Assembly (NCBI GenBank): GCA_947039455.1
Contig: CAMQZB010000002.1
Location: 97,393-161,392 of the forward strand
Source of the DNA: an uncultured Clostridia bacterium
Lineage (GTDB): Bacteria > Bacillota > Clostridia > Christensenellales > CAMQZB01
Reading direction: 5' to 3'
DNA: 64,000 nt
Shown here: piece after piece, positions 1-64,000 of the stretch
How the letters are laid out: the number at the start of each line of letters is the position of its first letter
How positions within the stretch are numbered: the first letter of the stretch is position 1
Notes under the pieces: generated by a model
What the model was told of the DNA's origin: nothing
Database searches by the model: none
Seen by the model: the letters and a program-made list of their open reading frames with translations, nothing else
Position numbers and translations under genes: made by a program

Positions 1-2
1 TG

Positions 3-212
3 TTGTTGCAATACACAACACTAAATGCAGTAGCTATAAGCGAAATGATAAGAAACTGCGGCTATAAAGAACTAACCAATTATATAAATCTAGCAAAGAT
101 AAACGCTAAAGAACAAAAGGCAAACGGCGATGTGAACATATTGAAAAAAGAGCTAACAATATTAGCTAATCACATGCAAAGAATAGAAAAGGAGGGTGCA
201 AATGAGCAGTAA
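3..212 (+). CDS. Hypothetical protein, 5'-truncated by the window edge
   Basis: The open frame enters from the window start and overlaps the next gene start by 17 nt (operon-like). No recognisable motif. Confidence 0.4.
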   Translation: MLQYTTLNAVAISEMIRNCGYKELTNYINLAKINAKEQKANGDVNILKKELTILANHMQRIEKEGANEQ

Positions 213-3200
213 TGTAAAAGAGAAAATAAGAGAAATATATACAACACTTGAAGAAGTAAATCGTAATATTTCAACTGACAAGGAGCGGTTTAAAGAGTTT
301 CTAATATCATCAAGCAAAAACTACAAATGCACCTATCAACAACAATTATTGATATACAACCAGTGTCCCGAATCAACAGCCGTCCATACATTTGATGGTT
401 GGAAGAATCATTTTAAGCGTTACGTAAAAAAAGGCGCAAAAGGAATTGCCGTCCCAAACATAGAGCGAGCATACGGAAAAAACGAGTACGCCTATTTATT
501 TGATATATCCGCAACTGATCCAAGACAAAATTCAATAAACGTACCAATATGGCAAAGAGAAGACAGTGACAACACAGCAATAATCCAAACCCTTGGAAAC
601 AAATACGGAATCGATGTAGACTCAGAAGAATTCAGTGATTATACCCTTGATGAAGTAATTGAATTCGCAGTAGATATTTCTTGCCAATACAATTTTGCGG
701 ATTATATCCTAGAAAACCAACAGCAAACGGAAACGGACACAAATAACCATGCTGAAGCAACTATCTACAAAGGCGTATTAGCGACAATTTACGGAAGATT
801 GGGACTAAGCACAAACCAAATAGAGTTTGACGAATTAGAAAACTTAACTGAATCTGAATACTTCAACGTAATGGGTGCAATAAACGAAATTTCAAAAGAA
901 CTCTTACTCAATATCAGCCAAACAATCCAAACAAATCAATCAATAGCTCCGCAAACAGCGGAAGTAGAAATAACGCCAATCGAACATGATGACGAAGTGT
1001 ATTTTGAACCATTAACCAATGACAACATAAAAGCATTGAATGAGCAAATCACTTTTGAAATGCCAGTTAAAATCAAAACCGTGGAAGTGGTTGAACCTAT
1101 AAAGAAAACCGAAGTAATAAACCCAGTAATCCCACAAGTAGATTTTTACGATAAACAGCTAAAAGACGATATCGACACAAGCCAATATTTAGGACGAATT
1201 CTTGAACTAAACGGAAGAAAGTTCATAGTAGAGAAAATGGATAAAACCAATTCGTCACTTCGAGATATCACTTTCCAAGCTAACGTAGGAATACCAATCT
1301 GGAGGGGCGAACCTAGTCACTATATTGTAGATTGCATTAACGAAATTGACCGCAAAAAAAATGATAAGAAATCAAAGGGCGAGAATTTCCGTATTGAAGA
1401 TAATGCCATTGGCGTTGGAACTCCACGTGAGCGATACAAAAACAATATTGATGCAATAAAAGTATTAAAAGCATGCCAAGAAGAAAACAGCATAGCGACA
1501 AAAGTTGATCAAGAAGTATTGTCTAAATACGTTGGTTGGGGCGGATTAGCGGAAGCCTTTGACGAAACAAAATGGGGTAAAGAGTATCTTGAACTGAAAA
1601 CCTTGCTAACGGAAGACGAATACACCGCAGCAAGAGAAAGCACCTTAACCGCATTTTACACTCAACCAGTAGTAGTTAATGCAATGTATGAAGCAATCTC
1701 AAATATGGGTTTTACAAAAGGTAACATACTAGAACCGTCTTGTGGAATAGGAAATTTCATAGGACGAAAACCAACCAATCTAAATGACAGCAAAGTGTAC
1801 GGAGTGGAACTTGACAGCATTTCAGGAAGAATTTCAAAACTGTTATATCCACAAGAAAACATACAAGTCAAAGGTTTTGAACAAACGAAATTTTCAGACA
1901 ATTTCTTTGATGTAGCAATCGGAAATGTACCATTTGGAGACTTCAAAGTTCCCGATTCAAAGTATAACAAACACAACTTTCAAATTCACGATTACTTCTT
2001 TGCAAAATCACTTGATAAAGTAAGAAGTGGCGGTGTGATTGCCTTCATAACTTCACAAGGCACAATGGATAAAATGACAGCTCGTTTCAGGAAATACCTA
2101 TGCGAGAAAGCTGAATTACTTGGAGCGATAAGACTTCCTGACGATACCTTTTCAAAAAGTGCAGGAACTAAAGTAACATCAGACATTATATTTCTACAAA
2201 AAAGAGATAGACAAAACCTAGTAGAAGAAAGTTGGGTAAATACCAGTAAGTACAAAGACGAATTGCAAATGAATAACTATTTCATTGAAAACCCTGAAAT
2301 GATTTTAGGTGAAATGAAAGTAGAAAGCGGACCATTCGGACCGCAACTAAATTGTAAAGCTATAGATGGTGCAACCCTAGAAGAGCAGCTACATCAAGCA
2401 ATCAAAAACATTCATGGAAAGATTGAATTTGTTGAGCAAGAAACCGACATTGAAGATATAGACACAAGAGAAACATTGCCTGCTGACGATGCAGTAAAGA
2501 ACTTCTCATTCACAACAGTAGACGATAAAATCTTCTACAGAGAAAACAGCGTAATGGTGGAACATAAAGCACCGTTAACAACTCAAAACCGTATAAAAGG
2601 AATGATTGATCTTAGAAACATGACAAGACAATTAATCGAATACCAGTTAAATGATTATAGTGACGACCTAATCAAAGAATCTCAAAAACAGCTTGATAAA
2701 AGTTACAACACATTTACAAAAAAATACGGTTACATAAATTTAAGTGCAAATTCCAACGCGTTCAATGACGATAGCAGTTATTGTTTGTTGTGTTCACTTG
2801 AAACCCCTGATAGAGAAGAAAAAGACAAATATAATAAAGCAACTATATTCACAAAACGAACAATCAAGCCAAAAGAAGTAGTAACAAAAGTCGACACGCC
2901 AATCGAAGCATTAGTGCTGTCAGTAGCTGAAAAAACCAAAGTAGACCTAGAGTATATGTCTCAGTTAACTGATAAAACTAGCGAAGAATTAATAACCGAA
3001 CTTAGAGGCGTAATATTCAAAGAACCACGTTATGACGACAATGAAATCTATCTAACTTCAGAAGAGTATTTAAGTGGAAACGTAAGAGAAAAACTCTCAC
3101 AAGCACAGTTCTTTGCTAAAGACAATAAGCAATTTGATATCAACGTACAAGCACTAGAAAACGTAATACCAAAGGACTTAACTGCAAGTGAAATTTCAAT

Positions 3201-4578
3201 CCGCGTAGGCGCAACATGGGTTCCAGTGAAGAACTATCAAGAGTTCATGGAAGAAACATTCAAGCCAAATAGCTATGCTAAAGATGTAATAAAAGTACAG
3301 TACAGCAAAAACACATCACAATGGAATATAACTAGAAAAACAGCAGATTTAGACAACATAACAGCCACGAGCAAATACGGAACCAAGCGAAGCAACGGTT
3401 ATAAATTATTTGAAGAAAGTCTGAATTTACGTGAAGCAAGAGTGTATATGACTAAGTACGATCATGACGGCAAAGAGGTACGAGTTGTAGATAAAGAAGA
3501 AACTTCCATAGCGGTAAGCAAACAAGCATTAATTGCTGAAACTTTCAAAGATTGGGTGTGGAAAGACCCCACAAGGCGTGAACAGTTGGTTCGACTCTAC
3601 AATGATAATTACAACAACATAAGACCGCGTGAGTACCACGGTGGCGATTTAGCCTTTGTAGGTATGAACAATGAAATAACTTTAAAACCACATCAAAAAG
3701 ACGCAGTAGCTCACATTTTATATGGTGGAAATACTTTGCTAGCTCACGTTGTCGGAAGTGGTAAAACTTTCGAAATGGTTGCTGCAGCACAAGAATCAAA
3801 ACGGTTAGGATTATGCAACAAATCATTGTTTGTAGTGCCAAATCATTTGACGGAACAGTGGGCAGGTGAATACATGCAACTGTATCCATCAGCAAATATA
3901 TTAGTTGCAACAAAGAAAGATTTTGAAACAAAAAACAGAAAGAAATTCGTAAGCAGAATAGCCACAGGCGATTACGATGCAGTGATTATTGGGCATACGC
4001 AATTTGAAAAAATACCTATGTCAATCGAAAGACAAGAAATAGAATTAAATCGCCAAAAGAATGAAGTCCTAACTGGTATTGCTGAATTGAAAAGTAATAA
4101 CGGCGAAAGATTTTCAATCAAAGCAATGGAACGAACAAGAAAAGGAATTGAAGCAAAACTAAAGAAACTGAATGATGCAAGCCGAAAGGACGATGTGATT
4201 ACCTTTGAAGAATTAGGAGTAGATAGACTTTTTGTAGACGAAGCACATTACTATAAAAACTGTGCGATATTCACAAAAATGCGAAACGTTGGCGGAATAG
4301 CACAAACGGAAGCCCAAAAGTCTAGCGACCTATTTATGAAGTGTCGATACCTTGACGAAGTCACTGGAGGTCGCGGAATTATTTTCGCAACAGGAACTCC
4401 AATTTCCAACTCAATGGTAGAAATGTACACAATGCAAAGATACTTGCAATACGGAAAACTACAAGAAAAAGGATTAAACCACTTCGACAACTGGGCAAGT
4501 ACATTTGGAGAAACTCAAACCACAATAGAACTAGCGCCGGAAGGTGTAGAGTATGAAGGAGGATTGTTACTTTTATGA
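196..4578 (+). pseudogene. 5' part (codons 1-1449) of an interrupted ~2085-codon polyvalent protein: ArdC-N-like domain, N6-adenine DNA methyltransferase and SNF2/DEAD helicase N-lobe. After ...LAPEG it reads 11 foreign codons and stops at TGA.
   Basis: Motifs seen: YQQQLLIYNQ..WKNHFKRYVKKGAKGI (ArdC-N-like); EPSCGIGNF and GNVPFGD (MTase motifs I and IV); LLAHVVGSGKTF and LFVDEAHYYKN (helicase motifs I and II). The helicase C-lobe is absent here and is found at 18045-19961. Confidence 0.85.
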
Positions 4579-4778
4579 GTGATAATAACAACAATAATAA
4601 TGAAATGATAGCACAAAACGCGAGTGTGAACAAGGCAAAGACCTACAAAATAGGTAATACTTGGTATACAGTAACGGTGCATTTTAGCAAGACGAGCAAA
4701 GAGGTTTTAGAAGATAAAATCAAAAGGCTTATCAAAAATGATGATGAACTCATTGATAATGACCCTCAAAATAAATAG
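4575..4778 (+). CDS. TnpW-like small transposon protein
   Basis: The 67-aa sequence contains YTVTVHFSKTSKEVLEDKIKRLIKND, which matches the TnpW-family signature as I recall it (V.VHFS.TSKE...DKI.RLI.N). RBS AAGGAGG at 4556-4562. It lies directly upstream of the serine recombinase. Confidence 0.6.
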   Translation: MSDNNNNNNEMIAQNASVNKAKTYKIGNTWYTVTVHFSKTSKEVLEDKIKRLIKNDDELIDNDPQNK

Positions 4779-6743
<1,965 letters not shown>

Positions 6744-6753
6744 AGGAGGGAGT

Positions 6754-7434
6754 TTGGAAAACAAAGAATTTGAAATGTTTGTAATAATGCCAAAGCGTGT
6801 GCTTTATGACGAGAAAATTTCGCCGAGTGCTAAACTTCTTTATGCGGAAATTGAGTGTCTGACACACAATGTTGGATATGCGTATGCTAGTAATGATTAT
6901 TTTGCAAAGCTATTTCATTCAACGGAGCGTAGCATAATTAGATGGATAGCGGAACTGGAATCAAGAGAATACATAACTATAAAGTACAAACATGAGGTAA
7001 ATAGAAACAGTAGAAAAATATTCGCTAATATAGAGATTTCCGAAAGTGAAAATCAAAATAAAAGCGACTTTGGGGTGACAAAAATGTCACACGCGTATGA
7101 CGAAAATGTCACTCGGTCGTGTGACAAAAATGTCATACATAATAATATTAGTAATAATAATATAAATAAATATACTAAAGTAAGTAAGAAAGGAAATAAG
7201 AACGCGCGTGCGAGAGTTCTTGGGTACCAAGAAATTATGGAAGAATTTCAAGTATCTGAATTAGTGCAAACTGTTCTTTGGAGTTATATCCAATCTTGTC
7301 AGCTAAATGGATTTAAACATACTAATGAAGCATTCATGCAATTGCTTATCGATTTAGAAAATAAGTACAAATCTGATGATGATAAAATGCAAGCAATCTT
7401 AAATGCGGTTAAGTATGGTAAAAGAGTTATATAG
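6754..7434 (+). CDS. Helix-turn-helix (DnaD/replication-organiser-like) protein; start uncertain (TTG 6754 or ATG 6775)
   Basis: The segment ISPSAKLLYAEIECL...YASNDYFAKLFHSTERSIIRWIAELESREYITI resembles the winged-HTH N-terminus of DnaD-like and phage replication proteins. Confidence 0.45.
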   Translation: MENKEFEMFVIMPKRVLYDEKISPSAKLLYAEIECLTHNVGYAYASNDYFAKLFHSTERSIIRWIAELESREYITIKYKHEVNRNSRKIFANIEISESENQNKSDFGVTKMSHAYDENVTRSCDKNVIHNNISNNNINKYTKVSKKGNKNARARVLGYQEIMEEFQVSELVQTVLWSYIQSCQLNGFKHTNEAFMQLLIDLENKYKSDDDKMQAILNAVKYGKRVI

Positions 7435-7656
7435 AATAAATCACATTTCCTAATTCGGCTAAAATTAGCCTTGTAATCGAAGTGAAAGAAAATATTCATT
7501 AGATTACGAGAACAAGAAACGCCGACGAAATCGACCACGTTTTAAGGCTGATATGATATGTTTGTTTGAATTGTACAAGCTGTTACTAATAGTGATAACA
7601 AATGAAAATATAAAGCGTATTCCTTGTGTATTAAAATATCTATAATAGGAAGTTTT

Positions 7657-7713
7657 GTTACTTTTGACAAAAGTAACGCAAAAGCACTTTTGACACTTAC
7701 GTATCAAAAATGC
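7657..7713 (+). promoter_or_regulatory. Candidate oriT (RSA-like) for the MobV relaxase
   Basis: Two adjacent inverted repeats lie 50-110 bp upstream of the mob gene. One is GTTACTTTTG-A-CAAAAGTAAC (7657-7677, perfect 10-bp arms). The other is GCACTTTTGA-N10-TCAAAAATGC (7684-7713, 1 mismatch). Confidence 0.35.
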
Positions 7714-7765
7714 ACGCGCTTTGTCCTAAAGTACAAAGGGCAAAACGGACTAACGAAAAAGTGAG

Positions 7766-8959
7766 GTGATTAATATTAAAAGAACAATATCGATTATGGT
7801 GGGCAAAGGCTCACAGCAACATAATGCCAGAGCATTCAACGCCAAGAACGTTGACAGTGAAAGAACAAGCGAGAACGTTTGTTATTGCAATGAAAATTTA
7901 AAGGAAGTATATCATGAACTTTTCGAAGATGCTGTTGTTAGGTTCAATGAGAAACAAACTCGCAACGATAGGAAGATCGATAACTATTATGAAAAAATTC
8001 GAACAAGTAAACAAGAGAAACTATTTCATGAAGTAGTAGTGCAAATTGGAAACAAAGATGATATGGGTTCTAGAACATGGAACGGAAGTATAGCTGAAAT
8101 TGTCTTGAATGATTATATGAAAGAATTCGAAGAACGCAATTCGCAAATGAAAGTGTTTTCATCGCATTTGCATATGGACGAAGCTACGCCACATTTACAT
8201 ATTGATTTCGTTCCATACGTTTCAAATAGCTCAAGAGGAATGGACACGAGAGTTTCGCTAAAACAAGCTTTAGCAACTCAAGGTTTTAAAGGTGGAAGTC
8301 GAAATGAAAATGAATGGTCACAATGGGTATCTAGTGAGAAAAAACATCTTGAAAATCATATGAGGGAACATAACATTGAGTGGGAGCAAAAAGGCACTCA
8401 TGAAAAGCACTTAAATGTACTAGATTTTAAAAAACAAAAACGACTACTCGAACTTAACAGTCTTGATGAAGACATTGGCAAAAGAGTATTGGTGATTGAA
8501 GATTTAGTAGGTAAAGAAACAAGAGCAGAAAATAGAGTGAAGAATTATAAAGTAGTGGAAGAGTACATAAATAAATTACCAGACATTACAACTTCAGAAT
8601 GGCTACTGCCTGATCCTACGTTTGCAATGTCTGCAACAACTTATCATAAAAAGCATGCTAAACCACTTTTCAAAAAGTTAAAGAATTACATAGCTGATGT
8701 GATAGCAACGTTCTTAGGATTATCAAATCAATACAACAAACTTAAACGCGAAATGTATCAAGTAAATAAGTTGTTGAATCTAACGAAAAAAAAGTACAAT
8801 GAAAAAGAAGTTGAACTTAAAAAACATAAACAAAAAAGTGCGATTTACAATCGCGTAGAGAAGATATTAGGTAAAGAGAAAATACTAGACTTAATTCAAA
8901 AAGACAACTTAAAACAAACGCAACAAAAATCCAATGATAAAGGTGGCTTTTCACTATAA
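7766..8959 (+). CDS. MobV-family (Mob/Pre) relaxase; start uncertain (GTG 7766 or ATG 7796)
   Basis: HLHMDEATPHLHIDFVPY matches the H.DE..PH.H signature of Mob_Pre plasmid recombination/mobilisation enzymes. The C-terminus is coiled-coil and Lys-rich. Confidence 0.85.
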   Translation: MINIKRTISIMVGKGSQQHNARAFNAKNVDSERTSENVCYCNENLKEVYHELFEDAVVRFNEKQTRNDRKIDNYYEKIRTSKQEKLFHEVVVQIGNKDDMGSRTWNGSIAEIVLNDYMKEFEERNSQMKVFSSHLHMDEATPHLHIDFVPYVSNSSRGMDTRVSLKQALATQGFKGGSRNENEWSQWVSSEKKHLENHMREHNIEWEQKGTHEKHLNVLDFKKQKRLLELNSLDEDIGKRVLVIEDLVGKETRAENRVKNYKVVEEYINKLPDITTSEWLLPDPTFAMSATTYHKKHAKPLFKKLKNYIADVIATFLGLSNQYNKLKREMYQVNKLLNLTKKKYNEKEVELKKHKQKSAIYNRVEKILGKEKILDLIQKDNLKQTQQKSNDKGGFSL

Positions 8960-9014
8960 AAAAAGACACAAGAGCTGTTACGCTTCTTGTGCCTTTATAT
9001 TTAAAGTTGTTATG

Positions 9015-9260
9015 TTAATCAAGGTTTAAGTTGTCCGCTGAGAACTCATCACCGCTGATAAATTCGCTAGGGGATATTCTTAAACCATAGGATAATAGAA
9101 TCACGGTTTTCAAAGACATTCCTTTAGTGCGTTTTTGCATTATGCTTTTAACAGTTGAATAGGGTAATCCGCTTAATTCGGCTAACTTGTATTGCGTTAA
9201 ATTTTGCTTTCCCATGTATTCAGATAATTTTTCTCTAACTAAGTCATTAATAGTTTTCAT
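9015..9260 (-). CDS. XRE-family helix-turn-helix regulator
   Basis: 81 aa with LTQYKLAELSGLPYSTVKSIMQ, a typical Cro/CI HTH. Divergent from the 9346-9374 promoter. Confidence 0.8.
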   Translation of the reverse strand: MKTINDLVREKLSEYMGKQNLTQYKLAELSGLPYSTVKSIMQKRTKGMSLKTVILLSYGLRISPSEFISGDEFSADNLNLD

Positions 9261-9345
9261 TTGCGTTCCTCCAAGTAGGACTATATGTAATCTTAGTTTA
9301 TCCCAAAACTAAATAAAATATAGGACTATTAATTATCCTATTTAC

Positions 9346-9374
9346 TTGACCGCTATATGAAATTACTATATAAT
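9346..9374 (+). promoter_or_regulatory. Sigma-70-type promoter TTGACC-17 nt-TATAAT, with an ATAGGA-N10-TCCTAT inverted repeat just upstream (9320-9341)
   Basis: Hexamers and spacer read directly from the sequence. It lies in the divergent XRE / DUF1273 intergenic region. Confidence 0.5.
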
Positions 9375-9441
9375 TAGGATTAGGTGTAGTCTTAAAAGGA
9401 TTGTATTATTATACTACAACTTGAATTTTGGAGGAAGAAGA

Positions 9442-9960
9442 ATGTTTGATAAACAAGTAGAGAGTGTAAGCACTATAGGCGAAACGTGTTGTTTTACTGG
9501 TAATAGACCGCAAAAACTTGCATGGGGATACGATGAAAGCGATGTAAGGTGTGTGGAACTAAAGTTAAGAATAACCGCTGAGATTGAAAAAGCAATTGAT
9601 AAAGGGTATAACCACTTTATCTCTGGAATGGCACAAGGCTTCGATACCTACTGTGCCGAAATCGTTTTAGAGTTAATGAAAACTAACAAGAATATAACGC
9701 TAGAAGTAGCAATACCATGCGAAGGGCAATCTTCTAAATGGTACGAAGAAGATAAGGCGCGTTATTTTTTAATTATATCAAAAGCCACAAAAGAAACAAT
9801 GGTAACTAACCAATATACTAAATACAGCATGCAACTACGCAACAAATACATGGTTGCCAATTCGTCACTAGTAATAGCCTACAACACCTCCCCAATTGGT
9901 GGTACAGCATCCACAATAACCTACGCCCAAAAATTAAATAGAATTGTAGTGGTGTTGTGA
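9442..9960 (+). CDS. DUF1273 / SLOG-family (YoqJ-like) protein
   Basis: CCFTGNRPQKL...ISGMAQGFDTYCAEIVLEL matches the DUF1273 pattern as I recall it. RBS GGAGGAAG sits before the ATG at 9442. Confidence 0.55.
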   Translation: MFDKQVESVSTIGETCCFTGNRPQKLAWGYDESDVRCVELKLRITAEIEKAIDKGYNHFISGMAQGFDTYCAEIVLELMKTNKNITLEVAIPCEGQSSKWYEEDKARYFLIISKATKETMVTNQYTKYSMQLRNKYMVANSSLVIAYNTSPIGGTASTITYAQKLNRIVVVL

Positions 9961-10110
9961 TTAAATAAACTAAGACTTTATATTTCTACCGTAATATAAT
10001 AAAGGTACAAGAATTAAAAAATTCTTGCACCTTTCGTTCTACGAACGTTAGTTATAATATAATTTGCACTTGTATCGAAAACAAAATTGTGATATAATAA
10101 GTGCAAGAAT

Positions 10111-10229
10111 AAAAAAAAACTTTGCATTGCAAAGTTAAATTTTTCACCACACTGGTGAACCGACAAGTCGGCGATTTGAATGAATTCTTATTTGAACTCG
10201 TTGTGTAATCCTAAATGGTAGTCTAGGAC
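10111..10229 (-). ncRNA. tracrRNA: tracrRNA (~120 nt; 5' end estimated from the promoter)
   Basis: The minus strand reads GACTACCATTTAGGATTACACAAC, a perfect 24-nt complement of repeat positions 9-32. This is followed by GAGTTCAAATAAG (bulge plus lower stem, as in SpCas9 tracrRNA). Then come hairpins GCCGA-CTTG-TCGGT and CACCA-GTG-TGGTG, and the terminator ACTTTGC-AAT-GCAAAGT followed by T9. Confidence 0.85.
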
Positions 10230-10235
10230 ACAACT

Positions 10236-10264
10236 ATTATAACACACTTTTATTAAGGAGTCAA
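10236..10264 (-). promoter_or_regulatory. tracrRNA promoter TTGACT-17 nt-TATAAT (minus strand)
   Basis: -35 box at 10264-10259 and -10 box at 10241-10236. The -35 box overlaps the cas9 RBS (AAGGAG, 10255-10260). Confidence 0.6.
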
Positions 10265-10270
10265 TAGAAA

Positions 10271-13200
10271 ATGGATAAAATATTTTTTGGTTTAGATATT
10301 GGAACTGCGTCTGTAGGATTTGCAGTAACGGATGAAAACTATAAATTAAAGAAGTTAAAAGGCAAAGATGCGTGGGGCGTAAGATTGTTTGACCCAGCAA
10401 ATACCGCAGTTGAGCGAAGAGTGTTTAGAACTACAAGACGTCGTAGTATGCGAAGAAAGAATCGAATTGCATTATTGCAAGAAATATTTGCGGAAGAAAT
10501 TTCAAAAGTGGATCAAGGATTTTTCCAACGCATGAATGATAGTTTTTACGTTCAAAATGATAAGGCAGTAAATCAACCGTATTCACTTTTTTCGGGCAAA
10601 GAGTTTAATGATAAACACTATAATAGGCAATTCCCGACAATATATCATCTTCGAAAAGCATTGATTGAACAAGGTTCTTCAGATGCTCGTTTATTGTATC
10701 TTGCAATACATCATATAATTAAATACAGAGGTCATTTTTTATTTGAAGGACAAGACTTTTCAAGTGCACTTAAGATTGATTCTCTAATATTAGGATTAAA
10801 CGAAGAATTACAATTCTTTGAATTAAGCGGATTTGGCATGTCTGAATTGGATTCGTTGTCAAATATTGTTTTAGATAGTAAACTAAAATTAACAGCAAAA
10901 AAGAAACAGTTTGAGAAAATTCTTAATCCAACAACAAAGCAAGAAATTGAAATGATTTCGGTAATGGTTGGTGGAAGTTCTACATTAAATAAGATATTTG
11001 CTACGCAAGATTTTTCCGAGAGCGAAGTGAAGTCTATTAAATTTAGCGACAATGGTTTTGAAGACAATACTATGCCAAAACTTACGACGATTTTGGACGA
11101 ACAACACTTGGCAGTAATTGAAAAGCTAAAGGCAATTTATGATTGGACAGTACTATTTTCAATATTGCAAGGAAATCAATACATTTCGATTTCAATGTGT
11201 GGAAGATATGAAAAGCATAAAAAAGACTTAGCTATATTAAAGAAGTTTGTTAAAGAAAATTGCAAATCAAAATATGGAGAAATTTTTAGAAAAGATAAGT
11301 TATATTCTGCATATGTCGCTAGTGTAAAGGTAGGCTGTGAGAAAGTATCAATTAAAAAAATATCAGTAAAAGAAGATTTTTATAAAGAATTAAAAAAAGT
11401 ACTTGCTCAAGAGTCTGGAAGTATAATTGATAAAACAACTTATGAATACATATTGTCCGAAATGGAAAACGGAACTTTTTTACCTAAACAAGTAGTGAAA
11501 GATAACAGCGTAATTCCATATCAAGTGAATAAAATGGAACTTGATCAAATACTTGAAAATGCAAGCAAACATCTTGCTTTTTTAAATGAAAAGCATGATG
11601 GTATAACAGTTAAAGAAAAAATATCACTACTCTTGACATTTAAGATTCCATACTATGTTGGACCGCTTAATAATCACCACAAAGAAAAATTTGCGTGGGT
11701 GGAAAGGCTTAGCACAGGAAGAGTAACGCCATGGAATTTTGATGATAAAATCGATAAAGATAAGAGTGCTGAAAAATTCATAACTAGAATGACGAATAAG
11801 TGTAGCTATTTAATTGGTGAAGATGTACTTCCTAAAACTTCGATAATATATCAAAAATTTACGGTATTGAATGAAATTAATAATATTAAAATTAATGGTG
11901 AGGCTATTACTGTTGAATTAAAGCAAGATATATTTAATGAGTTGTATTTGCTAAATAAGAAAGTGACTGTTAAAAAAGTCAAATTATTTTTAATAGAAAA
12001 AGGGTTGTTTAATAAAAATGATAAAATTGAAATAACTGGTGTGGATGTTGAGGGAGAACTTAAGTCATCAATGAGTTCATATGTAACATTTACAGATATA
12101 TTCAAAGAATTAACTACTGAAAATATAATAATCGCAGAAAACATAATTAAATGGAGTACATTGTTTGAAGATAAGAAAGTGCTTAAAAGACGAATTCAAT
12201 TAGAGTATGGCGATATATTAAAGTCAGAAACGTTAAATAAAGTAGTAGGAATGAATTTTAAAGGTTGGGGTAGATTATCTGATAAATTGCTAAACGATGT
12301 TATGAATATTAATAAAGAAACAGGTGAAGTGTATTCATTAATTGAAAACATGTGGTCTAGTAACGATAACCTTATGGAATTGTTATCAAACCATTATAGC
12401 TACAGTGATGAAATCATGAAAATTAATTCTGATAAAATGAACGATTCCCAAAAAGTGAGTTATAAAGATATAGAAATTCTACCATGCTCACCATCGGTAA
12501 AAAGACAAATATGGCAATCATTTGAAGTAGTAAATGAGCTTGTAAAAGTAGCAAAAAAACAACCTGATAAAATCTTCATTGAAATGGCTAGAGGTGGTGG
12601 CGAGAAAAACAAGCGTACACTCTCAAGGAAAAAAAACCTAATTGAATTATACAGCAACATAAAAGAGGAAAGTGCTAGTTGGATTAAAGAGCTAGAGAGC
12701 TTAGACGATCAAAGATTGCAAAGCGATAAACTGTATTTGTACTATACTCAAATGGGAAAATGTATGTATTCAAATGAAAAAATAGATTTAGGCGATTTGT
12801 TAACGAACAATATGGCATATGACATTGACCATATCTATCCACAGAGTAAAATTAAAGACGATAGTTTGGATAATAGAGTATTAGTAAAGAAAGTTTTGAA
12901 CGGTGAAAAACTGAATGTTTATCCAATTTCATTTGCATGGCAACAAAAATGCAAAGGATTGTGGAATGCACTACTAAAGTATGCATTAATTAGCAAGAAA
13001 AAATATGAACGACTAGTTAGAACAACTGAATTTAGTGCTGATGAATTGGCTGACTTTATTGATAGACAGCTTGTTGAAACGCGCCAAACAACAAAATATG
13101 TTGCAAGCATACTAAAAACTATTATGCCAAAAACAGAGATTGTATATGTTAAAGCAGGTAATGTATCGAACTTTAGACATGATATGAATTTGTTGAAAGT

Positions 13201-14305
13201 AAGAGATATTAACGATTTACACCATGCGAACGATGCTTATTTAAATATAGTAGTTGGTAATGTTTATAATACTAAATTCGGTGCTAATGCTCGTATATTC
13301 ATGAAAAACAAACCAGAAGCATATAACATGCGAAGAATGTTTGATTATGATGTTAAGAGAGGTGAATACTATGCTTGGAAGCAACTAGGCGAAGATAAAA
13401 CTATTAATAAAGTGGTGCAAACGCTTACTAAGAATTCTCCCCTTGTTAGCAGATATACATATGAAGGTAAAGGTGGATTTTTCGACCAAAACATTGTAAA
13501 GAAGAAAGCAGGACTATTCCCAATTAAAGCAAGCGACGAAAGATTGCTAAAAACTGAAATTTATGGTGGATATAATAAGTTAGCTACAGGTTATTTCATT
13601 ATTATTGAGCATACAAAAAAATCAAAAACAATTCGCACTATTGAGAAAGTGCCTGTATTATATATAAATAAACTTGGTAACGATACTAATGCTCTAGAAA
13701 AATATTGTGAAAGTATTGGATATGAAAAGCCGAGGATTATTTGCAAAAAAATCAAAATCAAAACATTGTTTAAGATTAATGGAGTTAAATTAAGAATAGC
13801 AAATACAACTGGAACGCAAATAGGATTCCATTTAGCTGAAGAAGCTTATTGGAGTGACAAACAATCACTATATATAAAAAAATTAATTAGGGTAGCTGAA
13901 AAAATTTCTGAGAAGAAAATCAAGAAAGAAAATTATCAAATTACAAAATATGATAGTATTACTGTTCATGAAAATTTAAATACATTTGAAAATTTAATTT
14001 ATAAATTACAAAATAAGCCTTATAAAGAAACAACAATTTTTCAAAGTGTAGCATTAAAATTGCAAAATAAAAAAGAATTTTTCAGTGATATAGTTATAAA
14101 TCAACAAGTGGTAGTCCTATTAGAAATATTAAAACTATTTAAGAACGACGCAACAAAATCTGATTTATCATTGCTTCAAGAAGGCAGTGCAGTTGGTACA
14201 ATAGTATTAACTCAAAATTTGAATCCAAAAGATACAATCAAAATAATTTCACAATCTCCAACTGGATTATACGAAAAAGAGATTGACGTTTGGTCAATAA
14301 AATGA
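10271..14305 (+). CDS. cas9: Cas9, type II-A, 1344 aa
   Basis: RuvC-I FGLDIGTASVGFAV; arginine-rich bridge helix RRRSMRRKNRI; HNH YDIDHIYPQS..DDSLDNRVLV; RuvC-III HHANDAYLNIVVG. Followed by cas1, cas2 and csn2. Confidence 0.97.
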   Translation: MDKIFFGLDIGTASVGFAVTDENYKLKKLKGKDAWGVRLFDPANTAVERRVFRTTRRRSMRRKNRIALLQEIFAEEISKVDQGFFQRMNDSFYVQNDKAVNQPYSLFSGKEFNDKHYNRQFPTIYHLRKALIEQGSSDARLLYLAIHHIIKYRGHFLFEGQDFSSALKIDSLILGLNEELQFFELSGFGMSELDSLSNIVLDSKLKLTAKKKQFEKILNPTTKQEIEMISVMVGGSSTLNKIFATQDFSESEVKSIKFSDNGFEDNTMPKLTTILDEQHLAVIEKLKAIYDWTVLFSILQGNQYISISMCGRYEKHKKDLAILKKFVKENCKSKYGEIFRKDKLYSAYVASVKVGCEKVSIKKISVKEDFYKELKKVLAQESGSIIDKTTYEYILSEMENGTFLPKQVVKDNSVIPYQVNKMELDQILENASKHLAFLNEKHDGITVKEKISLLLTFKIPYYVGPLNNHHKEKFAWVERLSTGRVTPWNFDDKIDKDKSAEKFITRMTNKCSYLIGEDVLPKTSIIYQKFTVLNEINNIKINGEAITVELKQDIFNELYLLNKKVTVKKVKLFLIEKGLFNKNDKIEITGVDVEGELKSSMSSYVTFTDIFKELTTENIIIAENIIKWSTLFEDKKVLKRRIQLEYGDILKSETLNKVVGMNFKGWGRLSDKLLNDVMNINKETGEVYSLIENMWSSNDNLMELLSNHYSYSDEIMKINSDKMNDSQKVSYKDIEILPCSPSVKRQIWQSFEVVNELVKVAKKQPDKIFIEMARGGGEKNKRTLSRKKNLIELYSNIKEESASWIKELESLDDQRLQSDKLYLYYTQMGKCMYSNEKIDLGDLLTNNMAYDIDHIYPQSKIKDDSLDNRVLVKKVLNGEKLNVYPISFAWQQKCKGLWNALLKYALISKKKYERLVRTTEFSADELADFIDRQLVETRQTTKYVASILKTIMPKTEIVYVKAGNVSNFRHDMNLLKVRDINDLHHANDAYLNIVVGNVYNTKFGANARIFMKNKPEAYNMRRMFDYDVKRGEYYAWKQLGEDKTINKVVQTLTKNSPLVSRYTYEGKGGFFDQNIVKKKAGLFPIKASDERLLKTEIYGGYNKLATGYFIIIEHTKKSKTIRTIEKVPVLYINKLGNDTNALEKYCESIGYEKPRIICKKIKIKTLFKINGVKLRIANTTGTQIGFHLAEEAYWSDKQSLYIKKLIRVAEKISEKKIKKENYQITKYDSITVHENLNTFENLIYKLQNKPYKETTIFQSVALKLQNKKEFFSDIVINQQVVVLLEILKLFKNDATKSDLSLLQEGSAVGTIVLTQNLNPKDTIKIISQSPTGLYEKEIDVWSIK

Positions 14306-15171
14306 GCTTTAGAACTATAGTTATCTCATCTCGTGCAAAATTAGAAACAAGAATGAATTACTTAATAGTGCGTGGTGAAAATGATAGCAAAATTCATTTA
14401 AGCGAAATAAATACAATTATAGTCGACTCCACAGCAGTAGCAATAACGGCAGGACTGTTGTGTGAGTTGTCTAATCGTAAAATAAAGCTAATTTTCTGTG
14501 ATGAAAAACATAATCCACATTGTGAAATGGTGCCATATTATGGATCCCATGATACAAGTGAAAAAATCAAAAATCAAACCAACTGGAGCTTAATGGTAAA
14601 GTCGCTTGTATGGACAAATGTAATACGATTGAAGATAAAAAAGCAATCTGAACATTTGCGTAGTTTAGGTTTAGTTGAACATGAGACCTTGGAAAAATAC
14701 CAAAACGAAATTGTGTTAAATGATTTAACAAATAGAGAAGGGCATTCTGCTAAACTATATTTTATAAGTATATTTGGAAAAGATTTTACGAGATCGAACT
14801 CGTCTTCAATTAATATGATGCTTAATTATGGTTATGCTATAATACTGTCGGCGTTTAATAGAGAAATAGTTTCTAGCGGCTATATAACGCAAATAGGATT
14901 AAAACATTGCAATGAATACAATCATTTCAATTTAGCAAGTGATTTAATGGAACCCTTTAGAATAGTTATAGATCGAGCTGTTGTTGACATGATTGATGAA
15001 CCTTTTGAAAAAGAACAGCGGAATAAATTAGTTGACCAATTAAATAAAGAAGTTATCATTTTCGGAAAGAAACAATTTCTTTCTAACGCAATAAAAATAT
15101 ACTGTAAAAGCGTATTCAATGCATTAAATGAAGAAAATGAGTTGCTAATAAAAGAATATTATGAGTTATAG
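14302..15171 (+). CDS. cas1: Cas1
   Basis: ATGA overlap with the cas9 stop. Its size and position between cas9 and cas2 are typical of type II. The track ORF starts 12 nt earlier. Confidence 0.93.
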   Translation: MSFRTIVISSRAKLETRMNYLIVRGENDSKIHLSEINTIIVDSTAVAITAGLLCELSNRKIKLIFCDEKHNPHCEMVPYYGSHDTSEKIKNQTNWSLMVKSLVWTNVIRLKIKKQSEHLRSLGLVEHETLEKYQNEIVLNDLTNREGHSAKLYFISIFGKDFTRSNSSSINMMLNYGYAIILSAFNREIVSSGYITQIGLKHCNEYNHFNLASDLMEPFRIVIDRAVVDMIDEPFEKEQRNKLVDQLNKEVIIFGKKQFLSNAIKIYCKSVFNALNEENELLIKEYYEL

Positions 15172-15481
15172 ATTTATGAGAGTTTTAGTTTTTTATGATA
15201 TGCCTAATCAAACAGATTTAGAAAAGAGAGAATATCGCTACTTTAGAACATATCTAATAAAAAGTGGCTTTATAATGTTGCAAGAATCTGTCTATGGCAA
15301 ATTGGCTTTGAATGGAAGTGTAGTTGAGTCAATTAGACTTAATTTAAGAAAAAATAAACCCAAATGCGGATTAGTGCAAATTTTGGCACTAACTGAAAAA
15401 CAGTTTTCAGATATGGAATTTCTTGTTGGATCGAGTACAAACGATGTACTTGATACTATTGATAGGTTGGTTGTGCTATGA
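15161..15481 (+). CDS. cas2: Cas2
   Basis: 106 aa with N-terminal MRVLVFYDMP, a Cas2-like beta strand. Overlaps cas1 and csn2. Confidence 0.9.
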   Translation: MSYRFMRVLVFYDMPNQTDLEKREYRYFRTYLIKSGFIMLQESVYGKLALNGSVVESIRLNLRKNKPKCGLVQILALTEKQFSDMEFLVGSSTNDVLDTIDRLVVL

Positions 15482-16152
15482 CTATAAACTTACCAAGTCT
15501 TGAAGAATGTATTTATGTGTACGAAAATAAAACAACAGTATTAGTGGTTGAAGATCCCCAAAGTTATTATAAGGTAATTAACGAATGGAAAGACAACATA
15601 GAAGGATTAGACGATTCAATTGCGGTCTTTGAAAATCACAAAGAAATGGTGGTGAAGAAACAAGTAGAATTATTGACTGATTTATTTAATTTTACAATAA
15701 ATAATAGGAAAAACATCACGATGCTACATAGCAAAATTAAACAAATTGCTTATAGAGAGGATTTTTATTTAAAATCTCAATCACTATTATCGGTGCAACA
15801 AAAATATCTAACTGATATTATATTTGAATTACAAAGTGATGTGAAGTTTGATGAAGAAATTGATATTAGCGGAATTTTCAAAGTTTTTGATGTAAAATAT
15901 GAAGAGAAAAGTAATTCTTTGTTGGAAAAGCTAGTGAATTATATCAAAGTAATTTCGGAATTCTCGTCAATTAAGTTATTGGTAACTGTAAATTTAAAAG
16001 CAGTGTTGTCCGAATTAGAAGTGCGACAATTGTATAAAGAAGCAAATTATATGAAAATGAATCTATTGCTAATTGAAAATAACTATCAACAGAATTTAGA
16101 TGGTGAAAACGTCTATATACTTGACAAAGATAGGTGTTTAGTGTATAAATAG
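15478..16152 (+). CDS. csn2: Csn2 (type II-A signature adaptation protein)
   Basis: 224-aa ORF overlapping the cas2 stop, located immediately before the CRISPR leader. Confidence 0.85.
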   Translation: MTINLPSLEECIYVYENKTTVLVVEDPQSYYKVINEWKDNIEGLDDSIAVFENHKEMVVKKQVELLTDLFNFTINNRKNITMLHSKIKQIAYREDFYLKSQSLLSVQQKYLTDIIFELQSDVKFDEEIDISGIFKVFDVKYEEKSNSLLEKLVNYIKVISEFSSIKLLVTVNLKAVLSELEVRQLYKEANYMKMNLLLIENNYQQNLDGENVYILDKDRCLVYK

Positions 16153-16220
16153 AGTAGGATTGTATTATATATTGTTTAGGATTAATGCGTATGTTGTGCG
16201 TAAAGACTCTCAAATGTGAG
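16153..16220 (+). promoter_or_regulatory. CRISPR leader
   Basis: 68-bp AT-rich segment between csn2 and the first repeat. It ends ...CAAATGTGAG, similar to the ATTTGAG-type leader-anchoring end of other II-A arrays. Confidence 0.6.
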
Positions 16221-17906
16221 GTTTGAGAGTTGTGTAATCCTAAATGGTAGTCAAACAAATATGAGAGTACGCAACGTAATGTGCTAGTTTGAGAGTTGTG
16301 TAATCCTAAATGGTAGTCAAACGACTGAATCAGATATAACCCATACATGGGGGTTTGAGAGTTGTGTAATCCTAAATGGTAGTCAAACGATTGAACTAGC
16401 ATACAAGCAAACGGAGCCGTTTGAGAGTTGTGTAATCCTAAATGGTAGTCAAACCATACTCAATGTTTGAGTATTGGCAATCATGTTTGAGAGTTGTGTA
16501 ATCCTAAATGGTAGTCAAACCCAAATAAAAAATACAGCAATTGAAATTACGTTTGAGAGTTGTGTAATCCTAAATGGTAGTCAAACTTAAATTTTCAACA
16601 TTTAGCGTGTATCTATGTTTGAGAGTTGTGTAATCCTAAATGGTAGTCAAACTAAAATATAGCGTGTTATTGTGTTAGTACTGTTTGAGAGTTGTGTAAT
16701 CCTAAATGGTAGTCAAACAGCGAATCCAGCCATGTATGAAAATAGGCCGTTTGAGAGTTGTGTAATCCTAAATGGTAGTCAAACTGGTGTAAATTTCTTG
16801 AAAGTAAAGGCTATGTTTGAGAGTTGTGTAATCCTAAATGGTAGTCAAACTTTAGGATACAAAACAAGCCGACCACCTTTGTTTGAGAGTTGTGTAATCC
16901 TAAATGGTAGTCAAACCAACAACACTAATTTTATCACCCTTGTCAAGTTTGAGAGTTGTGTAATCCTAAATGGTAGTCAAACTAAATCACTTCCAAGGTC
17001 GAGAAACTTATTGTTTGAGAGTTGTGTAATCCTAAATGGTAGTCAAACGGTGATTATAGTATTCTCGTAAAGTTCTATGTTTGAGAGTTGTGTAATCCTA
17101 AATGGTAGTCAAACTTTAGTAGATTGCTCGTAATGCTCACAGTGGTTTGAGAGTTGTGTAATCCTAAATGGTAGTCAAACAGTTCAACTCTTTCAAATGG
17201 TATGCACTTAGTTTGAGAGTTGTGTAATCCTAAATGGTAGTCAAACGAAACCACTACCTACCGCACTGTTATAATTGTTTGAGAGTTGTGTAATCCTAAA
17301 TGATAGTCAAACAAGAAGAAGAAGACACAGCATACGGAAAGGGTTTGAGAGTTGTGTAATCCTAAATGGTAGTCAAACTCTATAATATATATCAACGGAA
17401 GGAAAGCAGTTTGAGAGTTGTGTAATCCTAAATGGTAGTCAAACCATTGCACTTGCTGTTTCATCTATGCTATGTTTGAGAGTTGTGTAATCCTAAATGG
17501 TAGTCAAACTGTAATGTTCTTTTGCAAGCCATCGCCAATGTTTGAGAGTTGTGTAATCCTAAATGGTAGTCAAACTTGCTTTCGGCACTACCTTGCTCAT
17601 GCATAAGTTTGAGAGTTGTGTAATCCTAAATGGTAGTCAAACTTGTAAGAAGTTTAAGAACTATATTTTATTGTTTGAGAGTTGTGTAATCCTAAATGGT
17701 AGTCAAACTCAAACATTGACAATACACTGAACACGTGAGTTTGAGAGTTGTGTAATCCTAAATGGTAGTCAAACGCCCTCCGTTAGTGTGCTATATAATA
17801 CATAGTTTGAGAGTTGTGTAATCCTAAATGGTAGTCAAACATACCAATAGTGCAGAACTGCAGAACCTACATTTGAGAGTTGTGTAATCCTAAATGGTAG
17901 TTTAGT
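16221..17906 (+). CRISPR. CRISPR array: 26 repeats of 36 bp (GTTTGAGAGTTGTGTAATCCTAAATGGTAGTCAAAC) and 25 spacers
   Basis: 66-bp periodicity checked at several points. Spacers are 30 nt, except spacer 19 (29 nt) and spacer 21 (31 nt). Repeat 17 has G->A at 17303. The terminal repeat (17871-17906) is degenerate (ATTTGAG...GTAGTTTAGT). Confidence 0.98.
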
Positions 17907-17963
17907 TATTGCAAAAATTTAATTTTATAGTTTAAAACATTTATAGTTAAATGTACTAAACGA

Positions 17964-17999
17964 AACACCTATTGATTTTTTATCGATAGGTGTTTTTTC
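17964..17999 (+). terminator. Rho-independent terminator downstream of the array
   Basis: AACACCTATTGAT-TTTTT-ATCGATAGGTGTT followed by TTTTT. Confidence 0.6.
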
Positions 18000-18044
18000 A
18001 TGCCCAAAATCAGAAAACATCACAAGTATCCTTGACAAACAGTT

Positions 18045-19961
18045 CCTGAAGGCACATCCTATCGCAGCAAAACCCGCTTCAATAAATTCTATAATTTACC
18101 TGAATTAATGAGCATATTTAAAGAGGTTGCGGACATCAAAACAGCGGACATGTTAGACTTGCCAGTGCCAAAAGCTAACTTTCATACCATTGCTGTAAAA
18201 CCTACTGAAGTACAACGAGAGTTCGTTATGAACTGTGCGGATAGAGCTGAAGCGGTGAGAGATAGGTCAGTAGATAGCACCGTTGACAACATGTTGAAAA
18301 TTACAAACGATGGACGGAAAATCGCATTAGACCCAAGATTAATAAATCCACTTCTTGAAGATGAAAAAGTAACGAAAGTTAATGCTTGTGTCAATAATGT
18401 ATTCAACATTTGGAAAGATGGAACTACTCCAGAAAATAATGAAGATCCAACCAATCAAACCCAATTAGTATTTTGCGATATGTCAACACCAAAAACTGAT
18501 GGCACGTTCAATGTCTATGATGATATTAGAGAAAAATTAGTTAAAAAAGGTATGCAAAAAGAGCAAATAGCTTTCATTCACGAAGCTAAAACCGATATTC
18601 AAAAAGACAAACTATTTGCAAAAATGAAACGTGGCGAAATTCGAGTATTACTTGGTTCAACGCAAAAAATGGGTGCAGGAACTAATGTTCAAGAGCGATT
18701 AAAAGCAATTCACCACCTAGACTGTCCATGGAGACCAAGTGATTTAGAGCAGCGGAATGGACGAGTAATAAGACAAGGCAATTTGAATAAAGAAGTTGAT
18801 GTATATAACTATGTAACCAGTGAAACATTTGATGCGTATTTATATCAACTAGTAGAAAATAAGCAAAAATTCATATCTCAAATCATGTCAAGCAAAGCGA
18901 TAGTGAGAAGTGCGGAAGATATAGACGAGACAGCGTTATCATATGCTGAAATCAAAATGTTGGCAACAGGAAATCCCTACATAAAAGAAAAAATGGATCT
19001 AGATATTCAAGTTGCAAGATTGAAATTACTAAAGAGCAATTACCAAAACGAGATTTATCAACTACAAGATTTTATCTATAAAGATTACCCAACTCAATTA
19101 GCTGATGTGTTATCCAAAATAGACACAACTGAAAAAGATGTAGCAATTCAAATGACACACCCAGAGAAAATAAGTGACAAGAATTTCACTAATATGAATG
19201 TAATGGGTAAAGTGCATTACGACAAAGAAATGGCAGGTCGAGCCTTGCTTGAGAGTATGAAAGGCGTTGGGATTGATGAAAAAGAAGTAGGTGAGTATCG
19301 TGGGTTTAAGCTAATAGCGAATTACTCAATTTTCGAAAGCAAAACGAAACTAACAATCAAAAACAACGGACGGCGTACTATCGATATGGGCATTGACGTG
19401 TTCGGTAATATCCAAAGAATTGATAATGCAATTAATAACATTCCACTAAGATTAAATACATATAAAGAAGTCCTTACAGAGCTTGAAAACCAACTAGAGG
19501 TAGCAAAAGTAGAAGTTGAAAAAACATTCGATAAAGATGATGAATTAAATACAAAACTAGCAAGATTGAAAGAGCTTGACTCTCTATTAAATTTAGATAA
19601 AAGCACAGCGAAACAAGAAACTGAAGATCAACAAAACGCAAATGAAAGCAACGGAATAATCGAAACAACGCTATTTAGTTCGCATTGTGTATTTGACAAC
19701 GAAGCGCGAAACGCTAAGCTAATGCAAATGCCAAGTGATAGTGAATATGGCGACTATTGTTATTATCTTGAAAATTCTCTGATAGTAAGTGAAATTGATG
19801 GAGAAATCAATATAAAAGCAGATATAAGTAGTTCGATAAAGATATTCAACGATAAAACAGTTAAGAATATATCAATAATTGATTTTGTAAGACAGCAAGA
19901 AAATCGAATAAACCAAAGTGCGGAAAAAATCCGTAGTAATGAATTAGAAATAGCAATTTAA
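18045..19961 (+). pseudogene. 3' part of the interrupted polyvalent protein (helicase C-lobe and C-terminal tail)
   Basis: The frame reads PEGTSYRSKTRFNKFYNLPELMSIFKEVADIK..., then VFCDMSTPK, LLGSTQKMGAGTNVQ and HLDCPWRPSDLEQRNGRVIRQGN (helicase motifs IV-VI). It is in frame with 196-4544 once 4545-18052 is removed. Confidence 0.85.
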
Positions 19962-19969
19962 GGAGCGTT

Positions 19970-20752
19970 ATGAACAAAGAAAAAAACATAGTAAAAGCAC
20001 ACATTAAAAGCCGTGAGGGTGAATTTGGTGTGGTGGAAATAGTGAAGCAAAATGGCAACAATGACATACAAGCAATTTATCAAGATAAATTATGCACAGG
20101 AATGATAAATTCGATAAATGGTGAGTATTACATTGATGATAAATACGGAGTAATCGAAATTATCAAGCTAACCGCAAGAGAGAAAATTCAAAATAGAGTA
20201 GAGAGCGAATTCGATGAATATATGAATGAAATGATTGAAAAAGACCCTATGGAAATATTCTCTAAAAGCTCTGAAATACATGCATATACTGAAATCAAAG
20301 AGTGTCTTTTAGATGGTGATATGGATTTTATAGAAGATTCTGAATATGAATGTTTAATGCGAAGTGAAAACGTAATACAGGTGATATATCAGTACTATTT
20401 AGACAATGAAACGGCAAGTGTGTCTTCATATGATGAAACGAAAGAATTGATAACTAATTTCAATGATAGATACAACAGATACGAAGAAATTGAAGTTAAA
20501 AACAGCCAAGTTGTTTCAAATAATAACGGTAATGTGATGATCCAAATGCCAAGTGAAAGTAAATATAAAGACTATTGTTTTTATGTTGAAGAAATCGGTG
20601 TTTATGAAATCGATGAAGAAGCAACTACATTCGAATTAAACACATATAACAAAGTAACTCTAAAAGGTATTGACAAACCAATTTCACTTTCAACAAAAGA
20701 CTTGCAAGCGGAATTCAATTTAACGATATCAAAAGATTGTATCGAATTATAA
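19970..20752 (+). CDS. Hypothetical protein sharing a C-terminal motif with the preceding gene's tail
   Basis: IQMPSESKYKDYCFYVEE here versus MQMPSDSEYGDYCYYLEN in 18045-19961. Confidence 0.5.
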   Translation: MNKEKNIVKAHIKSREGEFGVVEIVKQNGNNDIQAIYQDKLCTGMINSINGEYYIDDKYGVIEIIKLTAREKIQNRVESEFDEYMNEMIEKDPMEIFSKSSEIHAYTEIKECLLDGDMDFIEDSEYECLMRSENVIQVIYQYYLDNETASVSSYDETKELITNFNDRYNRYEEIEVKNSQVVSNNNGNVMIQMPSESKYKDYCFYVEEIGVYEIDEEATTFELNTYNKVTLKGIDKPISLSTKDLQAEFNLTISKDCIEL

Positions 20753-20762
20753 AGGAGAAATA

Positions 20763-21110
20763 ATGAAAGCATTATTTAAAAAACCAAACATGGAAGCGGA
20801 AGTAATTGAATTAAAAGACGAACTATCCGAATATCAAGATTTAGTATGTGGAGGGATTGAGTGTGTCCGTATGCCTAACAACAGCGACTTACTTATGATA
20901 GTAAATGATGAGGGGAAGTTGATAGGGTTAGGTGACAATATAAAATACGGTAACGACACTCTAAACGGAAACATTCTAGTAGTAGGTGACGACAGCGAAA
21001 ACGAATCGTTCAGAGGGTTGACGGATACAGAAATTCAACAAACCAACAAATATTTCAAAGATAATTACATAGAAAAAGAAAAACCAGTTTGCGAAATAGT
21101 ATTTCTTTAG
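20763..21110 (+). CDS. DUF3846-like protein
   Basis: 115 aa. The pattern ...EVIELKDELSEYQDLVCGGIECVRMP...LLMIVNDEGKL matches DUF3846 as I recall it, a family common in conjugative-element leading regions. Confidence 0.5.
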   Translation: MKALFKKPNMEAEVIELKDELSEYQDLVCGGIECVRMPNNSDLLMIVNDEGKLIGLGDNIKYGNDTLNGNILVVGDDSENESFRGLTDTEIQQTNKYFKDNYIEKEKPVCEIVFL

Positions 21111-21166
21111 AAAATGAGTAGGAGGGTAAAAAAAGAACCACTCAATAATGAGTAGTTCCTAAATTG

Positions 21167-21424
21167 TTAATATTGATAATGACCTTTGCAAGCAAGGATA
21201 ATTAGATTGTCATTTTCCACAATATAGATAAGCCTATGTTCGGAATTAATTCTACGAGAAAAAGCCTTTCTGAACTTCAAAAGTTCAGGTTTACCAGTAC
21301 CGGTAGCAGGGCCATTTCTTTCAATATCTTTAATAAGTGCATTGATTTTCTTCAAAATAGATTTGTCGATCACTTGCCAATACAAGTATTGTTCCCAAGA
21401 AATATCTGAGAAAATCTTATTCAT
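21167..21424 (-). CDS. yoeB: YoeB/Txe-family toxin
   Basis: FSDISWEQYLYWQ...KKINALIKDIERN...GTGKPELLK...FSRRINSEHRLIY...ILACKGHY. ATGAATAA overlap with the antitoxin stop. The track ORF starts 12 nt further upstream. Confidence 0.85.
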   Translation of the reverse strand: MNKIFSDISWEQYLYWQVIDKSILKKINALIKDIERNGPATGTGKPELLKFRKAFSRRINSEHRLIYIVENDNLIILACKGHYQY

Positions 21425-21671
21425 CCTCAACCTCAATTAAGTTATGAGAAGAACATTTTCCTTCTTTTATTTGAGAAAAAGAGCGGTCAAGCATATGAAG
21501 ATATTCAGTGTTTTTGGCTAGTTTATTAAGTGCATTGAATTGATCAACGGACAAAAGAACAACGTTGTTTTCGCCTTTGCGAGTAATGACAACTTCTTCG
21601 TTGTCTGAACAAACGATATCACAATAGCTTTTTAGATTATCTCTAACTGTTGAGTAGTTTACTGCTAACAT
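21417..21671 (-). CDS. yefM: Phd/YefM-family antitoxin
   Basis: MLAVNYSTVRDNLKSYCD...VVITRKGENNVVLLSVDQFNAL. RBS AGGAGG. Confidence 0.85.
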   Translation of the reverse strand: MLAVNYSTVRDNLKSYCDIVCSDNEEVVITRKGENNVVLLSVDQFNALNKLAKNTEYLHMLDRSFSQIKEGKCSSHNLIEVEDE

Positions 21672-21686
21672 ATTTACCTCCTAATC

Positions 21687-21702
21687 GTACAATATATTGT
21701 AC
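21687..21702. promoter_or_regulatory. Probable YefM-YoeB operator: perfect 16-bp palindrome GTACAATATATTGTAC
   Basis: It lies between the minus-strand TATAAT box and the yefM RBS. It contains the TGTACA-type half-sites known from yefM-yoeB operators. Confidence 0.5.
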
Positions 21703-21763
21703 AACTATTATAATCTATTATATGCGAAAAGTCAATAAAAATTTTAAAATAAGGAAAAAATTT

Positions 21764-24700
21764 ATGAAAAATATAAAATCTGAAAATTATTTAACCATAA
21801 AAATCAAAGTAATATTGCTGCTAGTAGCGTTGTTGCTTATTAGTACATTGCAAGTAACTACAGCGCATGCTGATGTTGTTGAGCTTGGCCATGAGACATT
21901 TGCTAATGAAACTTGTCCTGAGTGTTTGGGGAATGAAACGGTTACTTGTACGCGGTGTGACGGAAGTGGAAAAACCACTTGTTATAAGTGTAAAGGCACT
22001 GGCGATGTTGAGGGTAAATGTGATGCGTGTAATGGTCGCGGTGAAGTTTATGGATACTTTAGCTGTAGCGATTGTGACGGCACCGGCGAATGCCAACTGT
22101 GTCCATCAAGCGGAGTTGGTCCATGCGTTTGCAATCCTCGCGGAGTATGCAATACGTGTGACGGAAAAGGAAAAGAATGGAGATATAGTCCATGCGAAAA
22201 ATGTGACGCGGACGGTATTTTAGAAGGTAGTGCATCATGCGAAACTTGTAGCGGTCGCGGTAATGTAACATGTTCAAGGTGCGATGGGCTAGAAGTTGAA
22301 ATGTGTCCAACATGTGACGGAGATGGTGAAGTATACGTGCCTGAAACTCCATCAAATTTGAAAATCAATTACACAAATTACGAGGGCGGAACGAAAGCTA
22401 ATCCGACGCAAATTTACTTTGACAAAGATGTTTCGATATCTTGGAACATAGTAGATAAATGCAGAATTACAATAACAGGCGGACCACTCCAAGAGCAATA
22501 TGATAATACTTCAACAGTAACTAAAACCACTCTTGAAGCGAAAGAAAACGGATATATAGTCTATACCGTTAAATCGGAAAACAAAGAAAGTATCCAAGGT
22601 GAAAGCGGAGCAAAGGCGTTGTATTACGAAATAATAATTGATACAAAAGCACCGATATTTGAAGTAGTTGCAGTAGGTTCGAATGATGTATTGTGGATTG
22701 GTTCGGAAAAGCAATTTCCATTAGTGATATTGCCTGAAGAAGTGTTTTTAGTAAGAGTAAAAGACGATAGCGATTACACGATAACATACATGGACGCAAC
22801 AACTACAACGGAGTACAAAGGAGAGAACATTACCGCAAAAAACAAGTTGGTTTACAAGTTTGTAGCAAAAGATAAGTGTGGAAACACATCAACTATATTA
22901 ATAGAGAGTAACTATCCTGCGCCATCAATTATAGTAGACGGAATACATTTAGATTGGGGCGAAACGGAAGAACAAGTAAAGACTATAAGATATAAAAATG
23001 ACGTTGAAATCTCATGGCAAAAAACCTTTAATGGAAAGATATTTATATCATCAAATAAAGGTGAAATCGAGCTTAATGGAGGTGCTGACGGGGAGTATCT
23101 ATTAACAACTGACGAAAATTCTGAAACTACATATTCTATAAAAACGGTTAATGGAGATAAAGACGAATACAAGTATTACAAGATAGTTATTGACAAAGAA
23201 AAGCCTACTGAAAACTACGATAGATTAATTGAAAACGCTGACTTTCACAAGACTAAATATTATAAGTTCAATAACATGTATTACTTTGAATATGAGAATG
23301 CTGAACAAGCGTATGTCGACTACACAATTAGTAATAACGCAACTAAACATTACTGGGATGATGTGGATATTTTCGCTGAAGTGCTAGCGGATGGCGAAGT
23401 TGCAGTTAAAGGTGATTACTATAGATATCGTTACGGATCAGGGCAGTATAAATGCTATTTTGAGTATGATAATTTGATAGCTGAACTGAAAACGCAATAT
23501 AGCGAAATAGCGGTGATTGAATACTACAAAGGCAACAGTATCAGTGCAAATGCGCAATATGAAGATATGCAAGACAACGTTATTTCAGTAGGTGAAATTC
23601 AAGGGCTTTTAGTTAAAGATTTTGAATTTGAAGAAGGGAGTAGCATAACCGCGACAGTTCAAAAGCACGGAACGAATGAATCAATCACAGCGATTTACGG
23701 TGAGAGTTTGAAAGAGCAACTAAAGAACGTTCAAGGTTTATACGAGATAATTGAAACGGACGAAGTAGGAAATGAATTTATTTATTACGTATGTTTTGAT
23801 TCGGAAATTGAAGATTTTATTATCAATGTAGACAACTATGAAGAAGAAAAAATTGATGTGAGAATACCATCAAAAGATTTACATCAAGGCGTGTTTTATT
23901 ATAATTCATTTCAAATAAATGATGTAAGAGATTTAGATAGAGAATCGATAGTAAAAGTTACTGGGAATGACGGCGTTGCTTACTATAATTTGACACTTGA
24001 TACTATACCCAAGTTCGAAGAAGTAGGCACTTATGAAGTGGAAGTTTATGACCGATCATCTAACCGAATTTTCTTTGCGGTACACATTGGAACGGAAAGT
24101 GCCACGGTGAATTTTAATGAAAGATACAAGACTTTTGATATTGAAATTTCAGTACCAACATTAACTAAATATACGAAAATAGAAATACTAAGAAATGGCG
24201 AGTTATTAACATATGATGATGAAAATAAACCAATTACAAACAGCGTATATCAATATAGTTTTTCGCAAGAAGGGAAGTATGAAGTGATAGTGGTTGATAG
24301 TTTTGGGATAACTCATTCATATACTTATAGCTATGTTGCTGGCAAAGTAAGTTTTGAAGAAATAAATGGTATTTCAAACGGTGTAGCAAATGACGATGTG
24401 GTTTTGAAATATCACAAAGACAAAGGTACATTATTAATCACAAAAAATGGAGAGCCTTACATCTTTTCTGAAACGGTTGATACTGAAAATATAGCAACAG
24501 TAATTATTGATTATTCACCAATAAATGACGGAACTTATAAAGCTAAACTTAAGAGCAATTACAGCGACTATAGCGAATTTATCAATGAAGTAAATTTCAC
24601 GCTTAAAGTAGATAATTCTCCGAATCTTGTGGGAGTGAAAAATAATGGAGCAACGGAATATTCAGTATATCTCACGTGGAATGATGACCTAAACGCAACA

Positions 24701-26023
24701 GCAACTTATAGAAAAGACAGCGAAGCAATGCAAGCCTATAAGAAGAATCAAAAGCTGTATGAAACAGGCGAATATTTAGTAATAATTACAGCCCCAAACG
24801 GTGAGAGTTGGGTATACTCTTTCGTAATTTTATTAAATACAGAATACACCATAAAAGTAAATGATAGATACGTAAACAGTGTTGATAGTTTTGTTAATGG
24901 CTCAGTAAAATTTGATACAACAGATAAAGATTTAATACTGCTAGTAAAGACTGAAAAAGGAGTGAAGTTAGATATCAAATGGGGACAAGCTATCGTTAGC
25001 GAAGGTAAGTACGTGGTGACGGTAATCAAGAGTGGCGGTATTGATGTAATACGTTTTGAAATTGATAATACACCGCCAAAGGGGGTGCTTGATGGCGTAG
25101 GAAATGGTGGTAAAACGCAAAACGAAGTATCACTCAATTGGGCTGATCCAAGTACTACCGCAACAATAACTAAAGACGATGACAAACCTATTAAGTACAA
25201 GAAAAACGAAAAAATCACGGAGGGCGGAAAGTATACAATTGCATTGAACGACATAGCAAACAACGAAACCCTTTACACCTTTGAAATCGATCGCCAAGTT
25301 GATGCGGAAGTAAACATAGAAAACGGATTAATAACTAATTCCACAGTAGAACTGAAAACAAACGAAGATAATCTTGATATCAAAGTATTACTAAATAATG
25401 AAGAAATTGAAACGCCAGAAGAATTCATATTTGATAAAAACGGCAGTTATGATATTACTATTACTGACGAATTTAAAAACAGTAAAACTATGAATTTCAC
25501 AATAGTAAGCACACCGTTGAAATCACTTAACTATCAATTACCACAAGGATATACATGGGATAGCGTAATTACTGAAAGCGAAATAGTGGAAGATATTGAA
25601 GATAGCGAAATTAATTTAAATAAAGACGGTATTTACTCAATCACCTATGTGAATAAGGATAAAGGCATTCGACAACAGCTGAATGTGGTAATCGATACTA
25701 TCCCACCAAAGGCAACTATTGTTGGAGTAACAAATGGCGGTTCTACTGAAGAACTTGTAATCGTGCTTTGTGATGAAGAAAACGTAACAACGAAAGCTAT
25801 TCATGAGGGCAGAAACATTAATTATAAATTAGGCAAAGAGATCACTGGTTCAGGAGATTATGTCGTTGAAGTGTATGACCAAGCAGGAAATAAAACTGAG
25901 TTTACTTTTAATAGAATTTGGAAGATAAACACAGCAGGCAAAATAGCGGTTGTGGTTATGGGATTAACGGCTATTGGAATTAGTATTGACCTAATTAGAA
26001 AACGCAAAGTAAAGAGCAATTAA
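21764..26023 (+). CDS. Large secreted, C-terminally membrane-anchored surface protein with an N-terminal array of DnaJ-type C..C.G.G zinc-finger repeats and repeated Ig-like modules
   Basis: Signal peptide KVILLLVALLLISTLQVTTAHA. About 11 C..C motifs lie between residues ~60 and 220. Recurring modules include DNTPPKGVLDGVGNGGKTQNEVSLNW and DTIPPKATIVGVTNGGSTEE. C-terminal TM helix and RKRKVKSN. The ATG at 21764 with an AAGGA RBS is preferred over the track start, which overlaps yefM. Confidence 0.7.
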   Translation: MKNIKSENYLTIKIKVILLLVALLLISTLQVTTAHADVVELGHETFANETCPECLGNETVTCTRCDGSGKTTCYKCKGTGDVEGKCDACNGRGEVYGYFSCSDCDGTGECQLCPSSGVGPCVCNPRGVCNTCDGKGKEWRYSPCEKCDADGILEGSASCETCSGRGNVTCSRCDGLEVEMCPTCDGDGEVYVPETPSNLKINYTNYEGGTKANPTQIYFDKDVSISWNIVDKCRITITGGPLQEQYDNTSTVTKTTLEAKENGYIVYTVKSENKESIQGESGAKALYYEIIIDTKAPIFEVVAVGSNDVLWIGSEKQFPLVILPEEVFLVRVKDDSDYTITYMDATTTTEYKGENITAKNKLVYKFVAKDKCGNTSTILIESNYPAPSIIVDGIHLDWGETEEQVKTIRYKNDVEISWQKTFNGKIFISSNKGEIELNGGADGEYLLTTDENSETTYSIKTVNGDKDEYKYYKIVIDKEKPTENYDRLIENADFHKTKYYKFNNMYYFEYENAEQAYVDYTISNNATKHYWDDVDIFAEVLADGEVAVKGDYYRYRYGSGQYKCYFEYDNLIAELKTQYSEIAVIEYYKGNSISANAQYEDMQDNVISVGEIQGLLVKDFEFEEGSSITATVQKHGTNESITAIYGESLKEQLKNVQGLYEIIETDEVGNEFIYYVCFDSEIEDFIINVDNYEEEKIDVRIPSKDLHQGVFYYNSFQINDVRDLDRESIVKVTGNDGVAYYNLTLDTIPKFEEVGTYEVEVYDRSSNRIFFAVHIGTESATVNFNERYKTFDIEISVPTLTKYTKIEILRNGELLTYDDENKPITNSVYQYSFSQEGKYEVIVVDSFGITHSYTYSYVAGKVSFEEINGISNGVANDDVVLKYHKDKGTLLITKNGEPYIFSETVDTENIATVIIDYSPINDGTYKAKLKSNYSDYSEFINEVNFTLKVDNSPNLVGVKNNGATEYSVYLTWNDDLNATATYRKDSEAMQAYKKNQKLYETGEYLVIITAPNGESWVYSFVILLNTEYTIKVNDRYVNSVDSFVNGSVKFDTTDKDLILLVKTEKGVKLDIKWGQAIVSEGKYVVTVIKSGGIDVIRFEIDNTPPKGVLDGVGNGGKTQNEVSLNWADPSTTATITKDDDKPIKYKKNEKITEGGKYTIALNDIANNETLYTFEIDRQVDAEVNIENGLITNSTVELKTNEDNLDIKVLLNNEEIETPEEFIFDKNGSYDITITDEFKNSKTMNFTIVSTPLKSLNYQLPQGYTWDSVITESEIVEDIEDSEINLNKDGIYSITYVNKDKGIRQQLNVVIDTIPPKATIVGVTNGGSTEELVIVLCDEENVTTKAIHEGRNINYKLGKEITGSGDYVVEVYDQAGNKTEFTFNRIWKINTAGKIAVVVMGLTAIGISIDLIRKRKVKSN

Positions 26024-26064
26024 GCGGTATAAACCGTAAGCAAACGTTAAGGAGGTTCATAAAA

Positions 26065-26391
26065 ATGAACGGATTATTATTAAAAACACAAGCAGTAGTT
26101 TTAGCAACAACAGGTATAGATGTAGATGCGATTATAGATGTAATAATGGGGTTATTTAACGAGTTATTTATTCCAGGAGTAATGTGCGTAGTCACAATTA
26201 TTTTCTCATACTCAATAGTAAAGAATTTCATAGCATTAAACAGAAGTGAGGACGAGGGGCAAAGAATTGAAGCAAAGAAGAAAATCAAGAATTCATTTAT
26301 AGCATTAGCAGGTTGCTTTCTAGGACTAATCATTTTCTACATAGTATTACCACAACTTCAAGAATGGCTTGGGGGATATATGCAAGCGTAG
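26065..26391 (+). CDS. Small two-TM protein, VirB2/TrbC pilin-like
   Basis: 108 aa with two hydrophobic helices, placed just before the VirB6-like and VirB4 genes. Confidence 0.4.
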   Translation: MNGLLLKTQAVVLATTGIDVDAIIDVIMGLFNELFIPGVMCVVTIIFSYSIVKNFIALNRSEDEGQRIEAKKKIKNSFIALAGCFLGLIIFYIVLPQLQEWLGGYMQA

Positions 26392-26427
26392 TGCAATGGC
26401 ATAAGAATAAAAACAAGGAGGAATTCG

Positions 26428-29400
26428 GTGAAAAGTAAATTGAAATTTGCAGTTGTGATATTACTAATTGGAATGATAATTGCGACTATGTTTTCAGGAA
26501 GCACCTTAGCGTTAGCAGAACCGATAAATGATACATTTGACGGAAACTATTATCCAATGGACGATGCACTAACAGCAAAAGGCCCAAAGAAGTATAGATA
26601 CAAATACACAATACCAACCCAAGTAATTCAGCTAGAAACAAAATACCGATATAGATCATCAAGTTCAGGGGATGTAGACTATGAATACCTAACGCCAATT
26701 GGATTGTATATAGGCGATATTGCAATCCCAATAGGAGATGTGTCAAACTCACTTAAAATGCAAGAAAGCGGAAAAGGGTATGAGATGTATACCCCAACCA
26801 ATGGCTATAGTGCATTAACTGTAGTGAAAAGCGAAAGAGAAGTGTATGAGAACAGCAGCGGAAGTATCAGACGGTACGCAACAACATATAGAATACCTGA
26901 AATTACTTTCTATTCTGATACATTGCAAAGCGGCGCGTTTCTTACAAGGCACGTAAAAGACGACGATGACAGTTCTGGCGTAAGTTATTCATATCAATTC
27001 ACGCCAATGTCATATGACAATCCATCAACCCTATCATATTCAGTAGTAGATTTAGGCGCTTCAATTTGTATTGATAACAATCTAATAGAGGGCAGCGAGA
27101 ATGAAGCCTATCCAAAAACCATAGACTTTGACGATGTAAAAACCTTGTCATGGAGTGATGAATTAAGCCAAAAAGTAACAGTAAAAAAAGACGGCGTACT
27201 AGTAGGTCAATACATAGGTGCTGAGCAATCTGAACTTATAATCAAAGAATCAGGAGTTTATGATATTACTTGTGAGAACAACGGTTCAAAGTTCTATTAT
27301 AAATTCATAGTTAAACTAAAAGAGAAGCCCCCAATAGAATCAGGGGGTGACGGCTCTATTCATGTATTTGGTTCATTAAACATAGGTGGCAGTACGGTAG
27401 AAATACCCACCAATGCAAACATAGGGGGAAATACAGCAACCTATAATGGATTAGACAAAATAACATTCGAAAACTCATCAACCGATCCGAAATACAATAT
27501 CACATGGATAGAAACAACGGACAAAACTGGTACTAAGTATCTAATAGCGGATAGAAACCTACTTATAAATATATCATGGCAAGACTTGCAAAAGCAAAAT
27601 CTAATACATGGAACGGAAGTATATATAGACGGATTGAAATATACGCTTATGATACCAAGCAACAGCATGTGGGACGAGCTAGTCAGCAAAGTAGGAAGTG
27701 AAGAAATGTGGAACTACAATCTCCCTTCAGTAATGTCAGATATCATAACAGAAGGGGACGGCGGTTCGAAAACATCTATTAGAGGGGGAAACGTATTAGA
27801 AGATAGTGGGTTGATAGACCAATTTACCGCTAATTCAAGTTTTGGATTTAGACCAGTATTAGTTGCCAAGATGATAGGCGGCGGAAGCGGCGATGAAACC
27901 GATCCTGAAGAAGCACGTGGAATTATTGAAGAAGCAATCTTAGGTTCAATCGAAAAACTGTTTTTGCTTATTAGTGTACAACTATGCGGACTTATTGATT
28001 TGACTATTGGATTGTTTAAACAGCTAGTAGGACTTGAAAATGTAAACATAAATGGCGAAGCAAATCTAATCATGTTTTTCCTAGAAGATAACTCAATAAG
28101 AAACACATTAATAATCACAATGCTAATCGGCGTAGCAATGCTATTCGCCTTTACAGTAGTACAGTTTGTGCGTTCAACTAACGCAAGTGATTTAGGTTCG
28201 GAAAACAGCAAAATGCACCCTAAATACATATTCGAAAGTTTCATAAAATCCCTTTTCAACATAATAGTAATCCCCATGGCGGTGATAATGTTGATATCAT
28301 GTTCAAACATCGTAATGGGGCAACTTAACAAAGCAATGGAAGTTGGCGTAATAGGAAATTCCGAAGAATCAATAAGTTATGGCGGTCAAATGTTGCTGAT
28401 AATGGCAACTACAAATGAAGACAAAGCGCGATTACTAGACTTTGAAGGTATTGACGAAAACAACTTTCACGAGAGCTATGAATCAACTGGCGGAGACGAA
28501 AAGTATTTCCCAAACGGACAAATAACTAACCTAGTACCAAAAGGCGAAAACTGTATTTTATATGCACAAGACAGCATTTATCCGTCACTAACCTATATGG
28601 ATTTAGACAATTGGCTGTCGGAAGAAGGGTGTTATTACATACCCACCCAAAGGCTGAATATATTCGTAGGTTTCGTGGGTTCGGTATCCTTGTTAGTGGT
28701 TTTGGTGCTATGTTCATTTATGTTCGTAAAAAGACTATTTGACATAGTGTTACTGTATCTAGTTTCACCGTTTTTAATAGCAACAATGCCAATCGATGAC
28801 GGAAAGAGATTTAGCGCATGGCGAGATATGATGTTATCAAAAGTACTGTCCGCCTATGCAATTATTATCACAATAAATTTGTATCTAATGATCATACCAA
28901 AATTAACAATCAATCCAGGAATAACATTCTTTAGCGGTTCACAAAATTCAATAGCAAACGCAACAGTGCAATTGTTATTTGTAATCGGAGGAGCATTTGC
29001 ATTGAATGGTTCAAACTTGCTTTTCAGTCAGTTAATAGGATCAGGCACACAAGAATTTCAGCAAGGCACAATGTCAAGTATGGCAATGCAAAGCATGGTG
29101 CGAGCAGGTGCAGGAATTGCGGTTGGCGGTATTGGAGTAGCAAAAGCGTTGGGTGGCGGAGCAATCCGACACGGAGTAGGAACAGCTTTCGGCGGTGCTG
29201 GATATGCAAAGAATGCGTTTATGCAAACTGGCATGGGCAAAGGCGTAGGCAACTGGGCAAGCAGTATTAAAAACCGTCCAGAAAAATCACCTGCCGATTA
29301 CGAAAAGATGACACCAAAGCAGCAAGATAAGCATGACGGAAAGAAAGCTAAACAAGAGCAACAAAGAGTAGTACAAGATAACAAGCAAATCAGAACTGAA

Positions 29401-29601
29401 ATGGGAATGAGTACATCAAGCAACAAAGGAATCAACGTAGCAAGAACTATGGGACGAATTGGCGCTGATGTAATGAGAAACGGAATCAGTTCAGTGCCGT
29501 CAAGTATCAAGAATAACTATGCACAGCTAGGTCGTGAGGAGTATGTAAGAAAGAAAATTCCGGACTACAAAAGCCCAACGGACACTAGCACAAAAAAATA
29601 G
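26428..29601 (+). CDS. Large polytopic membrane protein (VirB6/TrbL-like channel component) with an N-terminal exported domain and a Gly-rich C-terminal region
   Basis: GTG start after AGGAGG. It has a signal peptide, a ~480-aa extracytoplasmic part, multiple TM helices and a GAGIAVGGIGVAKALGGGA segment. Its synteny with VirB4 supports the call. Confidence 0.45.
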   Translation: MKSKLKFAVVILLIGMIIATMFSGSTLALAEPINDTFDGNYYPMDDALTAKGPKKYRYKYTIPTQVIQLETKYRYRSSSSGDVDYEYLTPIGLYIGDIAIPIGDVSNSLKMQESGKGYEMYTPTNGYSALTVVKSEREVYENSSGSIRRYATTYRIPEITFYSDTLQSGAFLTRHVKDDDDSSGVSYSYQFTPMSYDNPSTLSYSVVDLGASICIDNNLIEGSENEAYPKTIDFDDVKTLSWSDELSQKVTVKKDGVLVGQYIGAEQSELIIKESGVYDITCENNGSKFYYKFIVKLKEKPPIESGGDGSIHVFGSLNIGGSTVEIPTNANIGGNTATYNGLDKITFENSSTDPKYNITWIETTDKTGTKYLIADRNLLINISWQDLQKQNLIHGTEVYIDGLKYTLMIPSNSMWDELVSKVGSEEMWNYNLPSVMSDIITEGDGGSKTSIRGGNVLEDSGLIDQFTANSSFGFRPVLVAKMIGGGSGDETDPEEARGIIEEAILGSIEKLFLLISVQLCGLIDLTIGLFKQLVGLENVNINGEANLIMFFLEDNSIRNTLIITMLIGVAMLFAFTVVQFVRSTNASDLGSENSKMHPKYIFESFIKSLFNIIVIPMAVIMLISCSNIVMGQLNKAMEVGVIGNSEESISYGGQMLLIMATTNEDKARLLDFEGIDENNFHESYESTGGDEKYFPNGQITNLVPKGENCILYAQDSIYPSLTYMDLDNWLSEEGCYYIPTQRLNIFVGFVGSVSLLVVLVLCSFMFVKRLFDIVLLYLVSPFLIATMPIDDGKRFSAWRDMMLSKVLSAYAIIITINLYLMIIPKLTINPGITFFSGSQNSIANATVQLLFVIGGAFALNGSNLLFSQLIGSGTQEFQQGTMSSMAMQSMVRAGAGIAVGGIGVAKALGGGAIRHGVGTAFGGAGYAKNAFMQTGMGKGVGNWASSIKNRPEKSPADYEKMTPKQQDKHDGKKAKQEQQRVVQDNKQIRTEMGMSTSSNKGINVARTMGRIGADVMRNGISSVPSSIKNNYAQLGREEYVRKKIPDYKSPTDTSTKK

Positions 29602-29609
29602 GAGAAGCA

Positions 29610-32288
29610 ATGGAAAGAATAATACCTAAAAGCAGCAAAGTAAAATACAACGTATTCAAAAATCTAAGTGTAAAAGACATTGTGTTCATATGTATTTCAG
29701 CAATCATTTCAACCTCGTTAGTAGTATCAAACCTACCGAATAAATGGTTGTACTTTGCAATAACAGTCTTTTTGTCGGTACTCCTAGTACTGAAAATCGA
29801 AGACGAAAGTTTATATAAAATGATATTTGCATATATGGTGCATTTAACATGTAAGAAACGATTTAGAAACACTAAAAGAAGAAACAATATGACCGAATTG
29901 CAAACAGTGAAAGCAATAAATGACGGAACGTTGGTATATAAAAAATCCTTTGCAAAAGTAATAGAGATTGAACCAATAGCATTCGCGTTAAAGTCGGAAG
30001 ATGAGCAAGACCGCTTGATAAATAAGTTCGCAAGAACCTTTGGGATACTATCCGACATGCTAGGTTCGGAGTTGCACATAGTAAAACTTTTGCGACCGAT
30101 TACTTATGATAAGAAGAAACTTATAAACGGAATAGTTCGAACATCTGAGCTTAATTATTTGAAAGAGCAAAGCCTTGTTAATCAAAATGAGTTTGAAAAA
30201 CGTATTGAAATAATAGGTTGCAATGAAGAATTGTATGACGGATTAGACAGCGATAAATTACTAAAAGAACATTTCTATTTTCAAATTTTCTCACAGTATA
30301 AAAATCAAGCCGCTGATCTATCCGAACTACTTATGAGAGAGCTAAAAGGCTGTTCCTTGCAATGTTCCGAACTGAATAATGAAGAACTAGGAATATACGT
30401 TAAAAATTCATATACCATTGATTTCGACGAACATGACTATCAAGGAAGCGATGAAAATGATGTAATAGAAAATGGCTACAACGAGAAAGAAATACGCGAC
30501 AAACTAATGCCGAAAGAAGTTGAAGTAAAATGGAATAGATGTATCGTTGACGGAACTCAAGTTTCTCACCTAAACGTAGTGGATTATCCCTTGTACGTAA
30601 ACAATGCATGGGGTTTTGAAGCCTTTCACATACCACAATCAAAAGCGACTTTAAAGGTCAAAATAAGGGACAGACAAAAAGCAATCAAGGAAGTAGATAA
30701 AACAATCAGCAACTTGAATATGCAGTATAGAGAGAGCAATAAGGACTCTGAAAAAACTGTAATTGAAACACACATTGAATCCCTTAGAGAGTTGCTCCAA
30801 AGATTACAACTTGGAAACGATAATCTATACGATGTTAATTTTGCGGTAACAACGTACGATAAAACCACAACGAAAAAACTAACCAATAGACGTGAAGCAA
30901 GAAAGATACTAGCCAACAACGGAATGAAAGTCAGCTACGGTTGGGGCGAGAGTTTAAAGTGGTTCATTGCGGAATCTCTAACAAGAAACGTAGTAGGTAA
31001 ATCCGCAGGAATAAACTCATCTAGCTTAGCAGGAATTTTCCCATTTATAGATTTTGGTATAGACGACGAAAACGGAGTATTCATAGGTGAGAGCAACAAC
31101 TATGCAAGCTTTTTAGACTTGTTTTATCGTGACGGAAAAGCTAGAGTAAACAGCAACGCATTTGTGGTTGGACAGTCAGGAATGGGAAAATCATTCTACA
31201 CAAAAACCTTGATGGCGCAGCTAGCAGCAATAGGCGTAAAAATAATATGTTTTGACCCAGAACAAGAGTATAAGCACTTTGCGGAAAACTTAGGCGGCGT
31301 ATCAATCGATGTAAGTTCAGCAAAAGGCGGAAGAATTAATCCGCTACAAATAATCAAGGAACTAGACAGCGACGAAGATGTTGAAGATGGAAATGCGTTC
31401 TTTTCTCACTTAAATTTCCTAGCAAGTTTTTTCAAAGCAATCATACCAAACATGGACAGCAACGTATTCGAATGTCTGAATACAATAGTGAAAAACATGT
31501 ATAACGATATAGGTGTTAATGAGCAAACGGATATATCAAAATTCGATAATAGCAAGTATCCAACCTTTGACGATTTGTATAAAATCATAGTAAAAGAACT
31601 AAAAAGCGATTCAATAGATTATGAGATTTCAACATTACGAATATTGAAAATACAACTAGAAAAATTTGCAACTGGCGGAAGATACAGCGGACTGTGGAAC
31701 GGACAAACAACATTGCAAATGGATAGCAACTTTATTAACTTTGATTTTAGATCGTTGTTAGTAACAGAGAACAAAACCCTAGCAAATGCACAAATGTTGT
31801 TAATCCTAAGATACTGCAATTTAGAAGTAATCAAGAATCTAGAGCTAAACAATCAAGGAATAAATCGAAAGATAGCAATAGTAATTGACGAAGCTCACGT
31901 GTATTTCAACAAAGAAATGATGATAGCATTAAACTTCTTTTCACAAATGGCACGCCGTATCCGAAAGTACAATGGCATGATAATGTTCACAACCCAAAAC
32001 ATAGCGGATTTCATTGCAAATAGTGAAATCGCTGATAAGACAACAGCAATATTAAATGCGTGTCAGTATAGCTTTATATACGGCTTACCGCCTAATGCAA
32101 TAACCGACTTGGTTGCGTTATACAAAATGTCAAAACCATTGAATGACAGCGAAATACAGTTTATAAAAGACGCTGAACAAGGCGAGATGTTCTCAATCAT
32201 ATCCGCAAACAGTCGAGTGGGAATTAAAGTTGTTTCCCCTAAGTACATACAAGAATTTATGATAAAAAAAGAAGAAAACGTAGCGTAA
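29610..32288 (+). CDS. VirB4/TraE-family conjugation ATPase with N-terminal TM segment(s)
   Basis: Walker A VVGQSGMGKSFYTK. Walker B AIVIDEAHVYF. N-terminal hydrophobic helices (VirB3-like fusion). Confidence 0.85.
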   Translation: MERIIPKSSKVKYNVFKNLSVKDIVFICISAIISTSLVVSNLPNKWLYFAITVFLSVLLVLKIEDESLYKMIFAYMVHLTCKKRFRNTKRRNNMTELQTVKAINDGTLVYKKSFAKVIEIEPIAFALKSEDEQDRLINKFARTFGILSDMLGSELHIVKLLRPITYDKKKLINGIVRTSELNYLKEQSLVNQNEFEKRIEIIGCNEELYDGLDSDKLLKEHFYFQIFSQYKNQAADLSELLMRELKGCSLQCSELNNEELGIYVKNSYTIDFDEHDYQGSDENDVIENGYNEKEIRDKLMPKEVEVKWNRCIVDGTQVSHLNVVDYPLYVNNAWGFEAFHIPQSKATLKVKIRDRQKAIKEVDKTISNLNMQYRESNKDSEKTVIETHIESLRELLQRLQLGNDNLYDVNFAVTTYDKTTTKKLTNRREARKILANNGMKVSYGWGESLKWFIAESLTRNVVGKSAGINSSSLAGIFPFIDFGIDDENGVFIGESNNYASFLDLFYRDGKARVNSNAFVVGQSGMGKSFYTKTLMAQLAAIGVKIICFDPEQEYKHFAENLGGVSIDVSSAKGGRINPLQIIKELDSDEDVEDGNAFFSHLNFLASFFKAIIPNMDSNVFECLNTIVKNMYNDIGVNEQTDISKFDNSKYPTFDDLYKIIVKELKSDSIDYEISTLRILKIQLEKFATGGRYSGLWNGQTTLQMDSNFINFDFRSLLVTENKTLANAQMLLILRYCNLEVIKNLELNNQGINRKIAIVIDEAHVYFNKEMMIALNFFSQMARRIRKYNGMIMFTTQNIADFIANSEIADKTTAILNACQYSFIYGLPPNAITDLVALYKMSKPLNDSEIQFIKDAEQGEMFSIISANSRVGIKVVSPKYIQEFMIKKEENVA

Positions 32289-32316
32289 ATAACCAATTAA
32301 AGGGAGTATAGAGAAA

Positions 32317-33291
32317 ATGAGTAACGAAGTAAGTAGAAGTGTAAGCAAATTAAACTCAAGTAAGTTTAGGCAACAAATGTACGCTGAAAACATACCTGAA
32401 GAAATGAAACAGCTACCAAACTGGGTGTGTTATCGCGCATTCCCAAATACTGAAAAAATAGGCAAATACAAAAAACAATTAGTTGATCCAAACATTGATA
32501 GCAAAATCACATGGGCGAAATCAAACGAAAGAACCACATGGGGAACGTATGAAAAAGCTGTAAGTTTTGCAATGAGAAATAACTGTACTGGAATAGCATT
32601 CGCACTAGAGAAATCCTTAGGAATATGCTGTGTTGACTTGGACGATTGTTTCCCTGATGGAAAGATAAGCGATACAGCAAAAACCATGTTAAAACAGTTT
32701 GGAGATACCTATTCGGAGAAATCTATTTCGCACAATGGAATACATATATTTCTAAAAGGCGAGCTACCGAAAGAGTACGTACAAAGGAATGAAGAGATTG
32801 AAATGTATGATGACGTACGTTTCATATCAATGACAGGAACGAAACTATTGTATTCAAAATCATACTTAAAAACCATACCAAACCTAACAGCGATAAACAA
32901 GAAATATCTTGGGGAAAAGAAGATAATCGTACCCCAAAAGATAACGCCAATTAGGTGTGGCTTAGTTGATGAAAGAGTAATAATAGACGAGCTGAATTAC
33001 TATCCAAAATACCGTGCATTAATGAGCGGTGATACTTCAGAATACGGTGGCGACAAGTCAAGAGCGGACATAGCTTTATGCATGGGCATAGCTTACTATC
33101 ACAAAGATGTAAATACCATTGATAGCGTATTTAGACAAAGCGGCTTGTATAGAGAAAAATGGGATAGCGGTGGTTACGCAAAAATAACAATTCAAAAGGC
33201 AATACCTTTCCAAAAGAAGAACTTCGATTGGGAAGCATATTATAAAAGACAGTCTTACACAAAGACAAAAAGCGCACAATTAGATATCTAA
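32317..33291 (+). CDS. Prim-Pol type DNA primase/polymerase domain protein
   Basis: NWVCYRA...GIAFAL...CCVDLDDC...NGIHIFLKGELP (Prim-Pol core), plus SRADIALCMGIAYYHKDVNTIDSVFRQSGLYREKWD (primase C-terminal helper motif). Confidence 0.6.
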   Translation: MSNEVSRSVSKLNSSKFRQQMYAENIPEEMKQLPNWVCYRAFPNTEKIGKYKKQLVDPNIDSKITWAKSNERTTWGTYEKAVSFAMRNNCTGIAFALEKSLGICCVDLDDCFPDGKISDTAKTMLKQFGDTYSEKSISHNGIHIFLKGELPKEYVQRNEEIEMYDDVRFISMTGTKLLYSKSYLKTIPNLTAINKKYLGEKKIIVPQKITPIRCGLVDERVIIDELNYYPKYRALMSGDTSEYGGDKSRADIALCMGIAYYHKDVNTIDSVFRQSGLYREKWDSGGYAKITIQKAIPFQKKNFDWEAYYKRQSYTKTKSAQLDI

Positions 33292-33307
33292 CATTAGGAG
33301 GTAAATT

Positions 33308-33685
33308 ATGTTAAGATTTGAAGGCAAAGGCAGAGTAGTAAAAGATTTTGATGTGGAGACAATCAAAACAAAAGCAGGAAAAGAAATTGCAAAAGCAGTG
33401 GTAGTGGTCGCGTTCAACAACGGAACCGAAAAAGCTACAGGAGAAGACAAACCATCTACATTCTTACAAGTAGAGCTATGGGACAAACTAGCAACAAGAG
33501 CAGAAAACTTCGCCACAAAAGGCAGTCTAGTAGACATCAAAGGCGGCGTATTGCCAAACAATTACGAAAAAGACGGCAAAACAATCTACGGTTTCAAATA
33601 CGTAGCCAACGACATAAACGTCTACGCCACAAAAACCACCGACAACACAAAATCCCCCCAATCCAAAGAAGACATGCCATTCTAA
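33308..33685 (+). CDS. ssb: Single-stranded DNA-binding protein
   Basis: 125 aa with an OB-fold-like core (FLQVELWDKLAENF..KGSLVDIKG) and an acidic C-terminal tip EDMPF. Confidence 0.8.
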   Translation: MLRFEGKGRVVKDFDVETIKTKAGKEIAKAVVVVAFNNGTEKATGEDKPSTFLQVELWDKLATRAENFATKGSLVDIKGGVLPNNYEKDGKTIYGFKYVANDINVYATKTTDNTKSPQSKEDMPF

Positions 33686-33689
33686 CTAA
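33647..33689 (+). repeat. Direct repeat copy 1 (43 bp, last 12 codons and stop of ssb)
   Basis: ACAAAATCCCCCCAATCCAAAGAAGACATGCCATTCTAACTAA. It matches 36953-36995 at 42 of 43 positions. Confidence 0.95.
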
Positions 33690-33694
33690 CAAAA

Positions 33695-33731
33695 GAGCCG
33701 ACAATATCACTCGATATTATCGGTTCTTTTT
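33695..33731 (+). terminator. Rho-independent terminator after ssb
   Basis: GAGCCGACAATATC-ACTC-GATATTATCGGTTC followed by TTTTT. Confidence 0.7.
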
Positions 33732-33885
33732 ATTATGGTTAAATTTTTTCGTTTTATGTATACTTTTAGTAGACAAGCAATAATAAAATAGTATATAGTG
33801 TATACTATAAGTAGCAATTAATGCCTAAACCCATTAAATCAAATATGTGCTAGAATATATTTATCAAGAAATTAGGAGAAAAAAT

Positions 33886-35778
33886 ATGAAAAGTAAAGAA
33901 TATAATGAGATTGCCTCAACTAAGCAATTTGGTAAATATTTAAGCCAAATTATTAATGAAATGGGATGCAGTACAAGAAAATTCGCAATGGATTTTTCGG
34001 AGTATTGCGAATTGGACAGTGAAAGTGAATTAAAAAGCGTTTACAAATGGTGTCAAGGCAGAGGTATGCCAAGTGTGTTTAAACTATATAAACTTTCCCG
34101 ATTCATTGGCAAAAGCATGGAGAATTTAATTACTGCAGGAGACGACTGTGACATTGCTCCAAACTATCCAACTGTTCTAGAGATTGCTTACGACAAAGAA
34201 AATTGGAGTAAGAAACTTATGGAAGTAAAGAACCGTACTAATGACTTTGACGATTTTTGTTCTGGACAGGACCGTTGCCATAAAGAAATGATTGACTACG
34301 CCATGGAAGCGAAAAATGTTGAATTAGTAAAACACATAATAGACTCTAAAGATATAACATGTTATATGAATAATGAATATATGAAATATTTAATCACTAT
34401 GGAAGAAAATGAATTTGTTAAGCCGGAAATAAAGAAATATATGTCATCGTATATCACTGAAGTCAATGACGGAAATTGGCAACTAAAACAAGATGTTTTT
34501 AAATCTGATTCATCATTATTTAATGATTCAAAACAGCTAAACCCAGAATATAGAATTAATCCAAATATGAAGGAATTTCTTGAAGATATGGTTGAGAGAA
34601 ATAAGATTGATGATTTAATTACTGCATTTAACTTAATTCAAAATTATTATGATACATTAATTAGTGAAATTGAGTCGGAAGAAAATTTTGACAAAAGACC
34701 GTTTTGTTGCGAAGGTGGTTGGGATTCTAAAGTATATTCTAAAATTGAAGGTAGTTCTAAGCGTATAGTATTAGGTAATCTTGTTGAATTTACAATATGT
34801 TTTAGTGAAAGTGTGGCAAAACTAGAAAATAACGAAGTGAATAGCGCGTATGCTGATCTCACGGAAACTGCTGAAACGATTAAAACATGTTGTATGGAAA
34901 GTCGAGCGAATAAAATTACTTCAATGAACATGAGAATGCAAGATGATAATATTAATAACGCAATCATGTTTAGCCGTGAAAATGAAATTTATTATATGTC
35001 AATGCCATTACTAAATTCAATTGCAGGACAAAAAGATTTGATTCAGAAATTTAAAACTATAAAAAAGAACTATTTTTCTGGTGTAATGTTTGAAGTTGAT
35101 ATCCCAAAAGAAAAAAGTTTTGTAAACAAAAATCTTAAGTGCAGAATTCTAGGGTATGATTTTGATGTAGATCAAATGGACTCACTGTTGATTAAATATA
35201 AACAAGATATTAATATGAAATATTTAGAATTAATACAAAAACTGAATGAAGACGGCTATGATATATGTGCAGAAGATTTTAAACTTACTCCATATATTGA
35301 TGAATCAAGTGTAGTAATGAAATTGATTGAGAAAGGTCTTGGTGATAGTTATGCAGAAGTAATGGATCGCATATTGCTAAATCGTGGAATATACCAAGTA
35401 AACGACATGAATATTATGAACATTATATCAATGATTAAAGATTCTGGAGGTATAGCTATATTAGCTTGTCCGTTATTAGCATATAAACATAATGAGGAAA
35501 TAGAATTATCTACTGAAGAAGTGACTGAATTTATTGATATACTAAATGATCGTCAAACACTAGAGCATTTTACTGGGTGGGAAATTCGTTACAATAATTA
35601 TGTAGTTGAAGGCGAACAATATGATGAAATAATTAAAAAATTAAATGGACGAAAAAGAAAAGTGTCAATTGGTTATGATACAAACATGGTTTTAAATGAT
35701 GTAGTTATTGATGAAAAAGATTATAAGAGCTTAGCTGATACTTTGAAATCAAAAGCAAATAAGGTGAGAACATGCTAA
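33886..35778 (+). CDS. HTH-domain protein with a C-terminal degenerate PHP (TrpH/YciV-like) domain; first gene of the viperin cassette
   Basis: N-terminal XRE-like HTH (KQFGKYLSQIINEMGCSTRKFAMDF). The C-terminal segments CRILGYDFD...YLELIQKLNEDGYDI...IKDSGGIAILACPLLAY resemble PHP motifs (H.lG.., GG.a.lAHP) with His replaced by Cys. RBS AGGAGA before the ATG at 33886. Confidence 0.45.
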   Translation: MKSKEYNEIASTKQFGKYLSQIINEMGCSTRKFAMDFSEYCELDSESELKSVYKWCQGRGMPSVFKLYKLSRFIGKSMENLITAGDDCDIAPNYPTVLEIAYDKENWSKKLMEVKNRTNDFDDFCSGQDRCHKEMIDYAMEAKNVELVKHIIDSKDITCYMNNEYMKYLITMEENEFVKPEIKKYMSSYITEVNDGNWQLKQDVFKSDSSLFNDSKQLNPEYRINPNMKEFLEDMVERNKIDDLITAFNLIQNYYDTLISEIESEENFDKRPFCCEGGWDSKVYSKIEGSSKRIVLGNLVEFTICFSESVAKLENNEVNSAYADLTETAETIKTCCMESRANKITSMNMRMQDDNINNAIMFSRENEIYYMSMPLLNSIAGQKDLIQKFKTIKKNYFSGVMFEVDIPKEKSFVNKNLKCRILGYDFDVDQMDSLLIKYKQDINMKYLELIQKLNEDGYDICAEDFKLTPYIDESSVVMKLIEKGLGDSYAEVMDRILLNRGIYQVNDMNIMNIISMIKDSGGIAILACPLLAYKHNEEIELSTEEVTEFIDILNDRQTLEHFTGWEIRYNNYVVEGEQYDEIIKKLNGRKRKVSIGYDTNMVLNDVVIDEKDYKSLADTLKSKANKVRTC

Positions 35779-36602
35779 ATGTAGTAAATTTACATATTAC
35801 GGAAAGATGTATGTTCAGCTGTAAGAATTGTTTTGCAATATTCCATAAAAATAAAGAGTTAGAATTAAGTGAGTGGAAACTTGTAGTAGATAATATAAAC
35901 CATTATTTCAAAACAGCTGGAATTAAAAATGGTCGTATCAATTTAGCAGGCGGAGAGCTATTAATGGTAAGTTTCGTTGTTGAACTAATAACATATATTA
36001 AAAGCGTAGGACTTGATGTTTCGATAATAACAAACGGCGTAATGTTGAATAAACAATTAATTGATGATGTAGCAGAACACATTTCAATGATTGGAATTTC
36101 AGTAGATTCTATTTCTAAAGATACCAATATCAAAATAGGTAGATGTGATTGCGATAACAACGTACTCAACGTGGATCAGTTAATCGAAATTGCAAAATAC
36201 ATAAAAAGCAAGGGTATAAAATTAAAGATCAATTCAGTAATCACAAAACTGAATTTAGATGAAAATTTAAACGAATTTTACAATGAAATAAATCCTGATA
36301 GGATAAAGATTCTTCAAATGCGAGTTATGGGCGAAATGAATAAAAATAGTGAAAACTTAGCAATATCTGAATCAGAGTTCCAAACATATTGTGAAAAAAT
36401 AAATGCAAAAAACCTAGTTATAGAAACTAGTGAGGATATGGAAGATTCTTATTACATAGTAAATCCTAAAGGCGAATTGCAACGAAATTCAAACAATAAA
36501 TTGACTACAGTAGGTAATTTGTTAGAAGAAAATTTCAACGACATGATAAAAGACTGTAAAATAAATGCAGACAAAGTAGAAAAAAGATACAAAGGAGAAT
36601 AA
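35772..36602 (+). CDS. Prokaryotic viperin (pVip) radical-SAM enzyme
   Basis: Aligns by eye along its length with viperin: VNLHITERCMFSCKNCFA (C...C..C), INLAGGE, VSIITNG, GISVDS...IGR, KINSVITKLN, NPDRIKILQ, DSYYIV. ATGCTAA overlap with the upstream gene. Confidence 0.85.
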   Translation: MLNVVNLHITERCMFSCKNCFAIFHKNKELELSEWKLVVDNINHYFKTAGIKNGRINLAGGELLMVSFVVELITYIKSVGLDVSIITNGVMLNKQLIDDVAEHISMIGISVDSISKDTNIKIGRCDCDNNVLNVDQLIEIAKYIKSKGIKLKINSVITKLNLDENLNEFYNEINPDRIKILQMRVMGEMNKNSENLAISESEFQTYCEKINAKNLVIETSEDMEDSYYIVNPKGELQRNSNNKLTTVGNLLEENFNDMIKDCKINADKVEKRYKGE

Positions 36603-36606
36603 TCAA

Positions 36607-36933
36607 ATGGAAATAAATCTAGAATTAGGTTACCCAACTGTAGCAGAAGCTATGACGAATTTAGAAGGGTACATTAAAACATACAAACAACGTAATGAGA
36701 AAGTTGCAATCATAATCCACGGATACGGAAGCAGCGGTAAAGGTGGCGCTATAAGAACTAAAACCAGACAATGGTTAAAAGCTCAAGTTAACAGCAATAA
36801 AATCAAAGGAGTAGTACATGGCGAAGACTTTGGAATGTTCGATGATACATCAAGAACGATTAATGCAATTGATAAAGATGCCAAAAAATACTACGGAAAA
36901 TCAAACCAAGGTGTAACATTAGTATTAATATAA
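36607..36933 (+). CDS. Smr-domain-like small protein
   Basis: INLELGYPTVAEAMTNLEGYI...VAIIIHGYGSSGKGGAIRTKTRQWL...GVTLVLI follows the Smr pattern. The canonical LDLHG motif is replaced by INLELG. Confidence 0.55.
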   Translation: MEINLELGYPTVAEAMTNLEGYIKTYKQRNEKVAIIIHGYGSSGKGGAIRTKTRQWLKAQVNSNKIKGVVHGEDFGMFDDTSRTINAIDKDAKKYYGKSNQGVTLVLI

Positions 36934-36952
36934 CATCATATTTGTTGTAACT

Positions 36953-36995
36953 ACAAAATTCCCCCAATCCAAAGAAGACATGCCATTCTAACTAA
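36953..36995 (+). repeat. Direct repeat copy 2 (orphan duplicate of the ssb 3' end)
   Basis: ACAAAATTCCCCCAATCCAAAGAAGACATGCCATTCTAACTAA. It is not attached to an ORF, because stop codons lie upstream. Confidence 0.95.
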
Positions 36996-37020
36996 TTAGT
37001 AGTGGCAATACATAACAAAA

Positions 37021-37057
37021 AATAGCCTACTAACTTCGTGTAAGTTAGTAGGCTATT
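37021..37057. terminator. Bidirectional terminator hairpin, member of a repeated hairpin family
   Basis: AATAGCCTACTAACTT-CGTG-TAAGTTAGTAGGCTATT. A near-identical copy lies at 38250-38287. Confidence 0.7.
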
Positions 37058-37154
37058 AAAATTCTAAGTAGTCATATTAAATAATGGGTTAGACAAAGAA
37101 ACATATATATTTTCTTAAGAATTACACATTGTCATTTGTGATTAAATAAAAGCA

Positions 37155-38075
37155 CTAAGCAAGATTATCAATAGCATATTGAGCTTCTTCCGCAGTAAAT
37201 TTCTCACCATATTCAGATATTAATTGATCATATATGGAATTTTTAGACATACTCATAGTGTCGGAATAATTTTTTGCTTTTGCCAAAGCATTCTCATTCC
37301 AATCAGCAACGATATTGTCAACAGCATATTGAGCTTCTGCTGCAGTAAATTGCTCACCATACTCCGAGATTAATTGGTCATATATGGATTTTTTAGACAT
37401 ATGCATAGTGTCAGAATAATTTTCAGCTTTTGCTAAAGCGTTTTCATTCCAATTGGCAACGATATTGTCAATAGCATATTGCGCTGCTTCAGGTTCAAAA
37501 TCTTCACCATATTCAGAAATTAGTTGATTATATATACTTATTTTAGACATATGCATTAAATCAGAATAAGTTTTTGCTTTCTTTAATGCATTTTTAAATT
37601 CAATATTAGGTGCTTTTCCTAAAGAATATGTAACTGTAATTTTCTTACCTTCTAATATTTTGTCATCAATTGTTTTGCTTTGTTTCAAAAACAATCCTTT
37701 TGCTATAGTGTCAGAATGGTCGTATTCAAAATTACAAACTATTTTGTTTGCTTTAGCCCAAACTTCAATTTCATTTAATTCCATTGAACTAAAATCTATT
37801 ATTGTAACATAATTTTGGCTGTCGATAGGTGGAGTTGTTTCAGTTTGTTCTTGTCCATCCAAATTATTATTTGGAAGTTCACCTCCGCTAAACGATGAAG
37901 TAATAATTGCTATAGCCAATAGACCAAAAATGACAGATAATATTATTTTCTTACCAATGCTAAAATGTTTTTTTCTAACCCACATAAAAGGTATTCCTAC
38001 ATAAGGGACTATTATGAGTAGTATCCAAAAAAACCAGGTTTTGTCGTACCAAAGTACTTTATTTGTTTTTTCCAT
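37155..38075 (-). CDS. Membrane-anchored Ltp-family (host surface-exposed lipoprotein-like) protein with three tandem Ltp repeats
   Basis: Three ~50-aa repeats NYSDTMHMSKKSIYDQLISEYGEQFTAAEAQYAVDNIVADWNENALAKAK. N-terminal TM helices. Start at MEKTNK (38075) after AGGAGGA. Confidence 0.7.
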   Translation of the reverse strand: MEKTNKVLWYDKTWFFWILLIIVPYVGIPFMWVRKKHFSIGKKIILSVIFGLLAIAIITSSFSGGELPNNNLDGQEQTETTPPIDSQNYVTIIDFSSMELNEIEVWAKANKIVCNFEYDHSDTIAKGLFLKQSKTIDDKILEGKKITVTYSLGKAPNIEFKNALKKAKTYSDLMHMSKISIYNQLISEYGEDFEPEAAQYAIDNIVANWNENALAKAENYSDTMHMSKKSIYDQLISEYGEQFTAAEAQYAVDNIVADWNENALAKAKNYSDTMSMSKNSIYDQLISEYGEKFTAEEAQYAIDNLA

Positions 38076-38249
38076 TTTTTTCCTCCTAAATATTTCTCCA
38101 TGAGTATACATGCAATTTCGATAATTGTCAAGTTGAGGTGACTGTAATAAATTAATTAAATATAATTAGTTATGTTTAAACTTTTAAACCATCAAAATTA
38201 AATAAAAGTATATAAACAATTTGCTGAAATTGCAAACATAACAAGAATA

Positions 38250-38287
38250 AATAGCCAACTAACTTCATTCTAAGTTAGTTGGCTATT
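38250..38287. terminator. Terminator hairpin, second copy of the repeated family
   Basis: AATAGCCAACTAACTT-CATTC-TAAGTTAGTTGGCTATT, downstream of cat on the minus strand. Confidence 0.7.
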
Positions 38288-38339
38288 TGAATTTTTTGTG
38301 ATAAAAACTGTAAACTCTATAAATTATGCTAATACAATA

Positions 38340-38981
38340 TTATAGTTTGAAATCATTGATCCAATTTTGAAAATGCTCAATAAATTGTGAAAGGTGAAAC
38401 CCATCACAGACAGCATGGTGAACTTGAACTGCTAGAGGAAGCAATGTTTTTCCATTGCTATCGTAGTATTTTCCGATAGTAAATATTGGTGGTAAACAGT
38501 CGAATCCATTTTGTAAATTTAAATTAAATCCAGTAAAACTCGTCCATGGAATACATGAAACGTTGAAACAGTTTTTGTTAATTATAGGTTTTGAATTTTT
38601 GAAATCACTTTTGAATTGAATCATATCGCCAGTATAATTTTTCATGAAAGAATCGAAATTATCGCTAAATTCGGTCCAAACATTAGTTATAGTCTCTGAA
38701 TCAGCGTGAAACAAGGTGTAGCAAGGATTTGAAAAGCTGTAATAACCGATATTGTTTTCTTCGTCAATGTCCATACGAAATTCTTTATGTTGATTTACAA
38801 TGCAAGATAAACCGTACAAGATTGAAGGAAAAAACTTCAACTTATGATGATGTATTTCTTTTAAAAAATCAGTGATATCCAAATTTATAGTCATACTATA
38901 AGTGCAAGGGACTGAATTGAAATAATGAGTGTATGAATCTTTTCTATTCCAAGTAGGCATATCGATTTTATTAAATACCAT
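38340..38981 (-). CDS. cat: Type A chloramphenicol O-acetyltransferase
   Basis: 213 aa. WNRK..Y.HYF..VPCTYSMT, FNVS.IPW.SF.GFNLN and the catalytic VHHAVCDGFH are present. RBS AGGAGA. Confidence 0.95.
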   Translation of the reverse strand: MVFNKIDMPTWNRKDSYTHYFNSVPCTYSMTINLDITDFLKEIHHHKLKFFPSILYGLSCIVNQHKEFRMDIDEENNIGYYSFSNPCYTLFHADSETITNVWTEFSDNFDSFMKNYTGDMIQFKSDFKNSKPIINKNCFNVSCIPWTSFTGFNLNLQNGFDCLPPIFTIGKYYDSNGKTLLPLAVQVHHAVCDGFHLSQFIEHFQNWINDFKL

Positions 38982-39192
38982 AATATTCTCCTAAATTAGC
39001 AAATTCTTTAATATTGCAGGTTCTAATCATAATATATCATATAAAATTCTGAGCAATTATAATACTAGAATTATAACATAAGAAATGAAACTGTGCAACT
39101 GTGATTTGAAAATATCACTACAACTATTGACAAATATGTGTTTGTATGGTATAATGCAGGTAGAAGAAAAATAAAGAGAATAGGGGCACAAG

Positions 39193-39894
39193 ATGAAGAG
39201 ATTGATATGTATTATAATGATAGTTGCGATAGTGCTAATGATGAGTGGTTGTGGCAAAGAAGTGTATGTTCCAGGGGAATCGGAAGAGTATTATGTCCAT
39301 GAAGGTGTGGAAGTTGATATCTCAATATATCAAAAATACTGCGATGATTTTAATTATAATAGAGTTGAAGAATCGAAACATTTCAGATACAAAAAGATAT
39401 CATTTTACTCTATGGAAACAGGTACTCCAGTTAGAATAACAGAACCGCATTTAAGCTATATTCAGTACCGTGATGGCGACTATGTTAAGTATTGGAAAGC
39501 TGATGTTTATGATAATGGTGAGTGGAAATGCGACTACACAAAGATGTCAGAACATGATGTTCAAGACGATGAGTGGACTTATATCATATCAAAAGAAACA
39601 TCACAAAATACAGGCGTAGAATTTGCCTTGAGTCACGATAATAACACTAGAGACGGCAAATTAAACGAGTATATTGATGAAATAATGATAGCCCAACCAA
39701 CTCTACTATATTTCACATTTGGCGACGATTATAGAACCGTAGAGTTAAACGAAAATGGAGTAGTTACCCAAGTAGAAACTAAAAGAAAACCCGACGACGA
39801 ATCACTACCCTTGATATATTCAAAAGAAACCCAAGACATGTTCGGCGAAGTAGAAATAGACGAAACCAACTACCCAGTATGGGAAAGAACATAG
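39193..39894 (+). CDS. Lipoprotein, function unknown
   Basis: Signal peptide with lipobox LMMSGC. Confidence 0.6.
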   Translation: MKRLICIIMIVAIVLMMSGCGKEVYVPGESEEYYVHEGVEVDISIYQKYCDDFNYNRVEESKHFRYKKISFYSMETGTPVRITEPHLSYIQYRDGDYVKYWKADVYDNGEWKCDYTKMSEHDVQDDEWTYIISKETSQNTGVEFALSHDNNTRDGKLNEYIDEIMIAQPTLLYFTFGDDYRTVELNENGVVTQVETKRKPDDESLPLIYSKETQDMFGEVEIDETNYPVWERT

Positions 39895-39918
39895 AAATTT
39901 TTACAACAAGGAGAAATT

Positions 39919-40491
39919 ATGGATAATAAAATCAGATGCACATGGCTTGACGGCTCTGAAATATATACTAGATATCACGATGAAGAATGGGGAAAGCCTG
40001 AACATGATGATAATAAGCTATTTGAAATGCTAACATTAGAAGCGTTTCAAGCAGGATTGTCTTGGATTACTATATTAAAAAAGAGGGAAGACTTTAGAAT
40101 TGCATTTGATGGATTTAATCCAAATATAGTTGCAACGTATGATGAATCAAAGATTGAAGAACTTTTAGTGAATGAAAAAATAATACGTCATAGAGGAAAG
40201 ATTATTGCCGCAATTAATAATGCAAAATTGTTTTTAGAAATTCAAAAAAAATATGGAAGTGTAGATAAATTTTTATGGAACTATGTAGAAAACACACCAA
40301 TTATAGGACACTATTCCTCAATAGATGATCTACCAGCAAATAACGAAATATCAGATAAAATAAGTAAAGATCTAAAGAAAATGGGATTTAAGTTTTTAGG
40401 ATCAACAACTGTCTACGCATTTATGCAAGCAACAGGAATGGTAAATGATCACATGCAAAATTGTTATCTCTATAATGAAAAGAGCGTCTAA
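39919..40491 (+). CDS. tag: DNA-3-methyladenine glycosylase I
   Basis: C.W....IY..YHDEEWG.P.HDD.KLFE.L.LE.FQAGLSW is the characteristic Tag N-terminus. Confidence 0.9.
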   Translation: MDNKIRCTWLDGSEIYTRYHDEEWGKPEHDDNKLFEMLTLEAFQAGLSWITILKKREDFRIAFDGFNPNIVATYDESKIEELLVNEKIIRHRGKIIAAINNAKLFLEIQKKYGSVDKFLWNYVENTPIIGHYSSIDDLPANNEISDKISKDLKKMGFKFLGSTTVYAFMQATGMVNDHMQNCYLYNEKSV

Positions 40492-40551
40492 CAGACGTTC
40501 TTTTTCTTATTACCAAAGTATAATCAACCAATGATAGAACTAAGAAAGCTT

Positions 40552-40590
40552 GACAAAAAAAAGACCAACCTTACAAAAAAGGTTGGTCTT
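40552..40590. terminator. Terminator hairpin with a near-identical copy at 42322-42356
   Basis: GACAAAAAAAAGACCAACCTT-ACAAAAA-AGGTTGGTCTT. Confidence 0.65.
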
Positions 40591-40598
40591 TAATTTAT

Positions 40599-41531
40599 CT
40601 AGTTTTCGTATAGAGTTGCTATATCGTGTATTCTACGTTTCATTTCTGTGCGGATATGTAAGGGGTTTAAACATTCACATTTATTTCCGAAACCGAAAAG
40701 AATATTGTAATAGTAGTCGTTTTCTATGAACTGAAAGTTAACGATATAATGATCATTTCCATCGGGAGAAAAGTGTTCTTCAGTGCAAAAATCAAGAACC
40801 CTGTCCATGACGGATTTATGAATACGTATTTTAATATTAGTTTGCAAAGTAGCTAGGATATCTGAAAATTCCAGTTGCGGTTTTACATAATCTCGTGGCG
40901 TAAAAACTTCCGCTGTAATTTGCAAATTAGAGATACGAGATATTTTGAAGAAGCGAAAATCCTTGCGTATATTGCAATAACCTTGCCAATACCAATTACT
41001 ATTTTTCAGTACAAGTTGATATGGTTCAGCAGTGCGAGAAGTTTTGTTTCCATGGCGGTCTGAATATTCAAAGGAAAGTATCTTACTATCTTGTAAAGCA
41101 GTTTTTATAATTTCCAAATAGGGTTGAACGTTCTTGTTGCTCAACCACGGATTTAAATCGATGTATATTTGGTTAGATTTCAATTCAATATCTTTAGCGC
41201 TGTGGGAGGGTATAAAACTCTTAACTTTAGCCAGTGCATTAGTTAGTTCATCGCCTTGAATCATGTTGGATAGATTGGAAAGTCCCAATAAAATAGTAGA
41301 AATGTCAGCATTTGAAAACACCTTATTATCAATCTTGTATTTAGGCATAATTTCAAATCCGCCACCCACACCAGAAGTTGCACGAACGGGAATGCCCGCC
41401 ATATTAATAGTATCAATATCACGGTAAATCGTGCGAGGCGAAACCTCAAACATATCAGACAATTCTTGTGCTCCAATACGTTCTTTATCAAGTAGAATCA
41501 TAATAATACTAACAAGCCTATCAACTTTCAT
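40599..41531 (-). CDS. YafY-type HTH / WYL-domain transcriptional regulator
   Basis: MKVDRLVSIIMILLDKERIGAQELSDMFEVSPRTIYRDIDTINMAGIPV, plus a WYL-like core (PYQLVLKNSNWYWQGYC). RBS AAGGTGG before the ATG at 41531. Confidence 0.8.
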   Translation of the reverse strand: MKVDRLVSIIMILLDKERIGAQELSDMFEVSPRTIYRDIDTINMAGIPVRATSGVGGGFEIMPKYKIDNKVFSNADISTILLGLSNLSNMIQGDELTNALAKVKSFIPSHSAKDIELKSNQIYIDLNPWLSNKNVQPYLEIIKTALQDSKILSFEYSDRHGNKTSRTAEPYQLVLKNSNWYWQGYCNIRKDFRFFKISRISNLQITAEVFTPRDYVKPQLEFSDILATLQTNIKIRIHKSVMDRVLDFCTEEHFSPDGNDHYIVNFQFIENDYYYNILFGFGNKCECLNPLHIRTEMKRRIHDIATLYEN

Positions 41532-41654
41532 AATGTACCACCTTAAAATTTCTTTTGCTATAATTATATATTGTTGACATACTGATGTCAACAATTACAT
41601 GGTAAAATAATAAGTATAAAATGATAATTTAAACAAAGAAAATGGAGGAAATTT

Positions 41655-42287
41655 ATGATTACAATTTATGTTTATGTACTTGATACTTTAGCGGACTGGG
41701 AACTAGGACATGTTATGTCGGAGTTAAACTCAGCAAGGTTTTTTAAAAAGAACGCGGAACGTGTTGAACTGAAAACCGTTAGTAACAAAAAAGAAACAAT
41801 CAAAACAATGGGCGGAATGGAAATAGTTCCAAATTGCCAAATTGACGATGTGATCGCAAGCAAAACAAGCGTATTAATACTACCAGGAGCGGACGCGTGG
41901 AATGATCCAAAGCACGATGCGATAATACTAAAAGCCAGTGAGTTTCTATCTGTAGGTGCAACAGTATGTGCGATATGTGGAGCTACAAACGCACTTGCAA
42001 ATCACGGATTACTAGACAATCGTCCGCATACAAGCAACGGCGCGGGATATCTCGACATGTTCTGTCCAAGTTATAAAGGGCAAAGTTTTTACGTAGATAC
42101 GCCGTCAGTAGCGGATGGTAACCTAATAACTGCAAGCTCAACAGGTTCGTTATTGTGGGCAAAACAAATAATAGAAAAACTAGATGTTTTTCAACCAAAC
42201 ACACTAGAAACTTGGTATAACTATTTCAGCACAGGCGACCCAAAGCATTTCTACGCACTAATGGAAACCTTGCAATCAAATACTTAA
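41655..42287 (+). CDS. DJ-1/PfpI-family (type 1 glutamine amidotransferase-like) protein
   Basis: LILPGADAW...ATVCAICGATNALANHGLL nucleophile-elbow motif. Divergent from the WYL regulator. Confidence 0.8.
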   Translation: MITIYVYVLDTLADWELGHVMSELNSARFFKKNAERVELKTVSNKKETIKTMGGMEIVPNCQIDDVIASKTSVLILPGADAWNDPKHDAIILKASEFLSVGATVCAICGATNALANHGLLDNRPHTSNGAGYLDMFCPSYKGQSFYVDTPSVADGNLITASSTGSLLWAKQIIEKLDVFQPNTLETWYNYFSTGDPKHFYALMETLQSNT

Positions 42288-42321
42288 AACGAACTGAAAT
42301 GAATCACGCTATATATTTGAT

Positions 42322-42356
42322 GGCAAAAAAAGAACAACCTTACAAAAGGTTGTTCT
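42322..42356. terminator. Terminator hairpin, second copy
   Basis: GGCAAAAAAAGAACAACCTT-ACAAA-AGGTTGTTCTT. Confidence 0.65.
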
Positions 42357-42364
42357 TATAGTAT

Positions 42365-42592
42365 CTACAGTTCAGTATTAGTTTTACCCACAAGAAAATC
42401 AATAGTCACATCAAAATGAGTTGAAATAATAATCAAATCATCGATAGATGGTGCGCTATAACCGCTCTTTAGATTAGAAAGTTTTTGCTTGCTAAAGCCA
42501 AAAGCCGCAGCAATTTTCACTTGTGTCATATCCTCATGAGTTTTCTTCTCATATTCAATTAGTTCATTAAAAATCTTAATAAAATTATTCAT
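42365..42592 (-). CDS. XRE-family HTH regulator (short start preferred)
   Basis: MTQVKIAAAFGFSKQKLSNLKSGYSAPSIDDLIIISTHFDVTIDFLVG. The longer track ORF would run through the divergent promoter. Confidence 0.7.
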   Translation of the reverse strand: MNNFIKIFNELIEYEKKTHEDMTQVKIAAAFGFSKQKLSNLKSGYSAPSIDDLIIISTHFDVTIDFLVGKTNTEL

Positions 42593-42602
42593 GCAACTAT
42601 TA

Positions 42603-42654
42603 TACAAAATTTTTGTACAAACCGTTGACAAGTACAAAAGTTTTGTACTATAAT
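42603..42654. promoter_or_regulatory. Divergent control region with two 15-bp palindromic operators and a TTGACA-18 nt-TATAAT promoter
   Basis: TACAAAA-T-TTTTGTA (42603-42617) and TACAAAA-G-TTTTGTA (42633-42647), with centres 30 bp apart. -35 box at 42625-42630 and -10 box at 42649-42654. Confidence 0.6.
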
Positions 42655-42684
42655 GTAAATATAATAAAATAAGGGGGAAACCAA

Positions 42685-42843
42685 ATGAAAGATATTATAT
42701 TTGTAGTAGGGGAAACATTGCTAGTTGAAATGGAAGGCGTAAAAGCAATCACATACCCACAAGGCGAAGAAAACCCAACAACCGCCACTCTAACTCTAAA
42801 CTCCGGCAAAAAATACCAATTCACAATCACAGAAATAGCCTAG
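42685..42843 (+). CDS. 52-aa ORF not in the supplied track (MKDIIFVVGETLLVEMEGVKAITYPQGEENPTTATLTLNSGKKYQFTITEIA)
   Basis: Strong RBS AAGGGGGA 5-6 nt before the ATG, directly downstream of the operator-flanked promoter. Function unknown. Confidence 0.4.
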   Translation: MKDIIFVVGETLLVEMEGVKAITYPQGEENPTTATLTLNSGKKYQFTITEIA

Positions 42844-43184
42844 TAAATTTGCCAAACTGTTTAAATCTAAAGTGAAATACCAAAACAACAGTAGCACAAC
42901 AAAAAAGAAAAGTTGTCCAACAAAACAAAAATCAAATAAACCATACCAAAGACAACAACAAAGAGTTCTGTAAAACACAGAACTCTTTGTTAATTCACAC
43001 ACTAAAAACCAAAATCTTACCACCGTAAACACCCCAAAAAAGCTGCAGGTTTCCCTGCAAAAAAGCTTTTCAGCGTGGTACCACGTGATTTTCCCTTATC
43101 CCATAAGGAAAAACCACCTATTTTTACAAAATAGCGGTACCCACCCTTATCCTGCTCAAAAAATATAAGCTAAATAAGTAGATT

Positions 43185-43877
43185 TTAATATGTGATAGAC
43201 CTTAGTCTAGGCGTAGAGCTATAAGAGCAATCGCCGCATTGGTTTTGGCATTCATCATTGATTTTAGTTCTATTTACGTTAGCGATATATGGTACGTCAA
43301 CGTTCACTTTTCCTTTTACTTTTTCGCCGAAAAGGTTCCTGCCTTTTACGGTAGTTCGTTCGGTGCGAGTTCTAACTTCTTGTTCTGTCCAAGACTCTTT
43401 AGAAAATGTTTGAAGAGTTACTGTAGTGTAATTATAGCCGCCACAAGAAGGACATTGGAACCAAGAGAGACTTTTTAATGACGAGACTAGTAATGTGATA
43501 TTACCTACTAAAAATAAGATAGACAAAAAAGGATTATTGTCGAACACGAATATTTTATGATTTAAGTCAAAGATCGTTAATGCTAAATTTAAGGCAATCA
43601 AAATTATTGGAATTGCAAACCTGTATTTTGAATAAGTAGGTCTGAAAATTCCATTGAGCATAACTGAGAGTCTTACTATAGTTCCAATAATAGCCAAGCG
43701 TATCCATAGTCCAAGAAATATTAAAAGCAAAAATTCAAAAGAAAAAATTGGTGTGGATTTAAAAGCATTATATATTGAGTTTAATCCAAAATTTATAGAG
43801 ACGATTGATATTGTTGTGCTAAAAATAATAAGCAAGATGCTGAATAAGTGAGTGGTAAATTTACGTTTTGTAATCAT
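43185..43877 (-). CDS. Polytopic membrane protein with a C-terminal Cys-rich (zinc-ribbon-like) domain
   Basis: Four or five hydrophobic helices, then CPSCGG...CQNQCGDC. Confidence 0.45.
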   Translation of the reverse strand: MITKRKFTTHLFSILLIIFSTTISIVSINFGLNSIYNAFKSTPIFSFEFLLLIFLGLWIRLAIIGTIVRLSVMLNGIFRPTYSKYRFAIPIILIALNLALTIFDLNHKIFVFDNNPFLSILFLVGNITLLVSSLKSLSWFQCPSCGGYNYTTVTLQTFSKESWTEQEVRTRTERTTVKGRNLFGEKVKGKVNVDVPYIANVNRTKINDECQNQCGDCSYSSTPRLRSITY

Positions 43878-44405
43878 GATATTTCCTCCTAAGTATTATA
43901 TAATGATACTATATATTAATTTTAATGTCAAGATTGAACTAGTACAAAAAATTATATTTAATAGTAATGAATATTCCTTATCTTAGACGAGCACTTTGGA
44001 TAGCTATATCCATGTCTTTACAAATGGAGACTGCATTGTACGCGTACTATTGTAAATTGCGAGAAAAGTAAAAGATCATCGTCTAGAAACAACAGCAGTA
44101 GAAAGAAACTTGTGCGTAATTGTATAGTCCATACGACTAAACCTCTAATAAAAAAGATCGGCTATTTAAAGTATCATTTTTTTAAATTAAACTCATATTG
44201 CAACGCGTAAACATTGACGAAGGAGACAATATAGTGTTATAATATATAAAATATTTATTATGAAAAACCAGTGAAAAAGCATGGATTTGAATATGGATTA
44301 ATGCTATAATTATATTAAAAAGAAATTGCAATTTACTATTACATTAGCAAATTTAATTTTTAATGTTGAGTGAAAAAGATAAGATACTAATGAGGGAGTG
44401 CAAAA

Positions 44406-45902
44406 ATGCCGCAAAAAAAAGAAGAATTCAACCTAAATAATCATCTATACGAGGCTTGCAATATTTTAAGGGGCCCAATTAATCAAGATGACTATAAAAG
44501 CTATGTAACGCCATTATTGTTTTTTAAGAGAATATCTGACGTCTATGATGAGGAAACGGCAATCGCACTAAAAGAATCAGGTGGGGACTATGAGTATGCT
44601 GAATTTCCTGAAAATCATAGTTTTGTTATACCTAACAACTGTCATTGGAATGATATTCGAGAGAAGACATTAAACATCGGAGCAGCAATTTCAAATGCAA
44701 TGGTAACAATTGAACGCAAAAACCCTAAAACATTATACGGTCTTTTTACAAGTTTTGATGATGCAAACTGGACGGACAAAAATAAGTTGTCAGATGAGCG
44801 ATTGAAAGACCTTGTTGAACATATGTCTACAGTAACAGTGGGTAACTCAAACTATAATGCTGATTTAATGGGAGACGCATATGAATTTCTAATTAAGAAA
44901 TTTGCAGATTTATCAAAAAAAAATGCAGGAGAATTTTACACTCCTAGATCTGTTGTAAAGTTACTAATAAAGATTCTTGATCCAAAATCAGGCGAAACAG
45001 TATATGACCCAGCATGCGGTACTGGAGGAATGTTGATAGAAGCAATTCGTCATATGCATGGAGACAGACTTTCGTATGGTAAAATTTATGGACAAGAGAA
45101 AAATCTTTCAACTTCAGCTATAGCAAGAATGAATTTATTTTTGCACGGCGCAAAGGATTTTAAAATAGAACAAGGAGATACTCTACGCGCTCCATTCTTC
45201 ATAACTGGAGGACAGCTAGCGACTTTTGATTGCGTTATTGCTAATCCGCCTTTTTCGCTAGATAATTGGGGTTCTGAAATCTTTGAAAGCGATATGTATG
45301 GGCGTAATTTATACGGAACGCCGCCTGCTAAAAATGGTGACTTTGCTTGGATACAACATATGATTAAATCGATGGCGTTTAAGACTGGACGAGCAGCGAT
45401 TGTGCTTCCACAAGGCGTTTTGTTTAGGGGTAGTAAGGAATATGAATTACGCAAACAATTAATTGAGTCAGACAAATTAGAAGCCGTTATAACACTTGTA
45501 AACAACTTGTTTTACGGAGCAACTATTCCAGCCTGCTTACTTATTATTAGAAGCAAAAAAGAAGAGAAGCATAAGGGGAAGATAGCTCTAATAGATGCGT
45601 CAACAACGTATACGCCAAAAAGGGCTCAAAACGTATTAACAGACCCGGATGATATTGATAAAATTTACGAACTTTATAAAAATTTCGAAGATGTTGAAGA
45701 AAAAGTAAAAATAGTTTCTATTGATGAAATTAAAGAAAAAGATTATACTTTATCAGTTAATAGGTATGTGGAGAAAAAACAAGCAGAATCTATATCATTA
45801 GATGAGGCGAAAAAGAATTTCTATGCTTCTATGGAAGAAGTTTTTAAAGCGGAAGAAAATCTTAAAAAACTTTTACAAGAAGGAGGATATATTAATGAGT
45901 AA
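44406..45902 (+). CDS. hsdM: Type I R-M methyltransferase subunit HsdM, copy 1
   Basis: N-terminal HsdM domain (LLFFKRISDVYDEE), FYTPR, DPACGTGGML and IANPPFS. Confidence 0.9.
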   Translation: MPQKKEEFNLNNHLYEACNILRGPINQDDYKSYVTPLLFFKRISDVYDEETAIALKESGGDYEYAEFPENHSFVIPNNCHWNDIREKTLNIGAAISNAMVTIERKNPKTLYGLFTSFDDANWTDKNKLSDERLKDLVEHMSTVTVGNSNYNADLMGDAYEFLIKKFADLSKKNAGEFYTPRSVVKLLIKILDPKSGETVYDPACGTGGMLIEAIRHMHGDRLSYGKIYGQEKNLSTSAIARMNLFLHGAKDFKIEQGDTLRAPFFITGGQLATFDCVIANPPFSLDNWGSEIFESDMYGRNLYGTPPAKNGDFAWIQHMIKSMAFKTGRAAIVLPQGVLFRGSKEYELRKQLIESDKLEAVITLVNNLFYGATIPACLLIIRSKKEEKHKGKIALIDASTTYTPKRAQNVLTDPDDIDKIYELYKNFEDVEEKVKIVSIDEIKEKDYTLSVNRYVEKKQAESISLDEAKKNFYASMEEVFKAEENLKKLLQEGGYINE

Positions 45903-47394
45903 TCGAATTACATTAGACGATCTCAAAAGCTACCTGTGGAATTCAGCAGTATTATTACGTACTCATATTGATGCGGGCAGCTATAAACAATATATTTTTC
46001 CCTTACTATTTTTCAAACGTCTTTGTGACGTTTATGATGAAGAATATCAAATAGCATTAAAAGAATCTAATGATGATATGGAATATGCAGAATTCGCCGA
46101 AAATCATCGCTTTGTGATACCAAAAGGTTATCATTGGAAAGATGTAAGAGAAACAACTTCAGATGTTGGAAAAACTATTCAAAAGGCTTTATATGAAATA
46201 GAGAGAGCCAACCCATTGAAATTAAACAAAGTTTTTGGGGACGCTGTTTGGACAAATAAGAATCGCCTACCTGACAATTTATTGAAAGATATTATTGAAC
46301 ACTTTAGTTCTCGGACGCTTTCGATTGAAAACTGTCCTGAAGATGAACTTGGTATTGGATATGAATATCTAATCAAGAAATTTGCTGATGATAGTGGACA
46401 TACTGCACAGGAATTTTATACTAACCGCACAGTAGTTCATTTGATGACTGAAATGCTAAAGCCAGAAAGTGAAGAATCTATTTACGACCCAACTTGCGGT
46501 AGTGCTGGAATGCTAATTTCTGCAGCAGCGTACCTAAAAGAGCAAAATAAGGAATATAGAAACTTGAAAATATATGGTCAAGAATTAAACTATCTATCTT
46601 CAGCTATAGGAAAAATGAACTTATTTTTGCATGGTATTAAGGATTTTGAAATTGTTAACGAAGACACATTGCTGAATCCTGCGTTTATAGAAAATAACAA
46701 ACTGAAAAAATTTGACGTAGTTCTTGCAAACCCTCCTTACTCAATAAAGCAGTGGAATAGGGAAGCTTTTGCAAGCGATAAATATGGACGAAACTTTTTA
46801 GGCACTCCACCACAAGGTAGAGCAGATTATGCCTTTTTTCAGCATATATTAGAAAGTTTAAATCCTAAAACAGGCCGTTGTGCAATACTTTTTCCTCATG
46901 GAATTTTGTTCCGTAATGAAGAAAAAGATATGCGCGAAAAGTTAATTAAAAGTGACCTTGTTGAGTGTGTTATTGGACTAGGTCCAAACCTATTTTTCAA
47001 TTCTCCAATGGAGGCTTGTATAATTGTTTGTCGTACTAAAAAATCTTCTGAAAGGAAAGGCAAGATACAGTTTATAAATGCTATCAATGATGTGACACGA
47101 AAAAACGCTGAAAGTTATTTGGAAAATGATCACATAACGCATATTGCAAAATGTTATTCAGACTATGAATCCTTTGAAGGATTTTCCCATATTGCGACTG
47201 TTAAGGAAATTGAGAAGAATAATTTCTCTTTAAGCATACCCTTGTATGTATCAAATGCGCAAAGTGATAAAACTGAGGACTTGCGCACTTTAGATGAATG
47301 TATATCTGATTGGTTGGAAAGTAGTTTTGAATTAAAAAATTCATATAACACTTTAAAAACAGTAATGAGTGAAGGTGGTGAAATCAATGGCTAA
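45895..47394 (+). CDS. hsdM: Type I R-M methyltransferase subunit HsdM, copy 2 (divergent paralogue)
   Basis: LLFFKRLCDVYDEE, FYTNR, DPTCGSAGML and LANPPYS. ATG at 45895 after AGGAGGA, overlapping the copy 1 stop by 8 nt. Confidence 0.9.
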   Translation: MSNRITLDDLKSYLWNSAVLLRTHIDAGSYKQYIFPLLFFKRLCDVYDEEYQIALKESNDDMEYAEFAENHRFVIPKGYHWKDVRETTSDVGKTIQKALYEIERANPLKLNKVFGDAVWTNKNRLPDNLLKDIIEHFSSRTLSIENCPEDELGIGYEYLIKKFADDSGHTAQEFYTNRTVVHLMTEMLKPESEESIYDPTCGSAGMLISAAAYLKEQNKEYRNLKIYGQELNYLSSAIGKMNLFLHGIKDFEIVNEDTLLNPAFIENNKLKKFDVVLANPPYSIKQWNREAFASDKYGRNFLGTPPQGRADYAFFQHILESLNPKTGRCAILFPHGILFRNEEKDMREKLIKSDLVECVIGLGPNLFFNSPMEACIIVCRTKKSSERKGKIQFINAINDVTRKNAESYLENDHITHIAKCYSDYESFEGFSHIATVKEIEKNNFSLSIPLYVSNAQSDKTEDLRTLDECISDWLESSFELKNSYNTLKTVMSEGGEING

Positions 47395-48562
47395 ATATAA
47401 ATTTACTGATATTGCAATAAATAGCACTGCAAAAAAGAAGCCTATTGACGAAGATAAATATACGTATTTAGGACTTGAACATTTAGATAGTGAAAATTTG
47501 CAAATAACTCGTTATGGTTCACAAGTCGCACCTATTGGTGAGAAATTGATTATGAAAAAAGGTGATGTGCTTTTTGGCAAACGTAGAGCCTACCAAAAAA
47601 AGGTAGCAATTGCGCCTTTTGACGGTATATTTTCAGCACATGGGATGGTTCTTCGACCTAGAGAGGACGTAGTAGATAAAAACTTTTTTCCGTTTTTCAT
47701 TAGCTCTGACTACTTTTTAGACAAAGCTATTAGTATATCTGTGGGTGGGCTTTCACCTACTATAAATTGGAAAGATTTAAAAGATACAGAATTTAATTTA
47801 CCTGATATGGAAGAACAAAAACGCCTAGCAAAAATTCTTTGGGCCGCTGAAGACTTAAAGCAAAAAACATATAGCGCACTCAAACTTAGCGAAATACACA
47901 AGGATGTTTATATAAAAGATCTTTTGGAAGCAAAGATTTTGTTAGATGAATTGGATTTAAAATCTAAAAATGAAATTTCAAATACATTTTCAATTGCACG
48001 TACTGCAAAGGAATTGCATAATGTTGAGATTTCTGAATATGAAATGATAAAAAATTTGCCACCAGATTGGGATCAAAAAAGATTAGCAAGTTTAATTAGT
48101 ATATCATCTGGGAAAATGATTAAATTTCAAAATTATTCTGAGAAATATAAATTTCCTGTTTATGGAGGCAATGGCGTAATTGGGTATTGGAATAATAGTA
48201 ATGTTAATGCAGGCACTATTGTTATAGGAAGGGTGGGGTCATGTGGTTCTTTACATGTAACCAATGACCAATCATGGGTTACGGATAATGCTTTTATTGT
48301 TGATTATGATAAAGATATTCTAATAAGTGAATTTTTATTACATTGGTTAAAGTTGTTGAAATTAAATGAAAAATCAAATTCATCGGTGCAACCCGTTATA
48401 TCGGGTAAAGACATTTATCCGCTAATTATCAGCATACCTAAAATAAATGTTCAAAATTCAATCGTAAACCATCTTTCAACAATTCAAACAAATTTTGACA
48501 TTTTGAATGAAAGTGTAAGCCGAATAAGTAATTTGCAAAAAAGAATAGTTAAGGAGCTGTAG
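47387..48562 (+). CDS. hsdS: Type I R-M specificity subunit HsdS
   Basis: Two target-recognition halves separated by a conserved helical spacer (LPDMEEQKRLAKILWAAEDL). RBS GAAGGTGG. Overlaps the hsdM2 stop. Confidence 0.85.
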   Translation: MAKYKFTDIAINSTAKKKPIDEDKYTYLGLEHLDSENLQITRYGSQVAPIGEKLIMKKGDVLFGKRRAYQKKVAIAPFDGIFSAHGMVLRPREDVVDKNFFPFFISSDYFLDKAISISVGGLSPTINWKDLKDTEFNLPDMEEQKRLAKILWAAEDLKQKTYSALKLSEIHKDVYIKDLLEAKILLDELDLKSKNEISNTFSIARTAKELHNVEISEYEMIKNLPPDWDQKRLASLISISSGKMIKFQNYSEKYKFPVYGGNGVIGYWNNSNVNAGTIVIGRVGSCGSLHVTNDQSWVTDNAFIVDYDKDILISEFLLHWLKLLKLNEKSNSSVQPVISGKDIYPLIISIPKINVQNSIVNHLSTIQTNFDILNESVSRISNLQKRIVKEL

Positions 48563-48563
48563 G

Positions 48564-51464
48564 ATGTTTAATGAAGATAACACAATAGAACAATTACTAA
48601 TAAAAACAATAAGTGAAAATGGTTTTAAATATATCCCTGCGGATGAATTAAATCGGTCTTATACTGATGTTTTAGTAGATGACATTTTAAAAGCTGCTCT
48701 TATACGCTTAAATCCAGAAATCGCGGAAGAACCAGACAGAGCTGATGAAGTAATTCATCGTTTGCGTTCTGCAATTCTGTGCGCGCAACAGCATAATTTA
48801 GTTTCTAACAATGAAACATTCAAAAAACTATTTTTTGAAAACAATACATATCCTTTTGGCGAAAATAACCGTATGGTATCAATTAACTTTTTTGATTATA
48901 CGGATTTATCTCAAAATGACTATGTTGTCACAAATCAATGGATATTTCCAATGGAAAATGGTGGAAAACGTCTTGATGTAGTGGTTTTAATCAATGGTAT
49001 TCCTCTCGTAATTGGCGAAGCAAAGACTCCAGTTCGCGCAGCAATCACATGGGCCGATGGTGCCAGTGACATAATGGACTATGAGCGTAGTATCCCACAA
49101 ATGTTTGTACCTAATGTATTTTCATTTGCTACAGAGGGCAAGTGCTACAGATATGGCGGTGTAAACACTCCAATAGCATTTTGGGGACCTTGGCACACCC
49201 CTGACACAAAAAGCGAAGGAACGTTAGCTGATGTTGCTCGTAGTGTAGCTTCAATGATTAAACCTGAAATAATACTAGATATGTTACAATTCTTTACTGT
49301 ATTTGCAACAGATAAAAAACATAGAAAAATCAAAATAGTTTGCCGTTATCAACAGTATGAAGGAGCTAATTTGATTATCGACCGTGTAAAAGCGGGTTAT
49401 CCAAAAAAAGGACTATTATGGCATTTTCAAGGAAGCGGTAAATCTTTGCTTATGGTTTTTGCAGCACAAAAACTTAGAATGATTCCTGAACTAAAAAATC
49501 CAACAGTAGTTATCGTTGATGATCGTATTGATTTAGAGACACAAATTACTGCTGATTTCACATCGTCCGACATACCTAATCTATACAGCGCAAACTCAAA
49601 AACTGAATTGATAAATTTTTTCAAGCAAGACACGCGTAAAATAATGATTACTACAATATTCAAATTTGGAGAAGTTGATGGTGTTTTGAATGAGCGCGAT
49701 AACATTATCATAATGGTTGACGAAGCTCATAGAACACAAGAAGGTGATTTAGGCGAAAAAATGAGAATGGCTTTGCCAAATGCATTTCTATTTGGTTTAA
49801 CTGGCACACCGATTAATCGTGCTGACAGAAACACGTTCCACACATTCGGAGCAACAGAAGATAAGACTGGATATATGAGTAGGTATTCTTTCTCTGATTC
49901 TATCAGAGATAAGGCAACTTTACCACTTCACTTTGAAGCAGTTCCTGTGGATTTACATATTAATCAAAACATTGTAAATAATGCTTTTGACGAATTGACT
50001 AAAGATTTAAGTGCAATTGATAAGGCAGAACTAGCGAAGCGTGTGAAAATTGAAGCTATTATGAAAGCTCCAGCTAGGGTTAAAACTGTTTGTGAACATA
50101 TTGCAGAGCATTTTAAAACAAAAATTGATCCAAATGGATTCAAGGCACAAGTTGTTTGTTATGATCGTGAATGTTGCAAGTTGTACAAAAGAGAACTTGA
50201 TCATCACCTAGGTGAAGAGGCTAGTACAATAGTTATGCATACCGGTGGAGATAAAGCTGATCAATATAAGGAATGGAAACGTGACAGAGATGAAGAAGCT
50301 AAAGTGCTAGATCGCTTCCGCGATCCTGCAGACCCACTGAAAATTGTAATTGTTACTTCAAAACTTTTAACTGGATTTGATGCGCCAATACTGCAAACAA
50401 TGTATCTTGACAAACCTATGAAAGACCATACGTTATTACAAGCAATTTGCAGAACTAACCGCTTATATAGTGATGGAAAAACACATGGACTAATTGTTGA
50501 CTATATAGGAATTTTTGATAATGTAGCAAACGCTCTTAGTTTTGATGAAAAATCTGTACAGCAAGTTGTGTCTAATATTAATAATTTGAAAGATGAACTT
50601 CCAAAGTGGATTTCAAAATGTTTAGGCTATTTTAACGGTGTAGATCGTACCGTAGATGGTTTTGAGGGGCTCATGGCCGCTCAAGATTGTTTACCTACGG
50701 CAAAAGAAAAAGATGAATTTGCTTCTGAATTCTCTGTTCTTACAAGAGCTTGGGAAGCGTTATCTCCAGACCCATTTCTGTCTGCCTATAAATATGATTA
50801 CGTATGGCTTAGCAAGGTGTATGAATCCGTAAAACCTATAAGTGGACAAGGCAAACTTATTTGGCTTGCCTTAGGTGCCAAAACTATTGATCTTGTCCAC
50901 CAAAACATTACGGTAGAAGCTGTTAGAGATGACCTTGATGTTCTTATTATGAATGCGGACATTATAGATGAATTTTTGTCTGCTCAAGGTGATACTAAAA
51001 AGAAAACAAAAGAAATTGAAATTAAATTAGTTGCTCGTCTTAATAAACATAGAGGAGACCCTAAATTTCAAAAACTTGGAGAGCGTCTTGAAGAATTGAG
51101 ATTAAGACACGAACAAGGTCTTATTCAAAGTGTAGAATTTCTTAAACAGCTTTTAAAACTTGCTAAAGACACCTTAGATGCTGAAAACGATGTTGATCCT
51201 GAAGAAGATCAAAAGAAAGCAAAAGCCGCTTTAAGCGAACTTTTTGTTAATGTTAGAACTGACAGCACGCCCGTAATAGTTGAACGAGTAGTTGAAGATA
51301 TTGATGAAATTGTAAAAATCGTACGTTTTGACGGCTGGCAAGCAACTGACGCTGGAAGACAGGAAGTTAAAAAAGCTTTAAGAGCAATAATCTATTTAAG
51401 ATATAAAATTAAAGATAACGAATTGTTTGATAGAGCGTATAATTATGTAGAAATGTATTACTAA
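48564..51464 (+). CDS. hsdR: Type I R-M restriction/helicase subunit HsdR
   Basis: HFQGSGKSLLMVF (motif I), IIMVDEAHRTQ (motif II), LTGFDAP and QAICRTNR. Confidence 0.92.
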   Translation: MFNEDNTIEQLLIKTISENGFKYIPADELNRSYTDVLVDDILKAALIRLNPEIAEEPDRADEVIHRLRSAILCAQQHNLVSNNETFKKLFFENNTYPFGENNRMVSINFFDYTDLSQNDYVVTNQWIFPMENGGKRLDVVVLINGIPLVIGEAKTPVRAAITWADGASDIMDYERSIPQMFVPNVFSFATEGKCYRYGGVNTPIAFWGPWHTPDTKSEGTLADVARSVASMIKPEIILDMLQFFTVFATDKKHRKIKIVCRYQQYEGANLIIDRVKAGYPKKGLLWHFQGSGKSLLMVFAAQKLRMIPELKNPTVVIVDDRIDLETQITADFTSSDIPNLYSANSKTELINFFKQDTRKIMITTIFKFGEVDGVLNERDNIIIMVDEAHRTQEGDLGEKMRMALPNAFLFGLTGTPINRADRNTFHTFGATEDKTGYMSRYSFSDSIRDKATLPLHFEAVPVDLHINQNIVNNAFDELTKDLSAIDKAELAKRVKIEAIMKAPARVKTVCEHIAEHFKTKIDPNGFKAQVVCYDRECCKLYKRELDHHLGEEASTIVMHTGGDKADQYKEWKRDRDEEAKVLDRFRDPADPLKIVIVTSKLLTGFDAPILQTMYLDKPMKDHTLLQAICRTNRLYSDGKTHGLIVDYIGIFDNVANALSFDEKSVQQVVSNINNLKDELPKWISKCLGYFNGVDRTVDGFEGLMAAQDCLPTAKEKDEFASEFSVLTRAWEALSPDPFLSAYKYDYVWLSKVYESVKPISGQGKLIWLALGAKTIDLVHQNITVEAVRDDLDVLIMNADIIDEFLSAQGDTKKKTKEIEIKLVARLNKHRGDPKFQKLGERLEELRLRHEQGLIQSVEFLKQLLKLAKDTLDAENDVDPEEDQKKAKAALSELFVNVRTDSTPVIVERVVEDIDEIVKIVRFDGWQATDAGRQEVKKALRAIIYLRYKIKDNELFDRAYNYVEMYY

Positions 51465-51480
51465 AAATGGAGGATAAATC

Positions 51481-52248
51481 ATGTTAATAAATTTATTAGG
51501 AAGTAAAGTTGCTCATTCAACATTGGGAGAAGGTGAAATTTCTGTCCAAGAAGATTCTCAAATTTTCGTGAAATTTAGTTCAAAATCAATGAGATTTCAA
51601 TATCCATTGGGTTTCGAACAGTTTATTAAATTAAGTGATAAAAAACTGCAGAAGAGTATGGATTTAGAGATTGAAAAATTCAAAGTATCAAAAGCTGAAG
51701 AGCAAGAGCGTGAAAGACTTCGATTGTTGGAAATTGAAAGAATAAAAGTAATGGAAAAAGAAAAAAAAGATGCTGAAGAAAAGCCTACTACAAAAAAACC
51801 GAAAGTGCCGAAAGACCGTGGTGAACCTATTGATCTTAGTACATTAATCATAGGGAATACATATTCAAATAGCGAAGTAGCAAATTTGTTCTCTTGCGCT
51901 AATATTGGTGGCCTAAGAAAATCAAATAGTGCAAATGCTTTGGTCACTATATCAAATTATACTAAATCTCTTTATGCAGATAAGTGGCACGATAACGTCC
52001 TTCATTACACTGGTTCGGGCCAGATAGGTGATCAAGAATTAAATCGAAAACAAAACAAAACTCTAAATCAATCTAGATCAAATGGTGTTGATATTCACTT
52101 ATTTGAAGTTTTTAAAAAAGGTAATTATGTTTACAATGGTATATTCGAATTATGCGGTGAACCATATCAAGAGAAGCAAGAAGATGATAATGGCAAACTA
52201 CGTAATGTGTGGATGTTTCCATTGAAATTGAAAAAAGACAATATTTAA
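51481..52248 (+). CDS. Protein with a C-terminal SRA/YDG-like or ScoMcrA-SBD-like (PUA-fold) DNA-modification reader domain and no nuclease domain
   Basis: GGLRKS...ALVTISN......LHYTGSGQIGDQELNRKQNKTLNQS...VDIHLFEV...NYVYNGIFEL follows the YTG.G...Q.....N.aL...pi.lF.....Y.Y.G pattern. It starts 16 nt after the hsdR stop. Confidence 0.4.
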   Translation: MLINLLGSKVAHSTLGEGEISVQEDSQIFVKFSSKSMRFQYPLGFEQFIKLSDKKLQKSMDLEIEKFKVSKAEEQERERLRLLEIERIKVMEKEKKDAEEKPTTKKPKVPKDRGEPIDLSTLIIGNTYSNSEVANLFSCANIGGLRKSNSANALVTISNYTKSLYADKWHDNVLHYTGSGQIGDQELNRKQNKTLNQSRSNGVDIHLFEVFKKGNYVYNGIFELCGEPYQEKQEDDNGKLRNVWMFPLKLKKDNI

Positions 52249-52427
52249 ATTTGTTGTATCATAACTACTGAATTATTAACCTAATATTCTTCCAAATCGA
52301 CCATTACATTAAACCGCACGTGATATATTGAAGAAATGTTAGCTATTTTTACTTACAACTATTATATAGCTTGACAAATAATATAATCTGTTGTAGTATA
52401 TTACATATAAGTTAGGAGGATATAATT

Positions 52428-52880
52428 GTGAAATATAAAACAGATCGAGTAAGAAGTAAAATATTGTATTGCATATACAAATTGTTCAATGATATGAATG
52501 TAACAAATAACAGGTCTACAAATACTAATTTTGAAGGCGAACAAGCGTCGTATATTTGGGGAAATGGCTTTAATATGATGCAAAAGGAATTGGCTAACTC
52601 ATATAATCAAAAATATTATACTGGAAATAGTTTTTCTGAAGTAACTGATGTTGCTGAAAAGTATTTATCATTATTATCATTGGAAGATGAAGAGATTTTG
52701 CGTTTATCATACGGCATAGATGATGGTAAAATACTAACAAGAACAGAGTTGTCATTGTATTCCGGATTAACTCTAGCAATTTATGAAAAAAAATTAAAAT
52801 CTGCAATGAAGAATTTTTCTTTTTTTGCTAGAGACATTACACAAGAGGAAAAAAAACTATTAGAATTATTAACAGACTAA
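52428..52880 (+). CDS. Small protein with a sigma-70 region-4-like HTH
   Basis: GTG start after AGGAGGA. EDEEILRLSYGIDDGKILTRTELSLYSGLTLAIYEKKLKSAMKNF. Confidence 0.35.
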   Translation: MKYKTDRVRSKILYCIYKLFNDMNVTNNRSTNTNFEGEQASYIWGNGFNMMQKELANSYNQKYYTGNSFSEVTDVAEKYLSLLSLEDEEILRLSYGIDDGKILTRTELSLYSGLTLAIYEKKLKSAMKNFSFFARDITQEEKKLLELLTD

Positions 52881-52888
52881 TTAATATT

Positions 52889-52926
52889 AAAAGCTCTATA
52901 CATTTCAGATTGTATAGAGCTTTTCT
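52889..52926 (+). terminator. Rho-independent terminator
   Basis: AAAAGCTCTATAC-N10-GTATAGAGCTTTT, with perfect 13-bp arms. Confidence 0.75.
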
Positions 52927-53049
52927 AATATTGAGTTAAATTATAGTCATACATAGTATCTGTTGAATTAATTTCTAATTAATGATATAATATTCATATT
53001 GAACATTTCTTGAATAAAAAGTTATTTACAATAAAAAGGGGTTAAAATT

Positions 53050-55050
53050 ATGAAATCAATGAAAATGGCATTAGTAAATGCGTCAAAATCAATTGTAGAG
53101 TTTGAAAATGGAATATACATTTGTCCAAATACTAAAGAATATTCCTTTGCCTATAATAGGATATTTGATTATTTGGCAGGATATGCTAAAAAACAAGTGC
53201 GTTATATGGGTAAGATCGTTGCAAGAGCTACTATTGAAAAACGAAATGGAGAATTATATTTTTCGTATAAAGATGTAAGTGGAGATGCAGGTGAAAACAT
53301 TGATGAGAAATTATTAGAGACGTATAAAAATGCGCAGAAGATTGGTGTGTACGACAGAGATTCTGATTTAGAGAAATATGGATGTCAGGTTTTCTTACTT
53401 AAAGATGTAGAATGTGTAAACATTGATTATGTTCATAGGACTGTAAGTTGGAGTAAATTTTATATTGAACTAAAATCTAAAAATGAATTTGATTATGAAT
53501 ATGCTGTTGAGAAAGTCAAAAATCAAGCGTTGGATTTGGCAACTAGTAAAGTAGTTGATTTAGATAAATTAATAACACTGAATGTGCCAGAACAATTTTT
53601 AATACGTAGTGACATAGCTGCGGCGACTGAAACTTCTAGAAAACTGCTTTTCTGTAATATAGCATGGATGGATAAGTATGAAGGGGTTGAAGATAAAAAA
53701 ATGAAGTCGGGTGGTTCATATGTTCGTGAACATGGTTATGGTGGCGAAATGTATAACTTTAAGCCTGTAAACGATCGATGCTATGGTTATGTTAGGTCAG
53801 TAAGTTCTAATGAAAAAGAAGACGAAGAAAGCACTATCAATATCAGTCGAATCAGTGGTGTAACTGAAACTAACTACGTTGACAATATTGATGTGGTATG
53901 GTTAGGCAATAATCCTGAAGATGGTCTAGGCACACGTATAGTTGGCTATTATAAAAACGCCAAAGTCTATGCTAATTTGCAAGAACGCCCTACAGAAAGT
54001 GCGAGCGATTTTAAATATATAATTGATGCCGACAAAAATGATTGTTTTTGTATACCTGCGGAATATAGAAAATTTGAAATCCCGAGAAAGACGAAAGGGT
54101 TTTTAGGACAAAGTAATGTCTGGTACGCAGACTCAGAGAATGAAGATGTAATTATGTTTAAAAACGCCGTCTATGAGTACATAAGTGGAATAGCTGCAAT
54201 TGAATCTTATGAAAAATCAAATTGGGTTATTCCATGCGATATAAATAAATATGATGTGCACAGGGCATTTAGTGAAAATAAAATATTAGAATGGACTCAA
54301 AGTCCACAACTTAATAATATGAAAGTCGGCGATACTGTTTATATTTACGTTGGTAAGCCATTTGGTAGAATAATGTATCAATGCCAAGTATTAAATGTAA
54401 ATATTGCTGCAAGTTCAATAGATGATGCAAAGTATGTCAAAGATGATTCGTTTTTTGAAAAAGATAGAAGATTGTTTAAAATTAAACTAATTAAAAAATT
54501 AGGAGATATGCGTTTGTCTCTAGTGAATTTGAACGAAAAAGGATTGTCTGGCAATATACAAGGACCAAGAAAATTGAAAGATGCAATAAAGGACTTTGTT
54601 AATGATGTTTGTGAGCAAGATAAAGGCCAAACTATAGAGGATAATGATATTCAACATGAGATAAGTGGTACTTCAGAAGAATTAGTTGAGTTGGCGCTTA
54701 ATTCAAGAGATGAGTTAGCTGGTTATAAATACTTAGAGACTGTAAGTAAATATCGCGTAATTAATCAAAAATTGATTAGAGAATTAAAAGATATATATAA
54801 AGGTCAATGTCAAATGTGTGGAAACAAAATTGGAGATGAGTATGGTGAAGAAATTGCAGAAGCTCATCATATAGAATATTTTTCTTTATCCCAAAATAAC
54901 GATCAATCAAATATCCTTATCGTATGTCCAAATTGTCATTCTATAATTCATAGGTGCAACCCAATATTTGACAGAACAACAAGTTGTTACGAATTTGCTA
55001 ATGGAATTAAAAAGAAATTGCTAAATCCAGGACATTTAATTGTAAATTAA
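53050..55050 (+). CDS. Putative type IV (modification-dependent) restriction enzyme: N-terminal domains, a PUA-like (EVE/ASCH-type) domain and a C-terminal HNH nuclease
   Basis: HNH: CQMCGNK...AEAHHIEYF...NILIVCPNCHSIIH. PUA-like: NWVIPCDINKYDV..AF....LEWTQ....NMKVGDTVYIYVGKPFGRIMYQCQV. Confidence 0.6.
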   Translation: MKSMKMALVNASKSIVEFENGIYICPNTKEYSFAYNRIFDYLAGYAKKQVRYMGKIVARATIEKRNGELYFSYKDVSGDAGENIDEKLLETYKNAQKIGVYDRDSDLEKYGCQVFLLKDVECVNIDYVHRTVSWSKFYIELKSKNEFDYEYAVEKVKNQALDLATSKVVDLDKLITLNVPEQFLIRSDIAAATETSRKLLFCNIAWMDKYEGVEDKKMKSGGSYVREHGYGGEMYNFKPVNDRCYGYVRSVSSNEKEDEESTINISRISGVTETNYVDNIDVVWLGNNPEDGLGTRIVGYYKNAKVYANLQERPTESASDFKYIIDADKNDCFCIPAEYRKFEIPRKTKGFLGQSNVWYADSENEDVIMFKNAVYEYISGIAAIESYEKSNWVIPCDINKYDVHRAFSENKILEWTQSPQLNNMKVGDTVYIYVGKPFGRIMYQCQVLNVNIAASSIDDAKYVKDDSFFEKDRRLFKIKLIKKLGDMRLSLVNLNEKGLSGNIQGPRKLKDAIKDFVNDVCEQDKGQTIEDNDIQHEISGTSEELVELALNSRDELAGYKYLETVSKYRVINQKLIRELKDIYKGQCQMCGNKIGDEYGEEIAEAHHIEYFSLSQNNDQSNILIVCPNCHSIIHRCNPIFDRTTSCYEFANGIKKKLLNPGHLIVN

Positions 55051-55133
55051 TATCATTTTAATTAATGTTCTATTATTGAAATAATAAATTACAAAGCAAC
55101 CAACGATTTGTTGGTTTAATGGAGGTAAATGAC

Positions 55134-56357
55134 ATGAATAATCGAGAAATGGTATTTTATTTTGATGAATCATTTCATGATAGAAAATTAACATTTAAGA
55201 ATCATACCTTTAACGCATTTTTGGATACATCTTCTGATCTCTACACGTTTGCGTCTATTGGGACATATACAGACATGAATGATGATTTAATAAGTAAATA
55301 TAGCGCTATAGAGGCAAAAATTAAAGAAAATCTCAATATGTTGGAAGATAAAGAATTAAAAGCGACTACATTTAAAAAGAAAAATTTCACATATGGTATA
55401 GCCTCATTTAATCCACATTGTTTAGATTTGTATTTAAATTTATTTAAACTTTTAAATGAAAGTAATATCCTGTTTCAAATTGGAATGATAAGCAAAACTG
55501 AATTAATTGTTACTAGACTTTTTAAAATGATTTCTGTTCCACTTTTCGTTAATGCAGAAATATTAATTTATACAATTACTAAATTTTTAGTTTTACATAA
55601 GCATATGGATACTTTCGCAGCATTTTTTCTAAATGAAAAATCTGCAAATATGGTAATAAAGCATTTGAAAGAACTTGTATCTACTTCAATACGTGTAAAG
55701 AAAGATCATAAGAGAACCGTAGATGAAGTAGATAGGCTAAATGAATTACTAGAAACTCTTGATCGTATAACAATAAAAAATGGCAAAATTAATAAAGACT
55801 GGAATTACAATATTCAATTTGAAGCATTAATTCTTTATACTAATGAATTTACAAAACTAAATAAAATCAATCTAATTATCGACAGAGAACAAAGTTCTTA
55901 TGATTCAGCAAATAAGTACAAATTTTTAAGTATAAATCAAGCTGATTCTTTCATAGATATCGGTATTAGAATTGTCGATATGTTCGTGACTTTTTTTGGA
56001 CGTTTAGCAAAGAGTACGCAAATTGCTTTTGAAGAACAAGTTATTCATACGTTAGATGATTTAAATAACATTGATTATTCAGAGAAAAGATATTTTAGTG
56101 CGAAATGGTTTGATTTAAATGCAAATCAATTTGAGTGCTATAAACTTTTAGGATCATTAATTAGCCGCCAATATAAAAGCTATTGGGCTTTTTTTTCACT
56201 AAACTATAGAGATCACATGATTGTTATACAATGTTTGATAAATTACATCGCAATGTATGATACTTTAGAATGTTTTAATAAAGATTACAAATACCATACC
56301 GAACGGATGAATTCATTAATGTGTATTGAAATGAATAAGTTTTTTAAATCATTATAA
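55134..56357 (+). CDS. Hypothetical protein, possibly DUF3800-like; start uncertain
   Basis: The N-terminal MVFYFDESFHD resembles the DUF3800 start (y.DESG). Otherwise unassigned. Confidence 0.35.
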   Translation: MNNREMVFYFDESFHDRKLTFKNHTFNAFLDTSSDLYTFASIGTYTDMNDDLISKYSAIEAKIKENLNMLEDKELKATTFKKKNFTYGIASFNPHCLDLYLNLFKLLNESNILFQIGMISKTELIVTRLFKMISVPLFVNAEILIYTITKFLVLHKHMDTFAAFFLNEKSANMVIKHLKELVSTSIRVKKDHKRTVDEVDRLNELLETLDRITIKNGKINKDWNYNIQFEALILYTNEFTKLNKINLIIDREQSSYDSANKYKFLSINQADSFIDIGIRIVDMFVTFFGRLAKSTQIAFEEQVIHTLDDLNNIDYSEKRYFSAKWFDLNANQFECYKLLGSLISRQYKSYWAFFSLNYRDHMIVIQCLINYIAMYDTLECFNKDYKYHTERMNSLMCIEMNKFFKSL

Positions 56358-57347
56358 ATTATATACGATATTGTTGAAAATTTAATAAATTAAAATACGA
56401 CAAGATGACTTAATTTTCTCTTGCCGTATTTTTTTATTCACTATAATATTAATTTCACACATTTACCCGTAATTAAACACCAAATTTAGAGGGGGTGGGT
56501 GCAAAGGTGGATGCAAATCCGTAATTTTACCGAACGTTTACTAATTTTTAGTAATGCGGACCATATTTTTACCGCATATTGCTGTAAATTAACGATAAAT
56601 AACGTAAAACAACTGCTAATAAGCGTAAAAAAAGAACTAACAACAAACGCATTTGTTGTTAGTTCTTTATGGCGGAGAAAGAGAGATACTAATTCTTACC
56701 CAAAAACCCCGATACCATCGCACTTTCCCCCATGGTGGGTGCAAAAGTTATTTAAACTTTTTATTCATATTATTTCTGATAATATTATAGTTTATTCTAA
56801 CTGAACAAATTCGATTTAATTGATTTTCGGAATAGTATAACAAACGTTATTCATTAGTATATGATCGAATTTTTACAGCATTTAAAGATGATGTTCAAGT
56901 TGTCAAAGCTATAGTTATCAATGTGCAGATAATTGCAAAATGGAAGATATGTATTTAGCTAAAGAACATATTGAAGACCTGCTTAATATATATGGTCAAT
57001 GTTATAATTAGTTATAAAAACAACATAGAATAAATTTGCGAAATACAGAATGCTACATTTGGAAAGGTATAATTACATTCGAAAAAATTTCGAAGAATAA
57101 TTTGCACCAGTTCAGAACAATCTATTACAGCAATTAAATACGTATTCCCTAAGTTTTTTATTGCTAGTGAGAATCTAAATCCTAAAATGTTGAGTATATC
57201 GGCGCATTTCCTACGAATACTGAATATTACCATATACACTTTACATTTTACGAAAAGCAACCAAAGTTAGCAAATGCAAAGGTGAAACTAGTAATTCAAT
57301 ATAAGAATCATTTTTGATGAGATTGTGTAGAGTTGCTTGCGATTATT

Positions 57348-58442
57348 TTATTTTAATACGCATAAAACACTAGCTAGTAAAGCTTCGTCTTTCAAATCAT
57401 TTATGAAATTCATTATATTGTCGAATAGTTTTAATAAATACTCAGCTGATTTGTTGTCTAATTTATCAAATAAAAACGTATCCGTAGGGAGCTTATTTCT
57501 GTTGGAAGATTTTTTATTTTTATATATTTTTAATTTATCTAATATCTCATGCTTCTTTGATAGATTAAAACCTGCATGATCCAAAGAATCAAAAACTTCA
57601 AATAAATTTTCAATAATTATACCTTCCTTTTTGGCAATATTTTTTACGTAATTAATTTTATCGTTGGCAATTTGAATATTTTTCGGATCAAATATAATTT
57701 CGAAAGTGCTAAGTGTAGTGGTTTTGTCGTATTCATTTTCTAGATTTAATAAATAAATTATTTTATTTATATGCGGTTCAATAGCTAATATGTCTTTTCT
57801 ATTTTCTTTTATATATTTTTCATCAATGGTATCACTAAATAAACAATTGTTGAAGATCAGCTCTAGCTCTTTTAAATTTTCAATTAATTGAGATATAACG
57901 CTATAGATTATTTGTGGGTCAATAGTGTACTTGCCCGTTTTAGCATGTGCATGCGTATTACTGTTTCCTCGTTTATCAAAAGGATATCTAAATTTTTCAC
58001 TTGAATCATCAAAAGTACTTAGATCTAGAATGACAGCTTCAATTTTATCAAATTCATCTGTACTATAATAACCCATATAATCGTTTATTTCTAATAACTT
58101 GGGCTTTAATATATCCCAAGAACTGTCCAAATTATGAGATATTTTTTTCAATAAGCCTGTGAACTCATCAGATGTATTTGTTACGTATAATTTAATCAAT
58201 GCTTTTAATTGCAGTTCAACTGATTGTCTTAAATTAAATACTAGAGGTATTCCTAAAAAATCAATTTGGTTTCCATCATTATTTTTTATAGCATGCACTA
58301 TCTTATCCCATAAGGCGTCTGCACTTTTTAAATAGCATTCTGCAAATGTTGAATAACCATTGCAATTTCCAAAATCTTGTATTTGAGCTTGTAATCTTAA
58401 TGGTAATTTTTTATTGAATACCGATTGATTAAGATGTTTCAT
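57348..58442 (-). CDS. Hypothetical 364-aa protein
   Basis: Long ORF with an AGGAGA-type RBS. No confident motif. Confidence 0.5.
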   Translation of the reverse strand: MKHLNQSVFNKKLPLRLQAQIQDFGNCNGYSTFAECYLKSADALWDKIVHAIKNNDGNQIDFLGIPLVFNLRQSVELQLKALIKLYVTNTSDEFTGLLKKISHNLDSSWDILKPKLLEINDYMGYYSTDEFDKIEAVILDLSTFDDSSEKFRYPFDKRGNSNTHAHAKTGKYTIDPQIIYSVISQLIENLKELELIFNNCLFSDTIDEKYIKENRKDILAIEPHINKIIYLLNLENEYDKTTTLSTFEIIFDPKNIQIANDKINYVKNIAKKEGIIIENLFEVFDSLDHAGFNLSKKHEILDKLKIYKNKKSSNRNKLPTDTFLFDKLDNKSAEYLLKLFDNIMNFINDLKDEALLASVLCVLK

Positions 58443-59297
58443 ATTATATAATTTCTCCTTAGTAACTTTTACATATATTATATCATAGCATTAATAATAT
58501 ATCAAGATAAACCATAATCACATTGCCTATTATCTATTAGAAATGCAGTTTTATTTTTAGTAGTGATATGTGTAATTATTCCAATATAATAATTAGAATT
58601 AGGCAATCTATTGAAAGCGTCCATTGAACGTGATGTACTATCCTTAATATTATATTCTAAGGAGAAATTCATGTTGACAATTATCGATTGTCTTGACACT
58701 CATAAATTTCAAGTAATCCTAAAAGCAAACTTTTGTAAGATAGTAAGTGCGGCTTTTTTTATTGTTTTAAACTATTTAATTCAAAATATATAGAAGATTG
58801 GATTAAGGATATTAGTAGTGCTGCTATCTGACCGCCTTGTGGAATTGATTAGGGAATTGGTGAATGCAGTAGATATCCGATGAATATGGAATTTCTAGAG
58901 AAAATGAATAAGCATTGGTTTAAATAATAAAATCTATGGAATAACCTATACTGTATCTTTTTTTTGATATCTAAAAGTAGAAAAATGGCAATAGTAGGTA
59001 AGAATGGTAAACTATAGATTAGTGTAACTACCCAAGGCGAATACTGCTACAAATAAATGCGGTAACAAAACGTAAAAAAGAAGACTTGCAAATCCAAACA
59101 GCAGATTATACTTCGGATAAAAGTATTCAAGGAGCAAAAAGTTTCCAAAACCAGACAAAATCTTAAAAGAGTTAGACGCTTCAACCAATAAAACCGAATA
59201 CAAAGGCGATATGATACTAAAAGCCATGACAAAAGAAAAAGGTGTTGACATTAGGTAATTCTGTGGTATAATTAAAATAAAAGGGTGATTGTTAGAT

Positions 59298-59741
59298 ATG
59301 TGTAGAAAAAAAATGAAAAAATATAATGAGCTATATGTAAATTTTGAAAATATAAAAAATTACTTTTACCAAATAGGTGATGCGATAGATAAGAGTTCGC
59401 TTATAAATCACAAAGATTCACAAGATAACCTTTATGCTATATATGAAGATAAAAAGCTAGTGTATATTGGCACAAGTAAAAAAAATAATATATATAAAAG
59501 ACTTGATCAACACTTAAACAGTTGTCCTTCTGGCACGAATAGTGTGTTGAGTAATGTTAACTCGAGTAAGGGAATTATAAAATTTAAAACTTATAGTACG
59601 GAGTGGGATATTCTTAGATTTTCGACTGAGGCATATTTAATTAGTGTTCTCGATCCTGTTTGGAACAAAAGAGGTACTACGAAAATGAATTATAATGTAG
59701 TAATTTCAGGCAAAGGATATCAGATAAAAAGCAAGGACTAA
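59298..59741 (+). CDS. GIY-YIG-like nuclease domain protein; start uncertain (59289, 59298 or 59313)
   Basis: LYAIYEDKKLVYIGTSKKNNIYKRLDQH resembles the GIY-(10-11 aa)-YIG motif followed by R...H. A terminator hairpin lies at 59730-59757. Confidence 0.5.
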   Translation: MCRKKMKKYNELYVNFENIKNYFYQIGDAIDKSSLINHKDSQDNLYAIYEDKKLVYIGTSKKNNIYKRLDQHLNSCPSGTNSVLSNVNSSKGIIKFKTYSTEWDILRFSTEAYLISVLDPVWNKRGTTKMNYNVVISGKGYQIKSKD

Positions 59742-60155
59742 CAATCCTTGCTTTTTCTATGCCCAAAGGAGGTTAGAACGCATTGCCGTAATAAGAAACT
59801 TATCGTAAAGATAACGTCAGCTAAAGATGGTTTGGAAAAGTCATTGTCGCAACCACAAAGCATCACGACAAAGGCAAGTAAGAGTATCGCAAATGTATTT
59901 TATTGTTAGAGCGTGTGTAAAGCGACAATAGTAGGAATTGAATTATAGTTTTCATTTCTTGTATTATTCCACATTTTCATATATAGCACGTATAATTTGT
60001 CATGAAACATTATTATATAGTCGAGAATTTGTTATGTTAACTAACTTAGAATAACAATATTAAAATTTATTGGGAAATTTTGGTATTTATGGTATAATGA
60101 AATTAATACATAAGGAGGAAGGCGGTGTAGATAACTCTCATCGTATAAAAAAATT

Positions 60156-61229
60156 ATGAAAAAATTATTAAGTATGTTTTTAGTGGTGCTATTAGTGTCC
60201 ACAATGTTTGTAGGGTGCTCGGATAATAATGAAGAGCCTAAAGAGGAATATGTTACTGTACAAGATATGTATGGCAATAGTATTGAAATAGTTAAAAACC
60301 CACAAAAAGTTGCTTGTGTTTCTAGGACTACATATGACTTTTTGATTGCATTTGGTCTTGGTGATAAGATTGATGGTGTATACGAAAATGTTTTAGCGAA
60401 TACATGGGTTCAAGAACTAAACCCAACTCAAGAAGATTATTTTGCATATGAGTACAATCCATCTGCTGAAACCTATATTTCACGTGACGTTGATTTAATA
60501 TTTAGTCCGGAAGAAAGAATTACTGTTGAACTTAGAAAATTAGGTTTGCCAGCTATGACGGTTAATCACTATGGACCTGAAGAAGGTTATGATAATCAAA
60601 TGTTTTTTCTTGCTGACTTGGTAGTTCAACTTTGGGGTGAAGATACTGAAGTTGTAGAGAAAGTTGAATATTGGAAGAACGACATTACAACAACTATTGA
60701 CGATATTACGAATACATTAGACGATAATAATATTGAAGAAGGTAAAAGCATTCATTACGTACGTGCAGATAAGAAAGATAAAGGTATCACTTATACTGAG
60801 AACACACGCCCATACTTAGAGTACATTTATAGATTGCTGAAAGTTAGAACAATAGGTCAAGATTTAGAAAGCAACAAGATAAGTGCTGAAGAATTACTTG
60901 TAATTAATCCTGATTATATAGTAATAGGCGGAATTTATCAAAATGGTGCAGTGGAAGCTTCTAAAGTTGAGCCAATGAATAAATTAACAGCGGTAAAAGA
61001 AGGAAATGTTCTTACGATTCCAGTGGGAATTTCTCAATTTGAACACCCATCATCGGTGGCCAGTGTATTTATAAAAGATCAAGCTAATAAGCTATACCCA
61101 GAATTATTCGATTATGATATTGCTAAACTTACTAAAGAAGCATATAAGTATTATTATAATATTGATTTAACTGATGAACAAACAAAAAACATTCTAGAAG
61201 GAAAAAATCCAGATGGACAATACGAATAG
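60156..61229 (+). CDS. ABC-transporter substrate-binding lipoprotein (iron-siderophore/cobalamin class)
   Basis: Lipobox FVGCSD. Sized like a periplasmic binding protein fold. Followed by a FecCD permease and an ATPase. Confidence 0.8.
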   Translation: MKKLLSMFLVVLLVSTMFVGCSDNNEEPKEEYVTVQDMYGNSIEIVKNPQKVACVSRTTYDFLIAFGLGDKIDGVYENVLANTWVQELNPTQEDYFAYEYNPSAETYISRDVDLIFSPEERITVELRKLGLPAMTVNHYGPEEGYDNQMFFLADLVVQLWGEDTEVVEKVEYWKNDITTTIDDITNTLDDNNIEEGKSIHYVRADKKDKGITYTENTRPYLEYIYRLLKVRTIGQDLESNKISAEELLVINPDYIVIGGIYQNGAVEASKVEPMNKLTAVKEGNVLTIPVGISQFEHPSSVASVFIKDQANKLYPELFDYDIAKLTKEAYKYYYNIDLTDEQTKNILEGKNPDGQYE

Positions 61230-62256
61230 AATGAATTTCGATATGAATAAGGAGAAAAAGCGTTTTCTTCTTTTTCTTGTTGTTGGTATTGTATTATTGT
61301 TTATCACATTTTGTTTATCTCTAATTGCAGGTCGATATAAAATGTCACTTAATCAATTAGTTAATGCAATTTTCACATCAGACGCTAGTTTTGATACAGA
61401 ACGTAGTGTAATAATGCTGTTAAGATTGCCTAGAAGTATTAGTGCTATATTGGTAGGTGCTGCACTTTCAGTGTCTGGTTTGATTTATCAAGAATTATTT
61501 CAAAACAAACTAGTCTCACCAGATTTATTAGGAGTATCAAGTGGCGCAGGATTCGGAGCTGCACTTGCAATAATCTTAGGTGCATCAATGCTGTATGTGG
61601 GGCTAATAGCGTTTGTTTTTGGACTACTAACAGTTGCTTTGACATTAGGAATAGCAAAATTGTTTAGTAAGAACACAGCGTTGATTTTGCTGCTATCTGG
61701 GGTAGTTGTAAGTGGCTTTATGTCATCAGCATTATCAATGGTAAAGTTCTTTGCAGATCAAGAAACAACATTGGCGCAAATCACATTTTGGCTAATGGGT
61801 TCATTTGAGTATGCAAAGATGGAAGATCTAAAACTGCTGTTTCCTCTAATTTTCATAGGAACAACAACTTTAGTTGTACTTAGAAATAGAATAAATGTTA
61901 TTGCGTTAGGACGTGAGGATGCGAAAGCTTCGGGAGTTTCTTATGACGTGTATAAATATATACTTATAGTAATTTCAACTCTACTAACTGCAATTTCAAT
62001 ATCATTTTATGGAGTCATAAGTTGGATCGGATTAGTTATACCGCATATTGTTAGGCTTGCCGTAGGAAGACAAACTCAATTTACTATCCCAATAACAATA
62101 GTTTTTGGAGGCATATTTATGCTATTAGCAGATATAATTTGTCGTGCGTTTACAGCTAGCGAAATTCCGATTTCGGCGATTACTGGCCTAATTGGAACGC
62201 CAATCTTTATCGCAATTCTATTTTTAAAAAAGCAAGTGGTGAAATTAGATGATTAA
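61213..62256 (+). CDS. FecCD-family ABC permease; start uncertain
   Basis: Multi-TM protein with LRLPRSISAILVGAALSVSGLIYQ and a conserved Gly-rich C-terminal loop. Confidence 0.88.
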   Translation: MDNTNRMNFDMNKEKKRFLLFLVVGIVLLFITFCLSLIAGRYKMSLNQLVNAIFTSDASFDTERSVIMLLRLPRSISAILVGAALSVSGLIYQELFQNKLVSPDLLGVSSGAGFGAALAIILGASMLYVGLIAFVFGLLTVALTLGIAKLFSKNTALILLLSGVVVSGFMSSALSMVKFFADQETTLAQITFWLMGSFEYAKMEDLKLLFPLIFIGTTTLVVLRNRINVIALGREDAKASGVSYDVYKYILIVISTLLTAISISFYGVISWIGLVIPHIVRLAVGRQTQFTIPITIVFGGIFMLLADIICRAFTASEIPISAITGLIGTPIFIAILFLKKQVVKLDD

Positions 62257-63016
62257 TTTGAAAAATATAAAATTTAAGTATAAAAATAACGCGTATGATG
62301 TGATAAATGATGTTACTCTTAATATTAAGAAAAACACAATCAATGTTTTACTTGGTTTAAACGCTTGTGGTAAAACAACCTTATTAAAAATAATGAATGG
62401 ATTGTTAAAACCTCAACATGGTGTAGTTGAGATTGACGGTGAAAATATAATAAGTATGTCACATGTTGAAAGGGCGAAGAAGATGTCTTTTGTTTTGCAA
62501 CGCCAAAATATTGCATCAGATTTTACAGTGTTTAATTATCTTGCCATTGGATATACGAATTCATTGAAGTTTTATGAACAACCTACATCTTCTCAAAAGG
62601 AAAAGGTAGTTGCAATTGCCGAAGAATTTGGAATAGGTAATCTTTTAAACAGATTACTTGACGAATTGAGTGGTGGGCAACTTCAAATGGTATCAATATG
62701 CAAAGCGCTAATTCAAGATTCTGAAATCATACTACTTGACGAGCCAACAAGTGCATTGGATATGAGAAATCAAAACAAGGTTTTATCGACACTAAAAAGA
62801 ATTGCAGAAGAAACTAATAAAACAATAATTATTACTACGCATAATCCTAATCATGCATTATACCTAAAAGCAAATGTAGTGATCATGAATAAAGGAAAAA
62901 TCATAAACGAAGGTAATAGCGAAAAACTTATAACTAAAGAAACTTTAACAGAAATATACGGAAACGACATATGCTACTCAAATGAGTTAGACTATAACGA
63001 AGTTTCGTTTAAATAA
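62249..63016 (+). CDS. ABC-transporter ATP-binding protein
   Basis: Walker A GLNACGKTT, signature LSGGQLQ, Walker B ILLDEPTSALD. Confidence 0.9.
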   Translation: MINLKNIKFKYKNNAYDVINDVTLNIKKNTINVLLGLNACGKTTLLKIMNGLLKPQHGVVEIDGENIISMSHVERAKKMSFVLQRQNIASDFTVFNYLAIGYTNSLKFYEQPTSSQKEKVVAIAEEFGIGNLLNRLLDELSGGQLQMVSICKALIQDSEIILLDEPTSALDMRNQNKVLSTLKRIAEETNKTIIITTHNPNHALYLKANVVIMNKGKIINEGNSEKLITKETLTEIYGNDICYSNELDYNEVSFK

Positions 63017-63044
63017 GAAAGGGAATTAAAGGGGATTGAAAATT

Positions 63045-63833
63045 ATGACAAATGAAAATAGTTTTGAGTTAGCGTTAGCTAGTGCTGCCAGCTTACCTAT
63101 GGTGAAGATTGACAGAGAACTATATTTACGTAAAGAACTAAAAGGGGCGTATACGTCTGATATTGTGGACATAGCTGTAAGAAAAAATCCTGCACAGGCA
63201 GGAATTTCCTTAGAAGAGATAGATAAGATTGCTGTTAAAGCTATCAAATTTGAAACTACTAAAGTTACTACAATTTCAGCAGCAGCAGGAATTCCTGGAG
63301 GAATTGCAATGGCGGCAACAATACCCGCAGATATAGTTCAATACACAGGACATATGTTGAGAATAGTTCAAAAATTAGTATATCTATATGGTTGGGATGA
63401 ACTTATCGGTGATGACGGTATAGATGATGAAACAACTGGATTACTAACTATATTTATGGGCGTAATGTTTGGTGTTAGAACGGCAACTACTACAATAGCA
63501 AAATTATCTGCTTCTGCGGCTGTGCATGCATCTAAGACAATTGCAGCGAAGTCACTAACAAAAACACTTTATTATCCAGTAGTTAAAAAAATTGCTGCAG
63601 CTATAGGTGTGAAAATGACTAAAGATATTTTTGCAAAATCTATATCTAAGGTAATCCCAGTAATCGGTGCGGTTGCATCAGGTGGACTTACATACATTAC
63701 ATTTAAACCAATGGCAAATAAACTTAAAAAACATCTAGCAGGACTTAATTTTTGCAATGTAGATTTTTATAAAGATGATTATATAGCACCACATGTTGAA
63801 GACGTTGATTTAGATGAGGGTGAGGGAATTTAA
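63045..63833 (+). CDS. EcsC-family protein
   Basis: AAAGIPGGIAMAATIPADIVQYTGHMLRIVQKLVYLYGW is typical of EcsC. ATG at 63045 after AAAGGGGA. Confidence 0.7.
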   Translation: MTNENSFELALASAASLPMVKIDRELYLRKELKGAYTSDIVDIAVRKNPAQAGISLEEIDKIAVKAIKFETTKVTTISAAAGIPGGIAMAATIPADIVQYTGHMLRIVQKLVYLYGWDELIGDDGIDDETTGLLTIFMGVMFGVRTATTTIAKLSASAAVHASKTIAAKSLTKTLYYPVVKKIAAAIGVKMTKDIFAKSISKVIPVIGAVASGGLTYITFKPMANKLKKHLAGLNFCNVDFYKDDYIAPHVEDVDLDEGEGI

Positions 63834-63938
63834 TAATTAGTATAATTAATATAGTGAATGACATCTTTGTTAAATATACACGGCGTAATTAAAAATGTTT
63901 AAAAATAAGCACTTGATTTCGAATCAAGAGGAGGATAC

Positions 63939-64000
63939 ATGAAGTATGATACTAAATCTCTAGAAGCGATACCTATTTTAGATATCGCTAATAAGCTAGG
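63939..64000 (+). CDS. 3'-truncated ORF start (MKYDTKSLEAIPILDIANKL...)
   Basis: RBS GAGGAGGA precedes the ATG. Too short to assign. Confidence 0.35.
   Translation, partial: MKYDTKSLEAIPILDIANKL

Follow-up and report, generated by a model that had tools for sequence, protein, structure and literature searches.

A gene encoding an SNF2 helicase/N6-adenine methylase in the window, as we call the 64,000-nucleotide stretch of DNA analyzed here, is split by a 13,508-bp insert (the distance between two GA dinucleotides, 4540/4542 to 18047/18049). This insert is very probably an integrative mobilizable element (IME) of the Tn4451-like or "IME_SNF2" kind, which resides within the SNF2 helicase-methylase gene of a conjugative element from a Firmicute and can be excised by its own recombinase. 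At the level of sequence comparison, our analysis establishes the anatomy of the insert, the exact restoration of the interrupted ORF when its ends are joined, the recurrent use of the same site by independent relatives, and a symmetry center at GA. The junction is a textbook-style case of nested mobile elements. IMEs with serine recombinases that target snf2 genes are already known, and what is seen at the junction is ordinary for the class. The unusual part is the cargo, a divergent Cas9 system, which is of more interest than the junction. The features of the element and of the interrupted gene are listed in Table 1.

Table 1. Features of the inserted element and of the gene interrupted by it, in window coordinates
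Feature	Position	Strand	Basis and remarks
SNF2 helicase/N6-adenine methylase gene, 5' fragment (Eco57I-like methylase; SNF2/ResIII N-lobe with DEAH)	196-4541	+	ORF list; Pfam PF07669, PF00176, PF04851; homologues 71% identical; alternative start ATG 202
Predicted attL crossover dinucleotide GA	4540-4541	+	Inside shared GAAGG 4540-4544
Element-encoded C-terminal tail VEYEGGLLLL and TGA stop, read from the truncated helicase ORF	4545-4578	+	Homologues dissimilar beyond PEG
TAGAGT, predicted -10 half of joint promoter	4547-4552	+	10/12 match in attP only
tnpW (67 aa)	4575-4778	+	PF14202, E = 3e-13
Large serine recombinase (640 aa)	4821-6743	+	Pfam: Resolvase, Recombinase, Zn-ribbon, DUF4368, DUF7662; nearest relative 64% identical
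HTH_36 protein, possibly replisome-organizer-like or regulatory	6754-7434	+	PF13730
Mob_Pre/MobV-type relaxase	7766-8959	+	PF01076, E = 4e-15; NF041497 weak, below cutoff
XRE-type HTH regulator	9015-9260	-	PF13443
YpsA/SLOG (DprA-like) protein	9421-9960	+	PF06908
tracrRNA (anti-repeat 10192-10227, 3 hairpins, T-run)	10112-10227	-	Read from sequence; just upstream of cas9
cas9 (1344 aa)	10271-14305	+	Pfam Cas9_REC, PI, HNH, RuvC, BH; TIGR01865, 907 bits
cas1	14290-15171	+	PF01867
cas2	15161-15481	+	PF09827
csn2	15478-16152	+	PF09711, TIGR01866
CRISPR array (26 repeats of 36 nt, 25 spacers of 29-31 nt)	16221-17906	+	Terminal repeat degenerate
Strong hairpin into T-run, likely array terminator	17962-17996	+	Folding -18.9 kcal/mol, z = -8.2
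TTGACA, predicted -35 half of joint promoter	18032-18037	+	Within right-end motif CCTTGACAAAC, conserved in all relatives
Predicted attR crossover dinucleotide GA	18048-18049	+	Inside shared GAAGG 18048-18052
SNF2 helicase gene, 3' fragment (Helicase_C lobe), 636 codons	18051-19961	+	Pfam

The interrupted gene and its restoration

The left junction reads CTAGCGCCGGAAGG followed by TGTAGAG (4531-4551), and the right junction reads ACAGTTCCTGAAGG followed by CACATCC. Both strings are present as originally described, except for the trivial point that the 21-nt right-hand string starts at 18039 and not at 18041. The pentamer GAAGG does occur at both junctions and has the same codon phase in each, GAA GGN when the flanking ORFs are translated. 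It had been called the sole sequence that the junctions share; this needs a small correction, because the arms to the left of GAAGG also match at 7 of 14 positions (by eye), as would fit related attB and attP half-sites.

Joining 196-4544 to 18053-19961 gives 6,258 nt without internal stops, which is the predicted ORF of 2,085 codons plus the stop codon; the count presumes a start at the GTG at 196, and with the ATG at 202, the start called for this gene on the source scaffold, it becomes 2,083. At the joint, the ORF reads ...TIELAPEGTSYRSKTRFNKFYNLPELMS.... In the integrated state, the 5' ORF runs for 11 codons into the element (GVEYEGGLLLL) and ends at a TGA (4576-4578) that overlaps the tnpW ATG at 4575 as ATGA, just as had been described. 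On the other side, a stop codon precedes the GAA of the 3' fragment by 5 codons. Pfam assigns the methylase and the SNF2 N-lobe (residues 1161 to 1355) to the 5' fragment and Helicase_C to the 3' fragment, so the two RecA-like lobes of the helicase are indeed separated by the insertion.

Intact homologues were searched with a 700-aa query centered on the joint. There were thousands of matches, and the best 120 listed are intact and about 71% identical, with nearly all of them spanning the whole query; no intact homologue of more than 72% identity was among the matches listed. The predicted collinearity was borne out by BLASTP with the central 120 aa, in which each of the 120 listed homologues aligned with the joint region over 119 aa without a single gap, i.e., with no extra or missing residues. 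PEGT(G/S)YR is conserved across the joint in the multiple alignment of homologues; given this conservation and the gap-free alignment of 120 of 120 listed homologues, the fit goes well beyond what chance would give. The homology of the 5' fragment ends at the E codon, the tail VEYEGGLLLL being unlike the TGYRAKTRF of the homologues.

Relatives inserted at the identical codon

The best match of the recombinase among 5.8 billion protein clusters is 64% identical. We fetched the genomic contexts of the three closest recombinase relatives on longer contigs, which are L083 from the same metagenome (64% identity), L084-86 from Paenibacillus macerans and two metagenomic/sequencing-run contigs (58%), and L087-89 (57%). 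In all close relatives examined, genes for TnpW and the recombinase directly follow an SNF2-methylase gene broken between ...LAPE and GTGYR, and where the contigs are long enough, a Helicase_C fragment starting from GTGYR is found several kilobases downstream. The cargo consists of ParB and a chemoreceptor in L084 and of ParB and a GerA-type spore germination operon in L087. All left junctions of the relatives read CCG GAA GGT(G/A)TA and the right junctions read TCCTTGACAAAC(A/T)G..CC(T/G) GA(A/G) GG, with CCG-GA(A/G)-GG in common. A natural unoccupied homologue (L002) has CCG GAG GGG at the joint codons.

A scan of JGI metagenome contigs with the right-end motif recovered 16 loci. In six of them, the motif and GA(A/G)GG are followed by the in-frame helicase sequence EG(T/G)GYRARTRF..NLPELM as shown by tblastn, and in a seventh this was seen by translation only; the element sequence upstream of these right junctions differs in each. 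Altogether, about 10 independent elements of the lineage are found at the same SNF2 codon. Since independent elements with different cargo all break the SNF2 gene there, the comparison indicates that the recombinase lineage is strictly site-specific, in Clostridia as well as in Paenibacillus, for one conserved codon (between LAPE and G) of the SNF2 genes of ICEs. From reference genomes, 80 loci with recombinase relatives were retrieved, all with identities of 50% or lower and with ends too divergent to align; the classical Tn4451 gene order was seen in L003-L009 and L107.

The att site is now cleanly defined, with the core GA, the right-end motif CCTTGACAAAC-N-G-NN-CCN-GA, and the left end AGGT(G/A)TA. 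Few members of this recombinase lineage have been sampled, and its strict site specificity, with attP and attB known from these comparisons, is of practical interest for an integration tool.

Backbone genes and the conjugative host element

The original assignment of the recombinase to the TnpX type holds at the family level, with a TnpW protein (PF14202) followed by a large serine recombinase with DUF4368. The resolvase catalytic domain (PF00239) covers residues 11 to 156, and the predicted nucleophile, read from the translation, is Ser17 in LYCRLSRDD. The protein also matches PF07508, PF13408, and PF14287 (DUF4368, E = 7e-24), and among NCBIfam families, it is weakly similar to XisF and CcrB. 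Pfam searches found no T4SS or VirB4 genes between the junctions and no match to TnpV/TnpY within the element, in which no oriT was identified either.

On the 186-kb ENA metagenome scaffold carrying the window, the upstream flank encodes ParA, a MobL relaxase, and a VirD4/TraG coupling protein, and the downstream flank encodes a VirB4-like ATPase, a primase-like protein, and a type I R-M system. As the insert is without T4SS genes and its flanks are those of a conjugative element, we interpret it as an IME nested in an ICE or a conjugative plasmid. The GC content of the element is slightly lower than that of its surroundings (29 to 35% versus about 36%), and the composition profile was of no help in placing the boundaries.

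Integration, excision, and the crossover site

In the interpretation we favor, the circular form would have been integrated by the large serine recombinase of the element in an attP × attB reaction with a 2-bp staggered cut at GA. The same recombinase could recombine attL with attR; the element would then leave as a 13.5-kb circle, and the host gene would be rejoined as ...CTAGCGCCG-GA-AGGCACATCC..., one intact ORF (predicted attB, ATAGAACTAGCGCCGGAAGGCACATCCTATCGC). The MobV-type relaxase may then let the circle use a mating pore, either that of its host ICE or that of a different ICE. The element could instead be carried passively within the ICE.

The predicted joint of the circle reads ...TTGACAAACAGTTCCTGAAGGTGTAGAGTATG... 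(ATCCTTGACAAACAGTTCCTGAAGGTGTAGAGTATGAAGGAGG in the predicted attP). Circle formation would bring the right-end TTGACA and the left-end TAGAGT 17 nt apart and thereby create a promoter for tnpW and the recombinase gene. When four site configurations were compared, this sigma-70-like sequence (TTGACA-17 nt-TAGAGT, 10/12) passed the promoter scan only in the reconstructed attP, and no such promoter was found by the scan at the integrated right end. A predicted RBS, GAAGGAGG at 4556-4563, is located after TAGAGT and before the tnpW ATG. The -35 hexamer is invariant in every recovered right end; in the Paenibacillus-type relatives, the -10 sequence at the joint is weak (TAAGCT, 3/6) and does not pass the scan. 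Judging from the title of Lyras & Rood 2000, Tn4451 and Tn4453 have a circular-form promoter for tnpX, which the candidate joint promoter of the window element would mirror.

All ORFs of the element are full-length, the recombinase retains every domain and the Ser17 motif, both ends retain the motifs conserved in the lineage and the attP symmetry, and neither helicase fragment contains an internal stop. The 25-spacer array with its identical repeats suggests recent activity. These observations argue against the same architecture being an immobile fossil that was integrated once and is no longer excised, leaving the SNF2 gene permanently split. We regard this as unlikely, although it would agree with the integrated state being the only one seen (the exact recombinase is present on 4 contigs, with identical context in all) and with our finding neither an empty-site allele of the host ICE itself nor an excised circle, an RDF, or a signal of excision. 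It would also agree with the many decayed IME_SNF2 relatives and truncated SNF2 genes that have been reported in S. suis. In such a fossil, the methylase-bearing 5' fragment may still work alone.

The crossover cannot be read from the window insertion alone, because five bases (GAAGG) are common to both ends and all four dinucleotides in them are formally possible. A crossover to the left of GA is ruled out by a G/T mismatch just upstream of GA in the window, and AA and AG are ruled out by L087, in which attL has GAA and attR has GAG. The attP sites of three independent elements were reconstructed, and each of 17 candidate centers was given a score for dyad symmetry, with arms of 24 nt. The score at GA was 13, 14, and 14 of 24, while the other offsets scored 3 to 10 (background, about 6), with 8, 6, and 6 at GG (+3); attB has little dyad symmetry. 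In addition, GA is followed by A in all seven attL copies (four lineages), whereas the base at this position is either A or G in attR copies and empty sites. Because it is invariant in attL and host-wobble-like elsewhere, this base appears to be element-derived in attL, which would place the crossover to its left.

These comparative results bear out the originally proposed GA core and point to a 2-bp stagger at the central GA, which is also the documented target core of TnpX of Tn4451 and of TndX (PMC5704250 Table 1; PMC4430133). That the crossover lies at another dinucleotide of GAAGG, most plausibly GG (4543-4544/18051-18052), is very unlikely. GG is also common to both ends in L087, and it is opposed not directly but by the symmetry scores and by the conserved A in attL, a pattern expected only if that base comes from the element. 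The same ORF would be restored either way. As for the idea that there was no insertion at all, i.e., a naturally two-part helicase gene with an unrelated island in between and a coincidental GAAGG, nothing beyond the lack of an observed empty allele of the exact gene speaks for it, and in our view it is effectively refuted already by the 120 listed homologues, which are single collinear proteins across the joint, and by the end motifs shared with other elements at the same codon, flanking DNA that encodes its own recombinase and relaxase.

The CRISPR-Cas9 cargo

The cargo is a complete type II-A CRISPR-Cas locus, with cas9, cas1, cas2, csn2, a tracrRNA with an anti-repeat, and an array of 36-nt repeats, and the system is apparently intact. 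The tracrRNA has its own predicted promoter (TTGACT/TATAAT at about 10262-10234, read from sequence). It was found via its anti-repeat and matched no Rfam family; an Rfam scan of 4000-18500 gave nothing above noise. The hairpin behind the array was missed by a simple terminator scan, but folding found it to be strong.

Among 5.8 billion clustered proteins, the nearest relative of Cas9 is 47% identical. We rejected the possibility that the cas locus was co-inherited with the element backbone, as the context of this nearest relative (L090) is without a TnpX-like element. No meaningful protospacer match was found for the whole array in cultured phages (megablast and blastn) or in plasmids (megablast), and the 3 leader-proximal spacers had no match in IMG/VR. 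A search for self-targeting, with all spacers against the window and all fetched loci, gave chance matches only.

Within the limited literature covered here, a survey of 400 S. suis genomes found a complete CRISPR-Cas system on no IME, and reviews on CRISPR in mobile elements make no mention of type II systems on serine-recombinase IMEs, which is not proof of novelty. It is conceivable, and we propose it only tentatively, that a complete, adaptation-competent type II-A CRISPR-Cas9 system carried by a small serine-recombinase IME that homes to one SNF2 codon of conjugative elements is described here for the first time. Such an element might then act as a mobile immunity cassette that spreads Cas9 immunity among Firmicutes with ICEs, perhaps to protect the ICE or the IME itself from phages or competing mobile elements, and its insertion and excision might also switch the helicase-methylase of the ICE off and on. 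A whole Cas9 system, with tracrRNA, adaptation genes, and a 25-spacer array, that may be able to travel on a 13.5-kb mobilizable element bears on the horizontal spread of type II-A systems and on the traffic of defense genes via ICE/IME consortia.

Comparison with known systems

The window element resembles Tn4451 and Tn4453 in having a large serine recombinase with DUF4368, TnpW, and a Mob/Pre-type relaxase, and in the circular gene order, in which tnpW immediately precedes the recombinase gene. The 2-bp GA crossover deduced here from sequence comparison is that of these transposons too, and the window element would likewise form a circle by precise excision, with a candidate promoter spanning the joint. 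However, the att site of the window element is upstream of tnpW and not between tnpW and tnpX, so that both genes are at the left end. Tn4451/Tn4453 in the strict sense have tnpX and tnpW at opposite ends and also encode TnpV/TnpY, an arrangement that the window element does not share. The cargo is catP in those transposons and CRISPR-Cas9 here. The serine integrase of Tn4451 recombines identical sequences of 2 bp and needs no RDF, and its targets are given as "numerous sites (GA)" (PMC5704250 Table 1), unlike the one SNF2 codon used by the window lineage. The window recombinase is about 37 to 47% identical to annotated relatives, with 37% for TndX and 43% for a Tn4451-like element on an IncC plasmid. 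Overall, the window element appears to fit the IME_SNF2/Tn4451-like kind, while strict Tn4451 membership is disfavored by the placement of tnpW next to the recombinase gene at one end, by the lack of a TnpV match, by the site specificity of insertion, and by the low identity.

Streptococci commonly carry serine-recombinase IMEs with MobV relaxases that are specific for snf2, the COG4646 methylase-helicase gene of ICEs of the Tn5252 and Tn1549 families, and the authors of these studies proposed that the gene is restored by excision upon induction of conjugation. Like the IME_SNF2 or "tet(O) fragment" of ICESp2905 and the S. suis IMEs, the window element is a serine-recombinase IME with a MobV (PF01076) relaxase, is located at an internal site of an ICE-borne methylase-helicase gene, which it disrupts, and encodes an integrase and a relaxase without VirB4 or a T4SS. 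The hosts are different, Streptococcus versus an uncultured low-GC Firmicute, and so is the cargo, antibiotic resistance (tet(O), erm(B)) versus CRISPR-Cas.

Tn6104 and Tn6105 in Tn6103, a CTn5-like ICE of C. difficile R20291, are likewise TnpX-related elements nested in a conserved ICE gene. Tn6104 is a mobilizable transposon flanked by 2-bp repeats, for which excision and target regeneration were shown experimentally, but its target is traG (VirD4) (PMC5704250) and not snf2, and its cargo is different. Finally, reconstitution of an interrupted ORF through excision by a serine recombinase, which we infer for the window element, is also known from skin/SpoIVCA, fdxN/XisF, and the prophages of "active lysogeny." Those are chromosomal developmental switches, whereas the window element is a transferable element inside a transferable element.

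Cargo of the IME and its same-site sisters

The IME carries as its cargo a complete type II-A CRISPR-Cas9 locus, the features of which are given in the table together with those of the comparison loci. Among 5.8 billion clustered proteins, the closest relative of this Cas9 shares only 47% identity with it. A gene encoding a YpsA/SLOG (DprA-like) protein is placed between the mobilization module and tracrRNA/cas9.

The cargo of two sister IMEs inserted at the same site is quite different: L087 has a GerA/GerAC/spore-permease germination operon, and L084 has a gene for a methyl-accepting chemotaxis protein. A further related IME, with a recombinase of 64% identity, was found on scaffold_1455 of the same metagenome sample (L083), on a contig that stops short of the cargo. 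It occupies the same codon, but in a different SNF2 gene (65% identical), and its left end is near-identical to that of the window IME over the first ~30 nucleotides (AGGTGTAGATTATGAAGGAGGGTTGTTACTT).

Coordinates of features in the window and in comparison loci
Feature	Location	Content
IME recombinase	window 4821-6743	DUF7662 extension, residues 563-633
YpsA/SLOG (DprA-like) protein gene	window 9421-9960	
Type II-A CRISPR-Cas9 locus	window 10112-17906	tracrRNA, cas9, cas1, cas2, csn2, 25 spacers
Lipoprotein with three Ltp repeats	window 37155-38111 (-)	PF07553, E = 2e-75
Defense island	window 44406-55050	type I R-M: two hsdM, hsdS, hsdR; then SRA-domain protein and 666-aa HNH protein
Related IME in L083	8300-10501	
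Germination operon in L087	14439-18174	
Chemotaxis protein gene in L084	14894-16222	
Recombinase gene and adjoining SNF2 C-fragment in L003	5780-7430	recombinase DUF4368-type, frameshifted

Recombinase and insertion sites

[quoted passage not shown] This extension may contribute to the site specificity of the enzyme.

Other sites in SNF2 genes may also be used. In Sporofaciens musculi (NZ_WUQX01000001, L003), the serine recombinase gene adjoins an SNF2 C-fragment that starts with ELAPEGTGYR. The break lies ~12 bp upstream of the site of the window IME and appears to fall at the GA within the previous GAA codon; therefore a different IME lineage seems to use a neighboring site within the same motif. 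In three JGI metagenome contigs (L095, L099, and L105), the first IME is followed by a helicase C-fragment that aligns for ~235 to 263 amino acids only. Beyond this fragment there is another recombinase gene, preceded in L095 by tnpW, an arrangement that points to a second hot spot for IMEs at a later position in this SNF2 gene.

In other contigs recovered with the conserved right-end motif (L093, L094, L096, L098, L100/L101, L103, L104, and L106), the motif is followed by nonhelicase sequence, and in L100/L101 by an RBS-like GGAGGGAGG and an ATG. Searches of these contigs for TnpW, the recombinase, and the helicase gave no matches. These copies of the motif could mark additional target sites or joints, or could match by chance.

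Defense island and Ltp lipoprotein of the host conjugative element

The host conjugative element itself bears a defense island and a gene for a lipoprotein with Ltp repeats, a family known from phage superinfection exclusion.

Follow-up and report, generated by a model that had tools for sequence, protein, structure and literature searches.

Results

A Tn4451-type mobilisable element within an SNF2 gene

The window, by which we mean the entire stretch of 64,000 nucleotides analysed here, contains an integrative mobilisable element (IME) that lies inside a gene for an SNF2/WH_1/DUF8437 helicase-methylase. The element encodes, in this order, a TnpW-like protein, a large serine recombinase, an HTH_36 protein, a Mob_Pre relaxase, an HTH protein, a YpsA/SLOG protein and the products of a cas9-cas1-cas2-csn2 cluster, followed by a CRISPR array. 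The main features are as follows.

196-4544, plus strand: 5' part of the host gene, whose 3' part occupies 18053-19961
about 4545-18052, plus strand: integrative mobilisable element, 13,508 bp
4575-4778, plus strand: tnpW-like gene, 67 aa (Pfam PF14202, 3.3e-13, 49.6 bits against a cut-off of 25)
4821-6743, plus strand: gene for a TnpX-type large serine recombinase, 640 aa, with its own ribosome-binding site (GGGAG, 4809-4813)
7766-8959: open reading frame for the Mob_Pre relaxase (PF01076, 3.9e-15)
10271-17906: complete type II-A CRISPR-Cas cargo (Cas9 of 1344 aa, Cas1, Cas2, Csn2)
17962-17996, plus strand: intrinsic terminator, with a U-run after the hairpin (folding energy -18.9 kcal/mol, z = -6.5, no shuffled sequence as stable)

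The boundaries of the element are well defined. Joining 196-4544 to 18053-19961 creates one open frame of 2086 aa, in which ...ELAPEG is followed across the junction by TSYRSKTRF..., and homologous host genes align with this region without gaps, providing independent support for the boundaries. A direct repeat, GAAGG, is present at both junctions (4540-4544 and 18048-18052, plus strand), with different bases flanking its two copies and the left copy contained in the host codons for APEG. Since the SNF2 gene is located directly downstream of the gene for a T4SS coupling protein, the host of the insertion is a conjugative element. The IME interrupts a conserved gene of the ICE at a fixed site and is flanked by a short direct repeat, as expected for an IME nested in an ICE.

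An earlier analysis based on the nucleotide sequence and its open reading frames (hereafter, the sequence-only reading) had placed the element in the Tn4451 family and had called a tnpW-like frame with a recombinase gene about 40 bp downstream of it. The family assignment is borne out by the combination of TnpW, a large serine recombinase with DUF4368 and a Mob_Pre relaxase, and the gene calls by the match of the 67-aa product to Pfam TnpW and by the recombinase start codon (ATG, 4821), located 42 nt past the tnpW stop. The recombinase contains Resolvase, Recombinase, Zn_ribbon_recom, DUF4368 and DUF7662 domains, with Pfam matches at 1e-10 to 7e-24 for the resolvase, recombinase, zinc ribbon and DUF4368 domains, as well as a visible catalytic motif (YCRLSRDD), and shares only about 37-47% identity with plasmid-encoded TnpX/TndX-like proteins. 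The sequence from the tnpW stop to the recombinase ribosome-binding site contains a short inverted repeat, GGCAGA-N12-TCTGCC (4782-4806), which is not followed by a U-run.

The CRISPR array comprises 26 repeats and 25 spacers of 29-31 nt, which had no match in phage or plasmid collections or in the window itself. The terminator at 17962-17996 follows its last, degenerate repeat, and a comparison of positions 4000-18600 with Rfam gave no match. A search of the literature returned no description of a serine-recombinase IME that carries Cas9 and is itself nested in an ICE.

Two element ends that would form a promoter when joined

[quoted passage not shown] The left end starts with TG (4545-4546) and continues with the -10 hexamer TAGAGT (4547-4552, plus strand), which begins 2 nt past the left junction and occupies positions +7 to +12 from the crossover centre, followed by a ribosome-binding site, AAGGAGG (4556-4562), and the tnpW start codon (ATG, 4575). 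Direct reading of the sequence reproduced all positions that had been reported for the two hexamers, the ribosome-binding site and the start codon. The deduced circle joint reads TTGACA-AACAGTTCCTGAAGGTG-TAGAGT, and its 17-nt spacer, as originally proposed, is unambiguous, because any crossover within the GAAGG repeat would yield the same joint and the bases flanking the repeat differ. The predicted joint sequence is ...CCTTGACAAACAGTTCCTGAAGGTGTAGAGTATGAAGG..., and excision would restore the target sequence ...GCGCCGGAAGGCACATCC.... The crossover dinucleotide is probably GA (18048-18049 in the right copy), which is the dinucleotide common to the relatives L089, L214, L220 and L222 described below, with AA, AG and GG also fitting inside the GAAGG of the window. 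By reading of the sequence, a crossover at GA makes CCTT (-19 to -16) and AAGG (+16 to +19) symmetric.

TAGAGT matches the -10 consensus at 4/6 positions and has no extended TG. The promoter predicted at the joint scores 10/12, compared with 6 for attL, 9 for attR and 5 for attB. At attL, TAGAGT is preceded at a distance of 17 nt by AATAGA, with 2/6 of the -35 consensus, and the best-scoring pairing, ATAGAA-16-TAGAGT, reaches 6/12. As the left end is separated from the tnpW start codon by only 30 nt, no element-borne promoter fits before tnpW in the integrated state, and a consensus scan of the plus strand from 4545 to 4821 listed no promoter-like site. A recombinase promoter that would form only at the circle joint is thus supported at the level of sequence.

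To put this score into context, 200,000 random joints were built from the window as a chance model. A junction-spanning promoter with a score of at least 10/12 arose in 0.7% of them, and a perfect -35 hexamer combined with a -10 hexamer having A2 and T6 in 0.24%. A consensus scan of the region identified 74 promoter-like sites, against 70.7 expected in shuffled sequence. Such sites are no commoner than in shuffled sequence, and a single match therefore means little alone.

Relatives of the element and their targets

Other copies of the exact element, sought with the TnpW protein, were limited to the same insertion. The nearest recombinases, encoded on contigs L082-L092, L212 and L213, are 56-64% identical, and the closest relatives in a one-genome-per-species collection are at most 50% identical; aligning the sequences that precede tnpW in distant relatives was uninformative. 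On L082-L092, L212 and L213, the element occupies one and the same codon position in homologous SNF2 genes, and this shared position among all close relatives shows that the clade of the window element is site-specific. One of these contigs (L082, 8300-8530) stems from the metagenome sample of the window and contains a second element, 64% identical, which is inserted in a paralogous SNF2 gene at the same codon; the copy on another (L212, CP171108.1, 9408-13600) appears decayed and immobile.

Distant TnpW/recombinase elements split the T4SS gene TrbL_2 between ...NN(L/M)(H/A)D and (V/I)DT... (L214, 1580-10679; L220, 4295-14310; L216, 1-346). The recombinases of L214 and L220, which split this gene in conjugative elements, are 51-54% identical to that of the window. 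Both loci carry two different TnpX-like recombinase genes, suggesting that several elements are stacked in one conjugative element. L222 (NZ_CP070578.1, 6917-13615), whose recombinase is 43% identical, splits a topoisomerase-III-like (topB-like) gene on a Klebsiella IncC plasmid, and removal of the element restores the topoisomerase-III-like reading frame. Its genes are arranged in the order recombinase ... MobA ... TnpW, which is the order of Tn4451. Family elements with aminoglycoside-resistance genes (L222; L225, NZ_CP017026.1, 623-11741; L221, NZ_MG288680.1) sit in Klebsiella IncC/IncHI2 and Campylobacter coli plasmids. A further group (L001-L007, L056 and L057), with recombinases 50% identical, was delimited by comparing several insertions.

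Overall, the targets are SNF2, TrbL_2, the topB-like gene and one other gene. The comparison set for the element ends comprises six delimited relatives (five further lineages, with recombinases 43-58% identical and three other target genes). The lineages compared are few and partly related. Joining the flanks and testing for an open frame, tried as a generic means of delimitation, gave hundreds of candidates per locus and was abandoned. A scan with a degenerate right-end pattern produced mostly chance matches, including ordinary promoters such as that of an ArsR/metal-ATPase operon (L165), and the eight true right ends it retrieved were excluded as evidence because the pattern itself contained TTGACA.

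Conservation of the joint geometry

In the six delimited relatives, the joint has the form TTGACA-16/17-TAnnnT, and in one more it reads TTGACT-18/19-TATGCT. The right ends of the window element, L086, L089, L214, L220 and L222 all read CCTTGACA at positions -19 to -12, and the block CCTTGACAA (18030-18038 in the window, -19 to -11 from the crossover), which contains TTGACA, is invariant in six delimited elements. The left ends uniformly show TAnnnT at +7 to +12, in the form of TAGAGT in the window, TAGATT in L082, TAAACT in L083, TAAGCT in L086, L089 and L212, TATGTT in L214, TATTAT in L220 and TACACT in L222. The promoter scores (out of 12) of the joints and the integrated contexts are as follows.

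L086: joint 9; attL 4, attR 0, attB 0
L089: joint 9; attL 5, attR 0, attB 0
L214: joint 10; attL 6, attR 4, attB 4
L220: joint 11; attL 8, attR 8, attB 5
L222: joint 10; attL 6, attR 4, attB 5
L001 and L056: joint 9 (TTGACA-16-TGaTAGTGT); integrated contexts at most 6

In every case, attL, attR and attB remain below the joint, usually by a wide margin. The crossover of the L001 group appears to be AA. The distance between promoter and gene is not conserved, as tnpW of the Paenibacillus relatives begins about 290 nt past the joint. The split promoter proposed in the sequence-only reading holds at the sequence level, with the same geometry recurring in every relative for which both ends are defined, and this comparison provides stronger evidence than the random-joint model. 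We found no published description of a family-wide conservation of this joint signature, although the literature was not searched systematically.

Circular forms

A circular record of 8.5 kb from Subdoligranulum variabile (OY725856.1, L223), which is without a typed replicon, is 94% identical from end to end to the element integrated in the Campylobacter coli plasmid (L225, 623-11741), and its joint corresponds exactly to the right end of the integrated element followed by its left end. The order at this joint is tnpW, CCTTGACT, 18 or 19 nt, TATGCT and recombinase, with the length of the spacer depending on that of a single G-run. Rather than a true plasmid, this 'plasmid' resembles a mobilisable element in its excised, circular state.

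The joint of the window element was absent from the contigs of the metagenome runs that hold the window (X1-X4, compared at the contig level). Raw-read runs with the same species label lacked the window element and gave low-complexity matches only, and joint-specific pattern scans of metagenome and genome collections returned 0 matches. Short, low-depth contigs from runs X1 and X2 that match 4528-4572 with 3 mismatches correspond to the left junction of L082.

Promoter elements or recombinase recognition elements

Large serine recombinases bind close to the crossover, and the two motifs are no more than about 19 bp away from it, so that part of their conservation could stem from recombination instead of transcription. 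The CCTTGACAA block and TAnnnT could, in principle, be only recognition elements of the serine recombinase in an attP-like joint, with an incidental likeness to a promoter and no transcription start. In line with this notion, a position-by-position comparison shows that the two arms form an imperfect inverted repeat, with 10/19 positions matching in the window, and C-19, A-14 and A-12 are common to both arms. However, these three bases are all that the mirrored left arm has in common with the invariant right arm CCTTGACAA. The left-arm invariants T+7, A+8 and T+12 correspond to T1, A2 and T6 of the -10 hexamer, so that the bases invariant in one arm only are the consensus-critical bases of a promoter. 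This arm-specific invariance also persists across recombinases that have changed their target (SNF2, TrbL_2, topB-like), whereas the inner 10 bp vary and, by reading, resemble the target of each clade (e.g. CTGCACCGGA compared with TTGCGCCGGA in the host). Moreover, inspection of the flanks of the window element and L086 revealed no TTGACA-like motif in the attB arms, and Tn4451 provides an experimental precedent for promoter function at such a joint. We therefore judge it unlikely that recognition alone accounts for the conserved motifs.

Still less probable, in our view, is that TTGACA at the right end serves as an outward promoter in the integrated state, re-expressing both the 3' portion of the split helicase gene and the conjugation genes that follow it. 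The attR of the window does read TTGACA-17-CATCCT (9/12, 18032-18066), facing the 3' part of the host gene, where an in-frame ATG at 18108 opens a 617-aa ORF (18108-19961). By contrast, the attR scores fall to 0 in L086 and L089 and to 4 in L214 and L222, and the score of 8 in L220 involves CACGTT as the -10 hexamer. The host-side hexamer of the relatives is thus not promoter-like, and the outward feature, unlike the joint promoter, is not conserved. Finally, a promoter-like sequence that arose by chance and lacks a function, as might be suggested by the background frequency of such sites in this AT-rich region and by the unrelated ordinary promoters (e.g. L165) that matched the right-end pattern, appears very improbable and, given the conservation, can be regarded as effectively refuted, because the probability of about 0.2-0.7% applies to a single joint, whereas the geometry recurs in every delimited relative.

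Discussion

Our analysis makes it likely that circularisation of this Tn4451-like IME rebuilds a split promoter that drives its recombinase, with promoter activity being predicted from the conserved geometry of the joint. We propose that the serine recombinase excises 4545-18052, probably via a GA crossover, and thereby joins the right and left ends of the element. The resulting arrangement, TTGACA-17 nt-TAGAGT, would act as a sigma-A-type promoter pointing into tnpW and the recombinase gene and, in the non-replicating circle, supply the recombinase required for re-integration. Integration would then part the two halves again and switch the promoter off. In the circle, the terminator at 17962-17996 may shield the joint from transcription of the CRISPR array. 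Given that the predicted promoter lies within the likely binding site of the recombinase, self-repression is also possible.

The layout of the left end has potential consequences for the products made from the joint. Based on the usual distance between the -10 hexamer, which ends at 4552, and the transcription start, transcripts from the joint are predicted to start near 4559-4560, inside AAGGAGG. Such a transcript would begin with GAGG, all that remains of this site, 12 nt ahead of the tnpW start codon. It would probably translate tnpW poorly and may mainly serve the recombinase gene with its own ribosome-binding site (GGGAG). The same compressed arrangement of -10 hexamer and ribosome-binding site is found in L082 and L083. 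In the integrated state, the TGA stop codon of the truncated host frame overlaps the tnpW start codon (ATGA, 4575-4578), and transcription continuing out of the helicase gene could therefore provide for expression of both tnpW and the recombinase gene. The sequence-only reading had held that recombinase expression is boosted only after excision. Its central element, a complete promoter at the joint only, is retained, but the restriction to the excised state ignored read-through from the host gene.

It is tempting to speculate that the displaced att site, with the -10 hexamer only 3 nt from the tnpW ribosome-binding site, leads to different products in the integrated and the circular state, although we consider this rather improbable. 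According to this scheme, helicase read-through in the ICE, acting through the full ribosome-binding site and the ATGA overlap, would yield TnpW and recombinase, whereas a start inside the ribosome-binding site in the circle would yield mainly recombinase. If TnpW biased the direction of recombination, the element would possess a built-in switch, with excision when the ICE is active and subsequent integration from the circle.

The logic of a split promoter is already known from Tn4451/Tn4453 and, in mechanistic terms, not surprising. Our findings extend it beyond this pair of clostridial transposons to a broad range of TnpX/TnpW elements nested in conjugative elements, whose hosts are gut and soil Firmicutes and some of which have reached Gram-negative resistance plasmids. 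They also provide a signature for finding element ends, composed of CCTTGACAA, 9 nt, the crossover, 5 nt and TAnnnT. Moreover, they point to a mobile element with a complete Cas9 system, whose expression logic is amenable to ordinary reporter assays.

Promoters of a similar design are formed in the circles of the insertion sequences IS911, IS30, IS2 and IS21, in which a -35 hexamer near one end and a -10 hexamer near the other generate a strong transposase promoter at the junction only. As in the element described here, the -35 and -10 hexamers are split and complete only in a circle or a head-to-tail junction. However, these insertion sequences encode DDE transposases and carry the two halves in their terminal inverted repeats, whereas in our case the halves are located in the att arms of a serine recombinase.

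The closest parallel is provided by Tn4451/Tn4453, for which Lyras and Rood are said to have described a promoter for tnpX in the circular intermediate (2000, Mol Microbiol 38:588). The features in common comprise a TnpX-type recombinase with DUF4368, TnpW, a Mob/Pre-type relaxase, a short crossover (here consistent with GA) and a -35 hexamer at the right end combined with a -10 hexamer at the left end, forming a recombinase-facing promoter in the circle only. In Tn4451, tnpW is the last gene and tnpX the first gene after the joint, so that the att site lies between tnpW and the recombinase gene. By contrast, the att site in the window is located upstream of tnpW, which places the -10 hexamer 3 nt from the tnpW ribosome-binding site. 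The proposal that the geometry is the same as in Tn4451 thus holds for the split halves, but the arrangement in the window is a permuted version with respect to the position of tnpW, and the element belongs to a site-specific clade. There are further differences: no TnpV, which like TnpY is part of the Tn4451 gene content, was detected among the ten window ORFs scanned by Pfam, and in place of catP the element carries a type II-A CRISPR-Cas system as cargo. In addition, Tn4451 has a low target specificity (PMC5704250), whereas the clade of the window element targets a single codon position in the SNF2 gene of an ICE.

With regard to the site of insertion, the element resembles the streptococcal serine-integrase IMEs whose targets are the snf2, traG or maff2 genes of Tn5252-superfamily ICEs (Coluzzi et al. 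2017, PMC5357655). The passages of that study considered here contain no description of a joint promoter, and the hosts in our study, Clostridia and Paenibacillus-type Firmicutes, are different from those of the streptococcal elements. Both cases share a mobilisable element with a serine integrase that disrupts the SNF2 gene of an ICE at a fixed position, giving rise to nested elements.

Follow-up and report, generated by a model that had tools for sequence, protein, structure and literature searches.

How did a block of three genes, one of them a prokaryotic viperin (pVip), come to lie immediately after ssb in a conjugative element, between two copies of the end of that gene and with no recombinase of its own? 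The DNA comes from a 186-kb metagenome scaffold (ENA ERZ28620936 scaffold_21), 64 kb of which was analysed here and is called the window below. The answer that we favour, with a probability of roughly 0.4, is that the block is a self-contained pVip anti-phage module of the 'moron' type, which would have been inserted behind ssb through the short ssb end that it shared with a sister element or its circle.

The duplicated end of ssb and the block behind it

The ssb gene (33308-33685, plus strand; Pfam SSB, 7.1e-10) closes the backbone ahead of the variable region, and its end forms the first copy of a 43-nt direct repeat, ACAAAAT[C/T]CCCCCAATCCAAAGAAGACATGCCATTCTAACTAA (33647-33689, plus strand). 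This copy begins on a codon boundary and is made up of ssb codons 114-125 (TKSPQSKEDMPF), the TAA stop codon and 4 further nucleotides. The second copy (36953-36995, plus strand) is identical at 42 of 43 positions, matching perfectly over at most 35 bp in a row, and the one difference, C at 33654 and T at 36960, would turn Ser116 into Phe. At up to three mismatches the 64-kb window holds only these two matches (0 expected from 100 shuffles), and a scan of the window at 25 or more matches of 43, a threshold at the noise level of shuffled sequence, gave no degenerate third copy. Repeat and ORF inspection showed that stop codons precede the second copy in its frame and that it is part of no ORF; at the edges of both copies identity is lost abruptly. 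The initial annotation had described a 43-bp duplication of the ssb 3' end with a single C to T change and a second copy attached to no ORF, and this description holds.

Sharp edges of this kind would also be left if one illegitimate deletion had joined two sister elements, or a segment present in tandem or in duplicate, each with an ssb of its own, and so brought the cassette's end up against position -43 of the second ssb, the orphan copy being the leftover of that gene and recognised by nothing. One such event would suffice without a specialised enzyme, the non-synonymous change in the orphan fits a diverged sister copy or decay, and recombining tandem ICE arrays are documented (PMC2786100). 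However, the window contains no further remnant of a second backbone, and for a random deletion the start on a codon boundary and the end 4 nt past the stop would both be coincidence, although this is a weak argument. We consider this explanation unlikely.

An assembly artefact is the least probable of the explanations and we give it very little credence. It would require that an empty site and a separate cassette sharing the 43-mer, circular or located elsewhere, were merged into one path by the assembler; the source is indeed a metagenome scaffold, and with k-mers below 35 nt, the length of the perfect run, an insert should give the same graph topology as an empty site plus a circle. Usual assembler k-mers are, however, longer than 35, the single-base difference is assigned consistently, and among public records four contigs encode exactly these proteins, all with the same layout of ssb, repeat and cassette. 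The artefact would itself mean that the cassette is mobile.

The block between the copies (33690-36952, about 3.3 kb) is filled by three co-oriented genes save for a 196-nt leader, which leaves no space for a further gene. The first two (33886-35778 and 35772-36602) overlap in ATGCTAA, which joins the ATG of the second to the stop of the first, and a gap of 4 nt separates the second from the third (36607-36933). The first feature of the block is a hairpin with a T-run that terminates ssb (33698-33731, plus strand), found in the sequence, by hairpin scan and by inverted-repeat search; the stem CCGACAATATCACTCGATATTATCGG is followed by TTCTTTTT, and the scan places the hairpin at 33698-33723. 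Next comes a promoter-like site (33770-33809, plus strand; TAGACA, an 18-nt spacer and TATAGT, a 10/12 promoter match), over whose -10 box a 16-nt near-palindrome, TATAGTGTATACTATA, can be read from the sequence (33794-33809). Outside the repeat-bounded block, a perfect 16-bp hairpin (hairpin scan, 37021-37057) can terminate in both directions, for the cassette on the plus strand and for the neighbouring Ltp gene on the minus strand.

The composition of the block departs from that of the backbone, with 29.7% G+C against 35.6%, and GC3 is 0.23-0.27 in its three genes against 0.35-0.42 in VirB4, primase and ssb. No recombinase is found among the cassette genes and no inverted repeat joins the two ends of the block. 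These observations support a block that is discrete, compositionally distinct, transcriptionally self-contained and free of a recombinase; the tight three-gene operon without an integrase that was first proposed here is confirmed, its genes encoding an HTH/PHP-derived protein, a pVip and an Smr protein. A transposon or insertion sequence was considered and rejected, there being neither terminal inverted repeats nor a transposase among the three genes. An integron cassette was rejected as well: the right end has no attC-like structure, the hairpins that flank the cassette being perfect terminator stems with T-runs, and the window has no tyrosine recombinase.

The proteins of the cassette

The first gene (33886-35778, plus strand) encodes a protein of 630 aa that has no direct match in Pfam, NCBIfam or PHROG and just two full-length homologues among 1.84 billion representatives. 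Through its homologues we could recognise an XRE-type HTH at the N-terminus, then a helical, ankyrin-like stretch, and a PHP domain at the C-terminus. An active PHP phosphoesterase was considered and rejected: the homology to PHP proteins is real, but in the alignment HxH, DHD, H(ILGYG) and LAHP have been replaced and GYDTN stands in the place of GxDxH, and a metal-binding His is replaced in all four His-bearing PHP motifs. Because these motifs are lost, in both full-length homologues as well, the C-terminus is probably a PHP-derived domain and no enzyme. The protein is a putative regulator or sensor, translationally coupled to the viperin gene downstream, and it probably binds the near-palindrome over its own -10 box, a candidate operator.

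The middle gene (35772-36602, plus strand) encodes a radical-SAM enzyme that we identify as a pVip. It matches the PADLOC pVip model over its full length (8.8e-71), scores 245.5 bits on NCBIfam NF038283 against a curated cut-off of 180, matches the solved viperins PDB 6b4c, 7n7i and 5vsl (5e-28 to 1e-23) and has the CxxxCxxC motif at C13/C17/C20 (CMFSCKNC, residues 13-20), all of which bears out the viperin identity given to the cassette by the initial annotation. Prokaryotic viperins were reportedly described as defence systems by Bernheim and colleagues in 2021. From what is understood of the family, the enzyme would act on a nucleoside triphosphate to make a chain terminator of the 3'-deoxy-3',4'-didehydro form, which would block phage transcription.

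The third gene (36607-36933, plus strand) encodes a stand-alone Smr-domain protein of 108 aa (Pfam PF01713, 36.4 bits against a gathering cut-off of 25.7), which may serve as an accessory partner with a nuclease fold. The Pfam alignment begins only at model position 7 and so leaves out the place of the N-terminal catalytic DxH motif, which by eye reads N-L-E; the structure model is poor (pLDDT 47). A weak local resemblance to the glycine-rich loop of PPK2 was also seen in this protein.

With its radical-SAM motif and its match above the curated cut-off, the middle gene resembles those of described pVip systems, whose known partner is a nucleotide kinase (bioRxiv 10.1101/2023.09.13.557418), whereas the partners here are the HTH/inactive-PHP protein and the Smr protein. 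The closest pVips, at no more than 49% identity, are paired with an AAA_11/AAA_12 helicase and a protein of about 480 aa. Among the 10 papers listed by a full-text search on viperin and Smr, none used the term "Smr domain", and the operon architecture of HTH/dead-PHP protein, pVip and Smr appears to be undescribed. The cassette is like a phage moron in being an independent unit with its own promoter and a distinct G+C content, bracketed by terminators between two genes of a mobile element; it differs in that morons typically have no duplicated end of a flanking gene and in that the host element here is conjugative and not a phage.

The conjugative backbone and its relative

Upstream of ssb lie a VirB4/TraE-type conjugation ATPase (29610-32288, plus strand; Pfam P-loop_TraG 6.4e-20, AAA_10 and DUF87), 48% identical to its nearest homologue (P0003), and a primase-polymerase (32317-33291, plus strand; Pfam NrS1-1_pol-like_HBD 1.1e-15, PHROG DNA primase 4e-54), both part of the backbone. 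A protein of 1057 aa scores 132.6 bits on NF045848 (cut-off 90) and 85.2 bits on NF045889 (cut-off 70). On the strength of this Mbov_0396/MMCAP2_0566 family protein, above both cut-offs, together with VirB4, we assign the element by sequence to the Mollicutes type, with a backbone related to the Mycoplasma ICEs. Those elements (MICE) are defined by CDS5, CDS17 and CDS22 (PMC9465063). The present element shares with them VirB4/TraE (CDS17) and the Mbov_0396/MMCAP2_0566 ICE transmembrane family protein (NCBIfam); in contrast, neither the DDE recombinase (CDS22) nor CDS5 (TraG) was found in the 64-kb window, past whose start the element extends, its relative has a tyrosine integrase, and the genes here read through in the standard bacterial code.

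Only one related element was found, L003-L005, whose proteins are about 50% identical to those described here (VirB4 48%, primase 51%, SSB 40%); its gene order agrees as far as ssb, beyond which its cargo is unrelated. In a word-index search no homologue of the SSB was found. Downstream of ssb the sole similarity to L003 is a conserved, structured non-coding block of about 125 nt (43046-43170, corresponding to L003 15475-15600), whose minus-strand fold has z = -6.65 and which shows four compensatory pairs in a two-sequence consensus fold. This block is the right-hand anchor of a variable region whose left boundary is the ssb stop, and which spans 9.4 kb here against 1.2 kb in L003. The sequence comparison thus supports the ssb stop codon as the boundary between backbone and cargo. 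Of the fixed hotspot at the ssb 3' end that had been proposed for this locus, one part stood, in that cargo begins at the ssb stop in both elements, whereas a role of the 43-mer as an att site was not established.

Hotspots of the SXT/R391 ICEs likewise open directly downstream of a core gene's stop codon (that of traA in hotspot 2), and recombination of the bet/exo type has been proposed for them (PMC2791158); such ICE-encoded recombination yields hybrid elements (PMC2786100). There, too, cargo sits at fixed intergenic points of a conserved conjugative backbone, and the inserts are often defence or toxin-antitoxin genes without a recombinase, for which a homologous-recombination route is proposed. 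The differences are that SXT/R391 elements belong to Gammaproteobacteria and to a family unrelated to the Mollicutes-type element, that no duplicate of a core gene's end is described at their hotspots, and that only two elements are compared here, with no single-strand annealing protein or other bet/exo-type gene detected in the window.

Routes of insertion

The length of the repeat falls in the range of the identity segments of tyrosine recombinases, and the 43-mers could be attL and attR, used in trans by a tyrosine or large serine recombinase, from elsewhere in the element or the host, that inserted the module in the manner of a CIME or pseudo-SCC element; the same enzyme could then excise the cassette as a circle. 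The repeat restores the final 12 codons and the stop of its target gene, which is what integration into the 3' end of a gene classically leaves, and the right edge of the second copy falls exactly at the centre of a perfect 10-bp palindrome, ACTAATTAGT. A tyrosine integrase lies about 7 kb downstream of ssb in the relative, and one large serine recombinase is present in the window (4821-6743). Against this, the serine recombinase is part of another insertion, with junctions unlike the 43-mer, no tyrosine recombinase occurs among the ORFs of the 64-kb window, and the relative's own ssb end is not duplicated. Within the repeat itself there is no inverted repeat with arms of 6 nt or more and thus no core-type dyad of binding sites around a spacer; the inverted arms that were found sit in the flanks or across the repeat edges, the only strong one being the terminator hairpin. 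Neither a further cassette nor an additional, decayed att copy lies downstream, and the core of the 43-mer has no match in the metagenome and genome collections. We regard this route as somewhat less probable than the homologous one.

Pseudo-SCC elements occupy the 3' end of rlmH in staphylococci. Their counterparts, the CIMEs, are att-flanked elements without integration or transfer genes, for instance in Streptococcus thermophilus (PMC6323972, PMC5704250), and by definition they keep attL and attR after the loss of those genes (PMC6323972), which speaks for integration in trans. The present block resembles both in being recombinase-less and bounded by direct repeats that include a target gene's 3' end (43 nt, 42/43), the proximal one of which rebuilds the gene. 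In contrast, those elements sit in chromosomal att sites of known integrases, whereas the target here lies inside a conjugative element, the repeat has no recognisable recombinase-binding symmetry, and neither accretion nor excision was seen.

We favour the homologous route, with a recombinase acting in trans as a close rival. The incoming DNA would already have contained the final 43 bp of ssb, so that the donor would be a sister element, or a circle excised from one, in which ssb was already followed by the module. The module would then be inserted by one crossover within the 43-bp segment, or by a one-sided event anchored by homology there. The enzyme responsible would be either RecA of the host or an annealing protein encoded by the element, and not a product of the cassette. 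Insertion would duplicate the segment, restore ssb and displace the old copy, the one difference being gained since or pre-existing, and the repeat would be the scar of the insertion. Its two copies permit the module to be lost precisely by recombination between them.

The homologous route is supported by a repeat without a core-type dyad and by a window without a tyrosine recombinase, and the SXT/R391 hotspots are a precedent for it. It is weakened by its substrate, since 43 bp, of which at most 35 bp in a row are perfect, comes close to the minimum for RecA-type exchange, and by the lack of a detectable single-strand annealing protein in the window. In addition, it defers the first joining of cassette and ssb end to an unseen illegitimate event, and a rebuilt gene end with its stop is also what site-specific integration leaves. 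No sister element was seen, and in the collections searched we found no empty site, second copy of the cassette, circular junction or other cargo between the same repeats, as public data hold no close relative; the route of insertion is therefore one that we infer.

Two other cargo units are flanked by direct repeats of about 50 nt. The next unit downstream of the cassette encodes an Ltp-type superinfection-exclusion lipoprotein with three Ltp repeats (37155-38111, minus strand; Pfam Lipoprotein_Ltp 1.9e-75, PHROG superinfection exclusion 1e-83) and lies between related hairpins at 37014-37063 and 38243-38293, and L003 carries a ParE/YafQ toxin-antitoxin pair between repeats at 17438-17488 and 18107-18159. 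The repeats of these units differ in sequence from each other and from the 43-mer. Three different repeat sequences make a single att-specific enzyme a poor explanation, and recombination at short shared sequences fits them. Repeat-flanked units, and the sharp-edged direct repeat around the cassette itself, might also suggest a target-site duplication, in which foreign DNA was captured at a staggered break, 43 nt wide, in the end of ssb and the gaps were then filled, the insertion being either transposition-like or mediated by repair. Yet neither a transposase nor terminal inverted repeats accompany the block, the repeats of the other units differ in length and are terminator hairpins, and we know of no element class that makes a 43-nt duplication; this origin is very improbable. 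Against the homologous route it also counts that the repeat-flanked Ltp and ParE/YafQ units may just reuse related terminators.

A recombinase-less viperin module at the 3' end of ssb

The initial annotation described a duplication of the ssb gene end, with a single C>T difference and an orphan second copy, and our repeat scan, shuffled controls and ORF check confirm it. The 43-nt repeat (ACAAAATCCCCCCAATCCAAAGAAGACATGCCATTCTAACTAA) lies at 33647-33689 (copy 1) and recurs at 36953-36995 (copy 2) with that one substitution; at up to three mismatches these two copies are the sole matches in the window, 100 shuffles gave none, and no decayed third copy was found in the window when the scan was lowered to 25 of 43 matches, the noise level of shuffled sequence. 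Copy 1 begins at a codon boundary and spans ssb codons 114-125, the stop codon and 4 nt beyond it, and the identity between the copies breaks off sharply at both edges; a target duplication of this width is, in our judgment, a very unlikely origin. Copy 2 would read TKFPQSKEDMPF followed by a stop in conceptual translation, is preceded by stop codons and is part of no ORF; that it is the stub of a second ssb, left after one illegitimate deletion, we regard as doubtful. The sequence adjoining copy 2 on its right, which forms the occupied right junction after the Smr gene end and the repeat, is TTAGTAGTGGC. Excision of the module would leave an empty-site junction of ssb, repeat and TTAGTAGTGGC, and circularization would join GTTGTAACT, repeat and CAAAAGAGCC.

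The block between the copies (33690-36952) opens with a hairpin and T-run that terminates ssb (33698-33731), followed by a promoter-like site (TAGACA, 18-nt spacer, TATAGT; 33770-33799) whose -10 box falls within a 16-nt near-palindrome (33794-33809). Three genes follow: one encoding a 630-aa protein with a helix-turn-helix (HTH) and a PHP-derived domain (33886-35778), a prokaryotic viperin or pVip (35772-36602) and a 108-aa Smr-domain protein (36607-36933). The stop of the first gene and the start of the second overlap in ATGCTAA and only 4 nt separate the second from the third which, together with the pVip model matches, upholds the tight three-gene viperin operon proposed earlier. Neither a recombinase nor space for one was found in the block, so the claim that it lacks an integrase also stands, and no inverted repeats link its ends. 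An integron attC cassette, a dif/Xer module and a transposon were each considered and dropped, as the defining sites or enzyme are absent. The block has a G+C content of 29.7% compared to 35.6% for the backbone, and the GC3 of its three genes is 0.23-0.27 compared to 0.35-0.42 for VirB4, primase and ssb.

The viperin block is a genuine defence module that lacks a recombinase, lies where backbone and cargo meet and carries an insertion scar. To this extent the proposal of an att duplication or cassette exchange at an ssb hotspot is partly supported. The class is a known one, that of hotspot cargo and moron- or CIME-type elements; what is new is how its features combine: an ssb end as the duplicated segment, the operon architecture and a host element of Mollicutes type. 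Among published cases the hotspots of SXT/R391 elements come closest, with cargo that, as here, starts after the stop codon of a core gene; there, variable DNA begins right after the stop and bet/exo-type recombination has been proposed, though not shown (PMC2791158, PMC2786100), and the precise hotspot boundaries were noted with the mechanism left open (PMC2791158). The acquisition of defence cargo at fixed points of conjugative elements is largely unexplained, and the present insertion has kept its scar; it also brings a little-known family of Mollicutes-type conjugative elements within the scope of defence-island biology.

Conjugative backbone and the variable region after ssb

Upstream of the module, the backbone consists of a split methylase/SNF2 helicase gene, a DUF3848 protein, two very large proteins, a VirB4 ATPase, a primase-polymerase and ssb, and one of the two large proteins, of 1057 aa, scores above the NCBIfam cut-offs for MMCAP2_0566 and Mbov_0396, both Mycoplasma ICE families. 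To the right of copy 2 come a perfect two-way terminator hairpin and the genes for a superinfection-exclusion lipoprotein (Ltp), a chloramphenicol acetyltransferase, a 3-methyladenine glycosylase, a WYL regulator and a DJ-1 protein, and further right a type I restriction-modification system and SRA and HNH proteins.

In public records, four contigs carry SSB, pVip, Smr or Ltp proteins identical to those of the window, and all of them share its layout; we consider an assembly artefact highly improbable. A word-index search with SSB returned no homologue besides SSB itself, and the nearest VirB4 homologue has 48% identity. Against plasmids and phages, megablast of 29.6-40.5 kb gave no match and tblastn of the primase only relatives of 28-34% identity; viral contigs searched with the 630-aa protein and SSB yielded nothing related, or only SSBs of 27-36% identity. 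The primase alignment had no match in genome contigs, and metagenome contigs contained neither a 31-nt core of the repeat, which was absent from genome contigs too, nor a degenerate primase motif. A close relative, an empty site or a second copy of the cassette was thus not found in any collection searched.

The single informative relative is represented by loci L003-L005 (GCA_028748465.1 and its sister assembly). The gene order of L003 matches that of the window through the large proteins, VirB4, primase (51% identity) and ssb (40% identity), and tblastx shows synteny from about 21.9 kb up to ssb and none past it. The cargo after ssb in L003 is unrelated, comprising a small RHH-like gene, a 274-aa gene, HipA, ParE/YafQ toxin-antitoxin pairs and a tyrosine integrase, and its own ssb end is not duplicated. 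Comparison with related elements, which the initial annotation had called for, therefore shows different cargo after ssb in this one relative, but neither an empty site nor other cargo between the same repeats. A cassette swap downstream of ssb between the near-identical L003 and L004 was excluded; their sole difference there is a 155-bp tandem duplication (L004 14742-14951) in the first cargo gene past the RHH-like gene, which shortens the ORF from 274 to 186 aa.

Past ssb, the window and L003 resemble each other only in a non-coding block some 125 nt long (window 43046-43170; L003 15475-15600); protein identity between the two elements is only about 50%. Within the block are identical runs of 12-20 bases and the palindrome GTGGTACCAC, and it folds into multiple hairpins (z = -6.65 on the minus strand) with four compensatory pairs in the two-sequence consensus fold. 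No match to it was found in Rfam, or to its motif in viral contigs; candidate functions are those of a transfer origin, a single-strand origin or a small RNA. Because this shared block lies 9.4 kb on, the element continues to the right of ssb, and the variable region, delimited by ssb on one side and this block on the other, measures 9.4 kb in the window and 1.2 kb in the relative. The viperin block is its first unit. The reading in which host chromosome begins to the right of ssb was dropped, although the GC3 of the cargo resembles that of presumed chromosomal genes.

Several further features of the element and its relatives were recorded. VirB4 homologues of about 35% identity (L006 3146-5824; L009 6870-12706) lie in chromosomal contexts of small-genome character, alone in L006 and paired in L009 with a protein of about 1036 aa resembling the 1057-aa protein of the window. 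Their neighbours are housekeeping genes (NifU, iPGM, GreA, TsaD/E, Mfd), with primase and ssb absent nearby, and they may be ICE remnants or domesticated modules; as two-gene modules in chromosomal contexts they were uninformative as comparators. Members of the chloramphenicol acetyltransferase cluster (38340-38981; at least 90% identity) occur on other contigs (P0121-P0123), one of 388 kb, and as this contig is without a record of the exact SSB, pVip, Smr or Ltp, the resistance gene also exists outside the present arrangement. The defence-island cargo extends over 44406-59741, with tandem HsdM paralogues (44406-45902 and 45802-47394), HsdS and HsdR followed by an SRA-domain protein, a 666-aa HNH protein, several ORFs without family and a GIY-YIG protein, and chromosomal-looking ABC-transporter genes begin at about 60 kb. 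A 364-aa minus-strand ORF (57348-58442), examined as a possible unrecognised integrase, proved not to encode one.

Within the backbone, an insertion of about 13.5 kb (4579-18060) interrupts the Eco57I-methylase/SNF2 helicase gene (ORFs 196-4578 and 18108-19961), so that the left ORF retains the SNF2 N-domain and the right one Helicase_C. It encodes a DUF4368-bearing large serine recombinase, an HTH_36 protein, a Mob_Pre relaxase, a YpsA/DprA-like protein and a complete type II-A CRISPR-Cas9 locus with cas9 (10271-14305), cas1, csn2 and an array of 26 repeats of 36 nt and 25 spacers (16221-17915); a repeat-like sequence lies upstream of cas9 (10200-10236), and the spacers had no match among the sequences compared in this analysis. 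The insertion looks like a mobilisable Cas9-carrying element within the conjugative element.

Route of arrival

The 43-bp duplication shows that the end of the backbone gene was already present on the incoming DNA, leaving as possible routes an exchange with a sister element or integration at an att-like site. The simplest explanation, to which we assign a probability of about 0.4, is exchange with a sister element carrying the module behind its ssb, or with a circle that such an element gave rise to. Within the shared 43 bp, one crossover or a one-sided event anchored by homology would have rebuilt ssb and displaced the old ssb end. Alternatively, a recombinase provided in trans could have integrated the cassette at an att-like site, as in pseudo-SCC elements and in CIMEs (PMC6323972). 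This would agree with the rebuilding of the ssb gene end by the repeat and with a 10-bp palindrome whose centre falls at the right edge of copy 2, but the repeat shows no core-type symmetry, has no further copies, and no candidate enzyme was found: the 64-kb window contains no tyrosine recombinase, and its single large serine recombinase (4821-6743) sits in the separate 13.5-kb insertion, whose junctions have no resemblance to the 43-mer. Neither tRNA genes nor Rfam families were found in the window as att landmarks. We regard integration in trans as possible, if on the unlikely side; the stub of a second ssb, target duplication and assembly artefact are all less likely than it or the exchange with a sister element.

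Repeats also bracket other cargo. The Ltp gene lies between related 50-nt perfect-stem hairpins (37014-37063 and 38243-38293; 88% identical), in which a T/A change in one arm is matched by a compensating change in the opposite arm that preserves the stem, a topology equal to that of the viperin block, with direct repeats bracketing cargo. In L003, a ParE/YafQ pair lies between terminator copies of about 50 nt (17438-17488 and 18107-18159; 90-100% identity), and the HipA and ParE/YafQ units share a 41-nt promoter-like repeat (16252-16292 and 17502-17542; 85% identity). The variable regions thus hold three units bracketed by direct repeats of three different sequences, which is not the trace expected of one att-specific recombinase. 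The repeat-bracketed units fit cargo shuffled through short shared sequences, or related terminators that were simply reused.

Module proteins and possible function

The assignment of the pVip is supported by PADLOC (8.8e-71), by NCBIfam NF038283 (245.5 bits, cut-off 180), by the CxxxCxxC motif and by best PDB matches to solved viperins. Enzymes of this family make a 3'-deoxy-3',4'-didehydro nucleotide that terminates phage transcripts, and the pVip of the cassette would be expected to act likewise, with the HTH/PHP protein controlling the module or serving as its sensor.

The 630-aa protein has no family match of its own in Pfam, NCBIfam or PHROG, and HMMER against 1.84 billion representatives returned only two full-length homologues, at 28% identity. 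Partial matches from the same pass reveal an N-terminal XRE-type HTH, ankyrin-like helices and a C-terminal PHP domain, in which the metal-binding histidines are replaced in HxH, DHD, H(ILGYG) and LAHP and GxDxH has become GYDTN. Both full-length homologues show an equal loss of these motifs, and judging from the motifs the protein is probably a non-catalytic PHP-derived domain fused to a DNA-binding domain. It is likely a regulator or sensor of the viperin operon. The homologues (L021 8001-10416; L022 8001-10538) both lie in defence islands, among large helicases, an HD-CE/HATPase protein, Fic, type I restriction-modification, PIN and KAP NTPase genes. The small gene after each differs (157 aa compared to 141 aa, mutually unrelated and uncharacterised), suggestive of a modular controller or sensor whose effectors are interchangeable. 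Single-sequence AlphaFold models were unusable for both the 630-aa protein (pLDDT 34) and the Smr protein (pLDDT 47).

The Smr protein scores 36.4 bits in Pfam (cut-off 25.7), and its glycine-rich loop IIIHGYGSSGKGGAIR resembles the Walker-A of PPK2 polyphosphate kinases (Pfam PPK2 0.004; PDB 3czp 0.046). This likeness in sequence may reflect nucleotide or phosphate binding, although the protein falls short of the length of a kinase. Previously, pVips have been linked to nucleotide kinases (bioRxiv 10.1101/2023.09.13.557418), whereas the partners here are an inactive-PHP HTH protein and an Smr protein, and the term 'Smr domain' is not mentioned in the matches listed by a full-text search on viperin and Smr. 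Should these partners prove functional, they could shed light on the regulation of bacterial viperins or on the way cells deal with chain-terminated transcripts. A wider reading would join these points, with the ssb end of Mollicutes-type elements as a docking site for trans-mobilised defence cassettes, in the manner of SCC or integrons, and a new three-component viperin system whose Smr protein handles stalled or truncated transcripts and ribosomes arising from chain termination; taken together, we consider this quite unlikely.

The closest pVips (45-49% identity; L015 2958-7855, L016 7001-11812, L017 3867-9462) belong to a different conserved trio, in which pVip is accompanied not by the HTH/PHP and Smr proteins but by a roughly 850-aa AAA_11/AAA_12 (Upf1/Dna2-like) helicase and a second protein, about 480 aa long, that has no family. 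This trio may be another undescribed type of viperin operon.

Follow-up and report, generated by a model that had tools for sequence, protein, structure and literature searches.

Three tightly packed genes on the plus strand encode a large protein of mixed domain content (protein A), a prokaryotic viperin (pVip) and a small Smr-domain protein, and are bracketed by two hairpin terminators (Table 1) within the window, the 64,000-nt stretch of clostridial DNA that we analysed. The protein A stop codon and the pVip ATG overlap by 7 nt (ATGCTAA) and the Smr start lies 4 nt past the pVip stop, as a preliminary description of the locus had stated. A ribosome-binding site precedes each gene (AAGGAG in the case of Smr), and an alternative GTG start at 33847 would extend protein A to 643 aa. 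The upstream terminator, which lies in an inverted repeat (33691-33730) followed by a T-run, and its downstream counterpart are the only terminators in the cassette region. The candidate promoter is the top plus-strand promoter-like match of the region (10/12), and no further strong plus-strand promoter-like site was found between the three genes. Read from these sequence signals, the genes for protein A, pVip and Smr are one operon-like unit with a single putative promoter and a single predicted terminator. The inverted repeat that covers the −10 box, searched as TAGTATA-N(3-26)-TATACTA, is present a single time in the 64 kb, where 0.01 occurrences would be expected, and its half-sites are also found upstream of the gene for a protein A homologue (P0122) in another locus (L084, at 5870-5909).

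Table 1 Features of the three-gene cassette (nucleotide positions refer to the window; aa, residues of protein A)
Feature	Position	Strand	Description
43-nt direct repeat, left copy	33647..33689	+	Covers the 3' end of the SSB gene with its stop codon; repeat family D2
Upstream terminator hairpin	33698..33723	+	After the SSB gene; upstream operon boundary
Candidate sigma-70-type promoter, TAGACA-18-TATAGT	33770..33799	+	Consensus match only
Candidate operator, inverted repeat ATAGTATA-N5-TATACTAT	33788..33808	.	Covers the −10 box; pattern match only
Protein A gene	33886..35778	+	630 aa; ATG behind AGGAGA
Protein A, domain 1	aa ~10-80		Predicted XRE-type HTH
Protein A, domain 2	aa ~80-165		Ankyrin-like helical repeats
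Protein A, domain 3	aa ~170-350		Low-confidence helical linker
Protein A, domain 4	aa ~350-600		TrpH/RNase AM-type PHP fold, degenerate metal site
pVip gene	35772..36602	+	276 aa; radical SAM enzyme, CxxxCxxC at C13/C17/C20
Smr gene	36607..36933	+	108 aa, stand-alone Smr-domain protein; motifs EINLELG...IIHGYGSSGKGGAIR...NQGVT
43-nt direct repeat, right copy	36953..36995	+	42/43 identical; 20 nt past the Smr stop; repeat family D2
Downstream terminator	37021..37057	.	Perfect 16-bp hairpin, bidirectional; closes the operon

The pair of 43-nt direct repeats flanks the three-gene cassette, which adjoins genes for Ltp (superinfection exclusion) and CAT; TraG/VirB4-like, primase-polymerase and SSB genes lie upstream. 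The GC content of the cassette is about 30%, compared with 35-38% in the backbone immediately upstream. This setting is best explained if the three genes form a defence operon carried as cargo by a conjugative element of a Clostridia-like Firmicute. A phage origin is unsupported, because neither an Smr of the window's family nor a close pVip was found among IMG/VR viral contigs. We found no near-identical DNA in plasmid and phage collections, and a search of GTDB genomes for the empty site with the 3' end of ssb gave no exact match.

By profile and motif content, the middle gene encodes a full-length prokaryotic viperin. It matches NCBIfam NF038283 over residues 4-274 (245.5 bits, cut-off 180, E 5.8e-73) and the PADLOC pVip model (PDLC02903, E 8.8e-71), and the radical-SAM motif proposed for it earlier is intact: C13, C17 and C20 are invariant in a 23-sequence alignment, as are the GGE SAM-binding motif (G60-G61-E62) and the C-terminal R272-Y273. 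The window pVip deviates in 4 of 54 conserved columns (family range 0-7), and it carries the substitutions N14M and P63L at sites that the family otherwise conserves. In a collection of 5.8 billion proteins, no other pVip exceeds 49% identity to it; a GTDB search with a single-protein query found no close relatives, and relatives there were retrieved only with an alignment as the query. Enzymes of this family are radical-SAM dehydratases that convert NTPs into 3'-deoxy-3',4'-didehydro-NTP (ddhNTP) chain terminators, by which phage transcription is stopped. They are usually catalogued and tested as one-gene systems, with a kinase at most, and in the work of Bernheim et al. of 2021 single pVip genes were reportedly enough for defence in assays. 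The window protein resembles known pVips (NF038283; PADLOC pVip 'not associated with kinases') in its profile match, cysteine triad and C-terminal RY, and likewise lies, on a mobile element, among cargo and defence genes, but it does so inside a translationally coupled three-gene operon.

The third protein had been described as Smr-like without the LDLHG histidine, and both points hold. It matches Pfam PF01713 from profile position 7 onwards (36.4 bits, gathering score 25.7), and the top PDB matches of its AF2 model (pLDDT 92.8) are the Smr domains of MutS2, YdaL and SmrB, with 2zqe the best (TM 0.78, target-normalised) and 4och and 3qd7 also among them. Compared with known Smr proteins and domains (E. 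coli SmrA/YdaL, 3qd7; SmrB, 7qgr; MutS2, 2zqe/4och), it shares the fold, the C-terminal G-x-T-x-V strand and the invariant histidine of HGxG, which here reads H38-G39-Y40-G41, is invariant in 27 sequences and aligns to HGKG of MutS2. It differs in a glycine-rich loop that is four residues longer (HGYGSSGKGG versus HGKGTG) and in its N-terminal motif, E-I-N-L-E-L-G, in which N-L-E stands in place of the canonical D-L-H, so that the histidine is gone. This change is a family trait, with N4 kept in at least 90% of members and E (or K) at the position of the canonical histidine. Because the DxH part of the active site reads NLE, the predicted nuclease activity of the window Smr is uncertain. Among PADLOC models the protein has only a weak match, to mad4 (E 9e-4); a literature search for MADS returned plant MADS-box papers only, and one for Smr in phage defence returned nothing useful.

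Protein A combines a putative DNA-binding module with what is predicted to be a dead enzyme. Its N-terminal XRE-type HTH, noted earlier, is a weak match to Pfam HTH_3 (E 0.02, 15.4 bits versus a cut-off of 23), but its homologues P0124 and P0131 match HTH_3, and the N-terminus of the protein A model (pLDDT >90) matches ClgR, C.BclI and C.AhdI in Foldseek with probability 1.00. For the C-terminal region, no Pfam PHP (PF02811) match was found in protein A itself; phmmer ties residues ~360-590 to bona fide PHP proteins that do have Pfam PHP matches, and Foldseek pairs the model with 3e0f (4.9e-8), 9etk (1.6e-7), 2yb1 (1.1e-5) and 7ug9 (8.5e-5), each with probability 1.00. The earlier proposal of a TrpH/PHP fold with replaced ligands (CRILGY, ILACP) is thus borne out, and the degeneration goes beyond those two examples: HxH has become RMQ, DHD has become PLL, the glutamate is M401, two histidines are R420 and C528, and DxH is D598/N600. 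All metal-ligand histidines are replaced and D598 is the sole retained residue of the metal-binding motifs, and we conclude that the PHP domain is a pseudoenzyme, predicted to be catalytically dead. The fold of the C-terminal ~250 residues, helical insertion included, is like that of TrpH/YciV (RNase AM) and related PHP phosphoesterases (9etk, 7ug9, 3e0f, 2yb1), but protein A adds the N-terminal HTH and repeats and, as regards catalysis, falls outside the family. Its PADLOC matches, to MAD1 and PD-Lambda-2_A, are weak only.

We then asked how often the three proteins occur together, and found that the pairing of pVip with Smr recurs. Smr proteins of the window's family (alignment A1) are encoded directly downstream of pVip in six other loci (L099 and L107, with a gap of −4, and L138, L140, L141 and L148), and in two more (L096 and L097) pVip and Smr are fused as one 399-aa protein. 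In a neighbour-joining tree of 126 pVips, the window pVip falls outside the 16-leaf clade that contains all other Smr-linked pVips, and the window Smr shares 40-47% identity with the other pVip-linked Smrs but 60-81% with others. Because the window pVip and Smr belong to other subclades than the linked pairs elsewhere, the pairing has at least two origins. In front of the most similar Smr gene (L001, 81%), ~50 nt of a pVip 3' end (..KVEKRYKGE) persist as a remnant, and in L008 a distant viperin-like rSAM gene and a kinase/PRTase gene are followed by an Smr of the window's family. With 396 occurrences of the family across the genomes of 185,579 species, chance adjacency to pVip is negligible. 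No adjacent pVip was found at the 80 loci of the Smr scan (the best 80 of the 396), where the neighbours include an OLD-type ATPase, AAA+/M41, a methylase, GATase and a Tudor-domain protein; this diversity indicates that Smr is a promiscuous module. Taken together, pVip–Smr is a two-component module in independent lineages, with six adjacent pairs, two fusions and the separate origin in the window. The searched literature held no mention of viperin together with 'Smr domain'.

The layout of the window also has counterparts in which the large protein is of another kind. Operons encoding an RNase III-domain protein, pVip and Smr or DUF2325 are present in Christensenellales/Clostridia MAGs (L090-L099, L105, L107, L118, L137-L142). 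Outside the window, the slot upstream of pVip is usually filled by an RNase III-domain protein of ~780 aa with intact catalytic residues, in one case (L105) fused to pVip, whereas the third position is taken by Smr or DUF2325, either of which may instead be fused to pVip. The arrangement thus recurs: a large protein encoded before pVip, pVip itself, and a small nuclease-like module at the C-terminal end. The three-slot layout and the Smr family are common to these operons and the window, whereas their large protein has an intact RNase III site in place of the HTH and dead PHP of protein A, and the window pVip and Smr lie in different subclades. Homology between protein A and the RNase III-domain partner was considered and rejected (no match by hmmsearch, hhalign probability 1%). 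Further pVip partners are HNH proteins, an SF1 helicase and DEDDh 3'-5' exonucleases, the last of these downstream of pVip in L103 and L110. PADLOC holds no models for the RNase III-domain proteins, HNH, a 250-aa partner or the partners in L008 and L012; we found no description of the RNase III-domain–pVip operons, and nothing useful in the literature on DUF2325. The preliminary view that pVips are described as single genes or with kinases is incomplete, since HicA and RelE neighbours had already been published: small RNase genes, hicA or relE, adjoin pVips with no obvious antitoxin, and cooperation in defence has been proposed (Gerdes 2024, mBio, PMC10865869). Those pairs resemble the window in having a small nuclease-type gene directly beside pVip, but the window partner, Smr, is a third, unrelated fold, and its link to pVip goes as far as fusion of the genes and also takes in a further, large partner.

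The full trio is a different matter. Identical protein A, pVip and Smr genes were found together only in four near-identical metagenome contigs. In a set of 1.8 billion representative proteins, the long relatives of protein A number three; a K-mer-seeded search returned only protein A itself, and its homologues required an exhaustive phmmer search. The nearest of them, P0122 and P0123 (two loci examined), are encoded in defence islands that contain neither pVip nor Smr, beside small ORFs of 157 aa and 141 aa that are unrelated to each other and have no Pfam matches. No PHP-like neighbour was found at ~130 other pVip loci. A conserved HTH/pseudo-PHP, pVip and Smr system across unrelated genomes is not supported, and neither is the idea of a fixed operon with a DNA-binding PHP-like partner. 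An arrangement of HTH, HTH and Smr genes (L011) was rejected as an analogue of the trio, its middle gene encoding another HTH protein. What does recur beside a pVip is the N-terminal module of protein A, not its PHP part: in L100, a homologue of the HTH/ankyrin-like module overlaps the pVip start.

Because the two examined loci of its relatives lack pVip and Smr, protein A could be a separate unit. The locus would then consist of two juxtaposed units, with protein A an independent defence or regulatory gene (compare L084 and L085/L086) that came to lie before pVip–Smr by chance; pVip–Smr modules without protein A exist, and the lack of PHP-like neighbours at ~130 pVip loci fits the same account. 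We consider it a possible but doubtful explanation, given that the protein A stop and the pVip start overlap by 7 nt, with no terminator or good promoter between the two genes, that the L100 homologue of the N-terminal module also overlaps a pVip start, and that the RNase III-type systems fill the same slot with a large protein.

We lean, with modest confidence, towards a single system of an autoregulating sensor/regulator (protein A), a chain-terminator synthase (pVip) and a co-acting Smr nuclease, in which the roles of protein A and Smr are inferred; the confinement of the exact trio to this element speaks against it. pVip would be the core effector, its ddhNTP chain terminators halting phage transcription, as expected from membership of its family. 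Smr would be a co-effector of this pathway and would most likely act as a nuclease, cleaving RNA (or DNA) in the stalled transcription/translation complexes to which chain-terminated, stop-less transcripts give rise, much as the Smr domains of SmrB and MutS2 deal with ribosome collisions. Protein A would be a one-component regulator or sensor whose HTH binds TAGTATA-N5-TATACTA over the −10 box and represses the operon, until its ankyrin-like and dead PHP modules bind a protein or nucleotide signal and derepression follows. The HTH fold, the degenerate PHP, the L100 module and the window-unique repeat, common to the P0122 promoter region, all point to a regulator.

Smr, and perhaps protein A too, may instead serve self-protection or repair, freeing host RNA polymerases or ribosomes that ddh-terminated transcripts have stalled and so cutting the cost of pVip. 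Collided ribosomes are the target of the SmrB and MutS2 Smr domains, and 8qpp and 7qgr are among the fold matches of the window protein; the DEDDh exonucleases encoded after pVip would suit such a role, and the Smr-family partner in L007 carries a PcrA/UvrD Tudor domain, a domain that binds RNA polymerase. SmrB, however, has an N-terminal ribosome-binding extension, whereas the window Smr is too short for extra domains of this kind, and the pairing of its family with an OLD-type defence ATPase (L002) fits an effector; we regard this alternative as unlikely. That Smr is an unrelated passenger or housekeeping gene whose position after pVip is meaningless, as its wide distribution and many different neighbours might suggest, is highly improbable in view of the pVip–Smr fusions, the 4-nt overlaps in several loci, the two independent origins and the pVip remnant upstream of the closest Smr homologue.

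Extending the single-system reading beyond the window, we speculate, and hold only tentatively, that many Firmicute-type viperins are the cores of multi-protein RNA-directed machines, in which a dedicated nuclease (Smr, HNH, DEDDh, RNase III-type, RelE or HicA) is linked to ddh termination and destroys or resolves stalled complexes; in the window, the HTH and dead PHP would sense a nucleotide signal, possibly a ddh-nucleotide or an RNA 5' end, and switch the operon. In the window and its related loci, a whole viperin clade is tied through overlapping or fused genes to nuclease-type partners and large sensor-like proteins. The dead PHP domain of protein A is a candidate nucleotide sensor, and the pVip–Smr fusions are a simple place to begin testing. 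Should the partners matter, the model of a chain terminator and nothing else falls short: a second step might deal with transcripts that were terminated or ribosomes that have stalled, or a control might limit self-poisoning, and the same question would extend to animal viperin.

Re-reading of the open reading frames bore out the coordinates and spacing that a preliminary description, made from the sequence alone, had assigned to a locus of three genes, which encode protein A, a prokaryotic viperin (pVip) and a small Smr-domain protein, and the observation of this locus is confirmed. The pVip start overlaps the stop of A by 7 nt (ATGCTAA), the gap from the pVip stop to the Smr start is 4 nt, and a Shine–Dalgarno sequence precedes all three genes. 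Given this packing, the flanking hairpins and a single best promoter-like site, A, pVip and Smr look, at the sequence level, like a single transcription unit.

Features of the viperin cassette and its surroundings
Feature	Position	Strand	Description
ORF	21650-26023		1457 aa
ORF	26428-29601		1057 aa
43-nt direct repeat, first copy	33647-33689
Hairpin + T-run	33691-33730		terminates SSB gene upstream of A
Promoter-like site	33770-33799	+	TAGACA-18-TATAGT; best + strand match (candidate)
Gene A	33886-35778	+	630 aa; ATG at 33886 preceded by AGGAGA; alternative start GTG at 33847, +13 residues
pVip	35772-36602	+	276 aa
Smr	36607-36933	+	108 aa
43-nt direct repeat, second copy	36953-36995
Related perfect hairpin	37014-37063		between Smr and Ltp
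Perfect 16-bp hairpin	37021-37057		3′ of Smr
Ltp-type surface lipoprotein	37155-38111	-	three 150-nt tandem repeats; superinfection-exclusion family
Related perfect hairpin	38243-38293		between Ltp and CAT
Chloramphenicol acetyltransferase (CAT)	38340-38981	-	downstream of operon, with Ltp

The middle gene had been called a prokaryotic viperin, and its family membership is shown by a score of 245.5 bits against the NCBIfam equivalog model (cut-off 180) and by matches to the PADLOC pVip models. The cysteine triad, the GGE motif and a C-terminal RY are all retained; of 54 columns with strong conservation the protein departs from 4, a number that lies inside the range of its relatives. It is divergent, with a closest identity of at most 49% in a collection of 5.8 billion proteins. 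At residue 14, M replaces the near-invariant N of CNYxC, and at residue 63, L replaces the P of GGEP.

The Smr protein exceeds the Pfam Smr gathering score, and its AF2 model (pLDDT 92.8) has MutS2 Smr domains as top PDB matches, followed by YdaL/SmrA and, further down, by MutS2 and SmrB on collided ribosomes. Stand-alone proteins of ~110 aa make up the distinct family to which it belongs (consensus EINLExGxPTVxEA ... IIHGYGSSGKGGAIR ... NxGVTxV); this family is present at 396 places in GTDB species genomes, chiefly in Clostridia. The LDLHG histidine had rightly been described as missing: the protein has N-L-E where the canonical motif has DLH. The HGxG histidine is invariant in the family alignment. 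The change to N-L-E is no proof of inactivity, since MutS2 from Thermus has nuclease activity even though its first histidine is missing too (LDLRG). Elsewhere, members of the family are coupled to an OLD-type ATPase–Toprim protein (L002 854-3182), to AAA+/M41-like ATPases (L003, L018), to a ~200-aa protein with a PcrA/UvrD Tudor domain (L007, L009), and to an N6/N4 DNA methylase (L061).

Recurrent and independent linkage, including fusions, shows that pVip and Smr are a real pair. Among 48 GTDB pVip loci, Smr directly follows pVip with a 4-nt overlap at two (L099, L107), and the two are fused into a 399-aa protein at another two (L096, L097); among 80 metagenome loci, pVip is followed by Smr at four (L138, L140, L141, L148). 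All these other Smr-linked pVips lie within one 16-leaf clade of a neighbour-joining tree of 126 pVips. The window pVip falls elsewhere, among helicase-associated pVips, and its Smr is 40–47% identical to the Smrs of other pVip-linked loci, 81% to that of L001 and 60% to that of L002; this separate placement and these identities indicate that the window pair is of independent origin. L001, whose Smr is the closest of all and was considered as a stand-alone counter-example, was rejected as such because ~50 nt of a viperin 3′ end (1369-1423; ..KVEKRYKGE) lie upstream of its Smr gene: the locus is the same cassette in decayed form, its viperin and upstream gene deleted and its Smr intact. At L008 (3322-6327), a distant viperin-like radical-SAM gene is followed by a kinase-like (AAA_17)/phosphoribosyltransferase fusion and a same-family Smr, possibly a further defence operon that modifies nucleotides. 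Across conflict systems, the small Smr family behaves as a promiscuous module.

In this pVip clade, most neighbouring genes encode nucleic-acid enzymes. The gene upstream of pVip at L090-L094, L096, L097, L099, L107, L118 and L137-L142 codes for a ~780-aa protein whose RNase III catalytic domain is intact; such an RNase III-domain protein is fused to pVip at L105 and occurs with Smr, without pVip, at L017. A DUF2325-like extension fused to pVip takes the place of Smr. In the recurring layout, the ~780-aa RNase III protein comes first and pVip second, and third place is taken by Smr or DUF2325, either as its own gene or as a fusion; we found no description of such a system, and PADLOC 2.0 has no models for the partner proteins described here, the RNase III-domain partner among them. 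A DEDDh 3′–5′ exonuclease is a tight partner at L103 (5838-6932) and L110 (853-2034), and a small HNH nuclease overlaps the pVip stop (L108-L113, L124). An SF1 (AAA_11/AAA_12) helicase is another tight partner (L088, L095, L098, L216, L218, L219), accompanied by conserved proteins of 153 aa and ~480 aa; the closest relatives of the window pVip occur in this setting. Kinases adjoin 12% of bacterial viperins (bioRxiv 10.1101/2023.09.13.557418), and hicA/relE RNase genes adjoin pVips (PMC10865869). No paper in the library searched mentions viperin together with 'Smr domain'. The locus pairs a viperin defence gene with a putative nuclease, and Smr is unreported in that role.

A k-mer-seeded search with A returned only A itself, and exhaustive phmmer (1.8 billion representative proteins) gave 33 matches, including three long relatives, P0122 (E 9e-48), P0123 (2e-28) and P0124. 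One set of ~260–300-aa proteins, bearing Pfam PHP, aligns to residues ~360–590, and a second, bearing HTH_3 and ankyrin repeats, to ~10–165. The AF2 model is confident at 10–165 and 350–570 and poor between; in Foldseek searches, XRE-type repressors matched the N-terminus, and PHP structures of the TrpH/RNase AM type (3e0f, 9etk, 2yb1, 7ug9; E 5e-8 to 8.5e-5) matched the C-terminal part. Aligned with genuine PHP proteins, all metal-binding motifs of A are degraded (HxH to RMQ, DHD to PLL, E to M401, H to R420 in CRILGY, H to C528 in ILACP, DxH to D598/N600). The PHP domains of P0122 and P0123 are largely degenerate as well, retaining in each case the His that opens HxH and the Glu of motif III. 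The degraded ligands and the HTH and repeat matches make A a pseudo-PHP protein with repeats and a probable HTH, and Foldseek, phmmer and motif alignment confirm the earlier reading of a degenerate PHP domain joined to what is probably an HTH.

The preliminary description had considered that A, pVip and Smr might form a fixed operon, and its interpretation is partly supported. Adjacent and fused loci support the pVip–Smr pairing, but the three genes together are not a conserved system: the same trio was found on just four metagenome contigs, near-identical to each other and including ENA ERZ28620936 scaffold_21 (186 kb). P0122 and P0123 sit in defence islands, adjoined by genes for a large DEAD/UvrD-type helicase, a histidine-kinase-type ATPase, Fic, type I restriction-modification and PIN-domain proteins; pVip and Smr are absent from both loci, where unrelated small ORFs come next. 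A PHP-region profile matched no neighbour of pVip at about 130 pVip loci. Only the N-terminal module of A recurs beside pVip, as a 390-aa HTH/ankyrin-like homologue whose gene overlaps the pVip start (L100). These data bear on a rival explanation in which A is a separate unit and not part of the pVip–Smr system: P0122 and P0123 lie apart from both partners, and in the window A shares with pVip and Smr what looks like one transcript. As a neighbour of pVip, this pseudo-PHP regulator-like protein is unreported and a one-off.

Upstream of the cassette lie genes for a TraG/VirB4-type ATPase, an NrS-1-like primase-polymerase and SSB; beyond Ltp and CAT follow a Tag glycosylase and a WYL regulator. 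The cassette has ~30% GC, versus 35–38% in the backbone immediately upstream, and is bracketed exactly by the 43-nt direct repeat (copies 42/43 identical), which is the 3′ end of the SSB gene and looks like att-type or recombination scars from cargo insertion. Low GC and the bracketing repeat indicate that the cassette is cargo acquired by a conjugative element. The cassette encodes no integrase, and a search of IMG/VR found no member of the Smr family and no close pVip. Perfect hairpins related to one another (AATAGCCTACTAACTT / AAGTTAGTAGGCTATT and a variant) lie between the cargo genes, and the same kind flanks Smr in L001 (1211-1290, 1781-1823); they could serve as shared bidirectional terminators or mark the boundaries of cassettes. 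For the two very large ORFs that precede the TraG/VirB4-like gene, Pfam gives essentially no match; their products presumably serve conjugation of the element or are surface proteins.

We propose that pVip would make ddhNTP chain terminators and that Smr would act on the products of chain termination; by analogy, truncated stop-less transcripts would leave RNA polymerase and ribosomes stalled, and it is on these that known Smr nucleases act. Alternatively, Smr might protect the host instead of attacking the phage. Protein A would repress the operon through a candidate operator, the inverted repeat ATAGTATA-N5-TATACTAT covering the −10 box, with its ankyrin-like and dead PHP modules receiving a signal. 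The same half-sites occur upstream of P0122 in L084, and the pattern, written after both sites had been seen, occurs once in the window versus 0.01 expected. What viperin accessory proteins do can be tested directly with the pVip–Smr fusions and the RNase III-type three-gene systems.
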